This document shows positions 1 to 64,000 of a DNA stretch of 64,000 bases, in pieces (the stretch's first letter is position 1; the number at the start of each line of letters is the position of its first letter). The translations under genes were made by a program, and so were the position numbers. Below the pieces are notes generated by a model. It was not told the DNA's origin. It did not search any database and worked only from the letters and a program-made list of their open reading frames with translations. Origin of the DNA: an uncultured Gemmatimonadales bacterium (GTDB lineage Bacteria; Gemmatimonadota; Gemmatimonadetes; Gemmatimonadales; GWC2-71-9); assembly GCA_963795085.1 (NCBI GenBank), contig CAWCFX010000006.1, positions 768,001 to 832,000 of the forward strand, given 5' to 3'.

Positions 1-873
1 CGGCGACCCGGCGATGGACCCGCCGCCGGATGCCACCGCGAAGGCCACCGACACGCCGGGCACCGGGTTATCGAACGCGTCGCGCACCAGCACCGATGGG
101 TTGACGGCCACCGCGGTACCGGTGGCGGCTCCCTGGTTGTCTCCCGCCTGCCGGGAAATGCTCGCGGGTGCGCCGGGATTCACGTGGGTGGTGGCGCTGA
201 CGGCGGGCAGCGTCAACGAATTGAATCCGAGCGTGTAGTCCCCGACGGGTCCTTCGAGCCGGAGATCGGTGAACCGTGCGGCACCCTGGGCATCGGTCAC
301 GGCGGTGACCGTGCCCTGGAGTACGCCGCCCGGGCCCTGGAGAATGGAGGCGGTGACGACGGAGCCGGGGAGCTGGTCCGGGTTGCCGTACACGTCTTTC
401 AGCTGGACTGCCGGCTGGGGAGAGAACGGCGTCCCGCTGGTGACGGCCGCGGGCGGGGGATCCACCAGCTCGGCGGCCGCGGGCGGCCCCGGGCGGGCGG
501 TGGCCGTGAACTCGACCGGACTCCCGGACAGGCCGGCGGCCGCGGCGTTGACCCGGTTGGGGCCGGCCACGGTCCCCAGGGTCCAACCGCCGACCTCGGC
601 GATGCCGTCGGGTCCCGTGGTGTCGGTGGCGCGGGTCAGCGCCCCGCCACCGGCCGTGACGGTGAAGGTCACGATGGCGCCCTCGGTGGGAGCCCCCGAC
701 TCGTTGGTAACCAGCACGGCGGGCGGGACAGGCAGCGGGGAGCCGACCTCGGCGGACTGCGCGTTGCCGCGCAACTCCGCCATGGCAGCCGGACCCGTGC
801 CCGGACCCGTCTTGAGATCGGCCTTGCAGCCGAGCGCAAGCAGCAGTCCCACCAGCATGGTGGAGCGCTTCAC
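1..873 (-). CDS. Partial (runs off the window) lipoprotein with repeated Ig-like (Big_1-type) domains
   Basis: Not in the ORF track. Manual translation from GTG at 873 gives MKRSTMLVGLLLLALGC (lipobox), then GNAQSAEVGSPLPVPPAVLVTNESGAPTEGAIVTFTVTAGGG, a typical Ig-like repeat. Confidence 0.75.
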   Translation of the reverse strand, partial: MKRSTMLVGLLLALGCKADLKTGPGTGPAAMAELRGNAQSAEVGSPLPVPPAVLVTNESGAPTEGAIVTFTVTAGGGALTRATDTTGPDGIAEVGGWTLGTVAGPNRVNAAAAGLSGSPVEFTATARPGPPAAAELVDPPPAAVTSGTPFSPQPAVQLKDVYGNPDQLPGSVVTASILQGPGGVLQGTVTAVTDAQGAARFTDLRLEGPVGDYTLGFNSLTLPAVSATTHVNPGAPASISRQAGDNQGAATGTAVAVNPSVLVRDAFDNPVPGVSVAFAVASGGGSIAGSP

Positions 874-906
874 CCTACCCCCCGCATTTCGGGACGACAG
901 CACCCG

Positions 907-2553
907 CTATGGGCACACCATGCCGGCCAGGAACCAGCAGGCCGCACGTTGATCAGTCTTGAAGAAGGAGAGCAGCCGCGCGCCCACCTTGCCCTCGCCG
1001 CTGGCGCTGGGATGGGTGCCGTCGGGCTCGAAATCCCCGGCGACCCAGGTGAGGCCGTCCGACCGGGGATTGAGACCGTCGGCCCACAGGTAGGGTCCCC
1101 ACGCCAACCACGGTGCCACGGTGGTGTAGTTCAGGTTGCCGGCGCGATTGTCCACGATGGTGCCGCCGTTGGCCATCTGGTCGATCTGCGCCTGGATCAG
1201 CCATTTCATGGCAAACCCGGTTTCGTAGGCGTAGGGTTCCGGGTTGAGCGTGAGATTGGCATAGCCGCCGAAGACACGGCTGGAAAGAAACACGATCTTC
1301 AGGTTCGGATAGCGATTGTGCAGAATCCGCACGATGTTGCCGGCCGCCTCGACCAGGCGCACCGCATCGGCGGTGGCCGAGGGAAGGCTCACGGTCGGGT
1401 CGGGATTGACGACCTTGAGCCAGATCACCTGGACCTGCTGCTCGGTCAGGCCCTGCGGCGTGAGCACGCTGTCCCGGATCCGGTCGTAGTTGGGGCTGGC
1501 CGGGTCGGCCCAGTCGCTGGCTGTCTGGCTGCGCTTGGCGCCGTCCACCACGGCCAGCGTGGTGTGGTTGACGGCGTTATCGGCGGCGGCCTGCCCGGTG
1601 AACGACCAGGCGGTGCAGGTCGAGGGGACCGAGTCGCACCACTCCTGCGTGGTGTTGGACATGCCGATGGACATCAGCACGATGCGGCCGTTCCCGTTGG
1701 GCGTGCCGTTGCCGGCCCGCGGCACCACGTTGCGCGCCGCGGCGGCGCCGGCGGTGGCATGGGCTCCCGGCATGGCATTGGATCCGTTGGCGTAGAGCCC
1801 GCCGCTGTGGCCGAGGTAGGTCCGGCTTCCCATGTCGGTGAGGGGCACCCGGCCGCTGACCGTCGAAAGGTCCAGCGCGGCGCTGGTCGCTCCCGTCAGA
1901 CCCGGCGCGGTGAACGCCAGGGTGTAGGCGCCGACCGGGCCGAGAATTCGGAGCGTGGTGAAAGCGGCCTGGCCGGATGCGTTGGTCGTCGCGGTCAGCG
2001 TACCGCCCAGCGACGCCACCGGCGACCCCGACGCAATCGCCGCGGTGACCACGACGCCCGCCTGGTTGACCGTCCCGCCCTGGGAATTCCGCAGCTGGAG
2101 CACCGGCTGGGTGGGCAGCGCCACGCCGCTCTGTCCATCGGAAGGCTGGGTGGTGAGCCCGAGCTGGTTCCCCGGGTTTCCGATACTCGAGGCCGTGGCG
2201 CTGAACTGCACGGAAAACCCGGCTGCCGACGCTTGCGCGCCGTTCACGCCGACACTGCCCAGCGTCCACCGCGCCGCGGCACGGCCCGCCGCGTCGCTGG
2301 TGGCGGCACCCGGCCCCAGCGTTCCGCCCCCGGCGGTCACGCTCCAGGTGACGGCGATGCCGCTGACACCCTGGCCCCCGCCATCCACGACGCGAACCAC
2401 CAGCGACTCGGCGAGGGCCGAGCCGGTGGTCGCGGCCTGGCCATCGCCGGCCAGCTTCACCAGCGCGGCAGCCCCTTGTCCGGGCGTAGTTGATCCATCG
2501 CATCCGGCCGCCAGTATCAGCAGGCCGAGGGCGAACGTTTTTCCTGTCCTCAT
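907..2553 (-). CDS. Lipoprotein with two Ig-like domains and a C-terminal SGNH-hydrolase-like domain
   Basis: Start reassigned to MRTGKTFALGLLILAAGC (lipobox). Ig-like repeats, then SIGMSN and C-terminal DGTHP motifs. Confidence 0.7.
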   Translation of the reverse strand: MRTGKTFALGLLILAAGCDGSTTPGQGAAALVKLAGDGQAATTGSALAESLVVRVVDGGGQGVSGIAVTWSVTAGGGTLGPGAATSDAAGRAAARWTLGSVGVNGAQASAAGFSVQFSATASSIGNPGNQLGLTTQPSDGQSGVALPTQPVLQLRNSQGGTVNQAGVVVTAAIASGSPVASLGGTLTATTNASGQAAFTTLRILGPVGAYTLAFTAPGLTGATSAALDLSTVSGRVPLTDMGSRTYLGHSGGLYANGSNAMPGAHATAGAAAARNVVPRAGNGTPNGNGRIVLMSIGMSNTTQEWCDSVPSTCTAWSFTGQAAADNAVNHTTLAVVDGAKRSQTASDWADPASPNYDRIRDSVLTPQGLTEQQVQVIWLKVVNPDPTVSLPSATADAVRLVEAAGNIVRILHNRYPNLKIVFLSSRVFGGYANLTLNPEPYAYETGFAMKWLIQAQIDQMANGGTIVDNRAGNLNYTTVAPWLAWGPYLWADGLNPRSDGLTWVAGDFEPDGTHPSASGEGKVGARLLSFFKTDQRAACWFLAGMVCP

Positions 2554-2608
2554 GACACTCGCTGCGCGTTCGTTGAGTTGGGGGCCGCGAAGGGGCCGCC
2601 CGACGAGT

Positions 2609-3454
2609 TCAGGCGGCCCCCCACTCGGCCCAGCTTCCATCATACAGGGCAATATCCCTGGCCCCCAAAACATGCAGGCCCAGCAACAGGGCGCAAGCCG
2701 TGGTGCCGGAGCCACATGTAGCCACCACCGGGAGTTGGATGTCTATCCCTGCACCCTGAAACGTCTTCCGCAGTTCGGCCGGGGCCAGCAGGGTCCCATC
2801 GGGACCGACCAGGGCCTGGAAGGGAAGATTGAGACTGCCCGGAATATGTCCCCCGCGGAGCCCGGGACGGGGCTCCGGCTCCTCGCCCCGGAAGCGCCCG
2901 GGAGAGCGGGCATCCAGGACCTGTTCGCGCCTGGTCTCCAGGTTCCTGCGCAGGTCGGCCATCGCGCGCACCATATGAGGGCGCGGATTCGGGGTGAACG
3001 TGGCGGTCGTTGACGGCGCGGGCCCGGGCCCGGATTCCAGCGGGCGGCCTTCGTTCGTCCACTTGCCGAGCCCGCCATCGAGCACCGCGGACTGGTCATG
3101 CCCGAATACGCGCAACATCCACCAGACCCGGGCCGCGCTCAGGTTGGCACCGCTGCTGTCGTACACAATCACGGTGTCGCGGTCGGCCACGCCCAGCCGG
3201 GCCATGGCGGCGCCGAAGTGCCCGGCGTCGGGCAACATGTGGGGCAGCCGGCTGGCCGGGTCGGAGACCGCATCGAGATCGCAGTAGGTCGCGCCTGGAA
3301 CATGGCCGGCCTCGTACTCACGCCGGGGATCGCGGCCCGCGTGGGGGAGGTACCACGAGGCATCGAGCACCCGCACGCCGGGATCGCGCAGGTGCCTGGC
3401 CAGCCATTCGGTTGTGACGAGGGAGTCGCGCGGATCGCTGCCGCGCTCAGGCAC
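2609..3454 (-). CDS. sseA: 3-mercaptopyruvate sulfurtransferase (tandem rhodanese)
   Basis: LVTTEWL, GHVPGA, DARSPGRF, GHIPG, CGSGTTA active loop and LYDGSWAEW signature. GTG start at 3454 overlaps the upstream stop. Confidence 0.9.
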   Translation of the reverse strand: MPERGSDPRDSLVTTEWLARHLRDPGVRVLDASWYLPHAGRDPRREYEAGHVPGATYCDLDAVSDPASRLPHMLPDAGHFGAAMARLGVADRDTVIVYDSSGANLSAARVWWMLRVFGHDQSAVLDGGLGKWTNEGRPLESGPGPAPSTTATFTPNPRPHMVRAMADLRRNLETRREQVLDARSPGRFRGEEPEPRPGLRGGHIPGSLNLPFQALVGPDGTLLAPAELRKTFQGAGIDIQLPVVATCGSGTTACALLLGLHVLGARDIALYDGSWAEWGAA

Positions 3455-4196
3455 CTGCGGTATCGATGAAGGAGGTGAACAGCGCCCGCATCCCGGCGTC
3501 GTGATCGACCAGCGACTCGGGATGCCACTGTACGCCGACCATGAAGTGACCATTGGAGGATTCGATCGCCTCGATGAGTCCGTCCGGGGCCACCGCCGAC
3601 ACCGTGAGTCCCTGGCCCAGCTGTTTGACGCCCTGGTGGTGCATGCTGTTGACCAGCACATCGGGCCGCTGGAGAATGCGGCCGAGCCGCGAGGCGGAGA
3701 CGACCTCCACCGGGTGAGCCAGGTAATCGCGGGCAAAGCCGGCGGTGGGGAAGTAATCGTGCTTGATGGCGTGGGGAAACTCGGCACCGAGATCCTGGTA
3801 GAGCGTGCCGCCGAGGGCCACGTTGATGACCTGGCTTCCGCGGCAGAGTCCGAGCACCGGTTTCTTGTCCTGGGCGGCCCAGCGGGTCAGGGTGAGTTCG
3901 ACCTTGTCGCGGGCCAGGTCGGTGTTGCCGAGCAGGGGGCTCGGCGCTGCGCCGAAGGTGGCGGGGTCCATGTCCACGCCCCCGGGAATGAGGACGCCGT
4001 CGAGCGCCTCGTAGATCGCGCGGAGACCCGCCTCGTCCTCGTCCAGGAGGGGCACCATCACCGGAGCGCCGCCCGCCTCGCTGACCGCGTGGATATACCG
4101 CTGGTTCATCATCCATGACGACGGCAGCCCCTCGGGGATGCCGTCGATGGAATGCAGGGTCTGGGTCGTGATCCCGATCACGGGCCGGCGGGCCAT
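3447..4196 (-). CDS. Gamma-glutamyl-gamma-aminobutyrate hydrolase family protein (PuuD-like, peptidase C26 GATase)
   Basis: RPVIGIT, GGVDMDP, LGLCRGSQ (catalytic Cys), VNSMHHQ, GVQWHPE. Confidence 0.9.
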   Translation of the reverse strand: MARRPVIGITTQTLHSIDGIPEGLPSSWMMNQRYIHAVSEAGGAPVMVPLLDEDEAGLRAIYEALDGVLIPGGVDMDPATFGAAPSPLLGNTDLARDKVELTLTRWAAQDKKPVLGLCRGSQVINVALGGTLYQDLGAEFPHAIKHDYFPTAGFARDYLAHPVEVVSASRLGRILQRPDVLVNSMHHQGVKQLGQGLTVSAVAPDGLIEAIESSNGHFMVGVQWHPESLVDHDAGMRALFTSFIDTAGA

Positions 4197-4268
4197 TCAA
4201 GCTCCAGGTAAAGGGACAGCCAGTGGAGGAAAGTTAATTCACGGCCCCGGCCCAGGCTATCGGCTGGG

Positions 4269-5375
4269 TCACACCACGCCTTCTTCGGTCTCGGCGATCA
4301 GCTGGTCCACCACGGAGGAGAAATCCTGGGTCCGCTTATAGGTGGCGAGCTGGCGGTCCGCGCTGGTGCCGTTCTTGAGGATCTCAAAGGCATATTCCAC
4401 TTCGCGGCGGCTGCCGAGTTCGTCCAGGACATCGTCGATGAACCACCGGATCAGTTCCTCGATCAGCTCGCGGGCCGGCTGTTCCCGGTTCTTGCCCAGG
4501 TCCACCAGGTTGCCGTCGAGCCCATAGCGCACCGCGCGCCACTTGTTTTCCTCAATTAGCGTGCCAGGGTAGTTCCGGAAGGTGAGGTTGTCGCGGCGGA
4601 GTTTCCAGAGCTTCGCGATGATCGCCTGCAGGATCGCCGCAACGCTGACCGCTTCATCCACCCGGGTGCAGACGTCGCAGAGGCGGAATTCCAGGGTCGG
4701 ATAGCTGTGGTTGGGCCGCACGTCCCACCAGATCTTGGAGCCGTTGGGAATGCAGTTGGTTTCGGTCATCGTCTCCAGCAGCGCCTGGTAGTCGGTCCAG
4801 TCGCGGAGCAGCGGCGGAATCCCGGTGCGGGGAAAGTTCCGGAAAATGACGCTGCGATAGGACTTGAGCCCGGTGGTGCGGCCCATCCAGAACGGCGAGC
4901 TGGTCGAGAGGCAGAGCACGTGGGGCACGAAGTAGCGCGACACGTTCATCGCGTCGATCAGGAAATCGCGGTCTTCGATGCCGATGTGGACGTGGGTGCC
5001 GAAGATGAGCAGCCGCTGGGCCAGGTCGGCGAGGTCCTGGCGGACGCCCATGTAGCGTTCCAGCGGAGTGATCTCCTGGGAGAGCCAGGAGGAGAACGGG
5101 TGGGTGCCGGCCGCGGCGATCTTGAGGCCGTTCTTGGCGGCCAGCCGCATCACGGTGCCCCGGAGCCGCACCAGTTCGCTCCGCGCCTCGGCCGGCGTCT
5201 GGCACACGTTGGTGCCGATCTCGACCATGGACTGGTGCAGCTCCGGCTTCACTTCCCCCAGGACCACGCTGTCTTCCTTGAGAATCTGCGTGATGTAGGA
5301 CTGCAGTTCCCGGGTCTTGGGATCAATGATCTGGTACTCTTCTTCGATGCCCAGGGTCAGGGACGGGGCTTTCAT
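4269..5375 (-). CDS. Carboxylate-amine ligase, YbdK/GCS2 (glutamate-cysteine ligase 2) family
   Basis: TLGIEEEYQIID, FGTHVHIG, SSPFW, WWDVRP, TLEFRLCD, ENKWRAVRYG. Confidence 0.93.
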   Translation of the reverse strand: MKAPSLTLGIEEEYQIIDPKTRELQSYITQILKEDSVVLGEVKPELHQSMVEIGTNVCQTPAEARSELVRLRGTVMRLAAKNGLKIAAAGTHPFSSWLSQEITPLERYMGVRQDLADLAQRLLIFGTHVHIGIEDRDFLIDAMNVSRYFVPHVLCLSTSSPFWMGRTTGLKSYRSVIFRNFPRTGIPPLLRDWTDYQALLETMTETNCIPNGSKIWWDVRPNHSYPTLEFRLCDVCTRVDEAVSVAAILQAIIAKLWKLRRDNLTFRNYPGTLIEENKWRAVRYGLDGNLVDLGKNREQPARELIEELIRWFIDDVLDELGSRREVEYAFEILKNGTSADRQLATYKRTQDFSSVVDQLIAETEEGVV

Positions 5376-5402
5376 GGCGAACTCCGCTGTGAGGCTTGAG
5401 GC

Positions 5403-6749
5403 TTACCGCTTCTCGGCCAGGAACGTGGGCACGGTGGAGCCGCCGCCGGAGGTGACGTTCAGCAGGGCGGCGGTCGAGAGCCGGGTCAGCTGGCCCTGCA
5501 TGAAATCACCGTAGCTGACGAACGGGGCGGTATCGAGCATCCGGTCCATGAGGAGCAGGTTGCCGTCCACCAGGCTGGGATAGGGCTCGCTGGGGATGGG
5601 GACCCGCTCCTGCACGATGTAGGGAGCGGCCAGCGCCTCCTGGATGGCGGCATGCCAGTTGGTCTCGGTCACCTGCCAGCCCAGCACGATCCCGGCCCCG
5701 CCGTAGTCGTCGTTGGGCTTGAGCACCATGCGGTCGCGCCGGTCGGCGATATACGGCAGCAGGTCGATGGATTCCCCGCCGTGCATGGTGGTGCGCTCTT
5801 CCACGATCCGGGTCCAGGGCACATGGGCCCGGATGGCCTCCAGTTCGTCGGGACGGAAGAGGTGGCTGTTGCGCTCGTCGCTCAGCACGGCGAGGCTGGC
5901 CTTCTTGTGCAGGATCTTGCTGCGAAACGGGTTGATCATGCAGACGGCGTTGTCCCGGACCGCGCGCACCACGGCATGGTCGAGACCGCAGACCTTGACC
6001 AGTTCGGTGATGAGGACCCGCTTGTAGATCAGGTCCACCGGCGCCCCGTGGGCGATCAGCCGGCCATCATGGTAGTCCATCTCGCGGGGGTCGGCGATCA
6101 CGCACTCGATGCCCAGGGCGTGGAAGTACCGCTCGTAGAGCACGAACTCGTTCCGGGTCGGCACGTCGGGCCAGTCCACGATGGCCACCCGGGGAAGCGC
6201 CCGGCTCCGGGACCACTGGTGGTAGGCATCGAGCAGGACGTTGACCACGCCGGCCTGGGAGAGCAGCGGTTCCAGCTGGTACTCGCGGCTGAAGGCCCGC
6301 ATCACCGGCAGCGAGGCGAACGCGTTGCACAGCTCGTCGTTGAAGCCGGCCCCGGCGGGGGTCTCCGCGTTGTACTCGGTCAGGGCCATGGTCCCGGCCT
6401 CGTCCATCACGAACGCGTCGAGCCGGGAGGTAGGGCTCGAATCGGCATAGCCGGGATCGTGGCCGATGAGCTGTTCTTCCCAGCCCTCCAGCCGGAACTG
6501 CTCCCGGAAGTCCGGGTCCGCCACCGCGGCCTGGTAGGCGCTCTGGAAGGCCCGCATCAGGACCCGGACCCGCCGCTGCATCAGGTCGTGCTGGGCCCTG
6601 GTCATCAGCCGGGGGCGCAGCACGGTACAGAGCGCCCGGTCACCGAAGATCAGGCCGCGGTGAGCCAGCTGGCCTTCGAGCAGGGCGTGGCTGTCGGCCG
6701 CCAGCTCCGGCGTCAGGAGGTCGTGGTAGTCCTGGATGGGGGTGGCCAC
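5403..6749 (-). CDS. Circularly permuted ATP-grasp ligase
   Basis: [14 protein letters not shown] near the N-terminus, [47 protein letters not shown]. Confidence 0.85.
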
Positions 6750-6752
6750 CGC

Positions 6753-7688
6753 TTACTTGCGGCCCGCCGTGAACATCGCGCTCCATTTCAGATCTTCGGC
6801 CTGCTTGCGCGGCGCCTTGGCGTACTGGATCACCATGTCCGCCATGTTCTGCACGACCCATTCGAAGTAGTGCGGCGTCAGCGAATTGACGTCCATGTCC
6901 GGGGCCGGGTTCATGAAGTCGATGGCGTAGGGAATCCCGCCGCGCACCGCGAACTCCAGGGAGTTCATGTCGTACCCCAGCGCCCGGCAGAGGGTCTGCG
7001 AATCCTTCACGATGCGGGCGCCCAGTTCCGGCGACAGGTGCTCGTGCTCGAGCAGGTAGCGCCGCTCCCGGGGATCGTATTTCATCGGGAGGACCTTCTC
7101 CTGGCCCAGGCAGAGACAGCGGACGAACTGGTCCCACTCGATGAACTCCTGCACCACCATGGTGAGCAGCCCGGAGCCGTCGTAGTTGTGGATCAGCTCC
7201 TCGAGCGAACGGCACACATAGACCTCCTTCCAGCCGCCGCCATGGGCATCCTTCAGGATGCAGGGCATCCCGATGTAGTCCACGATCGCCTTCCAGTCGA
7301 GCGGATAGGTGAGGTTCCGGAGACTTTCCTCCGGCACGATGCCCGGGATGTAGGCCTTGTTGGGGAGGGCCAGGGTCTTGGGATGGGCGACCCCCAGCCG
7401 GGTCGCCAGCGAGGCCCCGAAATACTTGTCATCCGCGGTCCACATGAACGGATTGTTGACCACGCTGGTCCCCTGCAGCACCGCGTTCTTCAGGTAGCTG
7501 CGGTAGTAGGGAACCTCGTGGGATATCCGGTCCACGATGACATCGTAGGGACAGGGTTCGTTCATCGCCACGGCGCCAATCTTCACGAACTCGGCCACGA
7601 CGCCCTGGTCCCGGCCGGCGACCTCGTCGATGAACCTGGGCGGGAAGGACCACTCCCGGCCCACCATCAATCCGACACGCTTCGTCAT
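6753..7688 (-). CDS. RimK/GshB-like ATP-grasp ligase
   Basis: Start reassigned to MTKRVGLMVGRE (the upstream extension is translated repeat). VVNNPF..ADDK, PKT, LKDAHGGGWK, VQEFI, IDFMNPAPD. Confidence 0.85.
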   Translation of the reverse strand: MTKRVGLMVGREWSFPPRFIDEVAGRDQGVVAEFVKIGAVAMNEPCPYDVIVDRISHEVPYYRSYLKNAVLQGTSVVNNPFMWTADDKYFGASLATRLGVAHPKTLALPNKAYIPGIVPEESLRNLTYPLDWKAIVDYIGMPCILKDAHGGGWKEVYVCRSLEELIHNYDGSGLLTMVVQEFIEWDQFVRCLCLGQEKVLPMKYDPRERRYLLEHEHLSPELGARIVKDSQTLCRALGYDMNSLEFAVRGGIPYAIDFMNPAPDMDVNSLTPHYFEWVVQNMADMVIQYAKAPRKQAEDLKWSAMFTAGRK

Positions 7689-7714
7689 AGTTCCAAGTTC
7701 CGGTGAAAGTGAGA

Positions 7715-7965
7715 CAGTGGGACAGTGGGACAGTGGGTCAGTGGGACAGTGGGTCAGTGGGTCAGTGGGACAGTGGGTCAGTGGGTCAGTGGGACAGTGG
7801 GACAGTGGGGCAGGCAGGGGGCCAGGGGGCCAGGGGGCCAGGGGGCCGTAGTACCCTAATGGGTTGTTGCCCTCTTGCCCCCTCACCCTCTTGCCCCCTT
7901 TGTTGCCCTCTTGCCCCCTTACCCTCTTGCCCCCTTCGTTGCCCTCTTGCCCTCTTGCCCCCTTG
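7715..7965. repeat. Intergenic composite tandem repeat: (CAGTGGGA/T)n, (GGCCAGGG)n, then (CCCTCTTGCC/TTGCCCCT)n
   Basis: Directly visible at 7715-7809, about 7817-7847 and about 7867-7965. Confidence 0.95.
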
Positions 7966-8685
7966 TCAATCGTGCCCCCCGACGTAGGCCCGGATCATCC
8001 GCTCCCAGTAGGGCCAGTCGTGGGACCAGCCGTCCCACTCCCGGAGCGCGTTGCCGATGCCCTTGTTCCACAGGATCCCGGAGAACTCGCGATTGTTGTG
8101 GATCGAGGGATCGTCCTTGCCGATGGCGAGAATCACGTCCTGGCGGCGCAACGCGTCGAGCCGGCCGGGATCGTGCTCGTGGACCAGGAAATCCATCGGA
8201 TTGGACTGATAGACGTTCTCGTCCGAGTACCCGCCGGTGAGCCGCTTGATGTCGTACAGCCCGCTCAATCCGATGATTCGCTGGACCAGGTGCGGGTGCC
8301 GAAAACCGAACGACGCGGCCTGGAAGGCGCCCAGGCTGGCCCCGGTCGCGATGACGAAGGGGGTGCCGTTCACGCTGTTCATGAACGGGGTCACTTCGTG
8401 AGCGAGGTAGGCGTCGTATTGAAGGTGGCGCCAGGCCTGGGCCCCGGGATGCACGGTGTCCGCGTTCCAGCTCTCACTGTTGACCTGGTCCACGCAGAAC
8501 ATCTGGAGCCAGCCCTGCTCCAGCTGGTCGCCCAGCACCTCGTGCATCCGGCGGTCGCCCCACTCAGTGAAGCTGCCCATCGAAGTGGGAAACACCAGCA
8601 GTTTCGCCCCGGCGTGGCCGAACACCAGGAGGTCCATCGGTTTCCCCAGCGCGGGGCTATGCCAACGGTGATGCTCGGTCTTCAC
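7966..8685 (-). CDS. Alpha/beta-hydrolase esterase family protein
   Basis: WHSPALG..FGHAG..VFPTS, GASLG nucleophile elbow, HDWPYW. Confidence 0.85.
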   Translation of the reverse strand: MKTEHHRWHSPALGKPMDLLVFGHAGAKLLVFPTSMGSFTEWGDRRMHEVLGDQLEQGWLQMFCVDQVNSESWNADTVHPGAQAWRHLQYDAYLAHEVTPFMNSVNGTPFVIATGASLGAFQAASFGFRHPHLVQRIIGLSGLYDIKRLTGGYSDENVYQSNPMDFLVHEHDPGRLDALRRQDVILAIGKDDPSIHNNREFSGILWNKGIGNALREWDGWSHDWPYWERMIRAYVGGHD

Positions 8686-9494
8686 GGATGGGTTCCTTGT
8701 GAGGTAACCAGAAAGGGAAGCGCGGCCTTGAACCGGCGGCCCCAGGCCGCTTCAGTATGCCCCGCGCCCGGCTCTTCAACCCAGCGCAGGTCCTCTCCCT
8801 CGCGGTAACCCTTGGCCAGCAGGATCTCTCGCATCCGGCGCGCGTTGGCCAGGGTGGAGGCCCCTTCGTTGGTCCCGATATCCAGGTAGATCTTCCCTGG
8901 TACCCGGGGAGCCGTCTCAATAAAAGGGAAGATAGCCCGGTCCGCAAACCACAGCGCCGGACTCAGGCTGGCCACGAATCCGAAATCCCCGGGCCGAGCG
9001 AAAAAGCCGTACAGGCTGATCAAGCCTCCCATGGAGGACCCGCCCAATCCGGTCGTTTCCCGGCCTGGCAGAGTCCGGAATGACCGGTCCACCAGCGGCT
9101 TGACCGTATCCACCACGAAATCCAGGTAGTCATCTCCCTTGCCGCCGCCCGCCTCGGCGTCCACGTAGGGGCTGTACTCGGCGATCCGCTCCTCCCCCAT
9201 GTTGGGGATACCGACAATGATCGCCTCGACACCCCGGCGCGGCAGGCCGGCACCGTCCATCAGACCCCAGTCCCCCGCAAAACTCTTGGCCGGATCGAAA
9301 AGGTTCTGCCCATCCTGCATGTAGATCGCCGGGTATCGTCGCTTGGCGGACTGATAGCCAGGCGGAAGGTACACGACAATCTCACGGGCATTGCCCAATG
9401 GCGGGCTGAGAACGGCGCCAAGCGACTTGAGGGTCCCTGCCGCCCGACGCCGGGGTTTCCAGTTGAGCAGTGCACGAGGCCAGCGAAGCATCAA
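8682..9494 (-). CDS. Alpha/beta hydrolase (IroE/Fes-like esterase)
   Basis: VYLPPGY, YMQDGQNLFD, GGSSMGG, YLDIGTNE, HTEAAW. 4-nt overlap with the next gene. Confidence 0.9.
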   Translation of the reverse strand: MMLRWPRALLNWKPRRRAAGTLKSLGAVLSPPLGNAREIVVYLPPGYQSAKRRYPAIYMQDGQNLFDPAKSFAGDWGLMDGAGLPRRGVEAIIVGIPNMGEERIAEYSPYVDAEAGGGKGDDYLDFVVDTVKPLVDRSFRTLPGRETTGLGGSSMGGLISLYGFFARPGDFGFVASLSPALWFADRAIFPFIETAPRVPGKIYLDIGTNEGASTLANARRMREILLAKGYREGEDLRWVEEPGAGHTEAAWGRRFKAALPFLVTSQGTHP

Positions 9495-9800
9495 TCAGGC
9501 GGGCTGGGGTGGAACCATGGGGCGGTGCCCCGGGAAGGCGTACAACCTAAATGAGCCGTTAATCCGGGCACAGCCTTCACCCCGCAGAAGCCCGCCGAAT
9601 ACCGGATCAGGGCAGGCCCGATCCCCGCCCCTGCCGAGCCGCCAGCATCCTCGCAAACTGCGATGCAAAACAGGCCAGAAAGCGTACACTAACTGTGTTA
9701 AGTCTTTTAAAATGAAGGGTATAAGCGTGGCCCACCTGTTGCTTTGATGAACAGCGACAGCATAGCACCAGACCGGGGACACTTACCAGGGGCATCGGCC

Positions 9801-11636
9801 ATGTATCGCATTCGACTCGCTTCGGGCGCCGAGACGACCTACCACAGCATCGACGAGCTGACCTCCGCCCTGCAGGGTGGCGAGGTCACCGCGGAGGCCT
9901 TGATCTACCACCAGCGGGCAGACCGCTGGCTCACGATTACCAACCATCCCCACTACAAGATCGCGATGACCCGGGCCACCGGCGAGCACCCGGCCGGGAG
10001 CCGCCCCGTTCCCTCAGCCCAGCCCGATGCCGGGAAGCGGCAGGTCATTGCGGCCATCCGGCCTTCGGGATCGCACGTGCCACCCACCCGGGTCCAGGGC
10101 CGGCCGGAAGTGCCTCCGACGGCGATCCGAGACAAGCTCTTCGAGGTGGTGGCCGAGATGGAGAAGGCGAACCAGCCGAAGGCGGCACCCCGCAAGCTCA
10201 GCATTCCAGCGCCCCGGAAACCGGATAACAGCGGGCTCAGAGCCCACGAGAATGTCCTCGAAGGTGTGGTGGTGGACCGGCTGGCTGCTCCGGCTCCAAC
10301 TCCTCCGGCACCCGTTTCTCCGGCCGCGCCGGTTTCCAGGACCACGGTGCTGCCGATCCGTGCCGCGAAGCCGCCGGCCCCCGAAACCCCCTCCGTGCCC
10401 GATCTCGGCGATGGCCTCGACCTGGTCGAAGAACCCATCGCGGCGGAGCCGATGGCGGCTCCCCCGCAGCGGGTGAGCGGAGCCACCCCACAGGTGGACC
10501 GGCTGCTGGAGCTGCTGGAACCGGCCCCGAAGCCCGCACCGGAAGTGGCGCCCCGGACCTCGCGGGAACTGAAGTTGATTGACCCGGGTACCCCCTCGGA
10601 TATCGAGCCGGCGGCCGTTCTCGCCGCCGAACCGGAGATCGTGGAGCAGGCACCGGAACCGGAGCCATACCAGGTTCCTGCCCACCTGACCTATCGGCGG
10701 AGACGGCGGGAAAAGAAAGCGGTCATGGTGGCGGCGGCCGTGGCGCTCGTCGCCGTGGGGACGTTCTTCTGGAAGCCCTGGGCCAGTGCTACCGAGCGGG
10801 GCGCCGAAGGCGCGGTCATGGCGTCCCTGCCCCGGACCGAGGCGTTTGGCGGGTCATCCTCCAGTCCGGTTCCGCCGCCTGCGTACGCCGAGACCCCGGC
10901 CGAGAGGGCCGCCCCGGCACCGGCAATTGTCGCCCCTACTGTGGGGGAGCGCCCGATCGATAGCGCCCCTTCGATTATTCGGGTGGTGGCCCCCCGAAAC
11001 ATGGGCGTTCCGCCCACACCCAGCCTGGAGGCCAGCAACATCAGCGCTCCGACCCAGCGGGAGAGCGCGGGCGCCCTGATCCAGCGGTACAACGCGGCCT
11101 ACAACGAGGCCCGCTCGGAGCTGGAGTTGCGGATGCTCCAGGTCGGATTCACCCAGATATTCCTTCGCTCCCGCCTGAGTACTGCCGCGGGAATCCAGGA
11201 CACCCGCCGCCTGATCGCCTCCGCGAGTGGTGCCCTGCGCCAGTACCGAGGGGATGAGAGCCGGATCGAACGAGCCTACCAGGACACCATAGGGGTTGCC
11301 GGCCGGAAGGTGGGCTGGGGACCCCGCGACCTGGGGACCTGGAATGCCAAGCCCGGCCAGCAAGAGAGCGGCGAGACCCTCCGGCTCACCAACCTCATGC
11401 TGAGCCAGATGGACAGCACCTTCAGCCTCCTGGCGAATCAGATCGGCAAATACCGCATCACCGGTGAAGCCATCGTCTTCGACGACCCGGATGCCGCTCG
11501 GCAATACGGCGCCCTCCGGGGGTGGCTCAACCAGCAGGCCGACAAGTACTCCGGCTCCGGCGACGCGCTGCCGGCCACCCTGCGCCAGGTGGTCAAGGCG
11601 ATCGGGGCGACCAGGCTGCCGGCGGAGAAGCGCTAG
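9801..11636 (+). CDS. Hypothetical bitopic membrane protein: small N-terminal domain (GYF_2-like), Pro/Ala-rich linker, TM helix, C-terminal helical domain
   Basis: Long ORF. Probable start MYRIRLASG; TM segment VMVAAAVALVAVGTFFW preceded by RRRRREKK. Confidence 0.65.
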   Translation: MYRIRLASGAETTYHSIDELTSALQGGEVTAEALIYHQRADRWLTITNHPHYKIAMTRATGEHPAGSRPVPSAQPDAGKRQVIAAIRPSGSHVPPTRVQGRPEVPPTAIRDKLFEVVAEMEKANQPKAAPRKLSIPAPRKPDNSGLRAHENVLEGVVVDRLAAPAPTPPAPVSPAAPVSRTTVLPIRAAKPPAPETPSVPDLGDGLDLVEEPIAAEPMAAPPQRVSGATPQVDRLLELLEPAPKPAPEVAPRTSRELKLIDPGTPSDIEPAAVLAAEPEIVEQAPEPEPYQVPAHLTYRRRRREKKAVMVAAAVALVAVGTFFWKPWASATERGAEGAVMASLPRTEAFGGSSSSPVPPPAYAETPAERAAPAPAIVAPTVGERPIDSAPSIIRVVAPRNMGVPPTPSLEASNISAPTQRESAGALIQRYNAAYNEARSELELRMLQVGFTQIFLRSRLSTAAGIQDTRRLIASASGALRQYRGDESRIERAYQDTIGVAGRKVGWGPRDLGTWNAKPGQQESGETLRLTNLMLSQMDSTFSLLANQIGKYRITGEAIVFDDPDAARQYGALRGWLNQQADKYSGSGDALPATLRQVVKAIGATRLPAEKR

Positions 11637-11725
11637 AATCGAGGGCGGTAGAAACAGGGCGGGAGGAAACAGAAACGACCCCGTAACTCGGGGCCGTTGA
11701 TTATTCATTGGTGACTCGAAATCGC

Positions 11726-11923
11726 TTAGCTCTGTTCCTTCCGCTTCGCCTTGCGGCGGCGGCGGGCGGCTTCAGCGGACTTGAGATTCCGGGCTTCGCC
11801 CGGCTTCACGTAATAGCGATACTTGCGCAGATCCCGCAGGATGCCGGACCGGACCATCTTGCGCTTGAAGGTCTTGAGCGCCCACTCAATGCTGTCGTTC
11901 TCGCCGAGAGTAACTTCGATCAT
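11726..11923 (-). CDS. rpsU: 30S ribosomal protein bS21
   Basis: ENDSIEWALKTFKRK..GILRDLRKYRYYVKP, basic C-terminus; AGGAG RBS. Confidence 0.93.
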   Translation of the reverse strand: MIEVTLGENDSIEWALKTFKRKMVRSGILRDLRKYRYYVKPGEARNLKSAEAARRRRKAKRKEQS

Positions 11924-11947
11924 TGCTTCTCCTGGGGGTGCGGAACA

Positions 11948-11973
11948 AGCCGGCGCTCGATTGAGCGCCGGCT
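11948..11973. terminator. GC-rich hairpin between csp and rpsU (no strong U tract; pause, processing or weak terminator site)
   Basis: AGCCGGCGCTC-GATT-GAGCGCCGGCT, perfect 11-bp stem. Confidence 0.45.
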
Positions 11974-11980
11974 CGCTGGT

Positions 11981-12187
11981 TTACACCTTCCGAACGTTCT
12001 CCGCCGCCGGGCCCTTCTGGCCCTGCACAACGTCAAACTCGACCTTGTCACCCTCGGAGAGGGACTTGAAGCCCTCGCCCTGGATGGCAGAGTGGTGGAC
12101 GAAACAGTCCTTCTGACCGCCTTCGGGAGTGATGAAGCCAAAACCCTTGGCGTCATTGAACCATTTCACCGTGCCGGTGGTACGCAT
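11981..12187 (-). CDS. cspA: Cold-shock protein (CspA family)
   Basis: [15 protein letters not shown] (RNP1), FVHHSAI (RNP2), KGPAAENV. Confidence 0.96.
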
Positions 12188-12368
12188 TGCCTAACTCCTT
12201 GATGTGTTGTCGGAGTCCGGAATGACCGTACCTGCCGACATATGTTCGCGGACTATGCCCCCGCGCTGGGCTTGCCGGCTATGACTGCGGCCGACGACTT
12301 CGGGTCAAAAAGGGGACCGGCCGGAGCCAAGCCCCCTTTACAATTCAGATGATATCTGAAGCGGGCAG

Positions 12369-12397
12369 AAGCTACCGTGCAGGCAGGCTAAAGTCAA
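12369..12397 (-). promoter_or_regulatory. Sigma70-type promoter of csp-rpsU, giving a leader of about 175 nt
   Basis: Minus strand TTGACT-17 nt-TAGCTT. Confidence 0.6.
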
Positions 12398-12411
12398 TAG
12401 TAGTGCGGGAT

Positions 12412-13098
12412 TCAGGGATTAGCGCAGGGGCCGGCCAGGTCCCCGATCCAACGGCCAACCACGCTGGCCATCTCGGTTTGGGCGTCCTCGTCGGTCCGCC
12501 CGGAGCGACGGGGAAGGTGAAACGAGTGGTCCCCACCCTCGACGACGTGGACTGTCGCCCGGGGCCCCAGGCCATCCGATACCCCCTTCATCAGGGCCAG
12601 GTCGGCCAGGGAATCCCGGGTGCCCTGGATAAAGAGCAGGGGGACGGTAACCAGCGGCAGATGATCCGCCCGCGCGGTGCCGGGGTTCTTCGGGGGGTGC
12701 AGGGGGAAGCCGAAGAACACCAACCCCCGAACCCCGGCCAGGGCCTCTTTGGCGGCGGCGCCGCTGGTCATCCGGCCTCCCATGGACTTTCCCCCGGCGA
12801 ACAGGGGCAGGCCAGAGGCGACCTCCGCACCGGCGGCGACGGCGGCCCGCACCGTGGCCTCGAGCAGGGGCGGGCGATCCGGCTGGCGCCGGCCCTGGTC
12901 CATATATGGGAACTGGTATCGGAGGGTGCCCACCCCCTCCCCAGCCAGCCGCACCGCCAGGGCCTCCATGAAGGGGTGGCGCATGCCCGCGCCGGCCCCG
13001 TGGGCAAGGACCAGCAGGGCACCGGCCGGCTCCGGCATATGGAGAATGGCGGACACCCTTCCAGCCCTGGTCCCGGTCTCGATGGTCAGATCCCTCAT
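12412..13098 (-). CDS. Alpha/beta hydrolase (KANL3/Tex30-like, dienelactone-hydrolase related)
   Basis: LAHGAGAGM, GGKSMGGR, GFPLHPP, QGTRD, GGDHSF. ATGA overlap with the ligD stop. Confidence 0.88.
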   Translation of the reverse strand: MRDLTIETGTRAGRVSAILHMPEPAGALLVLAHGAGAGMRHPFMEALAVRLAGEGVGTLRYQFPYMDQGRRQPDRPPLLEATVRAAVAAGAEVASGLPLFAGGKSMGGRMTSGAAAKEALAGVRGLVFFGFPLHPPKNPGTARADHLPLVTVPLLFIQGTRDSLADLALMKGVSDGLGPRATVHVVEGGDHSFHLPRRSGRTDEDAQTEMASVVGRWIGDLAGPCANP

Positions 13099-15152
13099 GC
13101 AAGCTCCTCCTGCAGCGCGGCCAGCGCGCTCCCCAGGTCCGGCGTGGTGGCAATGATCGGAAGCAGCGGATCCTCTCCCAGCGACCGCATCCGGTCCACC
13201 GCGTTCCTGATAGTAAAGCTGCGAATATCGAGGGCGCCATTGACCTCGCTCCAGCGGAGCGGCATGGACACCGGCGCCCCGGCCAGCGGCCGTACGCTGT
13301 AGGGCGAGACCAGCAGCTTGCCGTGCCCGTTCTGGAGGAAATCCACGTACACCTTGCCGCCCCGCCTGTTCACCGCGCGGGTGATAGTGGCCACCCGGGG
13401 AACCATCTTGACCAGCGCCTGGGCCAGGATTTCGCCCATGGCCCGGGCCTGGTCGTGGGTGAACTGGCGAGCCAGCGGAATCATCACGTGGAGTCCCGAA
13501 GACCCCGTCGTCTTGATGAACGCCGGCAACCCGATCCGCTGGCAGAGCGACTGCGCGGCCTGGGCCACCTCCACCACGTGGGCGAAGGGCGCGTCCTTGG
13601 GATCAAGGTCCAGGCTGCACCAGTCGGGGTGGGTAATGGCGGGGAGCCGGCTGGCCCAGATATGCAGCGGAATGGCGGCCATGTTGGCCAGGTAGCGCAG
13701 GCCGTCAATGCCGTCCACGACGAAGTAATCGATATCCCGTTCGGCATGGGCGCTCCACATCCGTTCGGTGCGGAGATACTCCCGGGCATAGTCCGGCGCG
13801 TCTTTCTGAAAAAAGGACTTGCCGTGGATGCCGTCGGGAAACCGGGTGAGGACGACCGGCCTCTGGTCCAGGTAAGGCAGCAGCCAGGGCGCGACGGCGC
13901 CGTAGTAGTCGATCAGGTCCCCCTTGGTGAGGCCGTCTTCCGGCCAGAAGACCTTGTCCCGATTGCTGACTTTCAGCGCGGACCGTCCGGTCGCGTGGGC
14001 CGCCGGGGCGCGTTTCGGGGGCGGGGCCAGCGCCGGGGCAGCCGACACCGCCGGGGCGCCGATCTGGCGAACGCACTCGTCGGGCGGCTTGTCGTCACGA
14101 AAGCGGAGAAAGGCAGGCTGCCGGAGGTAGCCCTCGTCGGTCAGTTCCTTGAACCGCACCTCGGCCACCATCTCCGGCTGCACCCAGGTGGCGGTGCGAA
14201 AGTCGGGAACCGAGCGGAGCGGTATGGTTCCCTCCGTTGCCCCCGGCGGGACGGGGCCCTCGCATGGCGGTGTCTTTCGTTCCAGCCGGTCCAGTTCCCG
14301 GCGCACCTCCGTAAGCTGCCGGGCGTTGAAACCGGTCCCCACCCGGCCGGCATACACCAGCCGCCCCGCCACGTACTGCCCCACGTGGAGCGCCCCGAAT
14401 CCTTGCCGGGAGCCCTTGGGCTGGGTGTACCCCACCACCACGAAATCGTCGGTCTGGTCGGCCCTGATCTTGAGCCAGTTGGGCGAGCGCCCTCCGCGAT
14501 AGGCACACTCGGCTTTCTTGGCCACGATCCCTTCCAGCCCCAGTTTGACGGCATGCTCGAACAACGGCACGCCCAGGCCCTCGAAATGGTCGAGATACCG
14601 GATGGTGCCATCCCCGGGAACCAGTTTTCGAAGGAACTCCTTGCGGGCCAGGAGCGGCAGCGGGCGCAGGTCGAGACCGGCGAAGCCCAGCAGGTCAAAC
14701 GCGAAAAAAATAGTGGGCCACTTTCGGGACGCGCGTCCCACCTCGAGGGACTTGGCGAGCTTGCCTCGCTGCTGCAGCCGCTGGAAACTGGGCCTCCCGC
14801 GCTGGTCCATGGCTACCACCTCGCCATCCAGCACCAGGTCCTCCCCCGGCAAATCGGCCATCGCGGCCACGACCTCGGGGAAGCTGCCGGCCAGGTCGTT
14901 CCCGTTCCGGCTGAGCAGCTGGACGCTGCCCCCGGTCCGGCCGGCCAGCAGCCGGTAGCCATCCAGCTTGATCTCAAAGACCCACCCCTCCCGGTCAAAG
15001 GCACGGGGATGCACCTCCGCCAGCATCATGTCGACGGCGACAGGATCAACAGGCTGGCGGATCGCCCCGGCGGCGAGCGCTTCCCGCTCGAGTTCACCGG
15101 CGGACCCGGGGGGACGCTTCTTCACGCGGGGCGAACCCGGGAGGCCATCCAC
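13095..15152 (-). CDS. ligD: DNA ligase D (ligase + primase/polymerase domains, no phosphoesterase domain)
   Basis: EIKLDGYR, LDGEVV, FAFDLL, EGIVAKK, WLKIR; POL domain NRDKVFWP, TKGDLIDYY, LTRFPDGI, DLDP, KTTGSSGLH, DFLQN, PYSVR. Confidence 0.95.
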   Translation of the reverse strand: MDGLPGSPRVKKRPPGSAGELEREALAAGAIRQPVDPVAVDMMLAEVHPRAFDREGWVFEIKLDGYRLLAGRTGGSVQLLSRNGNDLAGSFPEVVAAMADLPGEDLVLDGEVVAMDQRGRPSFQRLQQRGKLAKSLEVGRASRKWPTIFFAFDLLGFAGLDLRPLPLLARKEFLRKLVPGDGTIRYLDHFEGLGVPLFEHAVKLGLEGIVAKKAECAYRGGRSPNWLKIRADQTDDFVVVGYTQPKGSRQGFGALHVGQYVAGRLVYAGRVGTGFNARQLTEVRRELDRLERKTPPCEGPVPPGATEGTIPLRSVPDFRTATWVQPEMVAEVRFKELTDEGYLRQPAFLRFRDDKPPDECVRQIGAPAVSAAPALAPPPKRAPAAHATGRSALKVSNRDKVFWPEDGLTKGDLIDYYGAVAPWLLPYLDQRPVVLTRFPDGIHGKSFFQKDAPDYAREYLRTERMWSAHAERDIDYFVVDGIDGLRYLANMAAIPLHIWASRLPAITHPDWCSLDLDPKDAPFAHVVEVAQAAQSLCQRIGLPAFIKTTGSSGLHVMIPLARQFTHDQARAMGEILAQALVKMVPRVATITRAVNRRGGKVYVDFLQNGHGKLLVSPYSVRPLAGAPVSMPLRWSEVNGALDIRSFTIRNAVDRMRSLGEDPLLPIIATTPDLGSALAALQEELA

Positions 15153-15223
15153 TGGACCGACATGGAGGATCTACTCCGTTGCAGGATGGTGAGTTACATC
15201 ACCCGTACCTAACCTAATCTCTA

Positions 15224-15253
15224 TTGACGCGCCGCCTGCAGGGCCGATATAGT
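15224..15253 (+). promoter_or_regulatory. Sigma70-type promoter of ku
   Basis: TTGACG-18 nt-TATAGT, 30 nt upstream of the ku ATG. Confidence 0.55.
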
Positions 15254-15282
15254 ACGATTCCCCTTCCCTCAGGCAGCAGGCC

Positions 15283-16170
15283 ATGGCCGCACGTCCAATC
15301 GCATCCGCCAACATTTCCTTCGGGCTCGTTTCCGTCCCGGTGAAGCTCTATTCCGCCGCCGAGTCCTCGGCCAATGTGAGCTTCAACTGGCTGCACACCA
15401 AGTGCGGCACCCGGCTGCGGCAGCAGTATTTCTGCCCCACCGACGACGAAGTGGTCGGCAAGGACGAGATGGTCAAGGGCTACGAGTTCTCCAAGGGCCA
15501 GTACGTGCTGTTCAACCCGGAGGAGATCAAGGCGCTGGAGGAAAAAGCGACCAATTCGATTGATATCGCCGAGTTCGTGCCCATCGAAAAGGTGGAGCGG
15601 GTCTATCTCGAGAAAGTGTACTACCTGGGGCCGGACAAGGGCGGCGAGAAAGCCTATCGCCTGCTGGGTGAGGCGCTCAAGGACTCGAAGCGCGCGGCCC
15701 TGGGCCAGTACGCCGCCCGCGGCAAGCAGAACCTGATCCTGGTCTATCCCCAGGACGGCCGGCTGGTGATGGAACAGCTGCACTACGCGAACGAGGTGCG
15801 GAAGCCCAGCGAGGTGGACATTCCCGACACCCCGGTGAAGCCGGCCGAGCTGGCGCTGGCCCGGCAGCTGATCGAGCAGGGGGCGACCGAAGAGTTCAAC
15901 CCCGAGGCCTATCACGACCAGGTCCGGGACCGGGTACTCGAGAGCATCCAGCAGAAGGTCGAAGGCAAGGAAATCACGGCCGAGCCGGAACAGGCGCCGG
16001 AAACCAAGGTCCTCGACCTCATGGAGGCGCTGAAGGCGAGCCTGGGGAAAGCCAGCAGCGGCGTTCGACCGGCCCGGGAATCGAAACCGGCCAAGCGCGG
16101 TGGCAAGAAAGAGGCGGAGCCGGAAGCGCCGGCGAAGGCCACCGCCAAGAAGAAGCGCAAAGCATCGTAG
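15283..16170 (+). CDS. ku: Non-homologous end-joining protein Ku
   Basis: ISFGLVSVPVKLY, MVKGYE, YYLGP, AYRLL, LDLMEALKASL, basic tail. Confidence 0.96.
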   Translation: MAARPIASANISFGLVSVPVKLYSAAESSANVSFNWLHTKCGTRLRQQYFCPTDDEVVGKDEMVKGYEFSKGQYVLFNPEEIKALEEKATNSIDIAEFVPIEKVERVYLEKVYYLGPDKGGEKAYRLLGEALKDSKRAALGQYAARGKQNLILVYPQDGRLVMEQLHYANEVRKPSEVDIPDTPVKPAELALARQLIEQGATEEFNPEAYHDQVRDRVLESIQQKVEGKEITAEPEQAPETKVLDLMEALKASLGKASSGVRPARESKPAKRGGKKEAEPEAPAKATAKKKRKAS

Positions 16171-16200
16171 GGGCGAAATACCGTCGCCCTCGCTCGGGCT

Positions 16201-16968
16201 ATGAAGGTCTATTCATCCAGAGAAGTCGCCGGACTCCTGGGGATGTCGGTCCCGCAGGTTCGCGCGCAGGCGCGCGCGGGATTCCTGCGCCCTGAACGGG
16301 GACCGCGACGGGCCTATCGCTTTTCCTTCCAGGACCTGTTTCTCCTTCGCAGCGCGAAGTCCCTGGCCGAAGCGCGAATTCCGTCCCGCCGGGTGCGGCG
16401 GGCGCTCCGCCGGCTCCGCACCCAGCTCCCCCGGGATCGCTCGCTGACCGAGATCAGAATCACGGCGGAGAATGGCCGGATCGTGGTTCGGGATGGCGGG
16501 TCCATCTGGAATCCCGACTCCGGGCAGTTTCAACTCGAGTTCAAATCCCAGCGCCGCGGCAGTCCACCCAAGGCGCCCAAACCGGCGGCCCGGCGGCCCT
16601 CGAAATCGGATCCGGCCGATCACTACGTAGCCCAGGGCCGCCGGCTCTACGAGGCCAACGAAGTCAGCGACGCCGCCTCCTGCTATCGGAAAGCGCTGGC
16701 CATCAAGCGGCACCATCCGGCGGCAGCATTCCAGCTCGGCGTGGCGCTGGAGGACCTGGGCAAGGTGAAGGAGGCAATTGACGCGTACATTCGGGCGGTG
16801 GAGAGCGATCCGTATTTCGCAGACGCCCACTACAACCTGGCGAAGCTGTACGAGAAGGCGGGAAAAAAGTCGGCGGCCCGGCGGCACTTGAAATCCTATC
16901 GAGAGCTATCCGTCCGACCAGGGAAATCAAAGGCCAGGCGGAGTCATCCTGAGAGTCCCCGACCGTAG
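16201..16968 (+). CDS. MerR-like HTH + TPR protein
   Basis: YSSREVAGLLG..YRFSFQDL N-terminal domain; TPR-like AAFQLGVALEDLG, FADAHYNLAKLYE. Confidence 0.8.
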   Translation: MKVYSSREVAGLLGMSVPQVRAQARAGFLRPERGPRRAYRFSFQDLFLLRSAKSLAEARIPSRRVRRALRRLRTQLPRDRSLTEIRITAENGRIVVRDGGSIWNPDSGQFQLEFKSQRRGSPPKAPKPAARRPSKSDPADHYVAQGRRLYEANEVSDAASCYRKALAIKRHHPAAAFQLGVALEDLGKVKEAIDAYIRAVESDPYFADAHYNLAKLYEKAGKKSAARRHLKSYRELSVRPGKSKARRSHPESPRP

Positions 16969-17191
16969 CGCGGGGTCCCGAAGGAGCCCGGTTCTTCGAT
17001 GGTTTGAGCCCATGTTGAAGGGTTGTCCAGCGTAAGAGATGGAAAGAGAACGGCTCCCTTCACGATATATTTCGCCACCAGTGACTTGAGATCATCGGCA
17101 TGACGACGGGGTTCCTTCGGTCCCTTGCGCTTCACTACCGGTCCCTCAGGATGAATCCGATGCCAGGCTCCATGCCGCTGCCTCCAACACA

Positions 17192-17911
17192 ATGATCATT
17201 TCCATCGGGATGTCGGGCTACAGCTACAAGGAATGGAAGCCCAACTTCTATCCCGCGGACCTCAAGGCGGACCGGATGCTGGAGTTTTACGCCCAGCGAT
17301 TCGAGACGGTGGAGATCAACAACACCTTCTACCGCATGCCGACCGAGAAGGTTTTGATGCAGTGGGCCGCGGAGGTCCCGCCGGGGTTTGTGTTCGGGCT
17401 CAAGGCGCCGCGCCGTATCACCCATATGAACCGGCTGCGGGACTGCGCCGAGAGCCTCGAGTATTTCATGCGCACCGCCAGCTGCCTGGGTGAGCGGCTG
17501 GGTCCCACCCTGTTCCAGCTGCCTCCCAATTTCAAGAAGGACCTGCCCCTCCTCCAGGAGTTCCTGGCCATGGTTCCCCGGCGGTGGGTGAGCGCGTTCG
17601 AGTTCCGGCACCCGTCCTGGTTCGAGGACGAGGTGTACGAGACCCTGCGGGGGCATGACGTGGCGCTCTGCATTGTGGACGACGAGGACGGAGCGACCCC
17701 CGTGGTGGCGACCGCGGGCTTTGGATACCTGCGGCTTCGCCGGACCGACTACGCCCCGGGCGACCTGGAAGCCTGGGCCGGAAAGATGCGGGCGGAGCCG
17801 TGGGACCGGGCGTTTGCCTTCTTCAAGCATGAGGAGGACGGGGGGCGGGGGCCCCACATCGCCATGGATATGAAGACCGTCCTGGGCGGCGAGGGCCAGG
17901 CGGCATTGTGA
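17192..17911 (+). CDS. DUF72 (YecE-like) protein
   Basis: IGMSGYSY, TVEINNTFY, KAPRRITH, LFQLPP, EFRHPSW, YLRLR. Confidence 0.92.
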   Translation: MIISIGMSGYSYKEWKPNFYPADLKADRMLEFYAQRFETVEINNTFYRMPTEKVLMQWAAEVPPGFVFGLKAPRRITHMNRLRDCAESLEYFMRTASCLGERLGPTLFQLPPNFKKDLPLLQEFLAMVPRRWVSAFEFRHPSWFEDEVYETLRGHDVALCIVDDEDGATPVVATAGFGYLRLRRTDYAPGDLEAWAGKMRAEPWDRAFAFFKHEEDGGRGPHIAMDMKTVLGGEGQAAL

Positions 17912-17988
17912 CGGAGATCACCAAAGACTGCGTTCCAGGCCGTATATTGGGAGTCAGCAACCAACTATAACTTTTGCAAGAGGCGGGT

Positions 17989-18891
17989 ATGCGAGTGTTA
18001 CGAGCTGCGGCCATCGGCACCTTTTCTCTCCTGGCCTTCTCCGGATGCGACCAGAAGACCAAGCAGGAGAACGAAGCCCTGCGGCTCCAGGTGCAGGAGA
18101 TGGAGACTATCTCGGCGGAGAAGGACAGCATGCTGACCATGATGGTCACCAGCACGCAGTTGATGAACGAGATCAACAACGAGCTCAACAAGGTCAAGGA
18201 CCTGAAGACCGGGGTGGTGCCGGTGGCGGGTCCCGAGTCCGGCACGGTCGATACCGTGCGGGTGCAGGACTACCTGCTCGCCAAGGTGCGGGAGGTGACC
18301 GAGCGCGTGAATGACGCCGAGACCCGCCTGGCCGCCAGCCAGCGGCGGATCCGGGGCCTGACCCGCGAGGGTGACACCCTCAAGTCCAGCATCGCGGAGT
18401 TCCAGGCGACGGTGGCCCGCTTCCAGGCGATCATCGACACCCAGAAGGTCAACATCCTGTCGCTCACCACCCAGATCAACGAAATGCAGACCGCCAACGT
18501 CAAGCTGGTGGCCCGCACCGAATCCCTGAGCGGGACGGTCGATACCCTGGTGACCGAGCGGAACATGGTGTTTTACGTGATCGGCCGGAAGGACGACCTG
18601 GTACAGCGCGGGATCGCAACCGAAGAGGGGAGCAAGTTCCTGTTCTTTGGGGGTAAGTCTCTGCAGCCGGCCCGCCAGCTTGATGCGACCGCCTTCACCC
18701 AGTCGGACATGCGGGAGTTGACCACGATCGTCCTGCCCGATTCGACCAAAAAGTACAAGATTATCTCGAGGCAGAACCTGGCCGGTCTGGCGATCCAGCC
18801 GGAGGACGGCAAGTTCCGGGGCACCATCCAGATCGCCGATCCGGCGGTCTTCTGGGGGCCGGGCCGGTACCTGATCATCGTCCAGGATTAA
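17989..18891 (+). CDS. Hypothetical lipoprotein with long coiled coil and C-terminal beta domain
   Basis: Lipobox LAFSGC, heptad-rich middle, C-terminal FYVIG..DPAVFW..YLIIV. Confidence 0.75.
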   Translation: MRVLRAAAIGTFSLLAFSGCDQKTKQENEALRLQVQEMETISAEKDSMLTMMVTSTQLMNEINNELNKVKDLKTGVVPVAGPESGTVDTVRVQDYLLAKVREVTERVNDAETRLAASQRRIRGLTREGDTLKSSIAEFQATVARFQAIIDTQKVNILSLTTQINEMQTANVKLVARTESLSGTVDTLVTERNMVFYVIGRKDDLVQRGIATEEGSKFLFFGGKSLQPARQLDATAFTQSDMRELTTIVLPDSTKKYKIISRQNLAGLAIQPEDGKFRGTIQIADPAVFWGPGRYLIIVQD

Positions 18892-18950
18892 GGGGCCCTG
18901 GGGGCAAGGGGGCATAGGGCCCGCCGGTGAAGGCGGGACGCAATGGAGAA

Positions 18951-18986
18951 GGCAAAGGCCCATCGGTGAACGGTGGGCCTTTTGCC
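18951..18986 (+). terminator. Intrinsic terminator
   Basis: GGCAAAGGCCCATCG-GTGAA-CGGTGGGCCTTTTGCC. Confidence 0.7.
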
Positions 18987-19126
18987 TGCTGCCCCGGGCG
19001 ACGCCTCTAAGCGATTGCAGGACAGCTAGTTATGGCTGTCATTAAGGGACCGGGAATCCTGCGCGAAAATTGCGGTAACGCGGTCAGGCTCCTCATCCCT
19101 CACGTGACTGGACCACCGCAGCCTGC

Positions 19127-19795
19127 ATGACCGTTCCCAGCCGGATGTCGCTCCGTTCCATTCCGCCCGAATTGCACGCCCGGGCGCGCATTGCCTACGC
19201 CGTGGCGTGGGAAGGGGTCATTACCACGCACAGCAATCAGCTCCTGGAGTTTCTTCAGGAGTTTGGGAGCCGGGTGCCGGTGCTCGAGGCCCTGGATCTC
19301 TACTTCCGGGTGGTAGCCGTTCCCGAGCCCATGAAAGAATCGGTGCGCACCCGGGCCCTGACCGAGTTGGATCTCGATTGCCTTCCCCCGCTCCATCCCA
19401 TGCCGGTGCTGTCGCCCCTGCAGTACCTGCGGCCCGACCTGATTCTGCGGGTCCTTCGCTACCGGCGCGATTACGTCGAGACGACCCTGCACCTGGCCCG
19501 AATGGTGGGTGCCCGGGCTGCCGAGGCGGTGACCGCCACCCACGTCAGTCATGCCACGGAGTTTGCCCGCCTGGTAGGCCGAGTCATCCCGGTGGACAAG
19601 GCGGTGGCGCACTACGTCTTTGTCTTCGCGCTTTCGCAGGCGATGGCCCAGACCGTCTTCCAGCGGGTGCAGGCCACCCTTGCCGGGGAGCAGTTGGCCC
19701 GGGCTTATGGCCAGTCACCCTATCCTCCCGACTTGACCGAGCCGGCCCGGGCCCGGGCCAGCCAGGAACTGGAAGTCGAGATCGAACATACGTGA
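19127..19795 (+). CDS. Hypothetical helical protein
   Basis: 222-aa ORF with protein-like composition; no family recognised. Confidence 0.65.
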   Translation: MTVPSRMSLRSIPPELHARARIAYAVAWEGVITTHSNQLLEFLQEFGSRVPVLEALDLYFRVVAVPEPMKESVRTRALTELDLDCLPPLHPMPVLSPLQYLRPDLILRVLRYRRDYVETTLHLARMVGARAAEAVTATHVSHATEFARLVGRVIPVDKAVAHYVFVFALSQAMAQTVFQRVQATLAGEQLARAYGQSPYPPDLTEPARARASQELEVEIEHT

Positions 19796-20036
19796 ACACC
19801 GGCCGGGTGCCGTCACCCGACCGGTGAGAATTGATGGAGGTGGCGCCCGGCGCCGAATCCACTCCCCCTGCCGCCTGTTCCTGCCACCCCACACGAATAA
19901 CCGGAAGGCTCTCCCCCGGCGGGCGCGGTGCGCCCGGCTGTGCCGGGTTCTCGCAGCCGATTATCTTCCGGCCCCACAGCCGTGGGCGGGATCGGGTGAA
20001 CGCGGTTTGTCTCTCTGCAGTGAAACGAATCAGATT

Positions 20037-20594
20037 ATGAAAGCAACCGACATTCGCAAGGGCCATGTCCTGATGTTCGAAGGCAAGCCCTGCCGGGTCA
20101 TGGAATTCACCCACCGGACGCCGGGCAACCTGCGCGCCTTCGTCCAGGCCCGGATGCGAAACCTGGTAAGCGGGTCCACTTTCGATCACCGGTTCAGCGC
20201 GACCGACTTCGTGGAGACCGCCCGCCTCGACACCAAGCCGCTCCAGGTGCTCTACCGCGACGCCAACGGCCTGCATGTCATGGATACCGACACGTACGAC
20301 CAGTACACCCTGGACGCGGAGACTATCGGCGAGCAGGCCGACTGGCTGGCGCCGGAGATGACCTTCACCGCCGAGTGGCTGGAAGGCCGGCCGATCGCCA
20401 TAGATCTCCCGACCGTGGTTGAACTGGAAGTCGTGGAGACCTCGCCGGTGATGAAGACCGCGACCAAGACCGCCAGCACCAAGCCGGCCAAGCTCTCCAA
20501 TGGCATCACGATCCAGGTCCCCGAGTTCATCCAGGAAGGGGAACGGGTTCGCGTCAATCCAGCGGAAGGCGTGTACCTCGAGCGGGCGAAGTAA
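20037..20594 (+). CDS. efp: Translation elongation factor P (loop HRTPGNLR)
   Basis: MKATDIRKG, TPGN loop, YDQ, KPAKLSNG..VPEFIQEGE..Y.ERA. Confidence 0.95.
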   Translation: MKATDIRKGHVLMFEGKPCRVMEFTHRTPGNLRAFVQARMRNLVSGSTFDHRFSATDFVETARLDTKPLQVLYRDANGLHVMDTDTYDQYTLDAETIGEQADWLAPEMTFTAEWLEGRPIAIDLPTVVELEVVETSPVMKTATKTASTKPAKLSNGITIQVPEFIQEGERVRVNPAEGVYLERAK

Positions 20595-20600
20595 CCGGCC

Positions 20601-21176
20601 CTACTTCTTCCGCCGGTAGGTGATCTCCATGATACGGGTCTGGCCGGCGGCCTGGGGATCGTGCATCTCGAAGACGTGGGTGTCCGGCCCCTCGACCCGC
20701 AGCACGTACTTCACCGGCTTGCCTGTCTCCCCCGTCATCGGGTCATCTATCCGGCCGTGGTAGGTCAGTACCCGGCCGGTCTCATCCAGGCTGCCCTCCA
20801 TGGTGGAGATGGCAGTGCTCATGTTGTCTATCCAGATCGCAACGTACTTCTTCTTCATGTTATCATAGCCGGAAATGCCGCGGCCATGGAGCGGCATCCC
20901 CATCATTGATCCGGTGGTGACATCCTCCAGGTAGCGCCCCTCCAGTATCCAGCGGACCTCGGCAGTGCCGTTCGATTCGGCGGGCGGCGCGCCGGGCTCC
21001 ATCCAGACGCGGGTCGTGAGGTCCCAGGTTCCCACGAAGGTGTCCAGGAACTTGTGGGCTGCGCCCGGGGTGGCGGCCGCCATCATCCGCTGCATCGGGT
21101 CGCCGTCGGCCTGGGCGTGAATTGGGGGAGCGGATAGCAGCAGCGCAGCCGCGCTGGCCAGGAGAATACGTTTCAT
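20601..21176 (-). CDS. DUF1579 family secreted protein
   Basis: Signal peptide MKRILLASAAA; PGAAH, VGTW, GYDN..KKYV..WIDNMST, MEITY. Confidence 0.85.
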   Translation of the reverse strand: MKRILLASAAALLLSAPPIHAQADGDPMQRMMAAATPGAAHKFLDTFVGTWDLTTRVWMEPGAPPAESNGTAEVRWILEGRYLEDVTTGSMMGMPLHGRGISGYDNMKKKYVAIWIDNMSTAISTMEGSLDETGRVLTYHGRIDDPMTGETGKPVKYVLRVEGPDTHVFEMHDPQAAGQTRIMEITYRRKK

Positions 21177-21189
21177 GGGCGTGCTCCGG

Positions 21190-22434
21190 TCAGGGGTCAA
21201 TGCAGGCCAGTCGGGCCTCCAGGAACTGCCGCTCGGCGGGCAGGGAAACCAGCGCGAGGGATGCGAGATAGGCATCCCGGGCCTCGGCCCGGCGCCCCAG
21301 CCTCGCCAGCAGGTCCGCCCGGGCGGCGGGCAGCAGGTGGTACCCGGCGAGGGAGCCCCTCGCGGCCAGCGCATCCAGCAATTGGAGGCCTTTCCCGGGT
21401 CCATCCACCATAGCCAGGGCGACCGCATGATTCAACTCTACTACCGGCGACCCGGTCTTCCGCAGCAGCAAGGCGTAGAGGGCCGCGATCTGCCTCCAGT
21501 CGGTGGCTTCCGGACCGGGCGCCTGGCAGTGCAGCGCCGCAATGGCCGCCTGCAGTGCGTAGGGGCCCGCCTCGCCGTTCCGGAGGACTCTCTCGACCAG
21601 CTCCACGCCTTCGCGAATCTGGTCCCGGTTCCACTTGTTGCGGTCCTGCTGGTCCAGCAGGATCAGTTCCCCGGCGGGGGATACGCGGGCCGGCCGGCGG
21701 GCATCGTGCAGCAGCATCAGGGCAAGCAGCGCCTCCGCTTCGCGCTGGTCCGGCATCAGTTCGCGGAGCAGGCGAGCCAGCCTGATGGCCTCCGCGGCGA
21801 GGTCGTTGCGGAGCGGCTCGCCGGACGTCGGCGCATAGCCCTCGTTGAACACCAGGTAGATCACGGTCAGCACACCCTCCAGGCGATCTGCCAGCAGGGC
21901 GGGCGGCGGGACCTCGTAGGGGATGCCGGCGTCCCTGATCTTGGCCTTGGCGCGCACCAGCCGCTGAGCCATCGCGGGGACGGAGACAAGAAAGGCGCGG
22001 GCGATCTCTTCGGTGCTGAGTCCGCAGATGGTGCGGAGGGTCAACGGGACCCGCACGTCGGCAGGCAGGGCGGGGTGGCAGCAGGTAAAGACCAGGCGAA
22101 GTCGGTCGTCAGGATACTCGTCCGTCTCCGGTTCGCTCGAGACGGCGGGAAGATCAGCCTCCCCCCGCCTCTGTTCGGGCAGCCGGGCCCGGCGCAGGCG
22201 GTCAATGGCCTTGAAGCGGCCGGCACTCACCAGCCAGGCCCGCGGATTGTGGGGAAGCCCCTGGAAAGGCCACTGTTCGACCGCGGCGGCAAAGGCATCC
22301 TGCATCGCTTCCTCCGCCAGGTCGAAATCGCGAAGGAGCCGGACCAGGGTCGCCAGCACCCGGCCCGACTCCTCCCGGAAGATCCGTCCGATCCGGTCGG
22401 TCACCGGCGTCCCGCCCGGGAGCCCGCCGCTCAC
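21190..22434 (-). CDS. ECF42-group sigma factor (DUF6596/TPR extension)
   Basis: [61 protein letters not shown]. Start at 22434 or 22404. Confidence 0.9.
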
Positions 22435-22441
22435 GAACCGG

Positions 22442-22792
22442 TCATCCCCGCTGCATGACGGGGCGGATTTCGATGGAGCCCTCCCGGGCCGAGGGTATCC
22501 GGCCCGCGATCTCGATGGCCTTGTCCAGGTTGTCGGCTTCGACCAGGTAGAACCCGCCGAGCTGTTCCCGGGTTTCGGCAAAGGGGCCATCGGTGACCTG
22601 CGCCCTGCCGTTCCGGACCCGCACCGTCGTGGCCGAGCTGACCGGCTGCAGTTCTTCGCCAGCCTTGAAGTTGCCGCTCTTGACGATTGCTTCGGTAAAG
22701 CTCCCGTACTCGGCCATGACCGCGTTGATCTGTTCAGGGGTCTTGGCCGCCCAGTCGGCTTCGTTGCTGTAGATCAAGAGTACGTATTGCAT
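22442..22792 (-). CDS. YciI/DGPF-domain protein
   Basis: [29 protein letters not shown]. Confidence 0.92.
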
Positions 22793-22836
22793 GGTGGCGA
22801 CTCCGTTTCGGGGTTGAGATGAGGGGACGCCAGCTA

Positions 22837-22863
22837 GTCGAACGGCGGCGGACGAAATCGACA
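22837..22863 (-). promoter_or_regulatory. ECF42-type promoter
   Basis: Minus strand TGTCGA-17 nt-CGAC upstream of yciI, matching the TGTCGA / CG(A/T)C motif described for ECF42. Confidence 0.75.
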
Positions 22864-22943
22864 GGATCCGGCCGGAACAAACAGACAGGCTGGCAACCGC
22901 GGTGATTGCCAGCCTGGGAGAGTCGCCCTGACCCACGGTGGCC

Positions 22944-23939
22944 TTACATCCGGGTGCGGTCGCGCCGCTCGCCGGCCCGTTCCCGGGCCCGTTCCCGGTC
23001 GATATTCCGATCCCGCAGGTCCCGCTCGCGCAGATCCCGGGTCCGGCTGGGGCTGAGCGTCCTCCGGCGGATCTCCGGCTTCCGGACGGTCCACTCGAGG
23101 TTGACCCGCTGGCGCTTGCGCATGACCTCCGCCTTCACCGCCTCCCCTTCTTCATAGGACCCGAGAATCCGGAGGGCATGGCCCACCGAGGTGGGCTTGC
23201 GGCCATTGATCGAGAGAATCACATCGCCGCTCCGGAGCGGCACGGCCGAGTCGTTGGAGGCGCGGGCGACCAGCAGGCCCTCGGTGGTGCCGAAATACTC
23301 GCCCAGGTCGGTGTTAAGGGGAACCAGCTGGAGACCGCGCTGGGCGCCCAGGAAAACCGAGAAATTTCCGGGGCCATCGAGCATGGAGAAGTCCGATTCC
23401 GGCCCATCGCCGAAGAACTCGAACGTGCCTCCCTCTCCCATCCGGGGCAGTACCATCGGCCCCTCGAAGCGGCGGAAGGTGAACTGGTCATCCATGGCGC
23501 GGGCCACGACCGTCGCCGTACGGGCGGCACCATCCCGGCGGTACTGCACCACCACACTATCTCCCTCATCAAGTTTCTGCGCCAGTTCGACCAGCCGCAG
23601 ACCGGGACCGGACCGGCCGGAATCTGCACTCTCGGTCTTCACCCCGGCCAGGCTGGTGGATCCGAACCGGGTGATGATGTCCCCGGCCTTGAGGCCGGCC
23701 GCCGCGGCCGGGCCCTCCTCGGCCACCGCGACGATCTTCGCCCCGAGACGGTCGGATTCGGCGTCGGCCTGCGTCTGCACCGTCACCCCGAGCCGGACCC
23801 GGTTACTGGTGTACATGCGGACCCGCGGACGGCTCTCCCGGACATCCCGTTCCGGCGCGGACTCGCGCTCCTGGGCGCTTCCGAACGCCGGGGCGGCGGC
23901 AGCGAACGCGATGGCGGCGATAAGGATACGGCCTTTCAT
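22944..23939 (-). CDS. Secreted tandem PDZ-domain protein (no protease domain)
   Basis: Signal peptide MKGRILIAAIAF; RLGV..GPAAAAGLKAGDIIT and LRSGDVILSING. Confidence 0.8.
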   Translation of the reverse strand: MKGRILIAAIAFAAAAPAFGSAQERESAPERDVRESRPRVRMYTSNRVRLGVTVQTQADAESDRLGAKIVAVAEEGPAAAAGLKAGDIITRFGSTSLAGVKTESADSGRSGPGLRLVELAQKLDEGDSVVVQYRRDGAARTATVVARAMDDQFTFRRFEGPMVLPRMGEGGTFEFFGDGPESDFSMLDGPGNFSVFLGAQRGLQLVPLNTDLGEYFGTTEGLLVARASNDSAVPLRSGDVILSINGRKPTSVGHALRILGSYEEGEAVKAEVMRKRQRVNLEWTVRKPEIRRRTLSPSRTRDLRERDLRDRNIDRERARERAGERRDRTRM

Positions 23940-24096
23940 GCTGAACTCCTGTAGTGGGAACGGTGTATTGGTCTGCCCGAAAAGATGCGGGGTGGAGGGG
24001 AATGGTCGCGGCCTTGTTCCCAGCCGATACGCCGCTCCCCGGCTGGCCAGGCGATATATATTCTTTCCCGATGCCCCCTCATTCCCCGGACGACCC

Positions 24097-25305
24097 ATGC
24101 ACACTCGGATGGTGCTCCTGCCGGCCGCGGCGTTACTGATGGCCATACCGGGCACCGGCCTCGCGCAGCATCCCCCCGGCTTCCCGGAGGCCTGGGCCGA
24201 GCTGCGTACCTTCTACCAGCGCACCCTCGAGACCGAGGGCATCGTGGGAAGCGGGCTGGTCCTGGTGCAGGGGGATTCGGTGCGGGGTCAGGCCCACTAC
24301 GGCCTGGCCGACATTGCCGAAGGCCGCCGGGTCGAAGGCTCCACCATTTTCCACTGGGCGTCCATCACCAAGACCTTCACCGCGATCGCCATCATGCAGT
24401 TGCGCGACCGCGGCCTCCTCGCCCTCGATGATCCCATTGTCCAGTATGTCCCCGAACTGCGCGCGGTGCACGACAGCTTCGGCAGCATCGGCGACGTAAC
24501 TATCCGGCACCTGCTGAGCCACTCCTCCGGATTTCGCAATCCGACCTGGCCCTGGGGCGGCGATAAACCCTGGCACCCCTTTGAACCGACTCAGTGGTCC
24601 CAGCTCGTCGCCATGATGCCCTACACCGAAATTCTCTTCACCCCGGGCAGCCGCTACAGCTACTCCAACCCGGGATACATCTTCCTGGGCCGAGCGATCG
24701 AAGCGCTGACCGGCGACGACTATGAGGTGTACGTCGAAAAGAACATCCTGCGGCCTCTTGGCATGGGGTCGAGCTATTTCGATCGGACCCCGTATCACCT
24801 GCTCCCTCACCGCTCCAACAACTACACGGTGCGGAACGGCGCGCCGGTGGCCAACGGACTCGACTTCGATACCGGGATCACCGTTTCCAACGGCGGACTC
24901 AACGCCTCACTGGAGGACATGACCCGGTACCTCCAGTTCCTCCTCGGCGCCCCCGGGCTTTCCGACCAGGCGACGAACGTCCTGGCCAGGACGACGCTGG
25001 ATGAGATGTGGCAGCCCCTGGTCGCCGGCGCCAGCCAGGACAGCCCCACCGGCTCCACCGGCCTCGGGTTCTTCATCATTCCGGCCCAAGGCACCGAGCT
25101 GATCGGCCACACCGGGAGCCAGGCCGCCTTCCGCTCATTCTTCTATCTCCATCCGGAGACCGGCTCCGCCATCATCGCGGTGTTCAACACGGATGCCGGA
25201 GGGAATGCCGCCCATCCCTCAGTCGAGCCACTGTTCAGCGGTCTGCTGAGCCGGTACCTTGCCTCGATCATCCCTTCGCTGACCCACCGCGAAGTTTCGC
25301 AGTAA
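24097..25305 (+). CDS. Serine hydrolase (beta-lactamase class C/AmpC-like family)
   Basis: SITK (SxxK), YSYSN, GHTG; signal peptide. Confidence 0.9.
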   Translation: MHTRMVLLPAAALLMAIPGTGLAQHPPGFPEAWAELRTFYQRTLETEGIVGSGLVLVQGDSVRGQAHYGLADIAEGRRVEGSTIFHWASITKTFTAIAIMQLRDRGLLALDDPIVQYVPELRAVHDSFGSIGDVTIRHLLSHSSGFRNPTWPWGGDKPWHPFEPTQWSQLVAMMPYTEILFTPGSRYSYSNPGYIFLGRAIEALTGDDYEVYVEKNILRPLGMGSSYFDRTPYHLLPHRSNNYTVRNGAPVANGLDFDTGITVSNGGLNASLEDMTRYLQFLLGAPGLSDQATNVLARTTLDEMWQPLVAGASQDSPTGSTGLGFFIIPAQGTELIGHTGSQAAFRSFFYLHPETGSAIIAVFNTDAGGNAAHPSVEPLFSGLLSRYLASIIPSLTHREVSQ

Positions 25306-25436
25306 CTGACCGACACGACCTGGACGCCGATCGAGCAACTCCGAACACTTCTTCCTGCCGACGGCTTCCAGTGGGAGCCACGGTCTCCTATGCTGGGTCA
25401 GCAGGGTCACGCCCGACGTTTCCAGGAGAACAGCTT

Positions 25437-26609
25437 ATGCACCGAGGCATCGTTCGCGTTGCCGTGATGGTTGTATTCGCGGGGTTCGCCGCCTCATCGG
25501 CAGGGGTGACGCAAGTCGAGGTCCTGGCCAGTCCAACCGGGCAGCGCGCCGTAGGGTATTGGCGCACGACGCTGGAAACCGATCGGCCGGACGACAGGGC
25601 ACCGGTCTCCAGCCCTGGCCGGCGAAGGCTCCTGATCGAGGTCTGGTACCCGGCCCCAGGCGAGCGTTCGACCGCCAGGGCCAGGCGGTACACCTCTCCA
25701 GCGATCGAGAGCACCCTCGTCGCGCAACTGGGGCTCACACCGGGTTGGGCCGGCCGGGTCGCGACTCATGCCGTAGAGAATGCAGCAGCGTCACCGGGGC
25801 CCCATCCGGTTGTGATTTTTTCACACGGGCTATCGTGGCCGGTCTCGCTCTATCAGAGCTTTACGGAGGAGCTGGCAAGCCATGGCTACGTCGTCATCGG
25901 TATCAATCATCCCCACGGTACCGTCATCGACTTCGGAAGCGGCCTGGTTGTCCCCGTCGCCGAGTTACCCGAGTTCCCCGACGATTCTACCGGGCACGCG
26001 TTTCTCGCCAGGCTGACCGGCGTGTGGAAGGAGGACATTCGCACGGTGATTGAACAGCTGCCCCGCTGGAATGCGGAGGGGCCGGCTCCACTTTCAGGAG
26101 GACTGGATACATCCCGGCTCGCCTTAGTCGGTCACTCCCTCGGCGGTAGCGCCGCAGCGCTCTTGTCCGACGACCCCAGGGTGAAAGCGGTGGTGGCGCT
26201 CGAAGGCAAGTTCCGAGGCGAGTCGGCCGCCAGCCTGACGGTCCAGGCTCCCTTTCTGCACCTGATCGGCGAGTATAACCGCACGGAACTGGAGAACCGA
26301 AACTACCGTCCATCCGACCGTGCGCCGGTATACCAGGCGGTGATCGCCGGGACCGGTCATGCCAGTTTTTCGGACCTGATCGCCATCTACAAAACCACGG
26401 CCCCGCCCGATTGGCTGGTGCGTCATCGATACGAGCTCGAACCCGGTCGGATCATACAGATTACCCGCGATTATGTGAGAGCCTTCCTGGGGCGGTACCT
26501 GCTTGATACCGACAATTCACTCCTCCATCCCACCGGCTACGCAGCCCGGGTGGATGGCCCTCGTTCGGCCGGCTATGCCGAGGTCCGCCTCAGCATCGAC
26601 GCCCATTAG
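25437..26609 (+). CDS. Secreted alpha/beta hydrolase (PAF-acetylhydrolase-like)
   Basis: VWYPA, PVVIFSHG, LASHGYVV, GHSLGG, HASFSD. Confidence 0.85.
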   Translation: MHRGIVRVAVMVVFAGFAASSAGVTQVEVLASPTGQRAVGYWRTTLETDRPDDRAPVSSPGRRRLLIEVWYPAPGERSTARARRYTSPAIESTLVAQLGLTPGWAGRVATHAVENAAASPGPHPVVIFSHGLSWPVSLYQSFTEELASHGYVVIGINHPHGTVIDFGSGLVVPVAELPEFPDDSTGHAFLARLTGVWKEDIRTVIEQLPRWNAEGPAPLSGGLDTSRLALVGHSLGGSAAALLSDDPRVKAVVALEGKFRGESAASLTVQAPFLHLIGEYNRTELENRNYRPSDRAPVYQAVIAGTGHASFSDLIAIYKTTAPPDWLVRHRYELEPGRIIQITRDYVRAFLGRYLLDTDNSLLHPTGYAARVDGPRSAGYAEVRLSIDAH

Positions 26610-26650
26610 GGAGTATATGGTGAGACGGACAAGCGGACGACCGTTCGCCT

Positions 26651-28054
26651 CTACACCTTTTTGACTTTCCACTTGCCCAGCCGGAACATCCAGGCACTCG
26701 CCACGGTCAGCGAGATCTCCGCGATCGGAATGGACAGGTAGACCCCCAGCGGTCCCCACGGCCGGGAGAGAAACCAGGCCAGCGGAATCTCCAGCATCCA
26801 GAAGAACGCCACGTTGAGCCAGGTTGGCGTCCAGGTGTCGCCCGCCCCGTTGAATGACTGGTGCAATACCATCCCGTAGCCATAGAACACCAGGCCCAGC
26901 GCCATGATCCGGAGCGACAGGACGGCGTGGTGAGCCACTTCAGGATCGGTGGTGAAGGCGGACACCAGGCCCGGCGCGAAGGCCAGGGAAATCGCACTCA
27001 CCAGCGCCATCCACACGCTGTTGTAGATTCCCGCCAGCCGCACCGACCCCGCAGCCCGGTCCGGCTGATCCGCGCCAAGGGACTGGCCGACCATGGTCGC
27101 GGCCGCATTGGCGAGGCCCCAGGACGGCAGCATCACGAAGATCATCATCCGGATCGCGATGGTATAGCCGGCCAGCACGCTGCTCCCGAAGGTGGAGAGG
27201 ACCCGCACCAGCCCGATGTAGCTCGAGGTGGCCACAAACACCTGGAAGGTGCCGGTCGCCGAGAGCCGCACCAGCGACCGGAGCGCGGCGGGCACCACCC
27301 GCAGGTGCCGCCGGCGGATCAGCACCCGGCCGTCCCGCCGCATCAGCTGGCTCACCTGGTACAATACGCCGATCCCGCGCCCCACCGTGGTCGCCACCGC
27401 CGCCCCGGTTACCCCCATTTCGGGAAACGGTCCCCAGCCAAAGATGAGACAGGGGTCCAGCACGATGTTGATCCCATTGGCCAGCCAGAGGGACCGCATC
27501 GCGATGGTGGCATCCCCGGCGCCGCGGAAGACGGCGTTGATCAGCCAGATGAGCAGGACCGTGCCGCTCCCCGCCAGCATCATCCGGGTATAGCCGGCGC
27601 CACCGGCCTGCACCGAATCGCTGGCCCCCATCAGGGCCAGGAGGTCGGGGGCGTAAATAATGCCCACCACTCCGATGGCCAGCGCCGCGATGATCCCCAG
27701 CACGATCCCCTGGACCGCCGACTCCGCGGCGCCTTCCGGATCCTTCTCGCCAGTGCGCCGGGCTACCACCGCCGTCACCCCGATGGACAGGCCGATGGCC
27801 AGGGTGTACACCAGGGTCATCATGGACTCGGTGAGCCCCACGGTAGCCACGGCGTCCGATCCCAGCCGGGAGACGAAGAACACGTCCACCAGCGCGAAGA
27901 GGGACTCCATCGCGGTCTCCAGCACCATGGGCACGGCCAGCAGCACCAACGACCGGGATATGGTACCGCTGGTGTAATCCTGTTGAGTCCCCCGCAGCGC
28001 CTCCCGGACCAGGCTCCACCAGCCTTGCTTCGCCGTTGTCTCCATTGAAGTCAT
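26651..28054 (-). CDS. MATE family efflux transporter
   Basis: LAVPMVLE, VDVFFVSRLG, NAVFRGAGD, NIVLDP, GVTGAAVAT; about 12 TM segments. Start at 28054 or 28045. Confidence 0.95.
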   Translation of the reverse strand: MTSMETTAKQGWWSLVREALRGTQQDYTSGTISRSLVLLAVPMVLETAMESLFALVDVFFVSRLGSDAVATVGLTESMMTLVYTLAIGLSIGVTAVVARRTGEKDPEGAAESAVQGIVLGIIAALAIGVVGIIYAPDLLALMGASDSVQAGGAGYTRMMLAGSGTVLLIWLINAVFRGAGDATIAMRSLWLANGINIVLDPCLIFGWGPFPEMGVTGAAVATTVGRGIGVLYQVSQLMRRDGRVLIRRRHLRVVPAALRSLVRLSATGTFQVFVATSSYIGLVRVLSTFGSSVLAGYTIAIRMMIFVMLPSWGLANAAATMVGQSLGADQPDRAAGSVRLAGIYNSVWMALVSAISLAFAPGLVSAFTTDPEVAHHAVLSLRIMALGLVFYGYGMVLHQSFNGAGDTWTPTWLNVAFFWMLEIPLAWFLSRPWGPLGVYLSIPIAEISLTVASAWMFRLGKWKVKKV

Positions 28055-28092
28055 TGAAATGCCAGGTGCTCAAGGTTACGCCTGGGGGGCGT

Positions 28093-28124
28093 GAAAAAGC
28101 CCACCAGCCAGTTGGCGGTGGGCT
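28093..28124 (-). terminator. Intrinsic terminator inside the MATE leader (attenuator)
   Basis: Minus strand AGCCCACC-GCCAACTGGCT-GGTGGGCT followed by TTTTC, about 40 nt before the MATE start. Confidence 0.8.
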
Positions 28125-28147
28125 CGCGATCCTGCGTTGGTGCGGGA

Positions 28148-28300
28148 TCAGCCGATACTCGACCCGTGGTCGAGCCCACCTGAGCGAACGATCAGGTCCG
28201 GGACGAGGTCCCCGCGTCCCGCAAGGCTCGCGAGCGCGGCGCTGTCCAGATCCGGGGTGAATTCGTTCAGGCGCATCGGCGTTTCCAGGCCAGGGTCCAT
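28148..28300 (-). CDS. Putative 50-aa leader peptide of the MATE gene
   Basis: Manual translation MDPGLETPMRLNEFTPDLDSAALASLAGRGDLVPDLIVRSGGLDHGSSIG*, lying between the promoter and the terminator. Confidence 0.45.
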   Translation of the reverse strand: MDPGLETPMRLNEFTPDLDSAALASLAGRGDLVPDLIVRSGGLDHGSSIG

Positions 28301-28312
28301 TTCCGAGGACAC

Positions 28313-28358
28313 ACAGTACCAACGCCCGGCGGACTTGTCAACGAGGGGTCCTTGACAA
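28313..28358. promoter_or_regulatory. Back-to-back -35 boxes; near-consensus sigma70 promoter for the MATE leader
   Basis: Minus strand TTGACA-17 nt-TACTGT (28341-28313); plus strand TTGACA at 28352; palindrome TTGTCAA-N10-TTGACAA. Confidence 0.7.
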
Positions 28359-28401
28359 AGCCGGTCCCGGGCGGAGACTTGGGGGAGTCCCCATCAACTC
28401 C

Positions 28402-30720
28402 GTGAGCCCCATGCACCGATTCCGCCCCGCACCACTGGCCGGCGCCCTTCCGGTTGCCTTGCTGGCCTGCGTCCTTGCCCCCCCGCTCCAGTGCCAGGGC
28501 CCCGCGGCCGCCAGCTACCAGGCGTACTATGGCGAACTCCGCGAGGCCCGGCCGCTGGAAACCCAGAGCGCCGCCGTGAGCGGCCTGACCCTCCGGCGCA
28601 ACGGCGCCGAGTTCCAGCTGCAGGACGGGAGGCTGTGGCTCCTGAGCCCGGTCAACGGCCGCACGATCGGGTTCGCTTTTCAGGGCAACGGCGTGTTCCG
28701 TTACCAGCCGGCCAGCACTATGGAACAGCAGCGGCTGGCTGAACTTCGCAAGGTGACCGCCATGGAGGAACGATTCTCCGAGATGGTGGTCCTGTTCGCT
28801 GACAGCACGCTGGCGGAGTTGAAAGGGACCCTGACATTCGGCGCCTCCAGTCGCAACGACCCGCTCCGCTCCCGCTACCGCGAAGCCCTGTCCTACCTGG
28901 GTAAGGAAGACAAGCAGTCGCTGGACCCCGACCTGCTCGTCACCCTGCTCAACGGGCAGAGCAACGACCTCTTCTACGCGCACATGGCCCACCGGGGCGA
29001 CCCCTGGATGTTCATGGTCAACCCGCACGAAGTCGAAGGCGTTCGCCTGCTGACCCGGCCTCGCGGCATCGGGATGGTGCGCTACGCCGAGGTGTTGACC
29101 CAGTCTCGCCGGGAGGGCGACACCGGTGTGACCACCTCGGAGCGGCGGCCGGAAGCCAGGATCAGCCACTACCAGCTCGAGAGCTGGATGACCCAGAGCT
29201 TCTCGGGTGACCTGACCTTCTCCGCGGCGGCCACGGTAAGCGTGACGGCGGACAGCGGCTCAGGGCCCTGGACGGCCTTCTCCATGTACTACAAACTGGA
29301 CGTGGACTCGGCGCGGTTCCCCGGAGGCGAGCGGGCGGAGGTGTTCAAGGGCAAGGACTTCGACGCGGTGCTGGTCAACCTGGGCAAGCCCCTCGCCCCG
29401 GGAGAGACCCGGCCCGTCACCATCTATTATCACGGCAACGTGATTGACCGCTTCGGGGAATGGTTCTTCATCAACTCGTCCATCGCCTGGTACCCGGTGT
29501 CCATGGAAGGGCGGACCCGGGCCACGTTTGATATCACCTTCCATCACCCCCGCTCGCTCACCGTGGCCAGCGTGGGGGAGCGGAAGGATTCCTCGCTCGC
29601 GGGAACCGTAAAGACCAGCCGGTGGGTGACGGCCCAGCCTATTCGCAACGCCTCGTTCAACCTCGGCATTTTTGAAGCGCTCGAGGTCGAGGAGGCAGGG
29701 CTGCCGCCCATCACCCTGCTCTCCTCGGAGAAAGGCCACCGGGAGCTGTTCGGCGGAGGCGCCAGTTTTGGCGGGGTGACCCGGCGGGTGGGCGCGGACA
29801 TCGCCGCCGCCATGAAGTTCTTTCAGAACGTGTTCGGCCCTTCGCCGGTGGACCGGTTCTACGCGACCGAGATCCCGTGGGCCCACGGCGAGGCCTTTCC
29901 GGGCTTGATCAACCTCTCCTACGCCACCTTCGGCCCCACGCAGCCCGATGGATCCGACGAGGTGTTCCGGGCCCACGAAGTGGCCCACCAGTGGTTCGGC
30001 ATCGGTGTGGACTATGCCACCTACCACGATCGGTGGATCAGCGAGGGCTTCTCCGAGTTCGCGGGCCTCTGGTTCCTGCAGACGCGGCGGGCGGATAACA
30101 AGCGCTACTTCGACAAGCTGGACCGCTACCGGGCCGATATCATGCTGCGGCGGAACCAGGCGCTCCCCGTGTGGCTGGGCCACCGGGTGGCCACCGCCCG
30201 CACCGGCGACGACTACAGCGCCATCGTGTACTCCAAGGGCGCCTGGGTCCTCCACATGCTCCGGATGCTCACCCTGGACCTGCAGAGCATGAAAGAAGAC
30301 CGCTTCACCGCCATCATGCGGGAGTTCTACCAGACCTACCGGGGGGGCCGGGCCTCCACCGAGGATTTCCGCGCCACCGTGGAGCGCCACGTGGGGGCCG
30401 ACATGCGCTGGTTCTTCGATCAGTGGATCTATGGGCACACCATCCCCACCTACCGGGTGGCCTGGCAGTCAGCAGCCCAGCCGGATGGCCAGCACCGGGT
30501 GCGGCTCCGGGTGCGGCAGGAAAACGTCCCGCCCGAATTCATGATGTACGTGCCCGTCACCGTGGACCTGGGCAACAACCGCCTGGCCCGGGCCCGGATC
30601 CGGGTGACCGGGGCCACGTCGGAGATCGATTTCCCGGTGCCCCTCCCCGGCCCGGCCAAGGCGGTCCGGTTTAACGACATGATGGGCGTGCTGGCGGACG
30701 TGAAGAATGAGGGATGGTAG
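28402..30720 (+). CDS. Secreted M1-family (gluzincin) aminopeptidase
   Basis: GEAFPG, HEVAHQWFG + WISEG (HExxH..E), YSKGAWVLHML, FFDQW. Confidence 0.9.
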   Translation: MSPMHRFRPAPLAGALPVALLACVLAPPLQCQGPAAASYQAYYGELREARPLETQSAAVSGLTLRRNGAEFQLQDGRLWLLSPVNGRTIGFAFQGNGVFRYQPASTMEQQRLAELRKVTAMEERFSEMVVLFADSTLAELKGTLTFGASSRNDPLRSRYREALSYLGKEDKQSLDPDLLVTLLNGQSNDLFYAHMAHRGDPWMFMVNPHEVEGVRLLTRPRGIGMVRYAEVLTQSRREGDTGVTTSERRPEARISHYQLESWMTQSFSGDLTFSAAATVSVTADSGSGPWTAFSMYYKLDVDSARFPGGERAEVFKGKDFDAVLVNLGKPLAPGETRPVTIYYHGNVIDRFGEWFFINSSIAWYPVSMEGRTRATFDITFHHPRSLTVASVGERKDSSLAGTVKTSRWVTAQPIRNASFNLGIFEALEVEEAGLPPITLLSSEKGHRELFGGGASFGGVTRRVGADIAAAMKFFQNVFGPSPVDRFYATEIPWAHGEAFPGLINLSYATFGPTQPDGSDEVFRAHEVAHQWFGIGVDYATYHDRWISEGFSEFAGLWFLQTRRADNKRYFDKLDRYRADIMLRRNQALPVWLGHRVATARTGDDYSAIVYSKGAWVLHMLRMLTLDLQSMKEDRFTAIMREFYQTYRGGRASTEDFRATVERHVGADMRWFFDQWIYGHTIPTYRVAWQSAAQPDGQHRVRLRVRQENVPPEFMMYVPVTVDLGNNRLARARIRVTGATSEIDFPVPLPGPAKAVRFNDMMGVLADVKNEGW

Positions 30721-30725
30721 TAAAC

Positions 30726-30770
30726 AGAAGTGAGAAGTGAGAGGTGCTTCTCACTTCTCACTTCTCACTT
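30726..30770. repeat. Inverted heptamer tandem repeat (AGAAGTG)n/(CACTTCT)n between convergent genes
   Basis: Directly visible; forms a hairpin. Confidence 0.9.
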
Positions 30771-30774
30771 CGGT

Positions 30775-32043
30775 TCAGAGGCTTCCTTCCAGTCCCACCG
30801 TCCAGATCAGGTCCGGCTGGAGCCCGGTCTTTCGCAGCGGGGCAATTCCGTTCACCACCAGCACCATGCCACCCCGCACCGAGAACTTGAGGCCCAGCGC
30901 GGCATTGAGGATGTTCTCTCTCCGGTTGGGGACCGAGATGGCGGGCACCCGGCGCTGGAAGGGCTCGGAGAAGACGATGTCGCCGGGAAGCGTGAGGGGA
31001 CTGTCGCCGATCTGCCACTCCGAGATGATATCGGCGGCGACGGTGGCCCACGAGGCCATCAGGTTGTCGAACCCCAGCGTCGCGATGAAGGCATCGGTAT
31101 GGAGGTCGCCGCCCCGGGCGAGGTAGCCCAGGTTGACGTGGGGCGCGAAGTTGCCAAACTGGGCCGAGCCGACCGCCATCGCCCGGGCACTGGTGAAGCC
31201 GGACCCCAGCAGTTCCTCCTCCTTGCCGGTCGCGAACCGCACGTCGGACAGGATCGCCGCGCCCAGGGTGCGGGACTGGCCGAGGTTGATCTTGATCCGG
31301 CCCACGACGTCGCCGAGGCCGGTGGAGGTCCCCGAGGCCGCGGTGCTGGCCCGGAGAATCGGGTCGCTGAGGGTCCCGCCGAACCGATGCAGGGCGGCGG
31401 AGCCAAAGGGGAGGATCTGGGCTTCGCTGGTCCCGTTGATCGTGGTGCGAACGAACGGTACCGCGACCCCGATGTCCATGAAGTCCAGGATGCCCCAGGT
31501 GGCATAGAGCGACACCACCGTGATGTTCATGTCCAGGTTCATCCGCAGCTGGATGATATCGTTCTCGAACTCGGGATCGCCGTGGCCCGGATTACCGACG
31601 TCCTGGTGGGCGAAGTTGATGACCAGGTTATCGACCGGGGCGCTGTTGAGCGTGGTGAATGCCAGGCCGGTCACGTTAGCGCCCAGGAAGAACCGGCCCC
31701 GGCCCAGGGTCTGGGACCGCTCGCCGAAGATGGGCCCCGGCGACGTGGACGAGCGGACCGGAAGCCCCCCCACCAGGCTGAAGGTGGCGCCGCTGGAGGT
31801 GGCGCTGAGCGGCGCGCTGGCCACGGAGCGGCCGATCGCCTCGGTCAGGAAGGTGAGCACCGTCTGGTTGCTCTGGGTCACCGCCGGCAGATAGTGGTTG
31901 CCATGCTCGTCGTCCAGCTCCAGGCACAGCGGCGCGCCGCAGTCGCCGAAGGTAAAGAGCTGGGTGATCGTGCTCCGCATGTCCTGGGCGCGGAGCGGCA
32001 CAGCCAGCGAGAGGAGCAGCATGCCGACGGCGAACGATCGCAT
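30775..32043 (-). CDS. Secreted protein, probable outer-membrane beta-barrel
   Basis: Start reassigned to MRSFAVGMLLLSLA; alternating beta-strand pattern, GLGDV, C-terminal WTVGLEGSL. Confidence 0.65.
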   Translation of the reverse strand: MRSFAVGMLLLSLAVPLRAQDMRSTITQLFTFGDCGAPLCLELDDEHGNHYLPAVTQSNQTVLTFLTEAIGRSVASAPLSATSSGATFSLVGGLPVRSSTSPGPIFGERSQTLGRGRFFLGANVTGLAFTTLNSAPVDNLVINFAHQDVGNPGHGDPEFENDIIQLRMNLDMNITVVSLYATWGILDFMDIGVAVPFVRTTINGTSEAQILPFGSAALHRFGGTLSDPILRASTAASGTSTGLGDVVGRIKINLGQSRTLGAAILSDVRFATGKEEELLGSGFTSARAMAVGSAQFGNFAPHVNLGYLARGGDLHTDAFIATLGFDNLMASWATVAADIISEWQIGDSPLTLPGDIVFSEPFQRRVPAISVPNRRENILNAALGLKFSVRGGMVLVVNGIAPLRKTGLQPDLIWTVGLEGSL

Positions 32044-32078
32044 AGAGACTCCGATGTCTGGGATACCGAAACCAACGG

Positions 32079-32203
32079 CCACTGTCCCACTGACCCACTG
32101 ACCCACTGACCCACTGATCCCACTGTCCCACTGACCCACTGACCCACTGTCCCACTGACCCACTGACCCACTGTCCCACTGACCCACTGACCCACTGTCC
32201 CAC
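32079..32203. repeat. Octamer tandem repeat (CCCACTGA/T)n
   Basis: Reverse complement of the tracts at 7715 and 54389. Confidence 0.95.
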
Positions 32204-32222
32204 CAGTCCGTCCCCTGCTCCT

Positions 32223-33611
32223 CTAGTTCAGCGGCGCCCCCGCCCTGATCCACGCCCGGATGGTGTCCCGCACCGCCGCCGGGATCAGCACCCCGTTGGG
32301 CGGCATGGGCGCCGAACACGCCGCGGGCGCCGTGTTGTCCAGCTTCGCCATGAACAGGCTGTTGGCCTCTCCCGGGATGCCGCCGGCCCCGGAGACCTGG
32401 ATCAGCCCGCCCCCGGCACAGGCCGTCGGCACGTTGAACAACTCGTTGGCGTGGGTGGCCGCAGCGGTGCCATTCAACTGCAGTCCGCCCAGGTTGGCAT
32501 TGCCGTGGCATCCCGCGCAGCCATTCGTGGCCCATATCGGGTGCACCGTGTTGCTGTAGTTGAAGTACGCCAGCGCGGTAAACGCGAGAGAACCCGCGCT
32601 GGGCGCGCTGGCCTCGAGCTGGTTGAGATAGCGGCCATCCGCAGGCACGGCGCCGGTGGCCTGAATGGTCCAGGAGCCCACCGCCGCGACCCCGTTGGCG
32701 TCGGTATTGACGACCGCACCGGTCACGCTTCCTCCCCCGCCCGTCACCACGAAGGTCACCGGCAGGCCGGCGATGGGGTTGGCGAAGGAATCGGTGATCG
32801 TTACCTGGGGGTCCACCGGGAGGGTGGATCCGGCCAAAACCTGCTGAAGGTTCCCTCCCGAGATCACCATCTGGTAGGTGGTGGGCGGACCCGGCACGAC
32901 GACGAGGGTGACCGCGACGGTGTCGGGGCTGTTGCCGGAGCCGGCGGCCGCAATGACCGGGATGAACGCGGTGTAGGTGCCCGCCTGAGTAATGCCTCCG
33001 GTAGCGGCGGTGATCGTCAGGTTGGCCGGTGCGGCCGTGGTGTCGAGCTGGGTGAGCAGCCAGAACTGGGGCCCGGTGCCATAGTCAATGGTGCCCACCG
33101 TGAGACCGGAGAGACTGAGCCCGCCGGCGTTGGTGATCCCCACCGTCTGCGGCAGGGGACTTCCCTGGCCGGCCTGGCCGTTGAAGAGGATAGAGTCGGC
33201 GGAGAGAGCGATGACCGGCGCCGGGCCGACCCGCACCCGGGCCTGGCCTTCGACACCTTTGACGGTCGCGCTGATGGTCGCGGTGCCGCTCCCGACGGCC
33301 GTGACCCCGCCGGTATCATCCACGATGGCGACCTGCTGGTCGGAGGACGCCCACGCGGCGGGCGAGCCCGGCCGGAAGGCGCCGGTGCTATCGAGCGGAA
33401 AGGCGTGGATGGTCATCGTCAGCCCGATCGGCAGGTCGGTGCTGTCGGGACTCAGGCGGACGCTGGCCACCGGCGCGAGGCTCACGTCGGTGAGGACCTC
33501 AGTGCAGGAGAGCAGTGCAAGACAGGCCAGAACGGCCAGTGGGCCAGTGGGCCAAGGGGCCAGTGGACCATTCGAGCGACGCACGGGAGTGACCTTCCGG
33601 AGATCCGTCAT
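32223..33611 (-). CDS. Lipoprotein with Ig-like domains and a C-terminal c-type cytochrome domain
   Basis: Lipobox LALLSC; Big_2-like WASSDQQVAIVD; CAGCH heme motif with MPP and IRAWIRAGA (planctomycete-cytochrome-like). Confidence 0.8.
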   Translation of the reverse strand: MTDLRKVTPVRRSNGPLAPWPTGPLAVLACLALLSCTEVLTDVSLAPVASVRLSPDSTDLPIGLTMTIHAFPLDSTGAFRPGSPAAWASSDQQVAIVDDTGGVTAVGSGTATISATVKGVEGQARVRVGPAPVIALSADSILFNGQAGQGSPLPQTVGITNAGGLSLSGLTVGTIDYGTGPQFWLLTQLDTTAAPANLTITAATGGITQAGTYTAFIPVIAAAGSGNSPDTVAVTLVVVPGPPTTYQMVISGGNLQQVLAGSTLPVDPQVTITDSFANPIAGLPVTFVVTGGGGSVTGAVVNTDANGVAAVGSWTIQATGAVPADGRYLNQLEASAPSAGSLAFTALAYFNYSNTVHPIWATNGCAGCHGNANLGGLQLNGTAAATHANELFNVPTACAGGGLIQVSGAGGIPGEANSLFMAKLDNTAPAACSAPMPPNGVLIPAAVRDTIRAWIRAGAPLN

Positions 33612-33644
33612 GGACACGCTCTCGGCTCGGGTAACACACTAGTC

Positions 33645-33686
33645 CCCCTACCCCCTACCCCCTACCCCCTACCCCCCCGGCCCCCT
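33645..33686. repeat. Heptamer tandem repeat (CCCCTAC)n
   Basis: Directly visible. Confidence 0.8.
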
Positions 33687-35807
33687 TTACCGAATATCCG
33701 TGATCACCCACCCCGCTCCGCGACGTTCCAGGGTGTAAGTGTCGTCGGCGGGGAGGGTGTTCTGCCTGCCTCCGGACTGGAACACCCAGCTTCCGGTAAC
33801 TCGGGCCGTGGCGTTGTCATCCCGGATATCTACCTGGCCGACCGCGAGGCGGACCCGCAGATTTTCCATGGCCGGCAAGGCCTGCCGCAGCTGTTGTTCG
33901 CGGGCGGAGGGCATCCCGGGATAGATCTGGCGTACCCGCCCGATATTGCCTGCCTCCAGGGCACTGGCATAGGCCTGGATCGCGGACCCGACCTGCTCCT
34001 TGAGTTCGGCTGCGGTGGGGCCGGCGGGTTGGGCGGCCGGCGGCGGCGTCACCGTGGTCTCGCGGACCGGAGGCCGTTCCACGACGATCTCCGGCGGCGG
34101 AGCTGCGTTAACAGTCACAGTCACGCCCTGGCTGAGTCCGTCCACCGTGGCGGTGACCGTGGCGCGGCCCGGCCGGCGCGCCAGCAACTCTCCACCCGGC
34201 CCGACACTGACCACGTCCGGCGCGCTGGACCGCCAGGTGACCGTGGATCCGGCGATGGAGCGGCCCCGCGCATCGCGAGGCTCCGCACGGAGCATGGAGT
34301 TGCCACCTGCATCCAGCGTCGTCAATCCGGAGATCGCAACGGAGCGGACCTGGGGAACCTGCGGCGTGGCGGTCACGCCGGGCGCTGCCCGGGGCGCCGG
34401 CACCGCCGGGGGCGGCGCCTGGCCAGTCGCGGCCGGCTGGGTATCTGCGGGCTCCTGGGCTGGGGCGGTGGCGGGCGGGATCATCGCCCCATTGGCGACC
34501 GCGGGCGCCGGGTCGGTCACCTGGGGCCCGGCTCCTCCCGGCACGGCGGACCCCTTCCAGGGCTGGACCAGGGCCAGCACCACGGCGGTCACGACCAGCG
34601 CCCCGGCCCCGCCGAACAGTGCCGGCCGGGAGATCCCCCGGCGCGACGCCGCGGGCGCCTCGGCTACCCGGGTCTTGCCCTTTCGGACCAGCGAACTGGG
34701 AATCGGACTGCGCGGCGTGCTGACCCGTTTCAATACTTCGCGGTTGGACCCGGCCATCGCGAACTGCACCAGCTGGGTTCGGACAATATTCTCAGAGGTG
34801 ACGGTGGGCGCGTAGATCGCGCGGGCCACGTCCTCGATATTGGGAAACCGCTCCTCCGGATCCTTGGCCAGCATGCGGTCAATCGCGGCGGCGAGGTCGG
34901 GAGGACAGTTCTGGACCTGCTCCAGCACCGGCCGGACCGGCTCGTTGATATGCTTGAACATGATGGTCATGACGCTGTCGGCATCGAACGGCGGCCGGCC
35001 CGTCATCATCTCGTAGGCCATCACACCCAGGGAGTACTGGTCGGACGCGCCGGTCAGCGGCAGCGCGTTACACTGTTCGGGGCTCATGTAGGTGGGCGTT
35101 CCGATGGTGGCCCCAGTCATGGTGAGCCCCTGCTTGTCCGCCACCTTGGCAATGCCGAAATCGGTCAGGATCGGGTGCCCGTCGGTCGAAATCATGATAT
35201 TGGCGGGCTTCACGTCGCGGTGAATGACGCCGCGCTTGTGGGCATAGCCCAGCGCCTCCGCCACCTGGCTGACGATCTGGCGCACCATTTCGGCGGGCAG
35301 CGGCGCCTCTTTCTTGACGATCGAATCCAGCGGGCGGCCCTCCACGAACTTCATGACGAAGAAGAGCAGCTCTTCCTCGACCCGCACCGCATAGATCGGA
35401 ATGATGTTGGCATGGCTGAGGCCGGCGGCGGTCCGCGCCTCGAGGATGAACCGTTCCACCATCCCATCGCCGGACACCAGCGCGGGATGCATCAGCTTGA
35501 TGGCGACCCGCCGGTCCAGTTGCAGGTCGTGCGCGAGAAACACGGTGGCCATGCCGCCGGAACCCAGTTCCGCCAGGATCTCGTAGTCGCCGAGGGTCGC
35601 GTCCCGCAGTTGCTCCAGCATCTGCTGGCTCTTGTTGCGGGACACGCTGGCGGGAGTCAGCGCCGTCCGGGTGCCGCCGGCCGGGAGCGGCGTCGTCGCC
35701 GAGGATGGCCGCGCGGCGACCACGCCCGATCCGCAGGACGGGCAGAACCGGACGCCGGGCTCCAGGAGGACACCGCAGCGGTCACACAGGGTGCGGGTAC
35801 CGCTCAC
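33687..35807 (-). CDS. Membrane Ser/Thr protein kinase: N-terminal zinc ribbon, TM, Big_2 and C-terminal NTF2-like domain
   Basis: CDRC..CPSC; GSGGMATV, VAIK, HRDVKPAN, DFG, GTPTYMSPE. GTG start overlaps the globin stop. Confidence 0.92.
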   Translation of the reverse strand: MSGTRTLCDRCGVLLEPGVRFCPSCGSGVVAARPSSATTPLPAGGTRTALTPASVSRNKSQQMLEQLRDATLGDYEILAELGSGGMATVFLAHDLQLDRRVAIKLMHPALVSGDGMVERFILEARTAAGLSHANIIPIYAVRVEEELLFFVMKFVEGRPLDSIVKKEAPLPAEMVRQIVSQVAEALGYAHKRGVIHRDVKPANIMISTDGHPILTDFGIAKVADKQGLTMTGATIGTPTYMSPEQCNALPLTGASDQYSLGVMAYEMMTGRPPFDADSVMTIMFKHINEPVRPVLEQVQNCPPDLAAAIDRMLAKDPEERFPNIEDVARAIYAPTVTSENIVRTQLVQFAMAGSNREVLKRVSTPRSPIPSSLVRKGKTRVAEAPAASRRGISRPALFGGAGALVVTAVVLALVQPWKGSAVPGGAGPQVTDPAPAVANGAMIPPATAPAQEPADTQPAATGQAPPPAVPAPRAAPGVTATPQVPQVRSVAISGLTTLDAGGNSMLRAEPRDARGRSIAGSTVTWRSSAPDVVSVGPGGELLARRPGRATVTATVDGLSQGVTVTVNAAPPPEIVVERPPVRETTVTPPPAAQPAGPTAAELKEQVGSAIQAYASALEAGNIGRVRQIYPGMPSAREQQLRQALPAMENLRVRLAVGQVDIRDDNATARVTGSWVFQSGGRQNTLPADDTYTLERRGAGWVITDIR

Positions 35808-36250
35808 GCGGGCGCTCCGGCGATCATCGCGATGCCCGGCGCGATGCTGGCCCGCCATGCCGCCAGGGTCTCGGGGCCGGCCTGCTGGTCATACTGGCTG
35901 ACCGTGGCGAGCAGGCTCTCCACGAACAGCGGATAGAAATGCGCGGGAATACCGAGGTCGGACGGCCCGTGCCGTTCCGCCAGCCGGGCCAGCAGGCTGG
36001 GGTTCGGGCGCTTCGCATAAATCAGGAGCAGGGAAAGGCCATGCTGCAGCAGCCGGTCCTGCTTCTCGAACTTGGTGCGAACGAAGAAGGGGGGTATGGC
36101 GGGATCGCTGGCCAGCAGGCGGTCATAGAAGGCGCGGAAGAACTCCGGGGCCTCCTGGCAGCGGGCGTAGCTGTCCCGCACCAACTGGAGATGTTCCGCT
36201 GCGACGGCCGATGTTGCCATGCCAGGCTCCCGGGTGTCCAGGTGGGCCAT
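35804..36250 (-). CDS. Single-domain globin
   Basis: LVRDSY, FYDRLL..P.I..FF (B10 Tyr, CD1 Phe), Q(E7), LAERH (F8 His), YPLFVESLL, AAW. Confidence 0.88.
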   Translation of the reverse strand: MAHLDTREPGMATSAVAAEHLQLVRDSYARCQEAPEFFRAFYDRLLASDPAIPPFFVRTKFEKQDRLLQHGLSLLLIYAKRPNPSLLARLAERHGPSDLGIPAHFYPLFVESLLATVSQYDQQAGPETLAAWRASIAPGIAMIAGAPA

Positions 36251-36255
36251 TCGGG

Positions 36256-36873
36256 TTAGTTTGCCGGGTATCCCGGCGACCGCTTGACCTCTTCGATCTG
36301 TTGGGTGTGCCGCTGCTCGTGGCCGGCCACCAGGATGACCCACTGTACGCCGTCCATCGGGCCGAATGCCGGGTGAGGCACCCCCACCGTCCGCAGCGGG
36401 GCCCGGGTCTGGGCCAGGAAATCGTTGAGGTCGTTCCGGGTCTCCACAAAGGCCGCCACCAGGTCGGACTGGGTGGCGTACTTCCCGGCAGGCTGGATCA
36501 CGGCCGGTGCATCGAACCGCTGGGTTCGGTCGGCCAGGAGAGTGACGATCCTCCGGTCCATCGCAGCGGCGGAATCGGGGCGCGCGCCAAGCGGCGGCAT
36601 CCCGCCGATGAGAAATCCTCCAATCAGCTTGTCGGTAGCCACGATGTGCTCGGCCGTCTCGGCGATGGACCAGCGGTCCGCCGCCGGCTTGAAGCGCCAC
36701 TGGGCCTCGCTCAGGCCGTCAATGGAGGCCAGGAACCCAACGGCCGCCTGCGCCAGGCGCGTGTGCATCACCACCCGGTCTGCAGTGGACAACGAATCGG
36801 CCTGCGCGTACGCTCCAGGCGCCGTTCCGGATAGCACGGCCAGGCCAGCCAGGATGCGAAGGGTGGACTTCAT
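36256..36873 (-). CDS. DinB/YfiT-family protein with signal peptide
   Basis: GLSEAQW..P...WSIAETAEH, HPAFG, HEQRH. Confidence 0.85.
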   Translation of the reverse strand: MKSTLRILAGLAVLSGTAPGAYAQADSLSTADRVVMHTRLAQAAVGFLASIDGLSEAQWRFKPAADRWSIAETAEHIVATDKLIGGFLIGGMPPLGARPDSAAAMDRRIVTLLADRTQRFDAPAVIQPAGKYATQSDLVAAFVETRNDLNDFLAQTRAPLRTVGVPHPAFGPMDGVQWVILVAGHEQRHTQQIEEVKRSPGYPAN

Positions 36874-36902
36874 GAATTGCTCACTATAAGGAGTGGATTC
36901 CA

Positions 36903-38312
36903 ATGTACTTGCCCGCCCTGTGTTCCACCAACAGCCGGCCCCGGGGGGCCTGGTCCATCGGCCTGGCCTTGCTGGCGTCCGGGCTGGCTGCTCCCGCCCT
37001 GGCCCAGCAATCGCTCCCGCCTGATTCCACTATTCAACGAATGATTGACGCCCGGGTCAAGGCCGGCTGGACCCCGGGGATAGTGCTCGGGGTCCTCCGC
37101 GCCGATGGTACCCGCCAGGTGTTTACGGCCGGGACCAGCGGGACCCCCCGGCCCCTCGATGGGGCGACGATATTCGAGATCGGTTCGATCACCAAGGTCT
37201 TTACCGGCATCCTGCTCGCGGACATGGCAGAAACGGGCGACATCCGGCTGGACCAGCCGGTCGCCGAGCTGTTGCCAACCGGCACCCGGGTGCCGGAACG
37301 GAACGGTCGGGCCATCACCCTGGTGGACCTGGCCACCCAGACCTCGGGCCTGCCCCGGCTTCCGGGGAATCTCCCGGCCGCCGACCCCGAGAACCCGTAT
37401 GCCGACTATACCGACAGCCTGCTGTTCGCGTTTCTAGCCGGCTACACCCTCCCGCGGGACATCGGGTCTCAGTACGAATACTCCAACCTTGGCGTCGGCC
37501 TCCTCGGCAATGCGCTGGCCCGGCGGACCGGCCAACCCTACGAGGAACTGGTGCGGACCCGGGTGCTGCAGCCTCTCAACATGCCGGACACCCGGGTCAC
37601 GCTCACGGCCGGACTCACGGCGCGGGCGGCCCAGGGCCATACGGCCGAGGGACGGCCGGCGGGCATGTGGGACCTGCCCTCGCTGGCGGGCGCCGGCGCG
37701 CTGCGATCCTCCGCGGAGGAGATGCTCACCTTCCTCGCCGCTAACCTCAACGGCGTCCCGGGATCGCTTGGCCGGGCCATGGAAACGGCCCGGGTCCCGC
37801 GTAATCCGGCCGGCAGCCCGGTTCTCAAGATCGGGCTGGGCTGGCATATCCTCGAGAAAGACGGGCGGTCGATCGTATGGCACAACGGCGGGACCGGCGG
37901 GTTTCGGTCCTTCACCGGCCTGGACCCGGCCCGGAAGACCGGTGTGGTGATCCTCTCCAACTCAGCCAACGACAGCGACGACCTGGGGTTTCACCTGCTG
38001 GATCCGGCCAACCCGGTGGACACCATGAAACTGGTACGCCCAGTGGCAGTGCCGGAGTCCGTGCTCATGGAGTATATCGGAAAGTACGAGCTTGCCCCGA
38101 CATTCAGCATCGCCATCACCCTGGAAGACGGCCGCCTGCTGGGCCAGGGCACCGGGCAGCCCCGGTTCGAGATGTACGCACTCAACCCGCAGGAGTTCTT
38201 CCTGCGGGTGGTGCCGGCTCGGATTGTTTTTCAACGGGATGCCGGTGGAAAAGTGACCGGCCTGGTGCTCTTCCAGGGAGGGCAGGAGCTGGCGGGGAGG
38301 CGGGTGCCGTAA
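36903..38312 (+). CDS. Serine hydrolase (AmpH/AmpC-like) with C-terminal DUF3471-like domain
   Basis: GSITK, YEYSN, WHNGGTGG, C-terminal YIGKYEL. Confidence 0.9.
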   Translation: MYLPALCSTNSRPRGAWSIGLALLASGLAAPALAQQSLPPDSTIQRMIDARVKAGWTPGIVLGVLRADGTRQVFTAGTSGTPRPLDGATIFEIGSITKVFTGILLADMAETGDIRLDQPVAELLPTGTRVPERNGRAITLVDLATQTSGLPRLPGNLPAADPENPYADYTDSLLFAFLAGYTLPRDIGSQYEYSNLGVGLLGNALARRTGQPYEELVRTRVLQPLNMPDTRVTLTAGLTARAAQGHTAEGRPAGMWDLPSLAGAGALRSSAEEMLTFLAANLNGVPGSLGRAMETARVPRNPAGSPVLKIGLGWHILEKDGRSIVWHNGGTGGFRSFTGLDPARKTGVVILSNSANDSDDLGFHLLDPANPVDTMKLVRPVAVPESVLMEYIGKYELAPTFSIAITLEDGRLLGQGTGQPRFEMYALNPQEFFLRVVPARIVFQRDAGGKVTGLVLFQGGQELAGRRVP

Positions 38313-38413
38313 GCTCACCCCGTCCCCGTCTCACTGAGGAAGAGGGTAGTGGGAAGGAGCAACTGAAGCCGAGTGGACTGTCTCACATGTTCCGATAGTC
38401 GCTGTCGAACAGC

Positions 38414-38551
38414 TCACCACGGAGCCACGAAGCACACGGAGGTAGCACGGAGCACCCACCGTAGCGGGCTCAAGAGCCGCAATCTCGATACCTTGGTGCC
38501 AGCATGAGGTTTCTTCGTGCTGCCTTCGTGAACCTCGTGACTCCGTGGTGA
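38414..38551. repeat. Imperfect 39-bp inverted repeat built of CACGGAG/CACGAAG units, between convergent genes
   Basis: Arms at 38414-38452 and 38513-38551. Confidence 0.85.
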
Positions 38552-38593
38552 ATCAGTTCTTGCCCACCTGATCGGAACTTTTGATACAGTCCA

Positions 38594-40684
38594 CTAGTTC
38601 CCCCTCCCGCTCACCCGGTCCCACAACCCCCGGAGTTGATCGCGCACGGTCGAAAAGGCCTCCTGCAGCCAGCCGTGGTCGTGCGCTTCGCAGTACTCGG
38701 TGGGCTGGGTGCCGGCCCGGAAATACTCCCAGCGGGTCGTGGGGCAATAGTCCCCGGCCAGGAGCCCGGTCTCCGGGTCGATTTCCGCCATCACGATTCC
38801 ATCGGGAACCTTCCACTCCCCGCCCTGTTCCTGCTTCTGCCAGGCCCGCCGGTAGAACGAGGCCCACGCCGGTGCGGCAAGCCGGGACCCGGAGGCACCC
38901 CGCCCCAGGGAACTGGGCGTATCGCTCCCGAACCAGAATCCGGCCAGGATCGTCGGAGAATACCCCACGAACCAGACATCGGCGCCGTTGTTGGTGGTTC
39001 CCGTCTTGCCCGCCACCGGTCCGACGACGCCAAGGTTCCTGAGGGAGTAGCCGGTCCCTTCATCGACCACCGAGCGCAGCATGCTGGTGACCAGGAACGC
39101 GGTGATCGAGTCCAATACCTGGGTGCGGGCCGGAGACGCTCCCTGTCCTTCCAGCGCCTGGATCGCCTGTTTGCCGCGGTAGGCAGTCGTCTCGCCGACG
39201 ACGATGCTGTCCACCAGCCAGGGCTCCACCTTCCAGCCGCCGTTGGCGAACGGGGCGTAGGCGGTCACCAGTTCCACCGGGGTGACTTCCATCGAGCCCA
39301 GCGCCAGGGAAGGCACCGAACTGAGCGGGCTGGTGATTCCCATTTTCCGGGCCAGCGCCACCACCTGCGGCACGCCGACATCCTGGCTCACTCGCACGGT
39401 GGCCGCGTTGGCGGACCGCGCCAGCGCCGCGCGCAGGGTGATGCTTCCCGCATATCCGTTGGAATTGCCCGGCGCCCAGGTGCCGCCGGCATCGGCCAGC
39501 TGGATCGGCTCGTCTTCCACCATGGTGGCGGGCGAGTATCCGGCCTGGATCGCCGCGGCGTACACGAACGGCTTGAATGCCGAGCCGGGCTGCCGCCGGG
39601 CCAGGGTCGCGCGGTCGAAACCGGCCCGCGCGGGCCCGGTGCCGCCCACCATGGCCAGCACCGCGCCGGTCTGGGGGTCCAGGGCCACCATCGCACCCTG
39701 GACATCCCGTCCGATGGCCCTGGCACGGTCCCGCACCGCGAGTTCCGCGGCCAGCTGCGCACCGCGGTCGAACGTGGTGAACACCGTGATTTCTCCGCGC
39801 CGGCTGCGCTTGCCGACGGTGGACTCCACCAGGCCGCGCACCGCCTCAATCGCGTAGGAGTTCTCGTCCGCCGGCCGCCAGCCGTTGCGGGCCACGCGCA
39901 GTTTCTGGCCCGCGGCCTCGCTCGCGTCGTCGGCGGTGATGAACCCCTCGCGCGCCATCAGCGCGAGGACCAGGTTCCGCCGGGTGGTCGCCCGCTCGGG
40001 ATGATCGCGGGGATCGTAGGCCGAAGGAGCCCGCGGCAGGCCGGCCAGCATGGCGGCTTCCGCCAGGGTGAGCCGCTGGACACTCTTGCCGAAGAAGTGC
40101 CGGCTGGCCGCTTCCACCCCGTACGTGGCGTCGCCCAGGTAGATGAGGTTGAGGTACAGTTCGAGGATCTGGTCCTTGGTCAGCGCCTTCTCGATACGGG
40201 GCGCCAGGCGCAGTTCGATCAGCTTGCGGCCGATGGAGCGATCATTCCGCTCGTCCCCGATGAACCCGCTTCGGGCGACCTGCATGGTCAGGGTCGAGGC
40301 GCCCTCGCGGACCTCCAGCGACGTCATGTTCTTCCAGAAGGCCCGGGCTACCCCGCGCCAATCCAGCCCCTCGTGTTCGGCAAAGCGGCGGTCCTCAACC
40401 GCGATGAACGCGTTGCGGATGTTTTCGGGAAAGCGCTCCAACGGCAGGGTGATCCGCCGGACCGGATCCAGGTGACCCAGCTGGTTCCCCTCCCGGTCCA
40501 GCACCCGGCCCCCCTCACTGGGGACGAAGGCCTGGATTTCCGCGATGCTGGGGCATCCGGCAAAGCCGCAGGTCCAGCTGTAAAGGAAAGTCGTTACGAG
40601 GGTCAGGCCGAGAGCCGCGGCAGTGCCGACCAGGATGCGGCGGCGATATGTCAAAAGAAGTGAGACCCAGCGGTTCGGATACAT
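38594..40684 (-). CDS. Class A penicillin-binding protein (PBP1A family)
   Basis: EDRRF, GASTLTMQ, RKLIE, SAFK, SAN, KTG. Confidence 0.95.
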   Translation of the reverse strand: MYPNRWVSLLLTYRRRILVGTAAALGLTLVTTFLYSWTCGFAGCPSIAEIQAFVPSEGGRVLDREGNQLGHLDPVRRITLPLERFPENIRNAFIAVEDRRFAEHEGLDWRGVARAFWKNMTSLEVREGASTLTMQVARSGFIGDERNDRSIGRKLIELRLAPRIEKALTKDQILELYLNLIYLGDATYGVEAASRHFFGKSVQRLTLAEAAMLAGLPRAPSAYDPRDHPERATTRRNLVLALMAREGFITADDASEAAGQKLRVARNGWRPADENSYAIEAVRGLVESTVGKRSRRGEITVFTTFDRGAQLAAELAVRDRARAIGRDVQGAMVALDPQTGAVLAMVGGTGPARAGFDRATLARRQPGSAFKPFVYAAAIQAGYSPATMVEDEPIQLADAGGTWAPGNSNGYAGSITLRAALARSANAATVRVSQDVGVPQVVALARKMGITSPLSSVPSLALGSMEVTPVELVTAYAPFANGGWKVEPWLVDSIVVGETTAYRGKQAIQALEGQGASPARTQVLDSITAFLVTSMLRSVVDEGTGYSLRNLGVVGPVAGKTGTTNNGADVWFVGYSPTILAGFWFGSDTPSSLGRGASGSRLAAPAWASFYRRAWQKQEQGGEWKVPDGIVMAEIDPETGLLAGDYCPTTRWEYFRAGTQPTEYCEAHDHGWLQEAFSTVRDQLRGLWDRVSGRGN

Positions 40685-40843
40685 CGGCGGCCTTCCGGGT
40701 AACGTCTGTGGAGCTAATACGCCGGCCGGCCTGAGCATGTTTCAGGTTGGGACAAACATGGGGTCGGGCCAGGTCCAGGCCCACTATAGACTCGCGACGC
40801 CCGGAAAACGTTGTCATTGGTCACAGGTTCCCGGCTCTCCCGG

Positions 40844-41596
40844 TCAGCTCACGTCCGGCTCCCGGGCCGACCCGGCGCCCGACTGAAGAATCCGGCCCAG
40901 CTCGGCTTCGTCGGTCAGGTCGAGCCGGAGGGGGGTTACGGACGTGAGGTTGTTCTGCATGGCCCAGCGGTCGGTGCCCGCTTCGGTTTCTTCGATGGCG
41001 CGGACGGTGAACCAGAAGTGCTTGCGGCCCACGGGGTCCTCGCCCGGGATCACCAATCCATCGTAGTGCCGGACCGATTGCCGGGTCCAGATGATGCCCT
41101 CCGGCTCCCGCGGAATGTTTACGTTGAGGAGCACCGGCATCCCCGGCTGCAGGAGCAGGTCCAGCGCCGCCTTGATGTGGGGCCGGAGTTTCTTGAAATC
41201 GGCTCCTTTCCCGCCGGCCGGCGTGCTGAACGCGATCCCCCGGGTACCCAGGAGCACCGCCTGCTTGGCGGCGGCGAGGGTCCCGGAGTGCCAGGTCGCG
41301 TTCCCGATGTTGGGTCCCAGGTTGATCCCCGAGAGGACCACGTCCACCTTCTCCCAGTTATGGGTTCCCAGGGCCACGCAGTCGGCCGGGGTGCCGTTAA
41401 CGCGGAATCCTTCCATGTCCTCCACGACGATCGGCCGGTACCAGAGCGGCCGCGTTGACGTGATGCTGTGGCTCGACGAAGATTGTTCGACGTCCGGCGC
41501 GACCACCCGGACTTCGCCGAACTCCGCCGCCGCCTGGGCGAGGGCCCGGAGCCCCGGACTGTAGATGCCGTCGTCGTTGGTTACCAGTATGCGCAT
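40844..41596 (-). CDS. surE: 5'/3'-nucleotidase SurE
   Basis: ILVTNDDG, GTPADCV, SGINLG, SGT. Confidence 0.96.
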   Translation of the reverse strand: MRILVTNDDGIYSPGLRALAQAAAEFGEVRVVAPDVEQSSSSHSITSTRPLWYRPIVVEDMEGFRVNGTPADCVALGTHNWEKVDVVLSGINLGPNIGNATWHSGTLAAAKQAVLLGTRGIAFSTPAGGKGADFKKLRPHIKAALDLLLQPGMPVLLNVNIPREPEGIIWTRQSVRHYDGLVIPGEDPVGRKHFWFTVRAIEETEAGTDRWAMQNNLTSVTPLRLDLTDEAELGRILQSGAGSAREPDVS

Positions 41597-41622
41597 ATCT
41601 CTCTCACGATTGCTGTCACTGC

Positions 41623-42513
41623 ATGCGAGTCATCCTGATCTATAATAGCAAGGCCGGCGATGACAACCGGGGCGCGGAAATGCTGGCGCTGGTCCAGGCG
41701 GCAGGGCACCAGGTCCGGGCCATCGATAAAAAGGCCGATTTCAGCGAGTCGCTCCGCGGCCCCGCCGACCTGGTGGTCGCGGCGGGCGGAGACGGCACGG
41801 TCGCCAAGGTAGCCCGCCACATGGTGGGATCGGACATTCCCTTCACCCTGCTCCCCATCGGCACCGCCAATAATCTCGCCTTCTCGCTGGGACTGGACGG
41901 CGACCCCGAATTGCTGATCGCCGGGTGGAACCATGCCGTCGTCCGGCCCATGGACGCGGTGATCACCGAACACCCGGAAGGCAAGACCGTGTTGTTCGAG
42001 AGCGCCGGGGTGGGCCTCTTCACGGAGGCCATGTGCCACGCGACCAGCCGGGAGCACGGGGAGGAAACCCGGTCCGCGGAGGAGCGTTTCGCGCGCGACT
42101 TTCGATTCCTCCGCCGGCTGGCCGGCACCCTGGAACCGGTGCCCTGCACCGTCACGGTGGACGGCGAGACCACCCGGGAACCGGTGCTGCTCCTCGAGAT
42201 CATGAACTCCCGACAGATCGGCTCCCGCGTTCTCTTCGCGCCCCGGGCGGACATGGCGGACGGCGAGCTCGACCTGGTGCTCGTCACCGAGCGGGACCGC
42301 GCGCTGCTCCAGACTTTCCTGGACCGGGGGCCCCTTGATGACTACCCGCCACACCTGCCGGTCCGCCGTGGCACTCACGTCCGGGTATCCGGAACTGGCG
42401 GCAGGATTCACCTCGGCGACGACATCGTCCGGATAGCAGGAAGCGATGAACCGTGGACGCTGGACGCGCGCATCCACCCCGGCGCGGTCCGGCTCCTCGT
42501 TCCGGCAACCTGA
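41623..42513 (+). CDS. Diacylglycerol/lipid kinase family protein
   Basis: NSKAG, GGDGT, PIGTANN, DGELD. Confidence 0.88.
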   Translation: MRVILIYNSKAGDDNRGAEMLALVQAAGHQVRAIDKKADFSESLRGPADLVVAAGGDGTVAKVARHMVGSDIPFTLLPIGTANNLAFSLGLDGDPELLIAGWNHAVVRPMDAVITEHPEGKTVLFESAGVGLFTEAMCHATSREHGEETRSAEERFARDFRFLRRLAGTLEPVPCTVTVDGETTREPVLLLEIMNSRQIGSRVLFAPRADMADGELDLVLVTERDRALLQTFLDRGPLDDYPPHLPVRRGTHVRVSGTGGRIHLGDDIVRIAGSDEPWTLDARIHPGAVRLLVPAT

Positions 42514-42644
42514 TATTGTCCGGCCGCACCGGCGGCGGAGAGCCGTAAAGACGGTCACGATCGGTGGGAAGTGCGAAGTGAGTGACCGTGGCGGCCGACC
42601 GGGGAAGTCACCCGTTACCTGTCACGGGGTCGGGGCACCGATCT

Positions 42645-43550
42645 TCAGGCCAGGTGGCTCCTGAGCAGCTCCCGGAACGAGTCGGGCCCGATCACCTGGG
42701 CCTCGGCGCCATACTGCAGGACGTGGCGTACCAGCCACTCCGGGCTGGCTACCTGGTAGGTCACCACCACACCGCCATCAGCCGCCACCACCGCATCGGG
42801 ATGGCGCTCCCGAATCCACCGGGCAATCGCCGGTGAGAACCGGACCTGGACGGGGGTCGTGCCGTCCGCCGGCGGATGAAACGAGCCGGACGGCGGCGTG
42901 AAGTCGGGGCGCGGCGTATAATAGCCTTCCATGACCAGGGCATCGAGCACCCGGTCGGCCCGAAAATGGCGCCAGCCGTTCGCCAGTTCGCACCATGCCA
43001 CGATGTAGGTGTGTCCGCCGTCTTCCAGCACCTGGTAGGGATGGATGACCCGGTTGATCCCGCCAATGCTGCGCTCGCCGGTGTAGCGGATCTCGACCTT
43101 GCGGCGGTCGGTGATCGCCCGGCGGACCAGGGTGCTGACCGGCGGGATGACCCGGCCTCCGCCTTGAAGGGCCTGGGGTGGCCGCTCCGACGTGAGCAGG
43201 AGACTGGCCAGGGCGCTGCTCAGCGCCGGCGCCCCTTCTTCCGCCAGCAACCCCATCTGGACCGCGACCAGCTCATCCCGGGTGAACCGGATCGGCCGGC
43301 GAAAGGGGCCGCCACTCCGAAGCGAAATCCGGTCGCCCTCCTGGAAGGCGCTGAGGGAGAGGAGCCAGTCGGCGTCGGAGTCGTCGCCCAGCCTGGTCAT
43401 GGCCCGGACGTCCGCCTCGATCTGCCGGCGGGTGGTGCCGAAGCGCTCGGCCAGTTCGGCAATCGGGGTATCCTCCTCGCCGCGCTGACTCCGCCGGGTC
43501 AGCTCCGCGACCAGGCTGACGATCCGGTTGACCTGCTCCGCCGAGCTCAC
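42645..43550 (-). CDS. PafC-like HTH-WYL-WCX transcriptional regulator
   Basis: IAELAERFGTTRRQIEADV, IHPY, YIVAWC, RHFRADRV, LQYG. Confidence 0.88.
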   Translation of the reverse strand: MSSAEQVNRIVSLVAELTRRSQRGEEDTPIAELAERFGTTRRQIEADVRAMTRLGDDSDADWLLSLSAFQEGDRISLRSGGPFRRPIRFTRDELVAVQMGLLAEEGAPALSSALASLLLTSERPPQALQGGGRVIPPVSTLVRRAITDRRKVEIRYTGERSIGGINRVIHPYQVLEDGGHTYIVAWCELANGWRHFRADRVLDALVMEGYYTPRPDFTPPSGSFHPPADGTTPVQVRFSPAIARWIRERHPDAVVAADGGVVVTYQVASPEWLVRHVLQYGAEAQVIGPDSFRELLRSHLA

Positions 43551-43559
43551 CGGTGTGCC

Positions 43560-44636
43560 TCAGGCATAGAGCTGAGCGACCTGGCCACGCAATGCTTCCA
43601 GTTCAACGCGGGTCTCCTGGGGTGAAAGGACGTCGGCCTGCCGGCGGAAGGTGAGCAGCCACCGGAGAAAGGGATGCAGGTCCTGCACGCTGAAATCGAT
43701 GATCGCGCCGCCGTCGTCCAGCATCGGCTCGACCGGTTCTCCCAGGTCCTGGGCCATGACCCAGCGAGACTCGGGGAAGGCGAAGCGCACCCGGACCCGG
43801 GTGGGCTGCCCGCCGGAGAGCTGCCAGGGCGCCCGCCCCAGGTAGGCCCGGATCGAGAAGTCGGCGGGGACGGTAAAGCGGGCCTGCTTGCCTTTTTGCA
43901 GGGCGGTCTGGCGCATGCGGTCCACCCGGAACACCCGGAGTGCGTCGCGGTCCCGGGCGCGGCCCACGCAATACCAGCGGCCCCAATTGAAAAAGAGCCC
44001 GAAGGGTTCGATATCCCGCGGTTCCTCCCGGTTGCGCCCGATCGAGTGGTAACTGCAGGTCACCGCGTTCCGCTCAGCCACCGCCTGCTGCAGCACCTCG
44101 AGGGAGCGGGTGGTTTCCCCGCCGGTCGCCGCGGCCAGTACCCGCTCCACCGCGGCCTGGGGCAGCGGCAGGTCGAACTCCAGTTTGCGCCGGGCCGATG
44201 CGGCCGCGGATCCAATCGGCGATTCAGCCCGCTGCGCCACCAGCTGGGTGGCCCGGTCCAGCACTTCGAGATCCCCGGGCGACACCGGTACCCGGGCCAG
44301 GCCCTGGTAAAGCTGTTCCGGTATCCCCGACTGGTGAAGCTCGAGATACGGGAGGTAGAACGAACCGGGCGAGAGACGGTACCCGGTGGCCGGCTCATCC
44401 CCCTGGGCATCGGGGATCGGCACGGTTTCGATGCTGATGCCCAGTCCGCGGAGCTCGTCCTTGTCGCGCTCGAACATTCGGCGGGTGATCTCTCCTCCCT
44501 TTCCCCCCGGCACGTCCTCCTCGTCCTCCTCGTACCCATGCACGCTCCGGTAGATGTCGGCCCGGCTCACCGGGAACCGGTGTTGCAGCAGGTAGGCAAT
44601 GAGATCGAGCCAGCGGGCGGTCTTGGCAGCGCTCAT
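43560..44636 (-). CDS. PafB-like HTH-WYL-WCX transcriptional regulator
   Basis: RRMFERDKDELRGLGI (PafB hallmark), IEPFGL, WYCVG, RVFRVDRM. Confidence 0.9.
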   Translation of the reverse strand: MSAAKTARWLDLIAYLLQHRFPVSRADIYRSVHGYEEDEEDVPGGKGGEITRRMFERDKDELRGLGISIETVPIPDAQGDEPATGYRLSPGSFYLPYLELHQSGIPEQLYQGLARVPVSPGDLEVLDRATQLVAQRAESPIGSAAASARRKLEFDLPLPQAAVERVLAAATGGETTRSLEVLQQAVAERNAVTCSYHSIGRNREEPRDIEPFGLFFNWGRWYCVGRARDRDALRVFRVDRMRQTALQKGKQARFTVPADFSIRAYLGRAPWQLSGGQPTRVRVRFAFPESRWVMAQDLGEPVEPMLDDGGAIIDFSVQDLHPFLRWLLTFRRQADVLSPQETRVELEALRGQVAQLYA

Positions 44637-44803
44637 GGAAAAGTCCTCGCGGGCCTGGGAGGTCGCGACGTTAGATCCGCAAAAACCCGAGATCGCGGCC
44701 CGCCCAGCACCGACCGGCGGGCAAGCCGGCTCAGGTGCGGACAGGCGAGAACGTTGCTCAGGTCGGTCGCCGAATTGACCAGGACGCCATCACGTGGATG
44801 CAT
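44633..44803 (-). pseudogene. 56-aa remnant resembling the N-terminus of TM0106-family RecB-like nucleases
   Basis: Manual translation MHPRDGVLVNSATDLSNVLACPHLSRL...; the stop overlaps the PafB-like ATG (ATGA). Confidence 0.5.
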
Positions 44804-44845
44804 GCGATTCCAGTATGGCGCGGGAATGCCCGGCGCGGGAGGGGG

Positions 44846-46114
44846 TCAATCGCTCCGCCGCTTCCGGCGGATCACCTTCCCGTACTGCTGCTTTGATTCC
44901 AGCGCCGCCAGGGATTGGGCCCAGAAGTATTTCCGGTCACTCGGGCCGAAGCGCCCCGCTTCGAGGTCGGCAGCTTCGGCCTCGAGGTCGCGCTGCGTCT
45001 CCCGGAGATCGTCATCGAGCTGGATCTGGCAGAACCTCTCCACCACCGAGCGAAGGGTCCGGGCCGCGTCGGCATGGTCGCCATGATCGGCCTGCTTGAG
45101 CGCCGCCTCCCGGGCCCGGGCGACCTCGAACCGAAGGAAACTGCTCTCGACCACGGGGTCGAGGTGGCTGGCGCCGTCCAGCAGGGCCTGGATCGGCATG
45201 GTGATCGTCCGGTGCTCGATGCCGTCGGGTTCGATGACCTGGGCTTCCACCCGTACCTGGGCCACCTGCACGGGGCCCAGGTCGGTCACGTTCTCCGCAT
45301 GCACGACGATCCCCAGTGACTGGGGAGACGACCCGTAGAGGTCGCCCAGCGGGGCCCGCCAGGCGCCTTCCGCTGTCCGGGTCACCGGCAGCGGCTGCAG
45401 GAAGGAGACGCCGGCCACCGAGGGATGGGTCGCCGTGACTTCGACGCTCACGTTCTGGGCGGCCAGCGACACCAGGCCTTCGATTTCCTGGCCGAAGATG
45501 GCGCTCATCTGGCCAGTTTCCTCGACATACCAGAAGTTACCCCGGCCGGCGCGGGCCATGGCCATCAGCAGGTCTTCGTTGAAGCCTGGACCAAACCCGA
45601 TGCAGGTGGTGCTGATCCGCTGGTCCGCCAGGTTCCCTGCCAGTCCGGCCAACTGCGCCGGGTCGGCGACTCCCGCGTTGGCCTGGCCATCGGTCAGCAG
45701 GACTACCCGGTTGGTGCCCTCCACCAGCCCGCTCCGGACCAGCGACGTGCCCTCGAGCCAGCCCCCGGACAGGTTGGTGGTGCCCCCGGAAGTGACATGC
45801 CGGAGGGCCTGGATGGCGGCCTCCCTGCCGTCGGCGCCCAGGGTGCGGGCGGCAAAGAGCCGATTGACCTCGCCGTCAAATGTGACGATGGCCAGCCGGT
45901 CTCCCGGCAGCAGAAACCGGATGAACCACTCGGCGGCCTCCTTTGCGGCGGCCAGCGGCTCCCCACTCATGGAGCCCGACCGGTCCAGCACCAGCGCCAC
46001 ATTGATCGGGGGCCGGACCACCCGCGGTTCGGCGCTCAGGGTCACCAGGACTCCGACCTGGTGGGCGTTGGACATGGTCACGAACTGGGTGCTGACCTGG
46101 TGGGATACGTTCAC
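44846..46114 (-). CDS. VWA (MIDAS) domain protein
   Basis: LVLDRSGSM, GGTTNL, LLTDG, IGFG..FNE.LL. Confidence 0.92.
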   Translation of the reverse strand: MNVSHQVSTQFVTMSNAHQVGVLVTLSAEPRVVRPPINVALVLDRSGSMSGEPLAAAKEAAEWFIRFLLPGDRLAIVTFDGEVNRLFAARTLGADGREAAIQALRHVTSGGTTNLSGGWLEGTSLVRSGLVEGTNRVVLLTDGQANAGVADPAQLAGLAGNLADQRISTTCIGFGPGFNEDLLMAMARAGRGNFWYVEETGQMSAIFGQEIEGLVSLAAQNVSVEVTATHPSVAGVSFLQPLPVTRTAEGAWRAPLGDLYGSSPQSLGIVVHAENVTDLGPVQVAQVRVEAQVIEPDGIEHRTITMPIQALLDGASHLDPVVESSFLRFEVARAREAALKQADHGDHADAARTLRSVVERFCQIQLDDDLRETQRDLEAEAADLEAGRFGPSDRKYFWAQSLAALESKQQYGKVIRRKRRSD

Positions 46115-46141
46115 GGCACGGCTCCGGTAATGGGTGAGGAC

Positions 46142-46163
46142 AGGCTACCGGAGGGGTGTGACA
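46142..46163 (-). promoter_or_regulatory. PafBC/RecA-NDp-like promoter
   Basis: Minus strand TGTCAC-ACCCCTCCGG-TAGCCT = TGTC-N12-TAnnnT; GGAG RBS and VWA start follow. Confidence 0.6.
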
Positions 46164-46199
46164 TTTGAGTGAGTACGGGGGTAGGTGCAGGCTCAAGGA

Positions 46200-46880
46200 T
46201 TCCAGGACAGGTTCGATCGCAGGCCAGCTCCCCATGCGGCCTCGGTCCGGTGGATCCACCATTGTTCGAGGACGCGGGGAGTACGGAATTCGGCTGGTCA
46301 TGGGGAACGAGCAGAAACGCTCCAGCAGGACGACGCGCAACCCGGCCTTGGCGGCGAGCGATTGTATCTGGCCCGAGGCATTGGCCCGGGAGTAGGTTCG
46401 GAAGACGTGCCCATGGGCCCGCCCCTCCGCTGCATGGGCGACCCAGGAGCGCCAGGACGGGTGAAGCAGGATGGACATGGCAGGACCACCGGGTGGCCTC
46501 GGTGGGCGTGCCGAAAGACGAACTTCCGCCCGGGGCGCCAGTACTCGAGCTACCTCGCCGAGAACCAGAGCCGGATCCCGAAGGTGCTCGAGGACCATGT
46601 TGGCGGTCACCACGTCAAAGGATCCGTCGGGGAAGGGGAGGCTATCGCCGGTGCCCCCACCCGGTGTGTGAGATTCGGAGTCGCCGAAGGTGATGAACCA
46701 CCATGTCGCAGCCAACCAGATAGCGCGCCGATCACTGGGTTAGCCCTTCGGGCGAAGGACCGGCCAGCCCCCATGCAGCCTGGCGCCGGCGCCCAGGTCG
46801 AGCCAGCGGCAGCCTGAAACCACGGTGCCGCCCAACGCACGGGCGGTACCGATTCTGGTATATTCCCTGGTTTCTCCCGG
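46200..46880 (-). pseudogene. Frameshifted class I SAM-dependent methyltransferase (type 11); boundaries approximate
   Basis: RWLDLGAG in one frame; LPFPDGSFDVVTANMVLEHL..EVARVLAP and F.TY.RAN in another. Confidence 0.75.
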
Positions 46881-47032
46881 TGGTCTGGAGAGAATAATCG
46901 AGGCTCTGGGGTGTGACAGTAGGCGGGAGCCCGCAATCCAGGAGGCGATTTGAGGGGAGCCGACCCCCGAAACGCCCCACATGCGATTAAGTTGCTTCTA
47001 TTCACCCACTTCCCTTCCCCCTGGCAGGCCCA

Positions 47033-47431
47033 ATGGCGAAGAAATCCAGCGCGGCGCGCAAGCTCTCCGGCAGCTCCGAACGGTCGCTTACCGACCGGGT
47101 CCAGGAGCGCCTGGCCGAAGCGGGCGAGGCCATCGACCGGACCCGTAGCAAGTCCGCCCGAGGGCGCAAGACGAGCAAACTGGGCCATACCAGGCTGGGG
47201 ATGAGCACGGGCGGGCCCAAGGAGAATGCGGACGCGTTGCGGGAGACCCGGTCACTGCACCGGGTTTACCGGGAGCTGCGGGGGACCTACCGGAAGCACC
47301 GCCGGGACACCGGCCAGGCAGCGCTCCCCGAACTCCGGGAAGCCGTCCATGCCTACAAGAAGGGGCCGACCGTCGCCGGCCTCGTCGCGGTCGCCGCGTT
47401 TCTAGACGAGCGGGGCCTGCTGGAGTGGTGA
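47033..47431 (+). CDS. Small basic hypothetical protein
   Basis: 132-aa K/R-rich ORF ending FLDERGLLEW. Confidence 0.65.
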   Translation: MAKKSSAARKLSGSSERSLTDRVQERLAEAGEAIDRTRSKSARGRKTSKLGHTRLGMSTGGPKENADALRETRSLHRVYRELRGTYRKHRRDTGQAALPELREAVHAYKKGPTVAGLVAVAAFLDERGLLEW

Positions 47432-47435
47432 TGTA

Positions 47436-47550
47436 AATTGAGGGAATGGGGAAATTGAGGGAATGTTGGAATTGAGGGAATGGGGAAATTGAGGGAATCT
47501 CAATGCTTCTCCCGATTCCACAATTCCCTCAATTCCAACATTCCCTCAAT
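47436..47550. repeat. Inverted tandem repeat (AATTGAGGGAATG..)/(ATTCCCTCAATT) between convergent genes
   Basis: Directly visible. Confidence 0.9.
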
Positions 47551-47553
47551 CCT

Positions 47554-48012
47554 TTATCTCACCGGCGTCAGCGACGCCCGGACCAGCTTCCACTCGTTCA
47601 TTCCGCGGCGTAACACCACCACATAGCGGCTCACCATTTCACCGCCGCCGGCCGGGTGCATCTTGACCACGCCGATGTCCACGGCCGTGTTGCCGTAGAT
47701 CTGCATATCATCCGATTCGATCACCAGGTGCGGGAACTGGCTGGCGTCCCCCAGGAACGACCGGACCCCGGCCGCGCCGGAGATCATGGCTCCCATGTCC
47801 GTCACGATAACCGCATCATCCGCGTACATGGCGACGACGGCGTCGGCGTTCTTCTTGTTGTAGGAATCGGCGTACTGGGCCCGGAAGCGGGTCAGCTCCG
47901 TCATTTTGGTCTGGAGGGGAATCCGGGGTTCTTCGATCTGGGCACTGGCCAGGGAGGGCGCCAGCAGCAGCGCCAGGAGGAGCGCGGACATCCGGCGAGG
48001 GGTAACTCGCAT
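47554..48012 (-). CDS. Secreted NTF2/SnoaL-like (DUF4440) protein
   Basis: Signal peptide; YNKKNADAVVAMYADDA, YVVVLRR..WKL. Confidence 0.82.
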   Translation of the reverse strand: MRVTPRRMSALLLALLLAPSLASAQIEEPRIPLQTKMTELTRFRAQYADSYNKKNADAVVAMYADDAVIVTDMGAMISGAAGVRSFLGDASQFPHLVIESDDMQIYGNTAVDIGVVKMHPAGGGEMVSRYVVVLRRGMNEWKLVRASLTPVR

Positions 48013-48078
48013 GGGTCACCTCGGGTTGGGGATCCTTTTCTTATACTATCGGGTACCGGAACGCGCTAGGGGAGGCGC

Positions 48079-49656
48079 TCACGGCTTCTCCACCATGGCT
48101 CCGTTTCGCATCACAAAGTCGATCGCGGTCGTGTTCCGGATGTCCGCCAGCGGGTCTTTGGTCAGCACCACCAGGTCCGCCCGCATACCTGGGGCGATCA
48201 TCCCCGCTTCTGATTCAATGCCAATGCCACGAGCGGCGTTTCGGGTGGCCGCCAGGATGGCCTCGTGCGGGGTGAGGCCGGCCAGCCGCACCAGGAGCTC
48301 CAGTTCGCGGTGCAGGTTCGGCAGGGTACCCGGGGGCGCGGGCGGACCTCCATCGATCCCAATGATCCCGTCGGTGCCCGCGACCAGGGTAATCCCGCGC
48401 CGGTGCAGCTCCCGGGTCAGCAACCCGGCCCAGCGGGTGGGTGGCGAGGTGCTGTCCCGGTTGGCGAACACGAAGAGGGTAGGTTCCACGATCGTGGCCT
48501 TCGCCGCCATGGCGTCCAGCAGCCGGCGCAGGGCGGGGTCGGTCATTGCAATGCTGTCATACTTCGCCCGGTAGCGCTCCAGGTAAGTCGCGGACGAAGT
48601 ATCCGCCTCCCGCGCCAGCAGCGGAGCATGGGACAGCACGTCCACCCCGGCGGCCACCATGTCCCGCGGGCGGGCTGGAATCGGGGCGGCGTGCGCCCAC
48701 ACCTTGAGACCCTGCCGATGGGCCTCCGCCACCAGCGGCGCCATCACCTCCGCGCCCACGGCCGCATACACCTTGATCCCGGTAGCCCCGGTGCCTCGGG
48801 CCTCCGCCATCACCTGCCGCCAGTCGGACTCCGCCGTCACCGCCCGCGCCCACGGCGCCGCGCCGGGTTTCTCGCCCCGGCTGGAGGAGAGCACCCGGGG
48901 ATCGGCAAAGAACTCGGGCCCGGCGAGGATCGCCGAGTAGTAGATGTAGGGGGAGACGATATCGCCGACCCGGGCGGCGCGGGCCAGGTCGGCCAGCGCC
49001 CGGGCGTCGCCTGCCATGTCGCGCACCGACGTCACCCCGCCCTGGAGCGCCATCCGGAGCCGGTCCTCCACCAGCCGCCTGGCGTCTCCGCCGCTCGGGT
49101 CGGTGGCCAGGTGGACATGAGTGTCGATCAAGCCGGGAATCAGGTAGCGGCCGGGCAGGCCGCGGCCCGTCGTGCCGGGTGGCAACGGCCGGCTCCCGTC
49201 GGCGAACAGGTCCACAATCTTCCCATCGGCGATCACCACGGTCATGCCGCTTCGGGGCGGCGAGCCGGTGCCGTCGATCAGTGTGACGCCGGTAAACGCC
49301 ATCCGGCCCGCTGCCTCCGCCATCCAGGGCCGGCCCGGGATCGCGCCCCGACGGCCGGGACAGGAATCGGTGACCAGGGTAAAGGTCAGCGCGGTATCGC
49401 TCCGCTGCCAGAGGTACCGGCCGGCGGAGGCCGGGGTACAGGCGATGGCGCCGGAGAGGTCCTGGAAGGTGATGGTGTCGGCCGACAGGCGGTATTCGCC
49501 GGTGACCGCCAGCTGCCCCCCACGGCTGATGCGGTACCCCGCGGAATCGAATTCCAGAGTGATGGGACCGGCGGTGTATGATCCGGGTAGGCGGGACTGG
49601 GCCTGCAGAGAGAACGCGGCCAGGCCCGCAAGGCCGGCCAGCAGAATTGCACGCAT
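48079..49656 (-). CDS. Secreted amidohydrolase family protein
   Basis: PGLIDTHVH, GVTSVRD, AGTD, AT.NAA, G..ADLVVL..DP. Confidence 0.9.
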   Translation of the reverse strand: MRAILLAGLAGLAAFSLQAQSRLPGSYTAGPITLEFDSAGYRISRGGQLAVTGEYRLSADTITFQDLSGAIACTPASAGRYLWQRSDTALTFTLVTDSCPGRRGAIPGRPWMAEAAGRMAFTGVTLIDGTGSPPRSGMTVVIADGKIVDLFADGSRPLPPGTTGRGLPGRYLIPGLIDTHVHLATDPSGGDARRLVEDRLRMALQGGVTSVRDMAGDARALADLARAARVGDIVSPYIYYSAILAGPEFFADPRVLSSSRGEKPGAAPWARAVTAESDWRQVMAEARGTGATGIKVYAAVGAEVMAPLVAEAHRQGLKVWAHAAPIPARPRDMVAAGVDVLSHAPLLAREADTSSATYLERYRAKYDSIAMTDPALRRLLDAMAAKATIVEPTLFVFANRDSTSPPTRWAGLLTRELHRRGITLVAGTDGIIGIDGGPPAPPGTLPNLHRELELLVRLAGLTPHEAILAATRNAARGIGIESEAGMIAPGMRADLVVLTKDPLADIRNTTAIDFVMRNGAMVEKP

Positions 49657-49687
49657 AGGCTCCCGCCGAAAGAGAAGAAATCCAGCC

Positions 49688-49767
49688 AATACCCGGCACC
49701 CAAAATACCCGGCACCCAGTACCGGTGCTGAGGTACGGGGTGCCAGGTGTAGTGTACTGGGCTACTG
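49688..49767. repeat. Degenerate tandem/inverted repeat (ATACCCGGCACCC / GGTGC)
   Basis: Two direct copies followed by loosely complementary sequence. Confidence 0.6.
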
Positions 49768-49782
49768 AATGCCTGCTGCCAG

Positions 49783-50076
49783 TTAGACCAGGGTCGTCGC
49801 GGCGAGCTCGAAGTTCTCGACGCGCGGGGTGCCCTCGATCACGCCGTCCAGCTTCTTGAGGACTTCCGGATAGGTAGACGCCTGATACTGCTCGGCGCTG
49901 CTACGGTCCTGCCACACGCTCAGTCCGATCGCTGAGTTGTCGTGGAACATCGCGAGCTCATGCTTGAAACCGGGCTGCTTTTTCATCACGGGCAGCACGT
50001 CGTTCTGCAGTACCCGGGTAAACTCCCGGCTCATGCCGGGCTTGATCTGGAAGGTCACGTTGCGAATATGGTTCAC
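49783..50076 (-). CDS. ABM-like dimeric alpha/beta barrel protein
   Basis: IKPG..EF, KQPGF, SVW.DR.SAE.Y; AGGAG RBS. Confidence 0.75.
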   Translation of the reverse strand: MNHIRNVTFQIKPGMSREFTRVLQNDVLPVMKKQPGFKHELAMFHDNSAIGLSVWQDRSSAEQYQASTYPEVLKKLDGVIEGTPRVENFELAATTLV

Positions 50077-50365
50077 GAAATATCCAATCTCCTCGCGGGC
50101 ATCACCACCGTTCTCCGCTCCGCAGCGAGGCTCATCGCGGGTAGGCGGGGATTCCTCATACCGGTATGCACGGGAATCTCTTTCGGGGGGATCCTGAGAC
50201 TCGGTCCGGGTTTACCCGGGAGTCCCTGTTCTTCAACTGCTCTCAAGGTAACATATAACTCATTAAATGTCAATGGGTTACAAACCTACGTCTCAGGTCA
50301 ATCTGGTACGCCGCCTGTGTAGTTGCAACTCGCCATTTGGCGCTTACACTCCGGGATGCACCCCC

Positions 50366-50893
50366 TTAGTCGCAGGAGGGCCGTTCCCAGTCCCCGTTGG
50401 CCGAGACGCGGAGCATGCCGCTCAAGGTCCGGGGTTCGCCGCCGACCTGAACGATATCCGCGATGAGCCACAGTTCCCCCTCGTTCGCGAGCCAGACCAG
50501 CCGGGGTCGAGACGGGCTGGCGGAGGCCAAGTCAATGTTGGCGTACCACAGGGGCGGGGGCTGATAGGACCCGTTGGTCCAGGAGGCCTGGACGGTGGTG
50601 TCGCCGGAGGCCACCCGCAGCAGGGTCACCGACGCGATCTGCCGGCTGACACTCGAGGTGATGGCAACGCCGAGCACCCGGGAGTCGGTTGCCGTCTGCC
50701 CCCGCGATTCTGACAGGGTCACGACCGCCGTCGGGACCTCGGTCAGCCCGGGACGGCTGTCGCGCAAGACTGTTTTGAGGTCCAGGTAGCGTAGTTCGTA
50801 GTTGCAGCGGCCGATGCCCAGAATACAGGCGGGCTGCAGCGCCAGGGCGAGGCTCAGTCCAGCCTGGGTAAGGATCCTGAAAGGCAGCGACAT
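50366..50893 (-). CDS. Hypothetical lipoprotein
   Basis: Hydrophobic N-terminus ending QPAC; terminal Cys. Confidence 0.55.
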   Translation of the reverse strand: MSLPFRILTQAGLSLALALQPACILGIGRCNYELRYLDLKTVLRDSRPGLTEVPTAVVTLSESRGQTATDSRVLGVAITSSVSRQIASVTLLRVASGDTTVQASWTNGSYQPPPLWYANIDLASASPSRPRLVWLANEGELWLIADIVQVGGEPRTLSGMLRVSANGDWERPSCD

Positions 50894-51029
50894 GCCTGAT
50901 ACTGGGGAGCACCCGTGGCTTATCCGTCCCCTGGCGGCGGGGATGGTCCGGGGTCAGCGAGTGACTGGTATCACCGTGTCGCGGCGGCAAACGTGGCAGG
51001 ATAGGGGACCAACTCGAACGGAGGGTTTC

Positions 51030-51464
51030 ATGAAGGCTTCAGAACTGATGACCAGGGATCCCGCCTGCTGTACTCCCGAAGATTCCATCCAGCGAGCGGC
51101 AGAACTGATGAAAGATTGCGATTGCGGATGCATTCCCGTGGTGGAGAGCACGAACAGCAAGAAGCTGTCCGGCGTGGTGACCGACCGTGACCTGGCGGTG
51201 CGGGCGCTGGCCCAGGGCAAGGGCCCGGAGACGAAGGTCAGGGACGTCATGACCCGCGAGGTCAGTTGCTGCACCCCGGACGATGATGTCGCCGCCGTGG
51301 AGCAGATCATGACGCGGGAGCAGGTCCGCCGGGTGCCGGTGGTGGATACCGCGGGGAACTGCTGTGGGATGATCTCGCAGGCCGACCTGGCGCTCAACAA
51401 CCGGGCCGCCAGCGATAAGGATGTGGGCCGGGTGGTGGAGAGGATCTCGGAGCCCGTGGGGTAA
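51030..51464 (+). CDS. CBS-pair domain protein
   Basis: ELMT, IPVV, GVVTDRD, VRRVPVV, GMISQAD; GGAGG RBS. Confidence 0.92.
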   Translation: MKASELMTRDPACCTPEDSIQRAAELMKDCDCGCIPVVESTNSKKLSGVVTDRDLAVRALAQGKGPETKVRDVMTREVSCCTPDDDVAAVEQIMTREQVRRVPVVDTAGNCCGMISQADLALNNRAASDKDVGRVVERISEPVG

Positions 51465-51609
51465 GGCGGGCAGCAGAAGACAAGCCGCCGAGGTCGCTGG
51501 GAACGCCCCGAGTCGTTGACGCCGGGGATATCCGGCGAGGCTCGGCGGTCTTTGCGTCCCTCCAGCGAACCTCTCCCGTCAAAGCCCTCCCCCGTCGCCC
51601 GCTTGCCCC

Positions 51610-54321
51610 TCAGTCCCTTCCCACCGTGCGTAGCCGGTCGAGGATCGCGCCCAGCCGCCGGATCTCTTCTCCGTAGCGGGCCCAGTCCCCGTCCCGCTGG
51701 GCCCGGAGCGCCGCATCGTAGGCGCGCTGGGCATCGGCCAGCAGGGGAACCGCATCCGCGGCGGCGGGTGAGGTCTGATCGGCTGTGGCCGGCGCCGCCA
51801 CCCGGGACGGCCCGCTGCCTCCACCGAAGAGCTGGGTCAGCGCCGCGTCCAGGGTCTCGCCCATGACGACCTGGTTCTGGTAGGCGACCACCACCCGCTT
51901 GAGCTCGGGGATCTTGCCCCCTTCGGCCTGGAGATAGAGCGGCTGCACGTAGAGCAGCGACTCATTGATCGGGATCACCAGCAGGTCGCCCCGGATCACC
52001 GAGGATCCCCGCTGGTCCCAGAGCGAGACCTGCCGGGAGATCTCGGTGTCCTGGTTGATCCGGTTCTCGATCTGCTGGGGCCCGAAGACCAGGCTCTGCC
52101 GGCTCAGGCGGTACACCCGGAGCTTGCCGTAGTGTTCCCCATCGTTCCGGGCCACCACCCAGGCCGCCAGGTTGTCCTTGCCCCTCGGCGTGAACGGCAC
52201 CATGTAAATGAACTCCGCCTGCTCTTCGTCCGGCAGCCGCATCACGATGTGCCGCATGAAGGGCACCGCCCCGTTGGCCTCCGCCACCATGGGGATCTGC
52301 CACTGGTCCTCCCGGTGATAGAAATCTTCCGGGGCCTCCATGTGGTAGGTGGTGTAGAGGCTGGTCTGGACCCGGTAGAGATCATCGGGATAGCGGATGT
52401 GGGCCCGCAGGTCCGCCGGCATGCTGTCCAGCGGGACGAAGATGCCGGGGAAGATCTTCTCCCAGGTCCGGATCAGGGGGTCGGCCGGTTCCGCGACGTA
52501 CGCGGTCACCGAGCCATCGTAGGCGTCGATCACCACCTTCACGCTGTTCCGCATGTAGGTGGTGCCATCGTCGGTCCGCTGGGCATAGGGATACCCGTCG
52601 GTCGCGGTATAGGCATCGAGCAACCACTTGAGGGTACCCGCCTCGGTGATGACCATGTAGGGGTCGCGGTCGAAGCGGAGGAACGACAGGGCCTTCTTCG
52701 CCCGTTCCACGATGTCGCGGTAGTAGAGAGCCCGGCTCTCGTTGGTGATGTCCTGGGAGAAGAAGATCTTGGATGACCCGAAGCGGATCGCCAGCGCCAG
52801 CCGGCGCACCAGGTTGCCCACCTGCACGCCGCCGCTGCCCTCATAGGCGGCATAGATGTTCTCTTCCCCTGAGGGGTGGTCGAACTCCCGCTGCCGGGTC
52901 CCCACGAAGACGAAGTCGTTGGCCAGTTCGCCGTAGTAGATCTGCGGCCGGGTGATCGTGAGGGATCCCACATTGGACGCCGGCGGCAGGTCCTGCACGA
53001 AGAGCACCGGCAGGCCCTCGGTGGTGACCTGGTTGACCGGCCCCAGGGTAAGGCCCATGCCATGGGTGAAGGTCAGGTGCTCGTTGATGAAGGTCCGGGT
53101 AGGGAGCGACCCGGCGTTCAGCTCCCGGGGGGAGAGCAGCACCTGGCGATACTTGCCGTCGATCCAGTAGCGGTCGTCGTCAATCGAGACGAAGTCGTAG
53201 TAGGTCCGGATCTCCTGCAGCTGGCCGAAGGTCAGGAGCAGCGGGTCCCGGTCCCAGAGCCGGACGTTCTCGATGGTGGGCGCGTTGGCCTTGATGTCGG
53301 CCAGGGTGAGGTTGGCCTCGCCGTCCAGTTCCCGGACCTCGACGCTGTCGATCCCCCAGGCCTGGCGGGTGGCGGCGATGTGATGCACCAGGTAGGGCTT
53401 CTCCCGGGTCAGTTCGGTCGGCGCCACGATCAGCTTCTGCATCGCCATGGGGAAGAGCACCCGTCCCACCAGGGCAATCACGACGTAGCCCCCGATCGCC
53501 CAGAGGCCAAGCGAGGGCAGCTTCCTCTGCTGCGCCGCGACCACCACCAGGATGGCGGCGAGCCCGGCGAGCACCGCCGTGACCCGGAGCGCCGGAAGCC
53601 GGGCATGCATGTCGGTATAGCTGGCGCCGACCAGCGGCCCGGTGGTGGAGTACAGCAGGCTGGGGACATCAATGAACCAGAGCCGGACCGCGGTCAGCAC
53701 CAGCAGCAGGGCCACCAGGATGGCCATGTGCAGGCCCGCCGAGGGCTCGAGGCGCACCTTGTTGGCCTGGAGCATGATGTCGCCGCGGAGGAGATAGATC
53801 GGGATCAGCATCACCAGCGAGAGCCCCAGGATCGCGGTGAGGAAGCCGCGGAACACGGCCAGGGCCGGCAGGGTGAAGACATAGAACCCGATGTCTTTAC
53901 CAAAGACCGGGTCGGTGATGTTGAAGGAGGTGCCGTGAATGGCCTGGAGGGTGAGTTCCCAGACTGAGGTCGCGGCAAACCCGATGAAGAGCCCGAACCC
54001 GATGGCGGCCGGAAGGGTGAGCCGACGGAGAATGCCGCTTACGTCCACCCGCGGAATTTCCTTACCGTGGGTGAACACGATGGGATTGAAGCTGAGTCCC
54101 CGCTGGGCGATCCGGAGGTTGAGGTAGATCACCAGGGCCGCAAAGATGCCGACGCCGAGGAAGAGGAAGAACTGGGTCGAGATCTGGCGCGTAAAGACGA
54201 CCTCGAAGCCGATCTCCTTGAACCACCACCAGTCGGTAAGCGTCGTGACCGAGGCCGGGAAGAGCAGCACGGCTCCGACGACAAGGACAGCGAGGGACAC
54301 GAAGAAACGACGGCGGTTCAC
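51610..54321 (-). CDS. UPF0182 family membrane protein
   Basis: TDWWWF, DPVFGKDIGFYVF.LP, NVRLWD, QLQEIR.YY, RNSVK, QPLY. Start GTG at 54321 with GGAGG. Confidence 0.93.
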   Translation of the reverse strand: MNRRRFFVSLAVLVVGAVLLFPASVTTLTDWWWFKEIGFEVVFTRQISTQFFLFLGVGIFAALVIYLNLRIAQRGLSFNPIVFTHGKEIPRVDVSGILRRLTLPAAIGFGLFIGFAATSVWELTLQAIHGTSFNITDPVFGKDIGFYVFTLPALAVFRGFLTAILGLSLVMLIPIYLLRGDIMLQANKVRLEPSAGLHMAILVALLLVLTAVRLWFIDVPSLLYSTTGPLVGASYTDMHARLPALRVTAVLAGLAAILVVVAAQQRKLPSLGLWAIGGYVVIALVGRVLFPMAMQKLIVAPTELTREKPYLVHHIAATRQAWGIDSVEVRELDGEANLTLADIKANAPTIENVRLWDRDPLLLTFGQLQEIRTYYDFVSIDDDRYWIDGKYRQVLLSPRELNAGSLPTRTFINEHLTFTHGMGLTLGPVNQVTTEGLPVLFVQDLPPASNVGSLTITRPQIYYGELANDFVFVGTRQREFDHPSGEENIYAAYEGSGGVQVGNLVRRLALAIRFGSSKIFFSQDITNESRALYYRDIVERAKKALSFLRFDRDPYMVITEAGTLKWLLDAYTATDGYPYAQRTDDGTTYMRNSVKVVIDAYDGSVTAYVAEPADPLIRTWEKIFPGIFVPLDSMPADLRAHIRYPDDLYRVQTSLYTTYHMEAPEDFYHREDQWQIPMVAEANGAVPFMRHIVMRLPDEEQAEFIYMVPFTPRGKDNLAAWVVARNDGEHYGKLRVYRLSRQSLVFGPQQIENRINQDTEISRQVSLWDQRGSSVIRGDLLVIPINESLLYVQPLYLQAEGGKIPELKRVVVAYQNQVVMGETLDAALTQLFGGGSGPSRVAAPATADQTSPAAADAVPLLADAQRAYDAALRAQRDGDWARYGEEIRRLGAILDRLRTVGRD

Positions 54322-54388
54322 GGCAACCTCCGGGGGCGTCGGCGATGGGAGCGGAACATCGGAACATAACCCGGTGGTGCAGGGGGTG

Positions 54389-54539
54389 CAGTGGGTCAGT
54401 GGGACAGTGGGACAGTGGGACAGTGGGACAGTGGGACAGTGGGTCAGTGGGTCAGTGGGACAGTGGGACAGTGGGTCAGTGGGACAGTGGGTCAGTGGGG
54501 CAAGTGGGACAGTGGGACAGTGGGTCAGTGGGGCAGTGG
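54389..54539. repeat. Octamer tandem repeat (CAGTGGGA/T)n
   Basis: Same unit as the tract at 7715-7809. Confidence 0.95.
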
Positions 54540-54617
54540 CACGGCTGACCCCTTTGCCGTTACCCCCCTTATACTTCACTAGCCCTTCAGAGCCCCCCTT
54601 TCAGGAGCGAGGATTCC

Positions 54618-54899
54618 ATGGCCACCGCAACCCGGAAGAAGACGACCCGCAAGAGCACGCGCAAGACGCCCGCCCGCGCGGCGAAACCCGCGAAGCCCAC
54701 CGCCAAGGCGAGACTGGCCAAGGCCGCCAAGTCGCTGGAACTGGCTGCGGCCAACTACGCGAAACGCGCGAGCGAGGCCGGCGTCGCGGCTGGGCGCGCG
54801 GTGAAGAAGGCCAGCAAGACGAAGACGGCGAAGATCCTGGGCGCGGCGGCCCTGGCGGCCGCGGGGTATGCGGCGTCGCGGGTGATTCGAGGCAAGTAA
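54618..54899 (+). CDS. Small K/A/R-rich protein with C-terminal hydrophobic helix
   Basis: 93 aa with RBS; paralog at 55531. Confidence 0.75.
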   Translation: MATATRKKTTRKSTRKTPARAAKPAKPTAKARLAKAAKSLELAAANYAKRASEAGVAAGRAVKKASKTKTAKILGAAALAAAGYAASRVIRGK

Positions 54900-54980
54900 T
54901 GGTCTGATAGCCTGGCCCCCTCACCCAGGCCCACTTCATGCCTGAGAGGGGGTTGTCTTCTCTTCCCCGGCTAGTCGACC

Positions 54981-55125
54981 GTGAGAGCCCCAATGATCGC
55001 CGATCGTCGTTGCCCTGCTCACCGGCGTGGCGGTGGGCATCGGGATTTTCACCTTCGGCTATGCCCGGGGTGCCTCCTATCTCACCACGGATCCCGCCGC
55101 CTGCGCCAACTGCCACGTCATGCAC
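54981..55125 (+). pseudogene. nrfH: N-terminal fragment of cytochrome c nitrite reductase small subunit
   Basis: GIFTFGYARGASYLTTDPAACANCHVM; frameshift near 55000 and truncation after the first heme motif. Confidence 0.8.
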
Positions 55126-55126
55126 C

Positions 55127-55420
55127 TCACCCAGCTCCGCCCGAAGCGACGCCACCGCCTCGGAGCCCAGGTGGACGGTATCGGGCCTGGGGAGATGGAT
55201 CCCATCCAGGCGGCGGCCGGTCTCCGACTGGATGACGAACTGGTGGAGATCGGTCTGCCGGGGCGATCTGTTCCCGGGCGTACGCCTCGACGCCGTCGCC
55301 CAGCGCGATCACGGCGACCAAGGCAGCCGTGCCGATGACCACGCCGAGGGTGGAAAGGAAGGTGCGAAGCGGGTGGGTGGCGAGGGCACTGAGTCCGATG
55401 GAGAGCGCGTGTCGAATCAT
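55127..55420 (-). pseudogene. N-terminal fragment of a MacB/FtsX-like ABC permease
   Basis: ALATHPLRTFLSTLGVVIGTAALVAVIALGDG, then frameshift and truncation. Confidence 0.8.
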
Positions 55421-55530
55421 TCCGGCACAACGTCGGAACATTCCAAAGTGTTTCACATGGCAACGACCATGATTAGTGTTAATTTACGTGTGAGAGGTCA
55501 ACTCAGAACCCAGACCAATGGAGGACAACG

Positions 55531-55815
55531 ATGGCAGGACGATCCCTGAAAAAGACTATCCGCACCGTGCGCAAGAGCATGCCCAGCAGGAAGGCCATGG
55601 TGTCGGCGACCCGGCAGACCGGGGCCCGGCTCAAGAAGGCCGCGATATCTCTCGAAAAAGCAGCCGCCAACTACGCCAGGCAGGCCAAGGCCGCCGGCGT
55701 GACAGCGGGCAAGACGGCGAAGAAGGTGAGCAAGACCCGCTCCGCGCAGGTGCTCGCCGCGGCGGCGCTGGCGGCGGCCGGGTATGTGGCGGTGAGGAAA
55801 GCCAGGAAGCGTTAA
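55531..55815 (+). CDS. Small K/A/R-rich protein, paralog of 54618-54899
   Basis: Shared SLE.AAANYA...AG...KK.SKT..A..L.AAALAAAGY; GGAGG RBS. Confidence 0.75.
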   Translation: MAGRSLKKTIRTVRKSMPSRKAMVSATRQTGARLKKAAISLEKAAANYARQAKAAGVTAGKTAKKVSKTRSAQVLAAAALAAAGYVAVRKARKR

Positions 55816-55818
55816 GCC

Positions 55819-56650
55819 TCAGCGAAGGACGATTCGCTCCAGCGATTCCGTCAGGATCCTGGCCGTCGGCATCGACCGCTGCGCCTCCCTCGTCGCGCGG
55901 TCGTTCGCCGCACCGGACAGGTGAAACCCCGCCACCTGCCTCGGCTTGATCCACCGCTCGATCACCCGCCGGCCCTCGGCACTGCTCAGCATCCAGGACG
56001 GCAGCAGGGCCACGTCAACCCGGGCGGTGTCCAGCCGGAACGGCGCAAAGGCCTCCTCCGATACGTCGGTATCGTCCGACGTGGAGGATCCGCCGGCCCC
56101 CGATGGTGACCAGGAAACCGAGGTGTTCCACCACGGTGCGGTGACGGGCGCCGCCGTGCGGCAGACCGAGCAGCTCGACCTGGATCCCGTTGACGACCTC
56201 CGTCCGTCGCGCCCCTATCGGCGTCGTCCGGGCCCGGATTCGCGCGGCGAGTCCCGGGTCGCGGGGCAGGCGACCGCGCAGGGAATCAATGACCTGCGTC
56301 GAGGTGACCAGGGTGGCGCGGGGATTGGCGAGCAGGTGGGGAGCCACCGACCTGGGATGGAAGTGGTCGCCGTGCCGGTGGGTGACCAGGACCAGGTCAA
56401 CCGCATCGAAGGGCGCCCGCGCGGCCTCCAGGCTGGCGAGGGTGGAGTCGGCGGGATCGGCGTACTCCGGGCCGTAGTCACGAAAGAGTCCGTCGATCAG
56501 GACCTTTCGCGATCCGTCGGAGAGCATCACGCCTTCGTTGGCGATGAAGGTGATGGTGACGTCACTTTCGCCGGGTGGATGGGCGGCTCCGAGCGGCAGC
56601 AGCATCGCCGCGGCGGTGAACAGAACGAAGCGGGCGGATCGTCGCGGCAT
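55819..56650 (-). pseudogene. MBL-fold metallo-hydrolase with a 1-nt frameshift near 56075
   Basis: THRHGDH. ILHVG continues as DTDVSEEAFAPFRLDTARVDVALLP in the next frame. Confidence 0.8.
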
Positions 56651-56773
56651 GTGAACCGGGGAAAGAGCGAGAGGCCTGGCAGACGTCATGACGGGACGCC
56701 CGGAGAGGTGGTTTCGCGTCACCCAGCCTGTTCTCTCCCGGCGTGGTCTACTCCCAGCCGCTCTACTCGTGGC

Positions 56774-56810
56774 CTCACCCCCAGCCCCTCTCCACTTCGT
56801 GGAGAGGGGT
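56774..56810. repeat. REP-like hairpin CCTCACCCC..CCCCTCTCC-N-GGAGAGGGG
   Basis: Related hairpins at about 61527-61568 and degenerate copies at about 38313-38346 and 54916-54952. Confidence 0.6.
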
Positions 56811-56840
56811 GCCTGTTCCGCCAGGGAACCAGGGATACGA

Positions 56841-56997
56841 CTACTCCCGCCCTCTTTACTCCCGCCCTCTTTCCTACCGCCCGTTTCTACCGCCCTCTTT
56901 TCTACCGCCCGTTTCTACCGCCCGTTTTCTCCCGCCCGTTTTCTCCCGCCCTGTTCCTACCGCCCTGTTCCTACCGCCCTGTTCCTACCGCCCTCTC
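56841..56997. repeat. Tandem repeat (TT(C)CTACCGCCC(TG))n
   Basis: Directly visible; same core as 62541-62735. Confidence 0.9.
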
Positions 56998-57006
56998 TTG
57001 CAAGTA

Positions 57007-57759
57007 TCAGGAAGGCCCGGTCTTCAGCTCCGCCACCTGGCCCTGCAGGCTCTGAATCAGCTCCTTCAGTTCTTCAACCCTCGCGTCCTTCTGCTGCTCC
57101 AGCGGCGAGAGGAACCAGCTGACCGCGACGCCGCTGAGGATGCCGAAGACGGCGACACCGGCGGCCATCACGGCCGCCCCGATCAGGCGCCCCTCGGGGG
57201 TCAACGGATAGACGTCCCCATACCCTACCGTGGACATGGTGGCGATCGCCCACCACATCGCGTCGTAGGCATCCTTGATGTTGGTGCCGGGACCCGATTC
57301 AAAGTGGAGGATGGCGATGCTGGACGCGGTGAGCAGGATCAGGCTTCCCAGCACCGCGGCCAGGAACGCGCTCTCGGTTCGGCGGCCCGACATGAACAGC
57401 GCGATGGTGCGCGCCGAGCGGAAGGCGCGGAGCACCCGAAGCACGCGGAAGATGCGCCCGAGCCGGCCATAGCGGAGCGGGCCGATGGCGGGGATGCTGG
57501 AGATCAGGTCCACCCATCCCCAGGTCAGCATGTACCGGCGCCGGTCGGGGGACCGTTTCAGCGTCACCAGGAAATCAATGAAGAAGATCCCGCAGGCCAC
57601 CGTGTCGGCATAGTGCAGGATGATCCGGGTATCCTCGCTCAGGTCGAAGAGCGGTCCGGCCCCGATGGCCAGGATCGCATATATGGAAAGGCTGAGGATG
57701 AAGATCTGGTACGGCGCGAAGCGGTGGTCCTTGGTTTCCGCCGGGGCGGGGTGCGACAT
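57007..57759 (-). CDS. Voltage-gated potassium channel (6TM, ion_trans family)
   Basis: S4 RLGRIFRVLRVLR; pore WWAIATMSTVGYGD. Confidence 0.93.
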   Translation of the reverse strand: MSHPAPAETKDHRFAPYQIFILSLSIYAILAIGAGPLFDLSEDTRIILHYADTVACGIFFIDFLVTLKRSPDRRRYMLTWGWVDLISSIPAIGPLRYGRLGRIFRVLRVLRAFRSARTIALFMSGRRTESAFLAAVLGSLILLTASSIAILHFESGPGTNIKDAYDAMWWAIATMSTVGYGDVYPLTPEGRLIGAAVMAAGVAVFGILSGVAVSWFLSPLEQQKDARVEELKELIQSLQGQVAELKTGPS

Positions 57760-57840
57760 GGGGGAAGCTCCGTAAGTGTATAGGGGGACCAAGGTAACGC
57801 TGCACCAGGCGGGGAGCGGTGAGGAGTGAACAGGGGCTAC

Positions 57841-57866
57841 TGTAATGCCCCGCCCTCCCATCCGTC
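57841..57866 (+). promoter_or_regulatory. Possible ECF-type promoter upstream of the ECF sigma gene
   Basis: TGTAAT-16 nt-CGTC. Confidence 0.35.
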
Positions 57867-58050
57867 TGCCTGTGTAGCCCGGCCGAGGGGCCGGGATTCA
57901 TTCAACCGGGAGGCAGCATGCTGGATCGTAACGCGATGGGTGGAGGCTCTTGCGGCTGTGGCGAGTGTGGCTGCGGCTGCGGCGACTGAACCGCCCACGG
58001 AACCCCGCCCGGCTGGACCGCCGGGCGCGGGTGCCGTATCGTTGGCACCC

Positions 58051-58572
58051 ATGACTGCCGCACAGGGAGCTTCGCCGGACGTGATGCGGGCGCTGGTGGA
58101 CAACCACCAGCGGTTCCTGGCGTTCCTGGAGAAACGGGTGGAGTCGCGGGAGGTGGCCGAGGACATTCTCCAGGACGGCTTCGCGCGGGCCATCGAGCGC
58201 GCCGCCGATATCAGGGAGCCCGGGTCCATCGTGGCCTGGTTCTACCGGCTGCTCCGGAACGCGGTGACCGATCATTACCGGCACCAGGGGGCCGAGTCGC
58301 GGGCCCTGGCGCGGGTAGCGGGAATGGAAGAGACCCGGACCGAGCCGGGCGACCAGGAGATGTTCGACACCGTCTGCGACTGCGTGGTCAGCCTGATGGA
58401 GACGCTTCGGCCGGCCTATGCGACGGCACTCCGGGAGGTGGAGATCGAGGAGCAGCCGCTGGCCGAGTATGCGGCCAGGGCGGGCATCACGGCGGGGAAT
58501 GCTGCGGTGCGGCTCTTCCGCGCGCGCGAGGCACTCAGGAAGCAGGTGGTGCGGTGCTGCGGGCCGGTGTAG
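58051..58572 (+). CDS. ECF sigma factor (SigZ-like), possibly C-terminally truncated
   Basis: AEDILQD, AWFYRLLRNAVTDHYR, NAAVRLFRAR; ends CCGPV. Confidence 0.85.
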   Translation: MTAAQGASPDVMRALVDNHQRFLAFLEKRVESREVAEDILQDGFARAIERAADIREPGSIVAWFYRLLRNAVTDHYRHQGAESRALARVAGMEETRTEPGDQEMFDTVCDCVVSLMETLRPAYATALREVEIEEQPLAEYAARAGITAGNAAVRLFRAREALRKQVVRCCGPV

Positions 58573-58624
58573 CACTGAGTCTCTCCGAGGGGCCACCACC
58601 CGAGTCCCTGAACAAACAGGGCGG

Positions 58625-59177
58625 CTTGCCCTGCCTGATCACGAAAGCACGAACGACAAACTACAAAGCGTGAACGACAAAGCACGAACGACAAAGCACG
58701 AACGACAAAGTACGAACGACAAAGTACGAAATAGGCAAAACACAAGAAACAACTCTGACAGATACGGCTTCTTCTTCGCCAAGTTGCTGTTTTATTGGTG
58801 TTCTTTTCTTGTATTTCGTGCTTTGTTGTACCGGGCAGGGCTCGTGCGCACAATAGTCTAGCGGGACAACGCGGGGGCTGGCCCTGCCTGATCACGAAAG
58901 CACGAACTACAAACTGCAAAAGCGCGAACTCGTGCTTTGTTGTACCGGGCAGGGCTCGTGCGCACAATAGTCTAGCGGGACAACGCGGAGGCTGGCCCTG
59001 TCTGATCACGAAAGCACGAACTACAAACTGCAAAAGCGCGAACTCGTGCTTTGTTGTACCGGGCAGGGCTCGTGCGCACAATAGTCTAGCGGGGCACACG
59101 CCTTATGATTGTTCTTCTCTTTGTATTTCGTGCTTTGTTGTCCCGGGCAGGGCTCGTGCGCACAATAGTCTAGCGGG
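58625..59177. repeat. Array of a MITE/REPIN-like element: four copies of a 50-bp core plus (ACGACAAAGCACGA)n
   Basis: Core TCGTGCTTTGTTGT(A/C)CCGGGCAGGGCTCGTGCGCACAATAGTCTAGCGGG at 58816, 58930, 59044 and 59128. Confidence 0.92.
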
Positions 59178-61068
59178 ACTCACGACCGCCCACTTCCTCC
59201 ACTTCCTTTCGCGCCTCAGCCAGCCGGTCCGCGCCCTCCCCGATCTGGCGCGCGGCGTCAATCAGCGTCGTCAACGACCCCAGCTCGGCGGCCCCCGCGT
59301 GAAGCCGGAGCAGGTCCAGCCGGATCCCTTCGAGGGCCGCCACGCTCTGGGCGAGGTGGGCGGCGGCCCCCTGCTTCCGCGCCGCCAGCACCTCGGTGTC
59401 TCCCGAGCCGGCGGGAACCAGGGCGGCGACCAGTTCGAGTTCCGCCCGCGCTCCCGCGGCCCGGGCCTCCAGCGCGGCCACGACGGCGGGCAACTCGCCC
59501 AGGTGCGCCCGCTGCGCCTCGGGAAGGGCCGCGTACAGTTCCGACGCGGCTAGTCCCAGGGCTGCTTCGGTGGCGCGGAACGCCGAGGCGCCGGCCAGCC
59601 GGGACCGATCCGGTGCCCCCAGCCGCCGGGCCAGCCACTCCCCCACCCGGCTCTGCCAGAGCCGGTCGCGGATTCCCGTCTGCCACCACTTGCGGATCCG
59701 GTCAGGAATAAACTGCACGCCCAGCGCATTGCTCAGGGCGCCGAGCCCCATCGTGGTGAGGACGGGGGCGAGGACGAACATCATCCCCATGTCCCGCTCG
59801 TGGACCACTTCGGCGAGCACCAGCCCGAACGTCACGGCGAGCCAGCTGGCGGCACCGGCCGTCGCGAGCCGGAGGAGCCGGTGGGCGGGCGACTCCCCCT
59901 CGTCCCGGGCCGCCGCCTCGGTCTCGGCCTGCTCCCGCCGGGCGACCTCGAGCGCGGTCCGGAGATCGGCCAGGGTGTGGCCGGCCCGGAACTGTCGCGC
60001 CGCCTGGTTCAGATGGAAGCCGATCACGGGAAGGAGCGGCAAGGCCGCGATCGCGGCGAGCAAGACGATGTCGGCCGGCCCGTCCGGGCGCCGGCCGGCG
60101 AGCCACACGACGAGGTTCACCAGCGAAAGCGTGCCGAACACGCCGGACCAGGCCAGGTAGGGAACCAGGAGCGGGTTCCGGGCGGCGAGCCAGGCCCGGA
60201 GCGGGGTCGGCAGGGCCGGACGGGTCTCCGGCGGCGGGGCGAGAGCTTCGGCCAGCGTCTCGCCGTCGGCGAACCGTGCCTCGGGGTCCCGGGCGAGACA
60301 GCGGTCAATCGCCGCCGCCAGCCCGGGCGGCACGCCGGGCGCCGCCGCCTGGAGTCCGGGTGGATCCTCGGTCGCCTGCCGCAGCATGAGGGCGGCCAGG
60401 TTGTTCGCCTCGAACGGAAGCTGGCCGCTCACCGCGAGGAAGCCGACCACGCCGAGGCCGTAGATATCGCTCCGGCCATCAGTGGTTTCGCCCGCCATCT
60501 GCTCCGGGCTCATGAAATGGGCCGTCCCCATGATCTTCCCCGGGTCGGTCGCCGAGCCGCGATCCCCGCCGCCATGGGCGATCCCGAAATCGGTCACCAG
60601 CGCCCGGCCGGTGGCGGCTTCGAGCAGAATGTTGTCCGGTTTCACGTCGCGGTGCACGATCCCGCGACCATGGGCGTACGCCAGCGCCCACGCCACCTCG
60701 CGAAGGATCCGGGTCGTCTCGGCGGGCGGGAGCGGGCCGGCCCGACGGATCCGCTCGCCCAGGGTCTCCCCTTCGACGTAACTCATGGCGAAGAAGACGA
60801 ACCCGCCGGCTTCACCGACCCGGTGGATCGGCACGATGTGAGGGTGGGAGAGCCCGGCGGCCATCCGCGCCTCACGGAGGAACCGCTCGCGCGCGGCCGG
60901 CGCCTGGGCCAGCTGGGTCGGGAGGACCTTGATGGCCACGTCCCGGTCCAGCTGCACCTCGCGGGCGAGGTAGACCACGCCCATCCCGCCGCGGCCCAGC
61001 TCGCGCTGGATCGAGTACTCGCCCGCGAGCGCGGCCTGGAGGTCGAGGAAGTCGGAGGAGGGGGGCAT
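59170..61068 (-). CDS. Ser/Thr protein kinase with a C-terminal membrane region and helical tail
   Basis: GRGGMGVV, VAIK, HRDVKPDN, DFG, GTAHFMSPE; about four TM segments. Start MPPSSDF. Confidence 0.92.
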   Translation of the reverse strand: MPPSSDFLDLQAALAGEYSIQRELGRGGMGVVYLAREVQLDRDVAIKVLPTQLAQAPAARERFLREARMAAGLSHPHIVPIHRVGEAGGFVFFAMSYVEGETLGERIRRAGPLPPAETTRILREVAWALAYAHGRGIVHRDVKPDNILLEAATGRALVTDFGIAHGGGDRGSATDPGKIMGTAHFMSPEQMAGETTDGRSDIYGLGVVGFLAVSGQLPFEANNLAALMLRQATEDPPGLQAAAPGVPPGLAAAIDRCLARDPEARFADGETLAEALAPPPETRPALPTPLRAWLAARNPLLVPYLAWSGVFGTLSLVNLVVWLAGRRPDGPADIVLLAAIAALPLLPVIGFHLNQAARQFRAGHTLADLRTALEVARREQAETEAAARDEGESPAHRLLRLATAGAASWLAVTFGLVLAEVVHERDMGMMFVLAPVLTTMGLGALSNALGVQFIPDRIRKWWQTGIRDRLWQSRVGEWLARRLGAPDRSRLAGASAFRATEAALGLAASELYAALPEAQRAHLGELPAVVAALEARAAGARAELELVAALVPAGSGDTEVLAARKQGAAAHLAQSVAALEGIRLDLLRLHAGAAELGSLTTLIDAARQIGEGADRLAEARKEVEEVGGRESR

Positions 61069-61080
61069 GGATACAAAAGT

Positions 61081-61466
61081 AAGCGGTGAGCGGTGAGAAG
61101 TGAGCAGGCTTCGAAACAGGCAAAGCGAGACACTCGGGGCTGGCCCTGCCTGATCACGAAAGCACGAACGACAAACTACAAAGCGCGAACGACAAAGCAC
61201 GAACGACAAAGCACGAACGACAAAGCACGAAATAGACAAAACACAAGAAACACTCCCGACAATACGGCTTCTTCTTCGCCAATGGCCGTTTTATTGGTGT
61301 TCTTTTCTTGTATTTCGTGCTTTGTTGTCCCGGGCAGGGCTCGTGCGCACAATAGTCTAGCGGGACTCTCTTGGGGCTGGCCCTCTCTGTTTACTGCTGT
61401 TTTCGTTTCTTGTATTTCGTGCTTTGTCGTCCCGGGCAGGGCTCGTGCGCACAATAGTCTAGCGGG
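61081..61466. repeat. Second array of the same element (50-bp core at 61315 and 61417)
   Basis: About 61137-61364 is a near copy of about 58625-58865. Confidence 0.92.
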
Positions 61467-61580
61467 ACTGCGGGGGGGGATCTCGTGTTGCCTCGACCTC
61501 AAGGCTGTACCGCTTCCCCCAGCCATCCCTGACCCCCTGGCCCCCTTCCCCCGTCGGGGGAAGGGGGAACGAGATGCCAG

Positions 61581-62375
61581 TTACAGCACGACTCGCCTTA
61601 CAAAACCCCGTACTCCCAGTACCGTCAGCAGCACCGCGACCAGCAGCAGCATCCCGGCGGTCACCGCCGTCGCGAGGTGCGGCACCTCGGGGGTGAGCGC
61701 GATCCGGAGTCCTTCGCTCATGTACATGAGCGGGTTGGCGAGCACCGCCACCTGGAGCCAGCGGATCGGGTGCAGCGCCGCCCAGGGGTAGTACACGCAG
61801 CCGAGGAAGATGAGCGGGGTGAGAATCACGGCAAACATGAGCCCGATGTGCTGCGGCCGGACCGCGGTGCCCAGGGCGAGGCCGAACGCTGCCGCGAGCC
61901 AGCAGGCCAGCACCAGCATCAAGGCCAGCATGGGCCAGCTGGCCACGTGGATGTGCACCGGCCCCAGCGGGATCAGGGTGACGATGGGAAAGACCACCAC
62001 CCCCGCCATGAGCGCCTGGAAGGCGCCGAAGGCCACCTTGGCGAGCGGCACGGTGGCGAGGGGGACGGGTGCCAGCACCCGGTCTTCGATCTCGCGAGTG
62101 GCGCCGAGTTCCATGGAGAGCGGCAGGGCCACGGCGGCGATCGCGGTGAACACCATGGCCACCGCCACCAGGCCCGGCACCAGGATGGTGGCGAACGACC
62201 CGGTACCTCCCGACGGCAGGCTCTCGCCGGTGCGGGGCAGGACATAGGTGAACACGAACACGGTGAGCAGCGGGTTCATGATGGTCCGCAGGGTGAACGG
62301 CAGCCACTCCCGCCGGAGCACGCGGAAGTCGCGGGCCCAGAGTCCGAACACGACCCGCACAAGGGTGCTATTCAC
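61581..62375 (-). CDS. ABC-2 type transporter permease
   Basis: LVPGLVA, EIEDRVLAP, FLGCVYYP, NPLMYMSEGLR. Confidence 0.9.
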   Translation of the reverse strand: MNSTLVRVVFGLWARDFRVLRREWLPFTLRTIMNPLLTVFVFTYVLPRTGESLPSGGTGSFATILVPGLVAVAMVFTAIAAVALPLSMELGATREIEDRVLAPVPLATVPLAKVAFGAFQALMAGVVVFPIVTLIPLGPVHIHVASWPMLALMLVLACWLAAAFGLALGTAVRPQHIGLMFAVILTPLIFLGCVYYPWAALHPIRWLQVAVLANPLMYMSEGLRIALTPEVPHLATAVTAGMLLLVAVLLTVLGVRGFVRRVVL

Positions 62376-62540
62376 GGAGGTCCCGCCCGGTCATCTGGAT
62401 GAACATGGTTTCAAGGGACGGCTCTACGACCTTGAGGCCGGTCAGGTGGTGCTCGCTTAAGAGGGTGACGACGGCGGGGACCGAGCCGGCCTCGGGACCC
62501 CGTCGTACCCCCCAGTTGAGCTCGGCCGGGCCCCGCCAGC
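62368..62540 (-). pseudogene. C-terminal remnant of an ABC-2 ATP-binding subunit
   Basis: EPSLETMFIQMTGRDLRE C-terminal signature overlapping the permease start; no Walker motifs upstream, only a repeat tract. Confidence 0.7.
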
Positions 62541-62735
62541 ACCGCCCAGTTAGTTCCACCGCCAGCCGCTGGCAGATCCGCCCAGTATAGTGCGTGAGGC
62601 TAAGCCCTGTTCTACCGCCCCGTCATACCGCCCAGTTAGTTCTACCGCCCTGTCCTACCGCCCCGTCATACCGCCCAGTTAGTTCTACCGCCCTGTCCTA
62701 CCGCCCTTTCGTACCGCCCAGTTCTCCCGCCCAGT
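62541..62735. repeat. Tandem repeat (TACCGCCC..)n
   Basis: Directly visible. Confidence 0.9.
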
Positions 62736-63887
62736 TCAAGCCGTCCGCTTCGAATACTGGTGCACCGCCAGCCAGAGCACGATTGCGGCATAGGCGGTGA
62801 GAATCCCCATGGGCAGGGCGATGTCCGCCGGGCCGGCGCCCTTGACCAGGATGGCGCGGGAGACGAACACGAAGTGGCGCACCGGGTTCAGCTGCGACAC
62901 CACCTGCACCCAGTGGGGCATACTCTCAATCGGGGTGAAGAGCCCGCTCATCAGCAGGTAGATCAGCATGACGAAGAAGGTGATGAACATGGCCTGCTGC
63001 TGGGTCTCGACCAGGGTGCTGATGAACAGCCCGATACCCAGCGCCACCAGCAGGTAGATCGCCGCGGATCCGAAGAGGAGCAGCAGGCTGCCCCGGATGG
63101 GGATCCCGAAGAGCAGCTTGCCCACCAGGAGTCCCACCGAGAGGTCGAGCATCGCGAGGACCCAGAACGGCAGCATCTTCGCGGTGATGAACTGGCCCCG
63201 GGTCATCGGGGTCACGTTCAGCTGTTCCAGCGTCCCCAGTTCCTTTTCCCGGGCCAGGTTCTGGGCGGTCAGCGTGGTGCCGATCAGGGTGACCAGGGAG
63301 ACCAGCAGCCCGGGCACCATGTAGTGCCGGTAGTCGAGTTCCGGGTTGTACCAGTTGCGGGCCCGCACGTCGATGCGGCGGATACCGGCCACGGGTCCCC
63401 GGGCCGCTGCGGCCGATACCGCTCTCCTCTGGGGCGCCAGCTCCAGGGTCAGGTCGCCGGCATAGGCGGAGAGAATGCGGTTGGTGTAGTGCTGGACGAT
63501 GCCGGCCGACGTGCCCTTCTCCGCGTTGACCGTCACCTGGACCGGCGCCGATCCGTCCCGCACCAGCTGTTCCTCGAACCGGGGCGGAATGGTGAGCACC
63601 AGGGTGGCGTCTCCCCTGAGCAGCGACTCCTCGGCCGGCGCCATGCCGTCGGCGATCCCGATCAGCCGGAAATGGCGGGACGCCTCGAAGCGGCTCACCA
63701 GCCCGCGGGAGACGCCGGTGCGGTCCTGGTCCACGATGAACGCGGGGGTGTCCCGGATCTGGAAGGTGGCGGCGTTGGCCAGCACGACGAGCTGGATCGC
63801 CGGCATGAGCAGCACCTGGACCAGCGAGGCCCGGTCCCGGACGACATGCAGCACCTCGGCCCAGGCCAGCGCCAGGATCCGGCGCAC
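62736..63887 (-). CDS. ABC-2 permease (YbhR/YbhS-like)
   Basis: WYNPELDY..YMVPG, REKELGTLEQL.VTP, SGLFTPIESMP, NPVRHF. Confidence 0.92.
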   Translation of the reverse strand: MRRILALAWAEVLHVVRDRASLVQVLLMPAIQLVVLANAATFQIRDTPAFIVDQDRTGVSRGLVSRFEASRHFRLIGIADGMAPAEESLLRGDATLVLTIPPRFEEQLVRDGSAPVQVTVNAEKGTSAGIVQHYTNRILSAYAGDLTLELAPQRRAVSAAAARGPVAGIRRIDVRARNWYNPELDYRHYMVPGLLVSLVTLIGTTLTAQNLAREKELGTLEQLNVTPMTRGQFITAKMLPFWVLAMLDLSVGLLVGKLLFGIPIRGSLLLLFGSAAIYLLVALGIGLFISTLVETQQQAMFITFFVMLIYLLMSGLFTPIESMPHWVQVVSQLNPVRHFVFVSRAILVKGAGPADIALPMGILTAYAAIVLWLAVHQYSKRTA

Positions 63888-63888
63888 C

Positions 63889-64000
63889 CTAGTCGAGCCT
63901 CACGTGGAAGTTCCGGGTGGCCAGGGCCAGGAGCCCCGCCGCCATCCCCACCAGGACCAGGGTCGGCTGCCAGAGATACTCGATGCCGACCCCCTTGAGC
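63889..64000 (-). CDS. Partial (C-terminus only) ABC-2 permease
   Basis: Manual translation LKGVGIEYLWQPTLVLVGMAAGLLALATRNFHVRLD*. Confidence 0.7.
   Translation of the reverse strand, partial: LKGVGIEYLWQPTLVLVGMAAGLLALATRNFHVRLD

Follow-up and report, generated by a model that had tools for sequence, protein, structure and literature searches.

Gene content of the locus

The DNA analyzed here is a window of 64,000 nt from an uncultured Gemmatimonadales bacterium (GCA_963795085.1, contig CAWCFX010000006.1, positions 768,001-832,000 of the forward strand). Between positions 2609 and 9494 of the window, the ORF map places seven co-oriented ORFs on the minus strand, where the original prediction had set them. 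Read along that strand, these are: (i) esterase-1 (8682-9494), a PF00756 alpha/beta-hydrolase; (ii) esterase-2 (7966-8685), a divergent PF00756 serine hydrolase; (iii) ATP-grasp (6753-7688), a classical three-domain ligase of an unannotated family; (iv) CP_ATPgrasp_2 (5403-6749), a circularly permuted (CP) ATP-grasp ligase of PF14403; (v) GCS2/YbdK (4269-5375), a carboxylate-amine ligase of PF04107; (vi) Peptidase_C26 (3447-4196), a class-I amidotransferase-like gamma-glutamyl-amide hydrolase of PF07722; and (vii) sseA (2609-3454), which encodes a 3-mercaptopyruvate sulfurtransferase (NF008557). An eighth co-oriented gene, 55 nt past sseA (ATG at 2553), encodes a lipoprotein with a Big_1-like domain.

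The three gene junctions quoted earlier are all confirmed in the sequence: the two esterase genes overlap by GTGA (8682-8685), a 3-nt gap separates the ATP-grasp and CP-ATP-grasp genes (6750-6752, TAA-gcg-GTG), and the C26 and sseA genes share an 8-nt overlap (3447-3454, GTGCCTGA). Upstream of esterase-1, the ORF map leaves a divergent intergenic region of 249 nt (9495-9743), presumably the promoter region of the operon; its minus strand yielded neither a sigma-70-like site nor a terminator, and an Rfam search of the region returned nothing at E <= 1.

The widest gap within the cluster is the 277-nt spacer between esterase-2 and the ATP-grasp gene (7689-7965), which is full of tandem repeats: G-rich 16/36-mers at 7864-7965, (CCCCCTGG)n, and (CCCACTGW)n at 7708-7813. 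A longer ORF (6753-7886) crosses these repeats, and the homologues of the ATP-grasp protein begin at the ATG at 7688. The predicted RNA fold of the spacer has an energy of -122.7 kcal/mol, with z = -0.87 against shuffled sequences, and the Rfam search of the spacer gave sub-threshold hairpin-type matches only. The same gap has a median of 45 nt in relatives (best 80 of at least 573 matches to the CP enzyme).

These relatives, which belong to the Gemmatimonadota and Chloroflexota, are the best 80 of at least 573 confirmed CP-enzyme matches and, hence, all locus counts given below describe close relatives only. For each gene, the denominator is the number of these best 80 loci with enough flanking sequence.

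Sequence and fold of the ligases

Profile searches and fold comparison bear out the family assignments made earlier and, taken together, profile and Foldseek evidence distinguishes three types of amide ligase in a single operon. The assignment of GCS2/YbdK is supported by PF04107 (E 1.8e-57), by the carboxylate-amine ligase model NF010039 (520 bits vs. a cut-off of 371) and by a match to the YbdK structure 1r8g (E 4e-49). Among the NCBIfam glutamate-cysteine ligase models, the best score was that of NF010043, at 340.5 bits, under the cut-off of 409.

The CP-ATP-grasp enzyme matches PF14403 over residues 114-424 (36.8 bits vs. a gathering score of 32). At the sequence level it has no match in the PDB, nor any to a glutathione synthetase family in Pfam or NCBIfam (PF03917 and PF03199 being absent). 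In fold, its AF2 model (pLDDT 90.9) most resembles eukaryotic glutathione synthetase and the glutathionylspermidine/peptide-spermidine ligases: Foldseek matched it to the glutathione synthetases of human, plants and yeast (E 1e-17 to 1e-14, TM-score 0.64-0.70) and, further, to 3n6x, E. coli GspS, Cp1B and YjfC/YgiC. At 12-18% identity and query-normalised TM-scores of about 0.5-0.7, the comparison does not separate glutathione synthetase, GspS, YgiC and Cp1B from one another. The nearest characterized structures (glutathione and homoglutathione synthetases, GspS, the E-64 ligase Cp1B and YgiC/YjfC, the last termed peptidylpolyamine synthetases in a part of PMC12568646) all join the carboxylate of a small molecule or peptide to an amine. 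The candidate identity of glutathionylspermidine synthetase/amidase was rejected, the likeness being one of fold: no PF03738 match was found at E <= 0.01 and the 448-aa protein has no additional domain such as a CHAP amidase. A search for longer fused forms, which is weak evidence, found none.

The 311-aa ATP-grasp protein lacks any Pfam match, and every one of its database homologues is named 'hypothetical protein'. As a RimK family alpha-L-glutamate ligase it was rejected, since it scores 28.5 bits against TIGR00768 (E 9e-07), under the cut-off of 143.4. Its AF2 model (pLDDT 83.6) confirmed the ATP-grasp fold in Foldseek, with matches to Ddl, LysX/ArgX, RimK and MdnC at E of about 1e-13 to 1e-11. 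Some homologues carry long disordered tails that are Pro-rich, Gly/Ser-rich or Lys/Ala-rich.

Such tails, together with the unusually high identity between phyla (61-75% for the ATP-grasp and 51-83% for the CP-ATP-grasp enzyme), would also fit an enzyme acting on a conserved macromolecule. In this alternative, a conserved protein encoded elsewhere would receive amino acids from the ATP-grasp enzymes and lose them to the hydrolases, as a reversible RimK-like post-translational tag; the resemblance of the ATP-grasp enzyme to RimK and LysX/ArgX, whose substrates are proteins, points the same way. However, the RimK family score is far under its cut-off, characterized enzymes of the CP fold have small-molecule or peptide substrates, the operon holds no conserved gene for a target or carrier in the best 80 of at least 573 loci, and an alpha-E or transglutaminase partner is present neither among the seven genes nor in their flanks and does not recur among the neighbours of those loci. 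Protein tagging is, in consequence, considered quite unlikely.

Hydrolases and sulfurtransferase

Esterase-1 matches PF00756 with 106.4 bits (E 2.8e-30), and the solved structures closest to it are those of IroE-like siderophore esterases and feruloyl esterases (E of about 1e-9). Esterase-2 is a more marginal member of the family (26 bits vs. a cut-off of 22), and its similarity to esterase-1 in a pairwise comparison was not significant; its catalytic residues S117 (in G-A-S-x-G), H222 and D223 do not vary among 24 homologues, and D183 hardly does. The sseA product reaches 265 bits against NF008557 (cut-off 250) and has two rhodanese domains, which establishes its identity.

The C26 protein covers PF07722 in full (profile positions 1-219 of 219, E 2.6e-63), and its nearest structures are Lin1909 (3fij), PuuD (6vtv, E 1.5e-29) and 7d4r. 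The presence of PuuD and 7d4r in this group, as well as the pairing of a GS-fold ligase with a C26 hydrolase as in PuuA/PuuD, would suit a Puu/Pau-style route of polyamine catabolism or salvage, where an amine is gamma-glutamylated by GCS2, processed, and deglutamylated by C26. But the score against the PuuD equivalog (115.6 bits) falls short of the cut-off of 266, none of the oxidase or dehydrogenase genes of polyamine-breakdown routes is linked in the best 80 of at least 573 loci, and two more ATP-consuming ligases would make no sense in a breakdown route, all of which leaves this explanation very unlikely.

Conservation in related loci

The unit conserved in the best 80 of at least 573 loci consists of esterase-2, ATP-grasp and CP-ATP-grasp. 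Among these loci, the two ATP-grasp genes adjoin each other in 66/67, and esterase-2 is present in 51 of the 60 with room for it (44 times upstream on the same strand). GCS2 follows CP-ATP-grasp in 57/69 loci and C26 is present in 41/64, both outside the universal core: GCS2 occurs in 45/46 Gemmatimonadota and 8/19 Chloroflexota, and C26 in 41/44 and 0/17, respectively, so the gamma-glutamyl step is not universal. Esterase-1 is an accessory member (27/57 loci; Gemmatimonadota 27/39, Chloroflexota 0/15). Across the 49 of the best 80 loci with full flanks, at least three ligase genes occur in 42 and at least one hydrolase gene in 47. The window has the commonest Gemmatimonadota form of the operon, that is, esterase-1, esterase-2, ATP-grasp, CP-ATP-grasp, YbdK-type ligase and C26; this order is also the most frequent one in the full-flank set (10/49).

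With median intergenic gaps of 8-111 nt in these relatives, the spacing is operon-like, and the ligases and hydrolases form the co-conserved unit that the original prediction had called for. Tight gene packing in high-GC genomes could produce such a cluster by chance juxtaposition of unrelated housekeeping genes, and sseA is itself an example of overlapping neighbours without a functional link. Nevertheless, related loci from two phyla share both gene order and strand, which goes far beyond what chance would produce; juxtaposition, already contradicted by the locus counts, deserves almost no credence.

The same counts exclude sseA from the cluster, six of whose seven proposed genes are conserved as an operon in Gemmatimonadota. 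The original prediction had asked whether sseA is linked in other genomes: it is in 1/61 related loci with room (best 80 of at least 573), and in that one (L045, which lacks esterase-1) an opposite-strand CAP-domain gene separates C26 from sseA, making the linkage non-operonic. Hence, the operon comprises six genes rather than seven, and the proposed coupling to a sulfurtransferase and persulfides, which rests on one lineage-specific 8-nt overlap, is unsupported. sseA is only a neighbour, its overlap with the last operon gene having arisen in this lineage.

This result bears directly on the idea of a glutathione-like low-molecular-weight thiol, according to which GCS2 would make gamma-Glu-Cys, the glutathione synthetase-like enzyme would extend it, the esterases would act as thioesterases, and the thiol would feed SseA. 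Besides the overlap of sseA with C26 in the window, GCS2 directly follows the CP enzyme, which in structure matches glutathione synthetases best, and PF00756 also includes esterase D / S-formylglutathione hydrolase. Against a thiol stand, apart from the sseA counts, the score of GCS2 under the glutamate-cysteine ligase cut-offs, its absence beside the core in 11/19 Chloroflexota loci of the best 80, the failure of Foldseek to set glutathione synthetase apart from GspS, YgiC and Cp1B, and the lack of any NCBIfam S-formylglutathione hydrolase match at E <= 0.01. A thiol is thus judged unlikely.

Other genes accompany the operon in the best 80 of at least 573 loci. Extra BacD/DdaF-like (L-amino-acid-ligase-like) ATP-grasp ligases, one or two each, occur in 14/80 loci, 21 of the 22 copies on the same strand, and peptidases recur (S9 in 7 loci and S8 in 5, with identities taken from two representatives each). 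No consistently linked transporter or regulator was found in the loci scanned, nor any recurring TonB receptor or resistance gene. The extra ligases, the siderophore esterases nearest to esterase-1, and the dipeptide natural products that comparable small ATP-grasp operons yield (as described in a part of PMC13674229) would accord with a secondary-metabolite cluster, producing an antibiotic or siderophore through NRPS-independent ligases and using the IroE-like esterases for release or self-protection. However, besides the lack of recurrent transporter, TonB receptor and resistance genes, the CP-enzyme tree follows phylum labels (3-4 changes vs. about 20 in shuffles) and the proteins are highly conserved, unlike those of typical accessory gene clusters; such an origin appears decidedly improbable.

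Proposed function

The explanation put forward here, to which about an even chance is given, is that the six-gene operon builds and breaks down a small ribosome-independent peptide or amide. A part of PMC4431377 describes linked ATP-grasp and COOH-NH2 ligases as a well-established hallmark of peptide ligations carried out in succession. We infer a small molecule as the product, not a tag on proteins, and the substrates and order of steps that follow are likewise proposals. The YbdK-type enzyme would activate glutamate at its gamma-carboxylate, or else a similar carboxylate, for joining to an amine. The two ATP-grasp enzymes, one with the glutathione-synthetase / peptide-polyamine-ligase fold and the other with the Ddl/RimK/LysX fold, would attach further residues or an amine via acyl-phosphate intermediates. 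C26 would strip the gamma-glutamyl group and the PF00756 serine hydrolases would cut another amide or ester bond, these hydrolases together setting the level of the product or recycling it.

Owing to the co-conservation of ligases and hydrolases, the build-and-recycle route with gamma-glutamyl chemistry, as originally suggested, may be kept as a plausible reading, except that its gamma-glutamyl step is not universal. The earlier observation that precursor, alpha-E and transglutaminase genes are missing holds both at this locus and among the neighbours in the best 80 of at least 573 loci, where none is recurrent; the gap sizes in these relatives leave no room for a precursor gene.

A more specific and rather doubtful version of this reading is that the Gemmatimonadota and many Chloroflexota contain an undescribed gamma-glutamyl peptide or peptide-amine conjugate, assembled by three enzymes (a YbdK-type ligase, a bacterial enzyme of the glutathione-synthetase fold and a member of a new ATP-grasp family), with dedicated alpha/beta-hydrolase amidases/esterases restraining its level. 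In both phyla, this conjugate might serve as a redox or stress metabolite, much like glutathione.

Linked amide-ligase operons were flagged years ago by comparative genomics, and products are known for few of them; a literature search on such ligase neighbourhoods found no study of the six-gene operon among the papers covered. The latter keeps its gene order and its sequences across soil Gemmatimonadota and Chloroflexota and includes an ATP-grasp family for which Pfam has no model. If its product were a new gamma-glutamyl peptide, thiol or polyamine conjugate, a metabolite class would be added for two abundant, poorly studied phyla and functions would be gained for thousands of 'hypothetical' proteins. 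In any case, the comparative result narrows the focus to six genes, or to a three-gene core, and drops the sulfurtransferase from the model.

Comparison with known systems

PuuA/PuuD and EgtA/EgtC are transient gamma-glutamylation systems that, like the operon, pair a GS-fold ligase with a gamma-glutamyl-amide hydrolase; C26, however, is under the PuuD cut-off, and neither oxidases nor a sulfoxide synthase appear in its context. The 311-aa ATP-grasp enzyme has the fold of RimK/LysX/ArgX and D-Ala-D-Ala ligase, but with 12-18% identity and no family-level match.

The CP enzyme has the same circularly permuted fold as E. coli GspSA and YgiC/YjfC, the latter being peptide-spermidine ligases (Pederick et al., 2023, as cited in a part of PMC12568646). 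It differs from all of them in its 13-18% identity and in having no linked polyamine genes. GspSA pairs a ligase with a reversing hydrolase, and the same logic is proposed for esterase-2, although here the CP enzyme carries no CHAP amidase domain and the hydrolase is encoded by a separate alpha/beta-hydrolase gene.

The best structural matches of the CP enzyme are the eukaryotic-type glutathione/homoglutathione synthetases, and it adjoins a GCS2-family ligase; nonetheless, it shares only 12-14% identity with them and matches neither PF03917 nor PF03199. Unlike the glutathione route, the window operon has a GCS2 below the cut-offs, and it also encodes three hydrolases and a third ligase.

Iyer, Abhiman, Burroughs and Aravind (Mol Biosyst, 2009) reportedly predicted, by comparative genomics, multi-amidoligase operons for peptide synthesis or modification. 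The published CP_ATPgrasp system, according to a part of PMC3597751, pairs with alpha-E and transglutaminase domains, whereas the window operon has neither and contains PF00756 esterases and the ATP-grasp family without a Pfam model. Relative to the CP_ATPgrasp_2 peptide-modification system (alpha-E, transglutaminase, NTN hydrolase), PF14403 is matched and linked alpha-E and transglutaminase genes are lacking. In the window operon, as in the predicted multi-amidoligase operons summarized in parts of PMC4431377 and PMC3597751, distinct ATP-grasp, CP ATP-grasp and COOH-NH2 (GCS2) ligases stand side by side with hydrolases.

The gene cluster

Positions 2609-9494 of the window are occupied by seven ORFs, all on the minus strand, as the original prediction of seven co-oriented genes had it, and Pfam and NCBIfam confirm their families: (i) esterase-1 (8682-9494; PF00756, 106 bits); (ii) esterase-2 (7966-8685; PF00756, 26 bits vs. 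22); (iii) an ATP-grasp protein (6753-7688) without a Pfam match, whose weak RimK-family match (E 9e-07) lies far under the cut-off; (iv) a circularly permuted (CP) ATP-grasp ligase, hereafter the CP enzyme (5403-6749; PF14403, 36.8 bits vs. 32); (v) a YbdK/GCS2 carboxylate-amine ligase (4269-5375; NF010039, 520 bits vs. 371); (vi) a peptidase C26 (3447-4196; PF07722, E 2.6e-63); and (vii) an SseA-type 3-mercaptopyruvate sulfurtransferase (2609-3454; NF008557, 265 bits vs. 250). Three junctions quoted beforehand are exact: a GTGA overlap (8682-8685) joins the two esterase genes, 3 nt (6750-6752) separate the ATP-grasp and CP-enzyme genes, and the C26 and sseA genes share the 8-nt overlap GTGCCTGA (3447-3454). 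The promoter and terminator scan of 2300-9900 gave no minus-strand site, and Rfam gave neither a match at E <= 1 upstream of esterase-1 nor one reaching the gathering score in the whole window. The G+C content of the first 16 kb is 0.62-0.73 (1-kb windows), and the named database proteins nearest to those of the window come from Gemmatimonadota.

Two paralogous genes lie downstream of sseA on the minus strand (223-876 and 907-2553; 42% identity over 220 aa, tblastn). The larger, which begins 55 nt beyond sseA, is a lipoprotein gene: the N-terminus of its product is lipobox-like (LILAAGC), and Big_1 is matched weakly. On the other side, a divergent plus-strand gene (9744-11636) encodes a 630-aa protein with a Pro/Ala-rich middle part and no Pfam or NCBIfam match. 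Farther away, the minus strand carries (i) an ATP-dependent DNA ligase of the LigD type, joined to a primase-polymerase domain as in the enzymes serving non-homologous end joining (13095-15152); and (ii) two WYL/WCX regulators in tandem, of which one has a PafC-type HTH, resembling the PafB/PafC pair of Actinobacteria (42645-44636).

Repeats in the operon and the window

The 277-nt gap between esterase-2 and the ATP-grasp gene (7689-7965) is composed of tandem repeats. For the ATP-grasp protein, the ATG at 7688 is the most likely start, because its homologues begin there. The repeat array is in frame with this ORF, and a start at the GTG at 7886 (377 aa) would add a Pro-rich N-terminal tail, such as is present in some homologues (P0164, P0176). 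Its G-rich block (7864-7965) and C-rich blocks could form a long imperfect hairpin (-122.7 kcal/mol); the fold is no better than that of shuffles (z = -0.87), and Rfam returned for the spacer only microRNA-type hairpin matches, all below threshold.

The octamer array (CCCACTGW)n recurs with 13-19 copies at three sites of the window (7708-7813, 32079-32203, and 54389-54539), where 39 matches to the pattern are observed vs. 0.01 expected. Two of the three arrays immediately precede a gene start and have the orientation of that gene; the genes are the ATP-grasp gene and a UPF0182 gene, the latter with a Pfam match from ORF residue 96 onward. The octamer is a dispersed, lineage-specific microsatellite. 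Further tandem arrays are found at 11630-11672, 56847-56994, 58659-58730, 58816-59101, 61174-61231, and 62604-62737. The repeat units of the window also include the 14-mer CCGCCCTGTTTCTA (10.5 copies), which by eye only resembles the opposite strand of the short array at 11630-11672; a second 14-mer, AACGACAAAGCACG, at two sites; a 114-bp unit in 2.5 copies; and, in one array, 43-mers.

The ligases and hydrolases

Sequence search of solved structures (PDB) gave no match for the CP enzyme. The AlphaFold2 model of this enzyme, based on 30 sequences (mean pLDDT 90.9, pTM 0.89), has as top Foldseek matches in the PDB the human, soybean, potato, and yeast glutathione or homoglutathione synthetases (E 1.6e-17 to 1.9e-14; TM-scores 0.64-0.70), followed by 3n6x, E. 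coli glutathionylspermidine synthetase, the fungal E-64 ligase Cp1B, and E. coli YjfC/YgiC, with an identity of 12-18% throughout. In PMC12568646, Cp1B is described as an amide-forming ATP-grasp enzyme, and YgiC/YjfC are cited there as peptidylpolyamine synthetases. In the ESM Atlas, the CP enzyme falls among clusters with minority GSP_synth, CP_ATPgrasp_1/2, and GSH_synthase labels. A search for fused forms with more than 784 aa had no hits; this is weak evidence.

The ATP-grasp model (pLDDT 83.6) has the classical three-domain fold, with generic structural matches (Ddl, LysX/ArgX, RimK, and MdnC) and marginal ones by sequence search of solved structures. Among 1.84 billion representatives, a full HMMER search recovers 1109 homologues at E <= 1e-10, 355 of them at E <= 1e-30. 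The homologues from named sources all go by the name "hypothetical protein," and precomputed Pfam annotation is absent from them but for one tail match. Some homologues carry long disordered tails. A candidate ATP-grasp/GCS2 fusion (P0346) was rejected, as it looks like a frameshifted read-through into a GCS2 gene. The predicted complex of the CP enzyme with the ATP-grasp protein (input alignments A2 and A3) scores 0.00 vs. a mark of 0.32, which is evidence neither way. For GCS2, the nearest structure is YbdK.

As for the hydrolases, the 24 esterase-2 sequences share an invariant G-A-S-x-G serine and His222/Asp223, together with a nearly invariant Asp183; for esterase-2 of the window, sequence search of solved structures gave marginal hits. 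Esterase-1 and esterase-2 are no close paralogues. The structures nearest to esterase-1 are IroE-like siderophore esterases and feruloyl esterases, and those nearest to C26 are Lin1909, PuuD, and 7d4r. In spite of this likeness to PuuD, Puu-like catabolism does not fit a cluster that has three ATP-consuming ligases.

Conservation across related loci

A profile from the CP-enzyme alignment (17 homologues) matched at least 600 stretches of genome contigs; 573 were confirmed, and the 80 best were kept: 53 from Gemmatimonadota, 23 from Chloroflexota, one labelled Acidobacteriota, and three unlabelled. Genes were counted by tblastn with the proteins of the window, taking as denominators the loci whose flanks could hold the gene; as the best matches to one protein, these 80 give counts that are valid for close relatives. 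Among these best 80 of 573, the ATP-grasp gene is present in 66 of the 67 loci with room for it (Gemmatimonadota 46/46, Chloroflexota 18/18), esterase-2 in 51/60 (34/41 and 15/16, respectively), 44 times upstream on the same strand, and GCS2 in 57/69 (45/46 and 8/19). C26 (41/64 loci; 41/44 in Gemmatimonadota) and esterase-1 (27/57; 27/39) have no counterpart in Chloroflexota (0/17 and 0/15). Median intergenic distances are 8-111 nt, and the window's own order, from esterase-1 through esterase-2, ATP-grasp, CP enzyme, and GCS2 to C26, is the commonest one (10 of 49 full-flank loci).

The original prediction named, as one possible product of these genes, a glutathione-like thiol feeding the coupled sulfurtransferase, and linkage of sseA in other genomes was among its proposed checks. 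In the same best 80 of 573, sseA occurs in one of 61 loci with room (Gemmatimonadota 1/41, Chloroflexota 0/17). This single locus, L045, is among the window's nearest tree rows; it is without esterase-1, and its C26 and sseA genes are separated by a CAP-domain gene on the opposite strand. Given the per-gene counts and this layout, the conserved unit is a three-gene core of esterase-2, ATP-grasp, and CP enzyme, extended to six genes in Gemmatimonadota, and sseA is a lineage-specific neighbor. The thiol product and the sulfurtransferase coupling thus lose their main support. What stands is a probable build-and-recycle operon, with at least three ligase genes in 42 and at least one hydrolase in 47 of the 49 full-flank loci. 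As a separate observation, a homologue of the divergent 630-aa protein (36% identity) adjoins esterase-2 in L045, where esterase-1 is missing.

In a maximum-likelihood tree of 78 CP enzymes, phylum labels are strongly clustered (3-4 changes vs. ~20 in shuffles), and under midpoint rooting Chloroflexota are nested among Gemmatimonadota. From this clustering, inheritance looks mainly vertical, with few transfers. Such inheritance argues, together with the lack of a linked transporter, against a secondary-metabolite cluster. In the aligned sets, the ATP-grasp homologues are 61-75% and the CP-enzyme homologues 51-83% identical to the respective protein of the window. High sequence conservation and the disordered tails of ATP-grasp homologues would also suit RimK-like protein tagging, a less probable reading: it has no target gene, and the relatives of the CP fold act on small molecules. 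One locus (L076, labelled Acidobacteriota) has a CP enzyme sister to that of L032 (Ktedonobacteraceae) on very short branches (0.027 and 0.054), which points to either recent gene transfer or wrong binning of the contig.

The remaining ORFs of the 80 loci were clustered, and cluster representatives were scanned for domains. The recurrent neighbors are: (i) extra ATP-grasp ligases of ~405 aa (ATP-grasp_4/ATPgrasp_N, distantly BacD/DdaF-like), one or two per locus in 14 loci, with 21 of 22 copies on the operon strand and, in L059 and L068, directly after the CP enzyme in the place of GCS2; (ii) an S9 peptidase in seven loci, mostly labelled Ktedonobacteraceae or Chloroflexia, five times directly after GCS2; (iii) an S8 peptidase with a CBM48 domain upstream in five loci of Anaerolineales or Anaerolineae; and (iv) histidine kinases, which recur loosely. 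By tblastn, the extra ligases and the S9/S8 peptidases have no homologue in other parts of the window. Alpha-E, transglutaminase, and transporter genes are not among the recurrent neighbors in the 80 loci, nor is any small conserved ORF; in the earlier reading, too, neither of the first two was seen. In two Anaerolineales/Anaerolineae loci, the ATP-grasp gene is directly preceded, with an overlap, by a low-molecular-weight phosphatase/ArsC-like gene (PF01451; L043, 8479-9018; L049, 8471-8956). The replacement elsewhere of GCS2 by another ligase, and of C26/esterase-1 by an S9 peptidase, fits a family of similar small peptides better than a single fixed compound.

Putative pathway and comparison with known systems

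Three different types of ATP-dependent carboxylate-amine ligase and up to three hydrolases are co-inherited as an operon. In the proposed pathway, the YbdK-type ligase would form a gamma-glutamyl (or similar) amide, which both ATP-grasp enzymes, via acyl-phosphates, might then extend at the carboxylate with amino acids or an amine. C26 would take off the gamma-glutamyl group, and the alpha/beta-hydrolases may cut another amide or ester bond, so that a steady-state level is set. The bifunctional glutathionylspermidine synthetase/amidase of E. coli likewise sets the level of its product.

Literature searches on circularly permuted ATP-grasp/amidoligase, PF14403, and YbdK + ATP-grasp neighborhoods, with most subscription journals outside coverage, returned no study of this operon, nor did those on Gemmatimonadetes carboxylate-amine ligase/ATP-grasp and on Gemmatimonadetes/Chloroflexi thiols. 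Compared with the glutathione synthetase, GspS, RimK, and PuuD families, membership fails at the sequence level and the likeness holds only at the level of the fold. The CP_ATPgrasp system differs in its defining partners, alpha-E and transglutaminase, which are absent from the operon described here. Of the kinds described so far, the multi-amidoligase operons that Iyer et al. reportedly predicted in 2009 come nearest. This class is summarized in PMC4431377 and PMC3597751; to that picture, the present operon adds the esterases and the unannotated ATP-grasp family.
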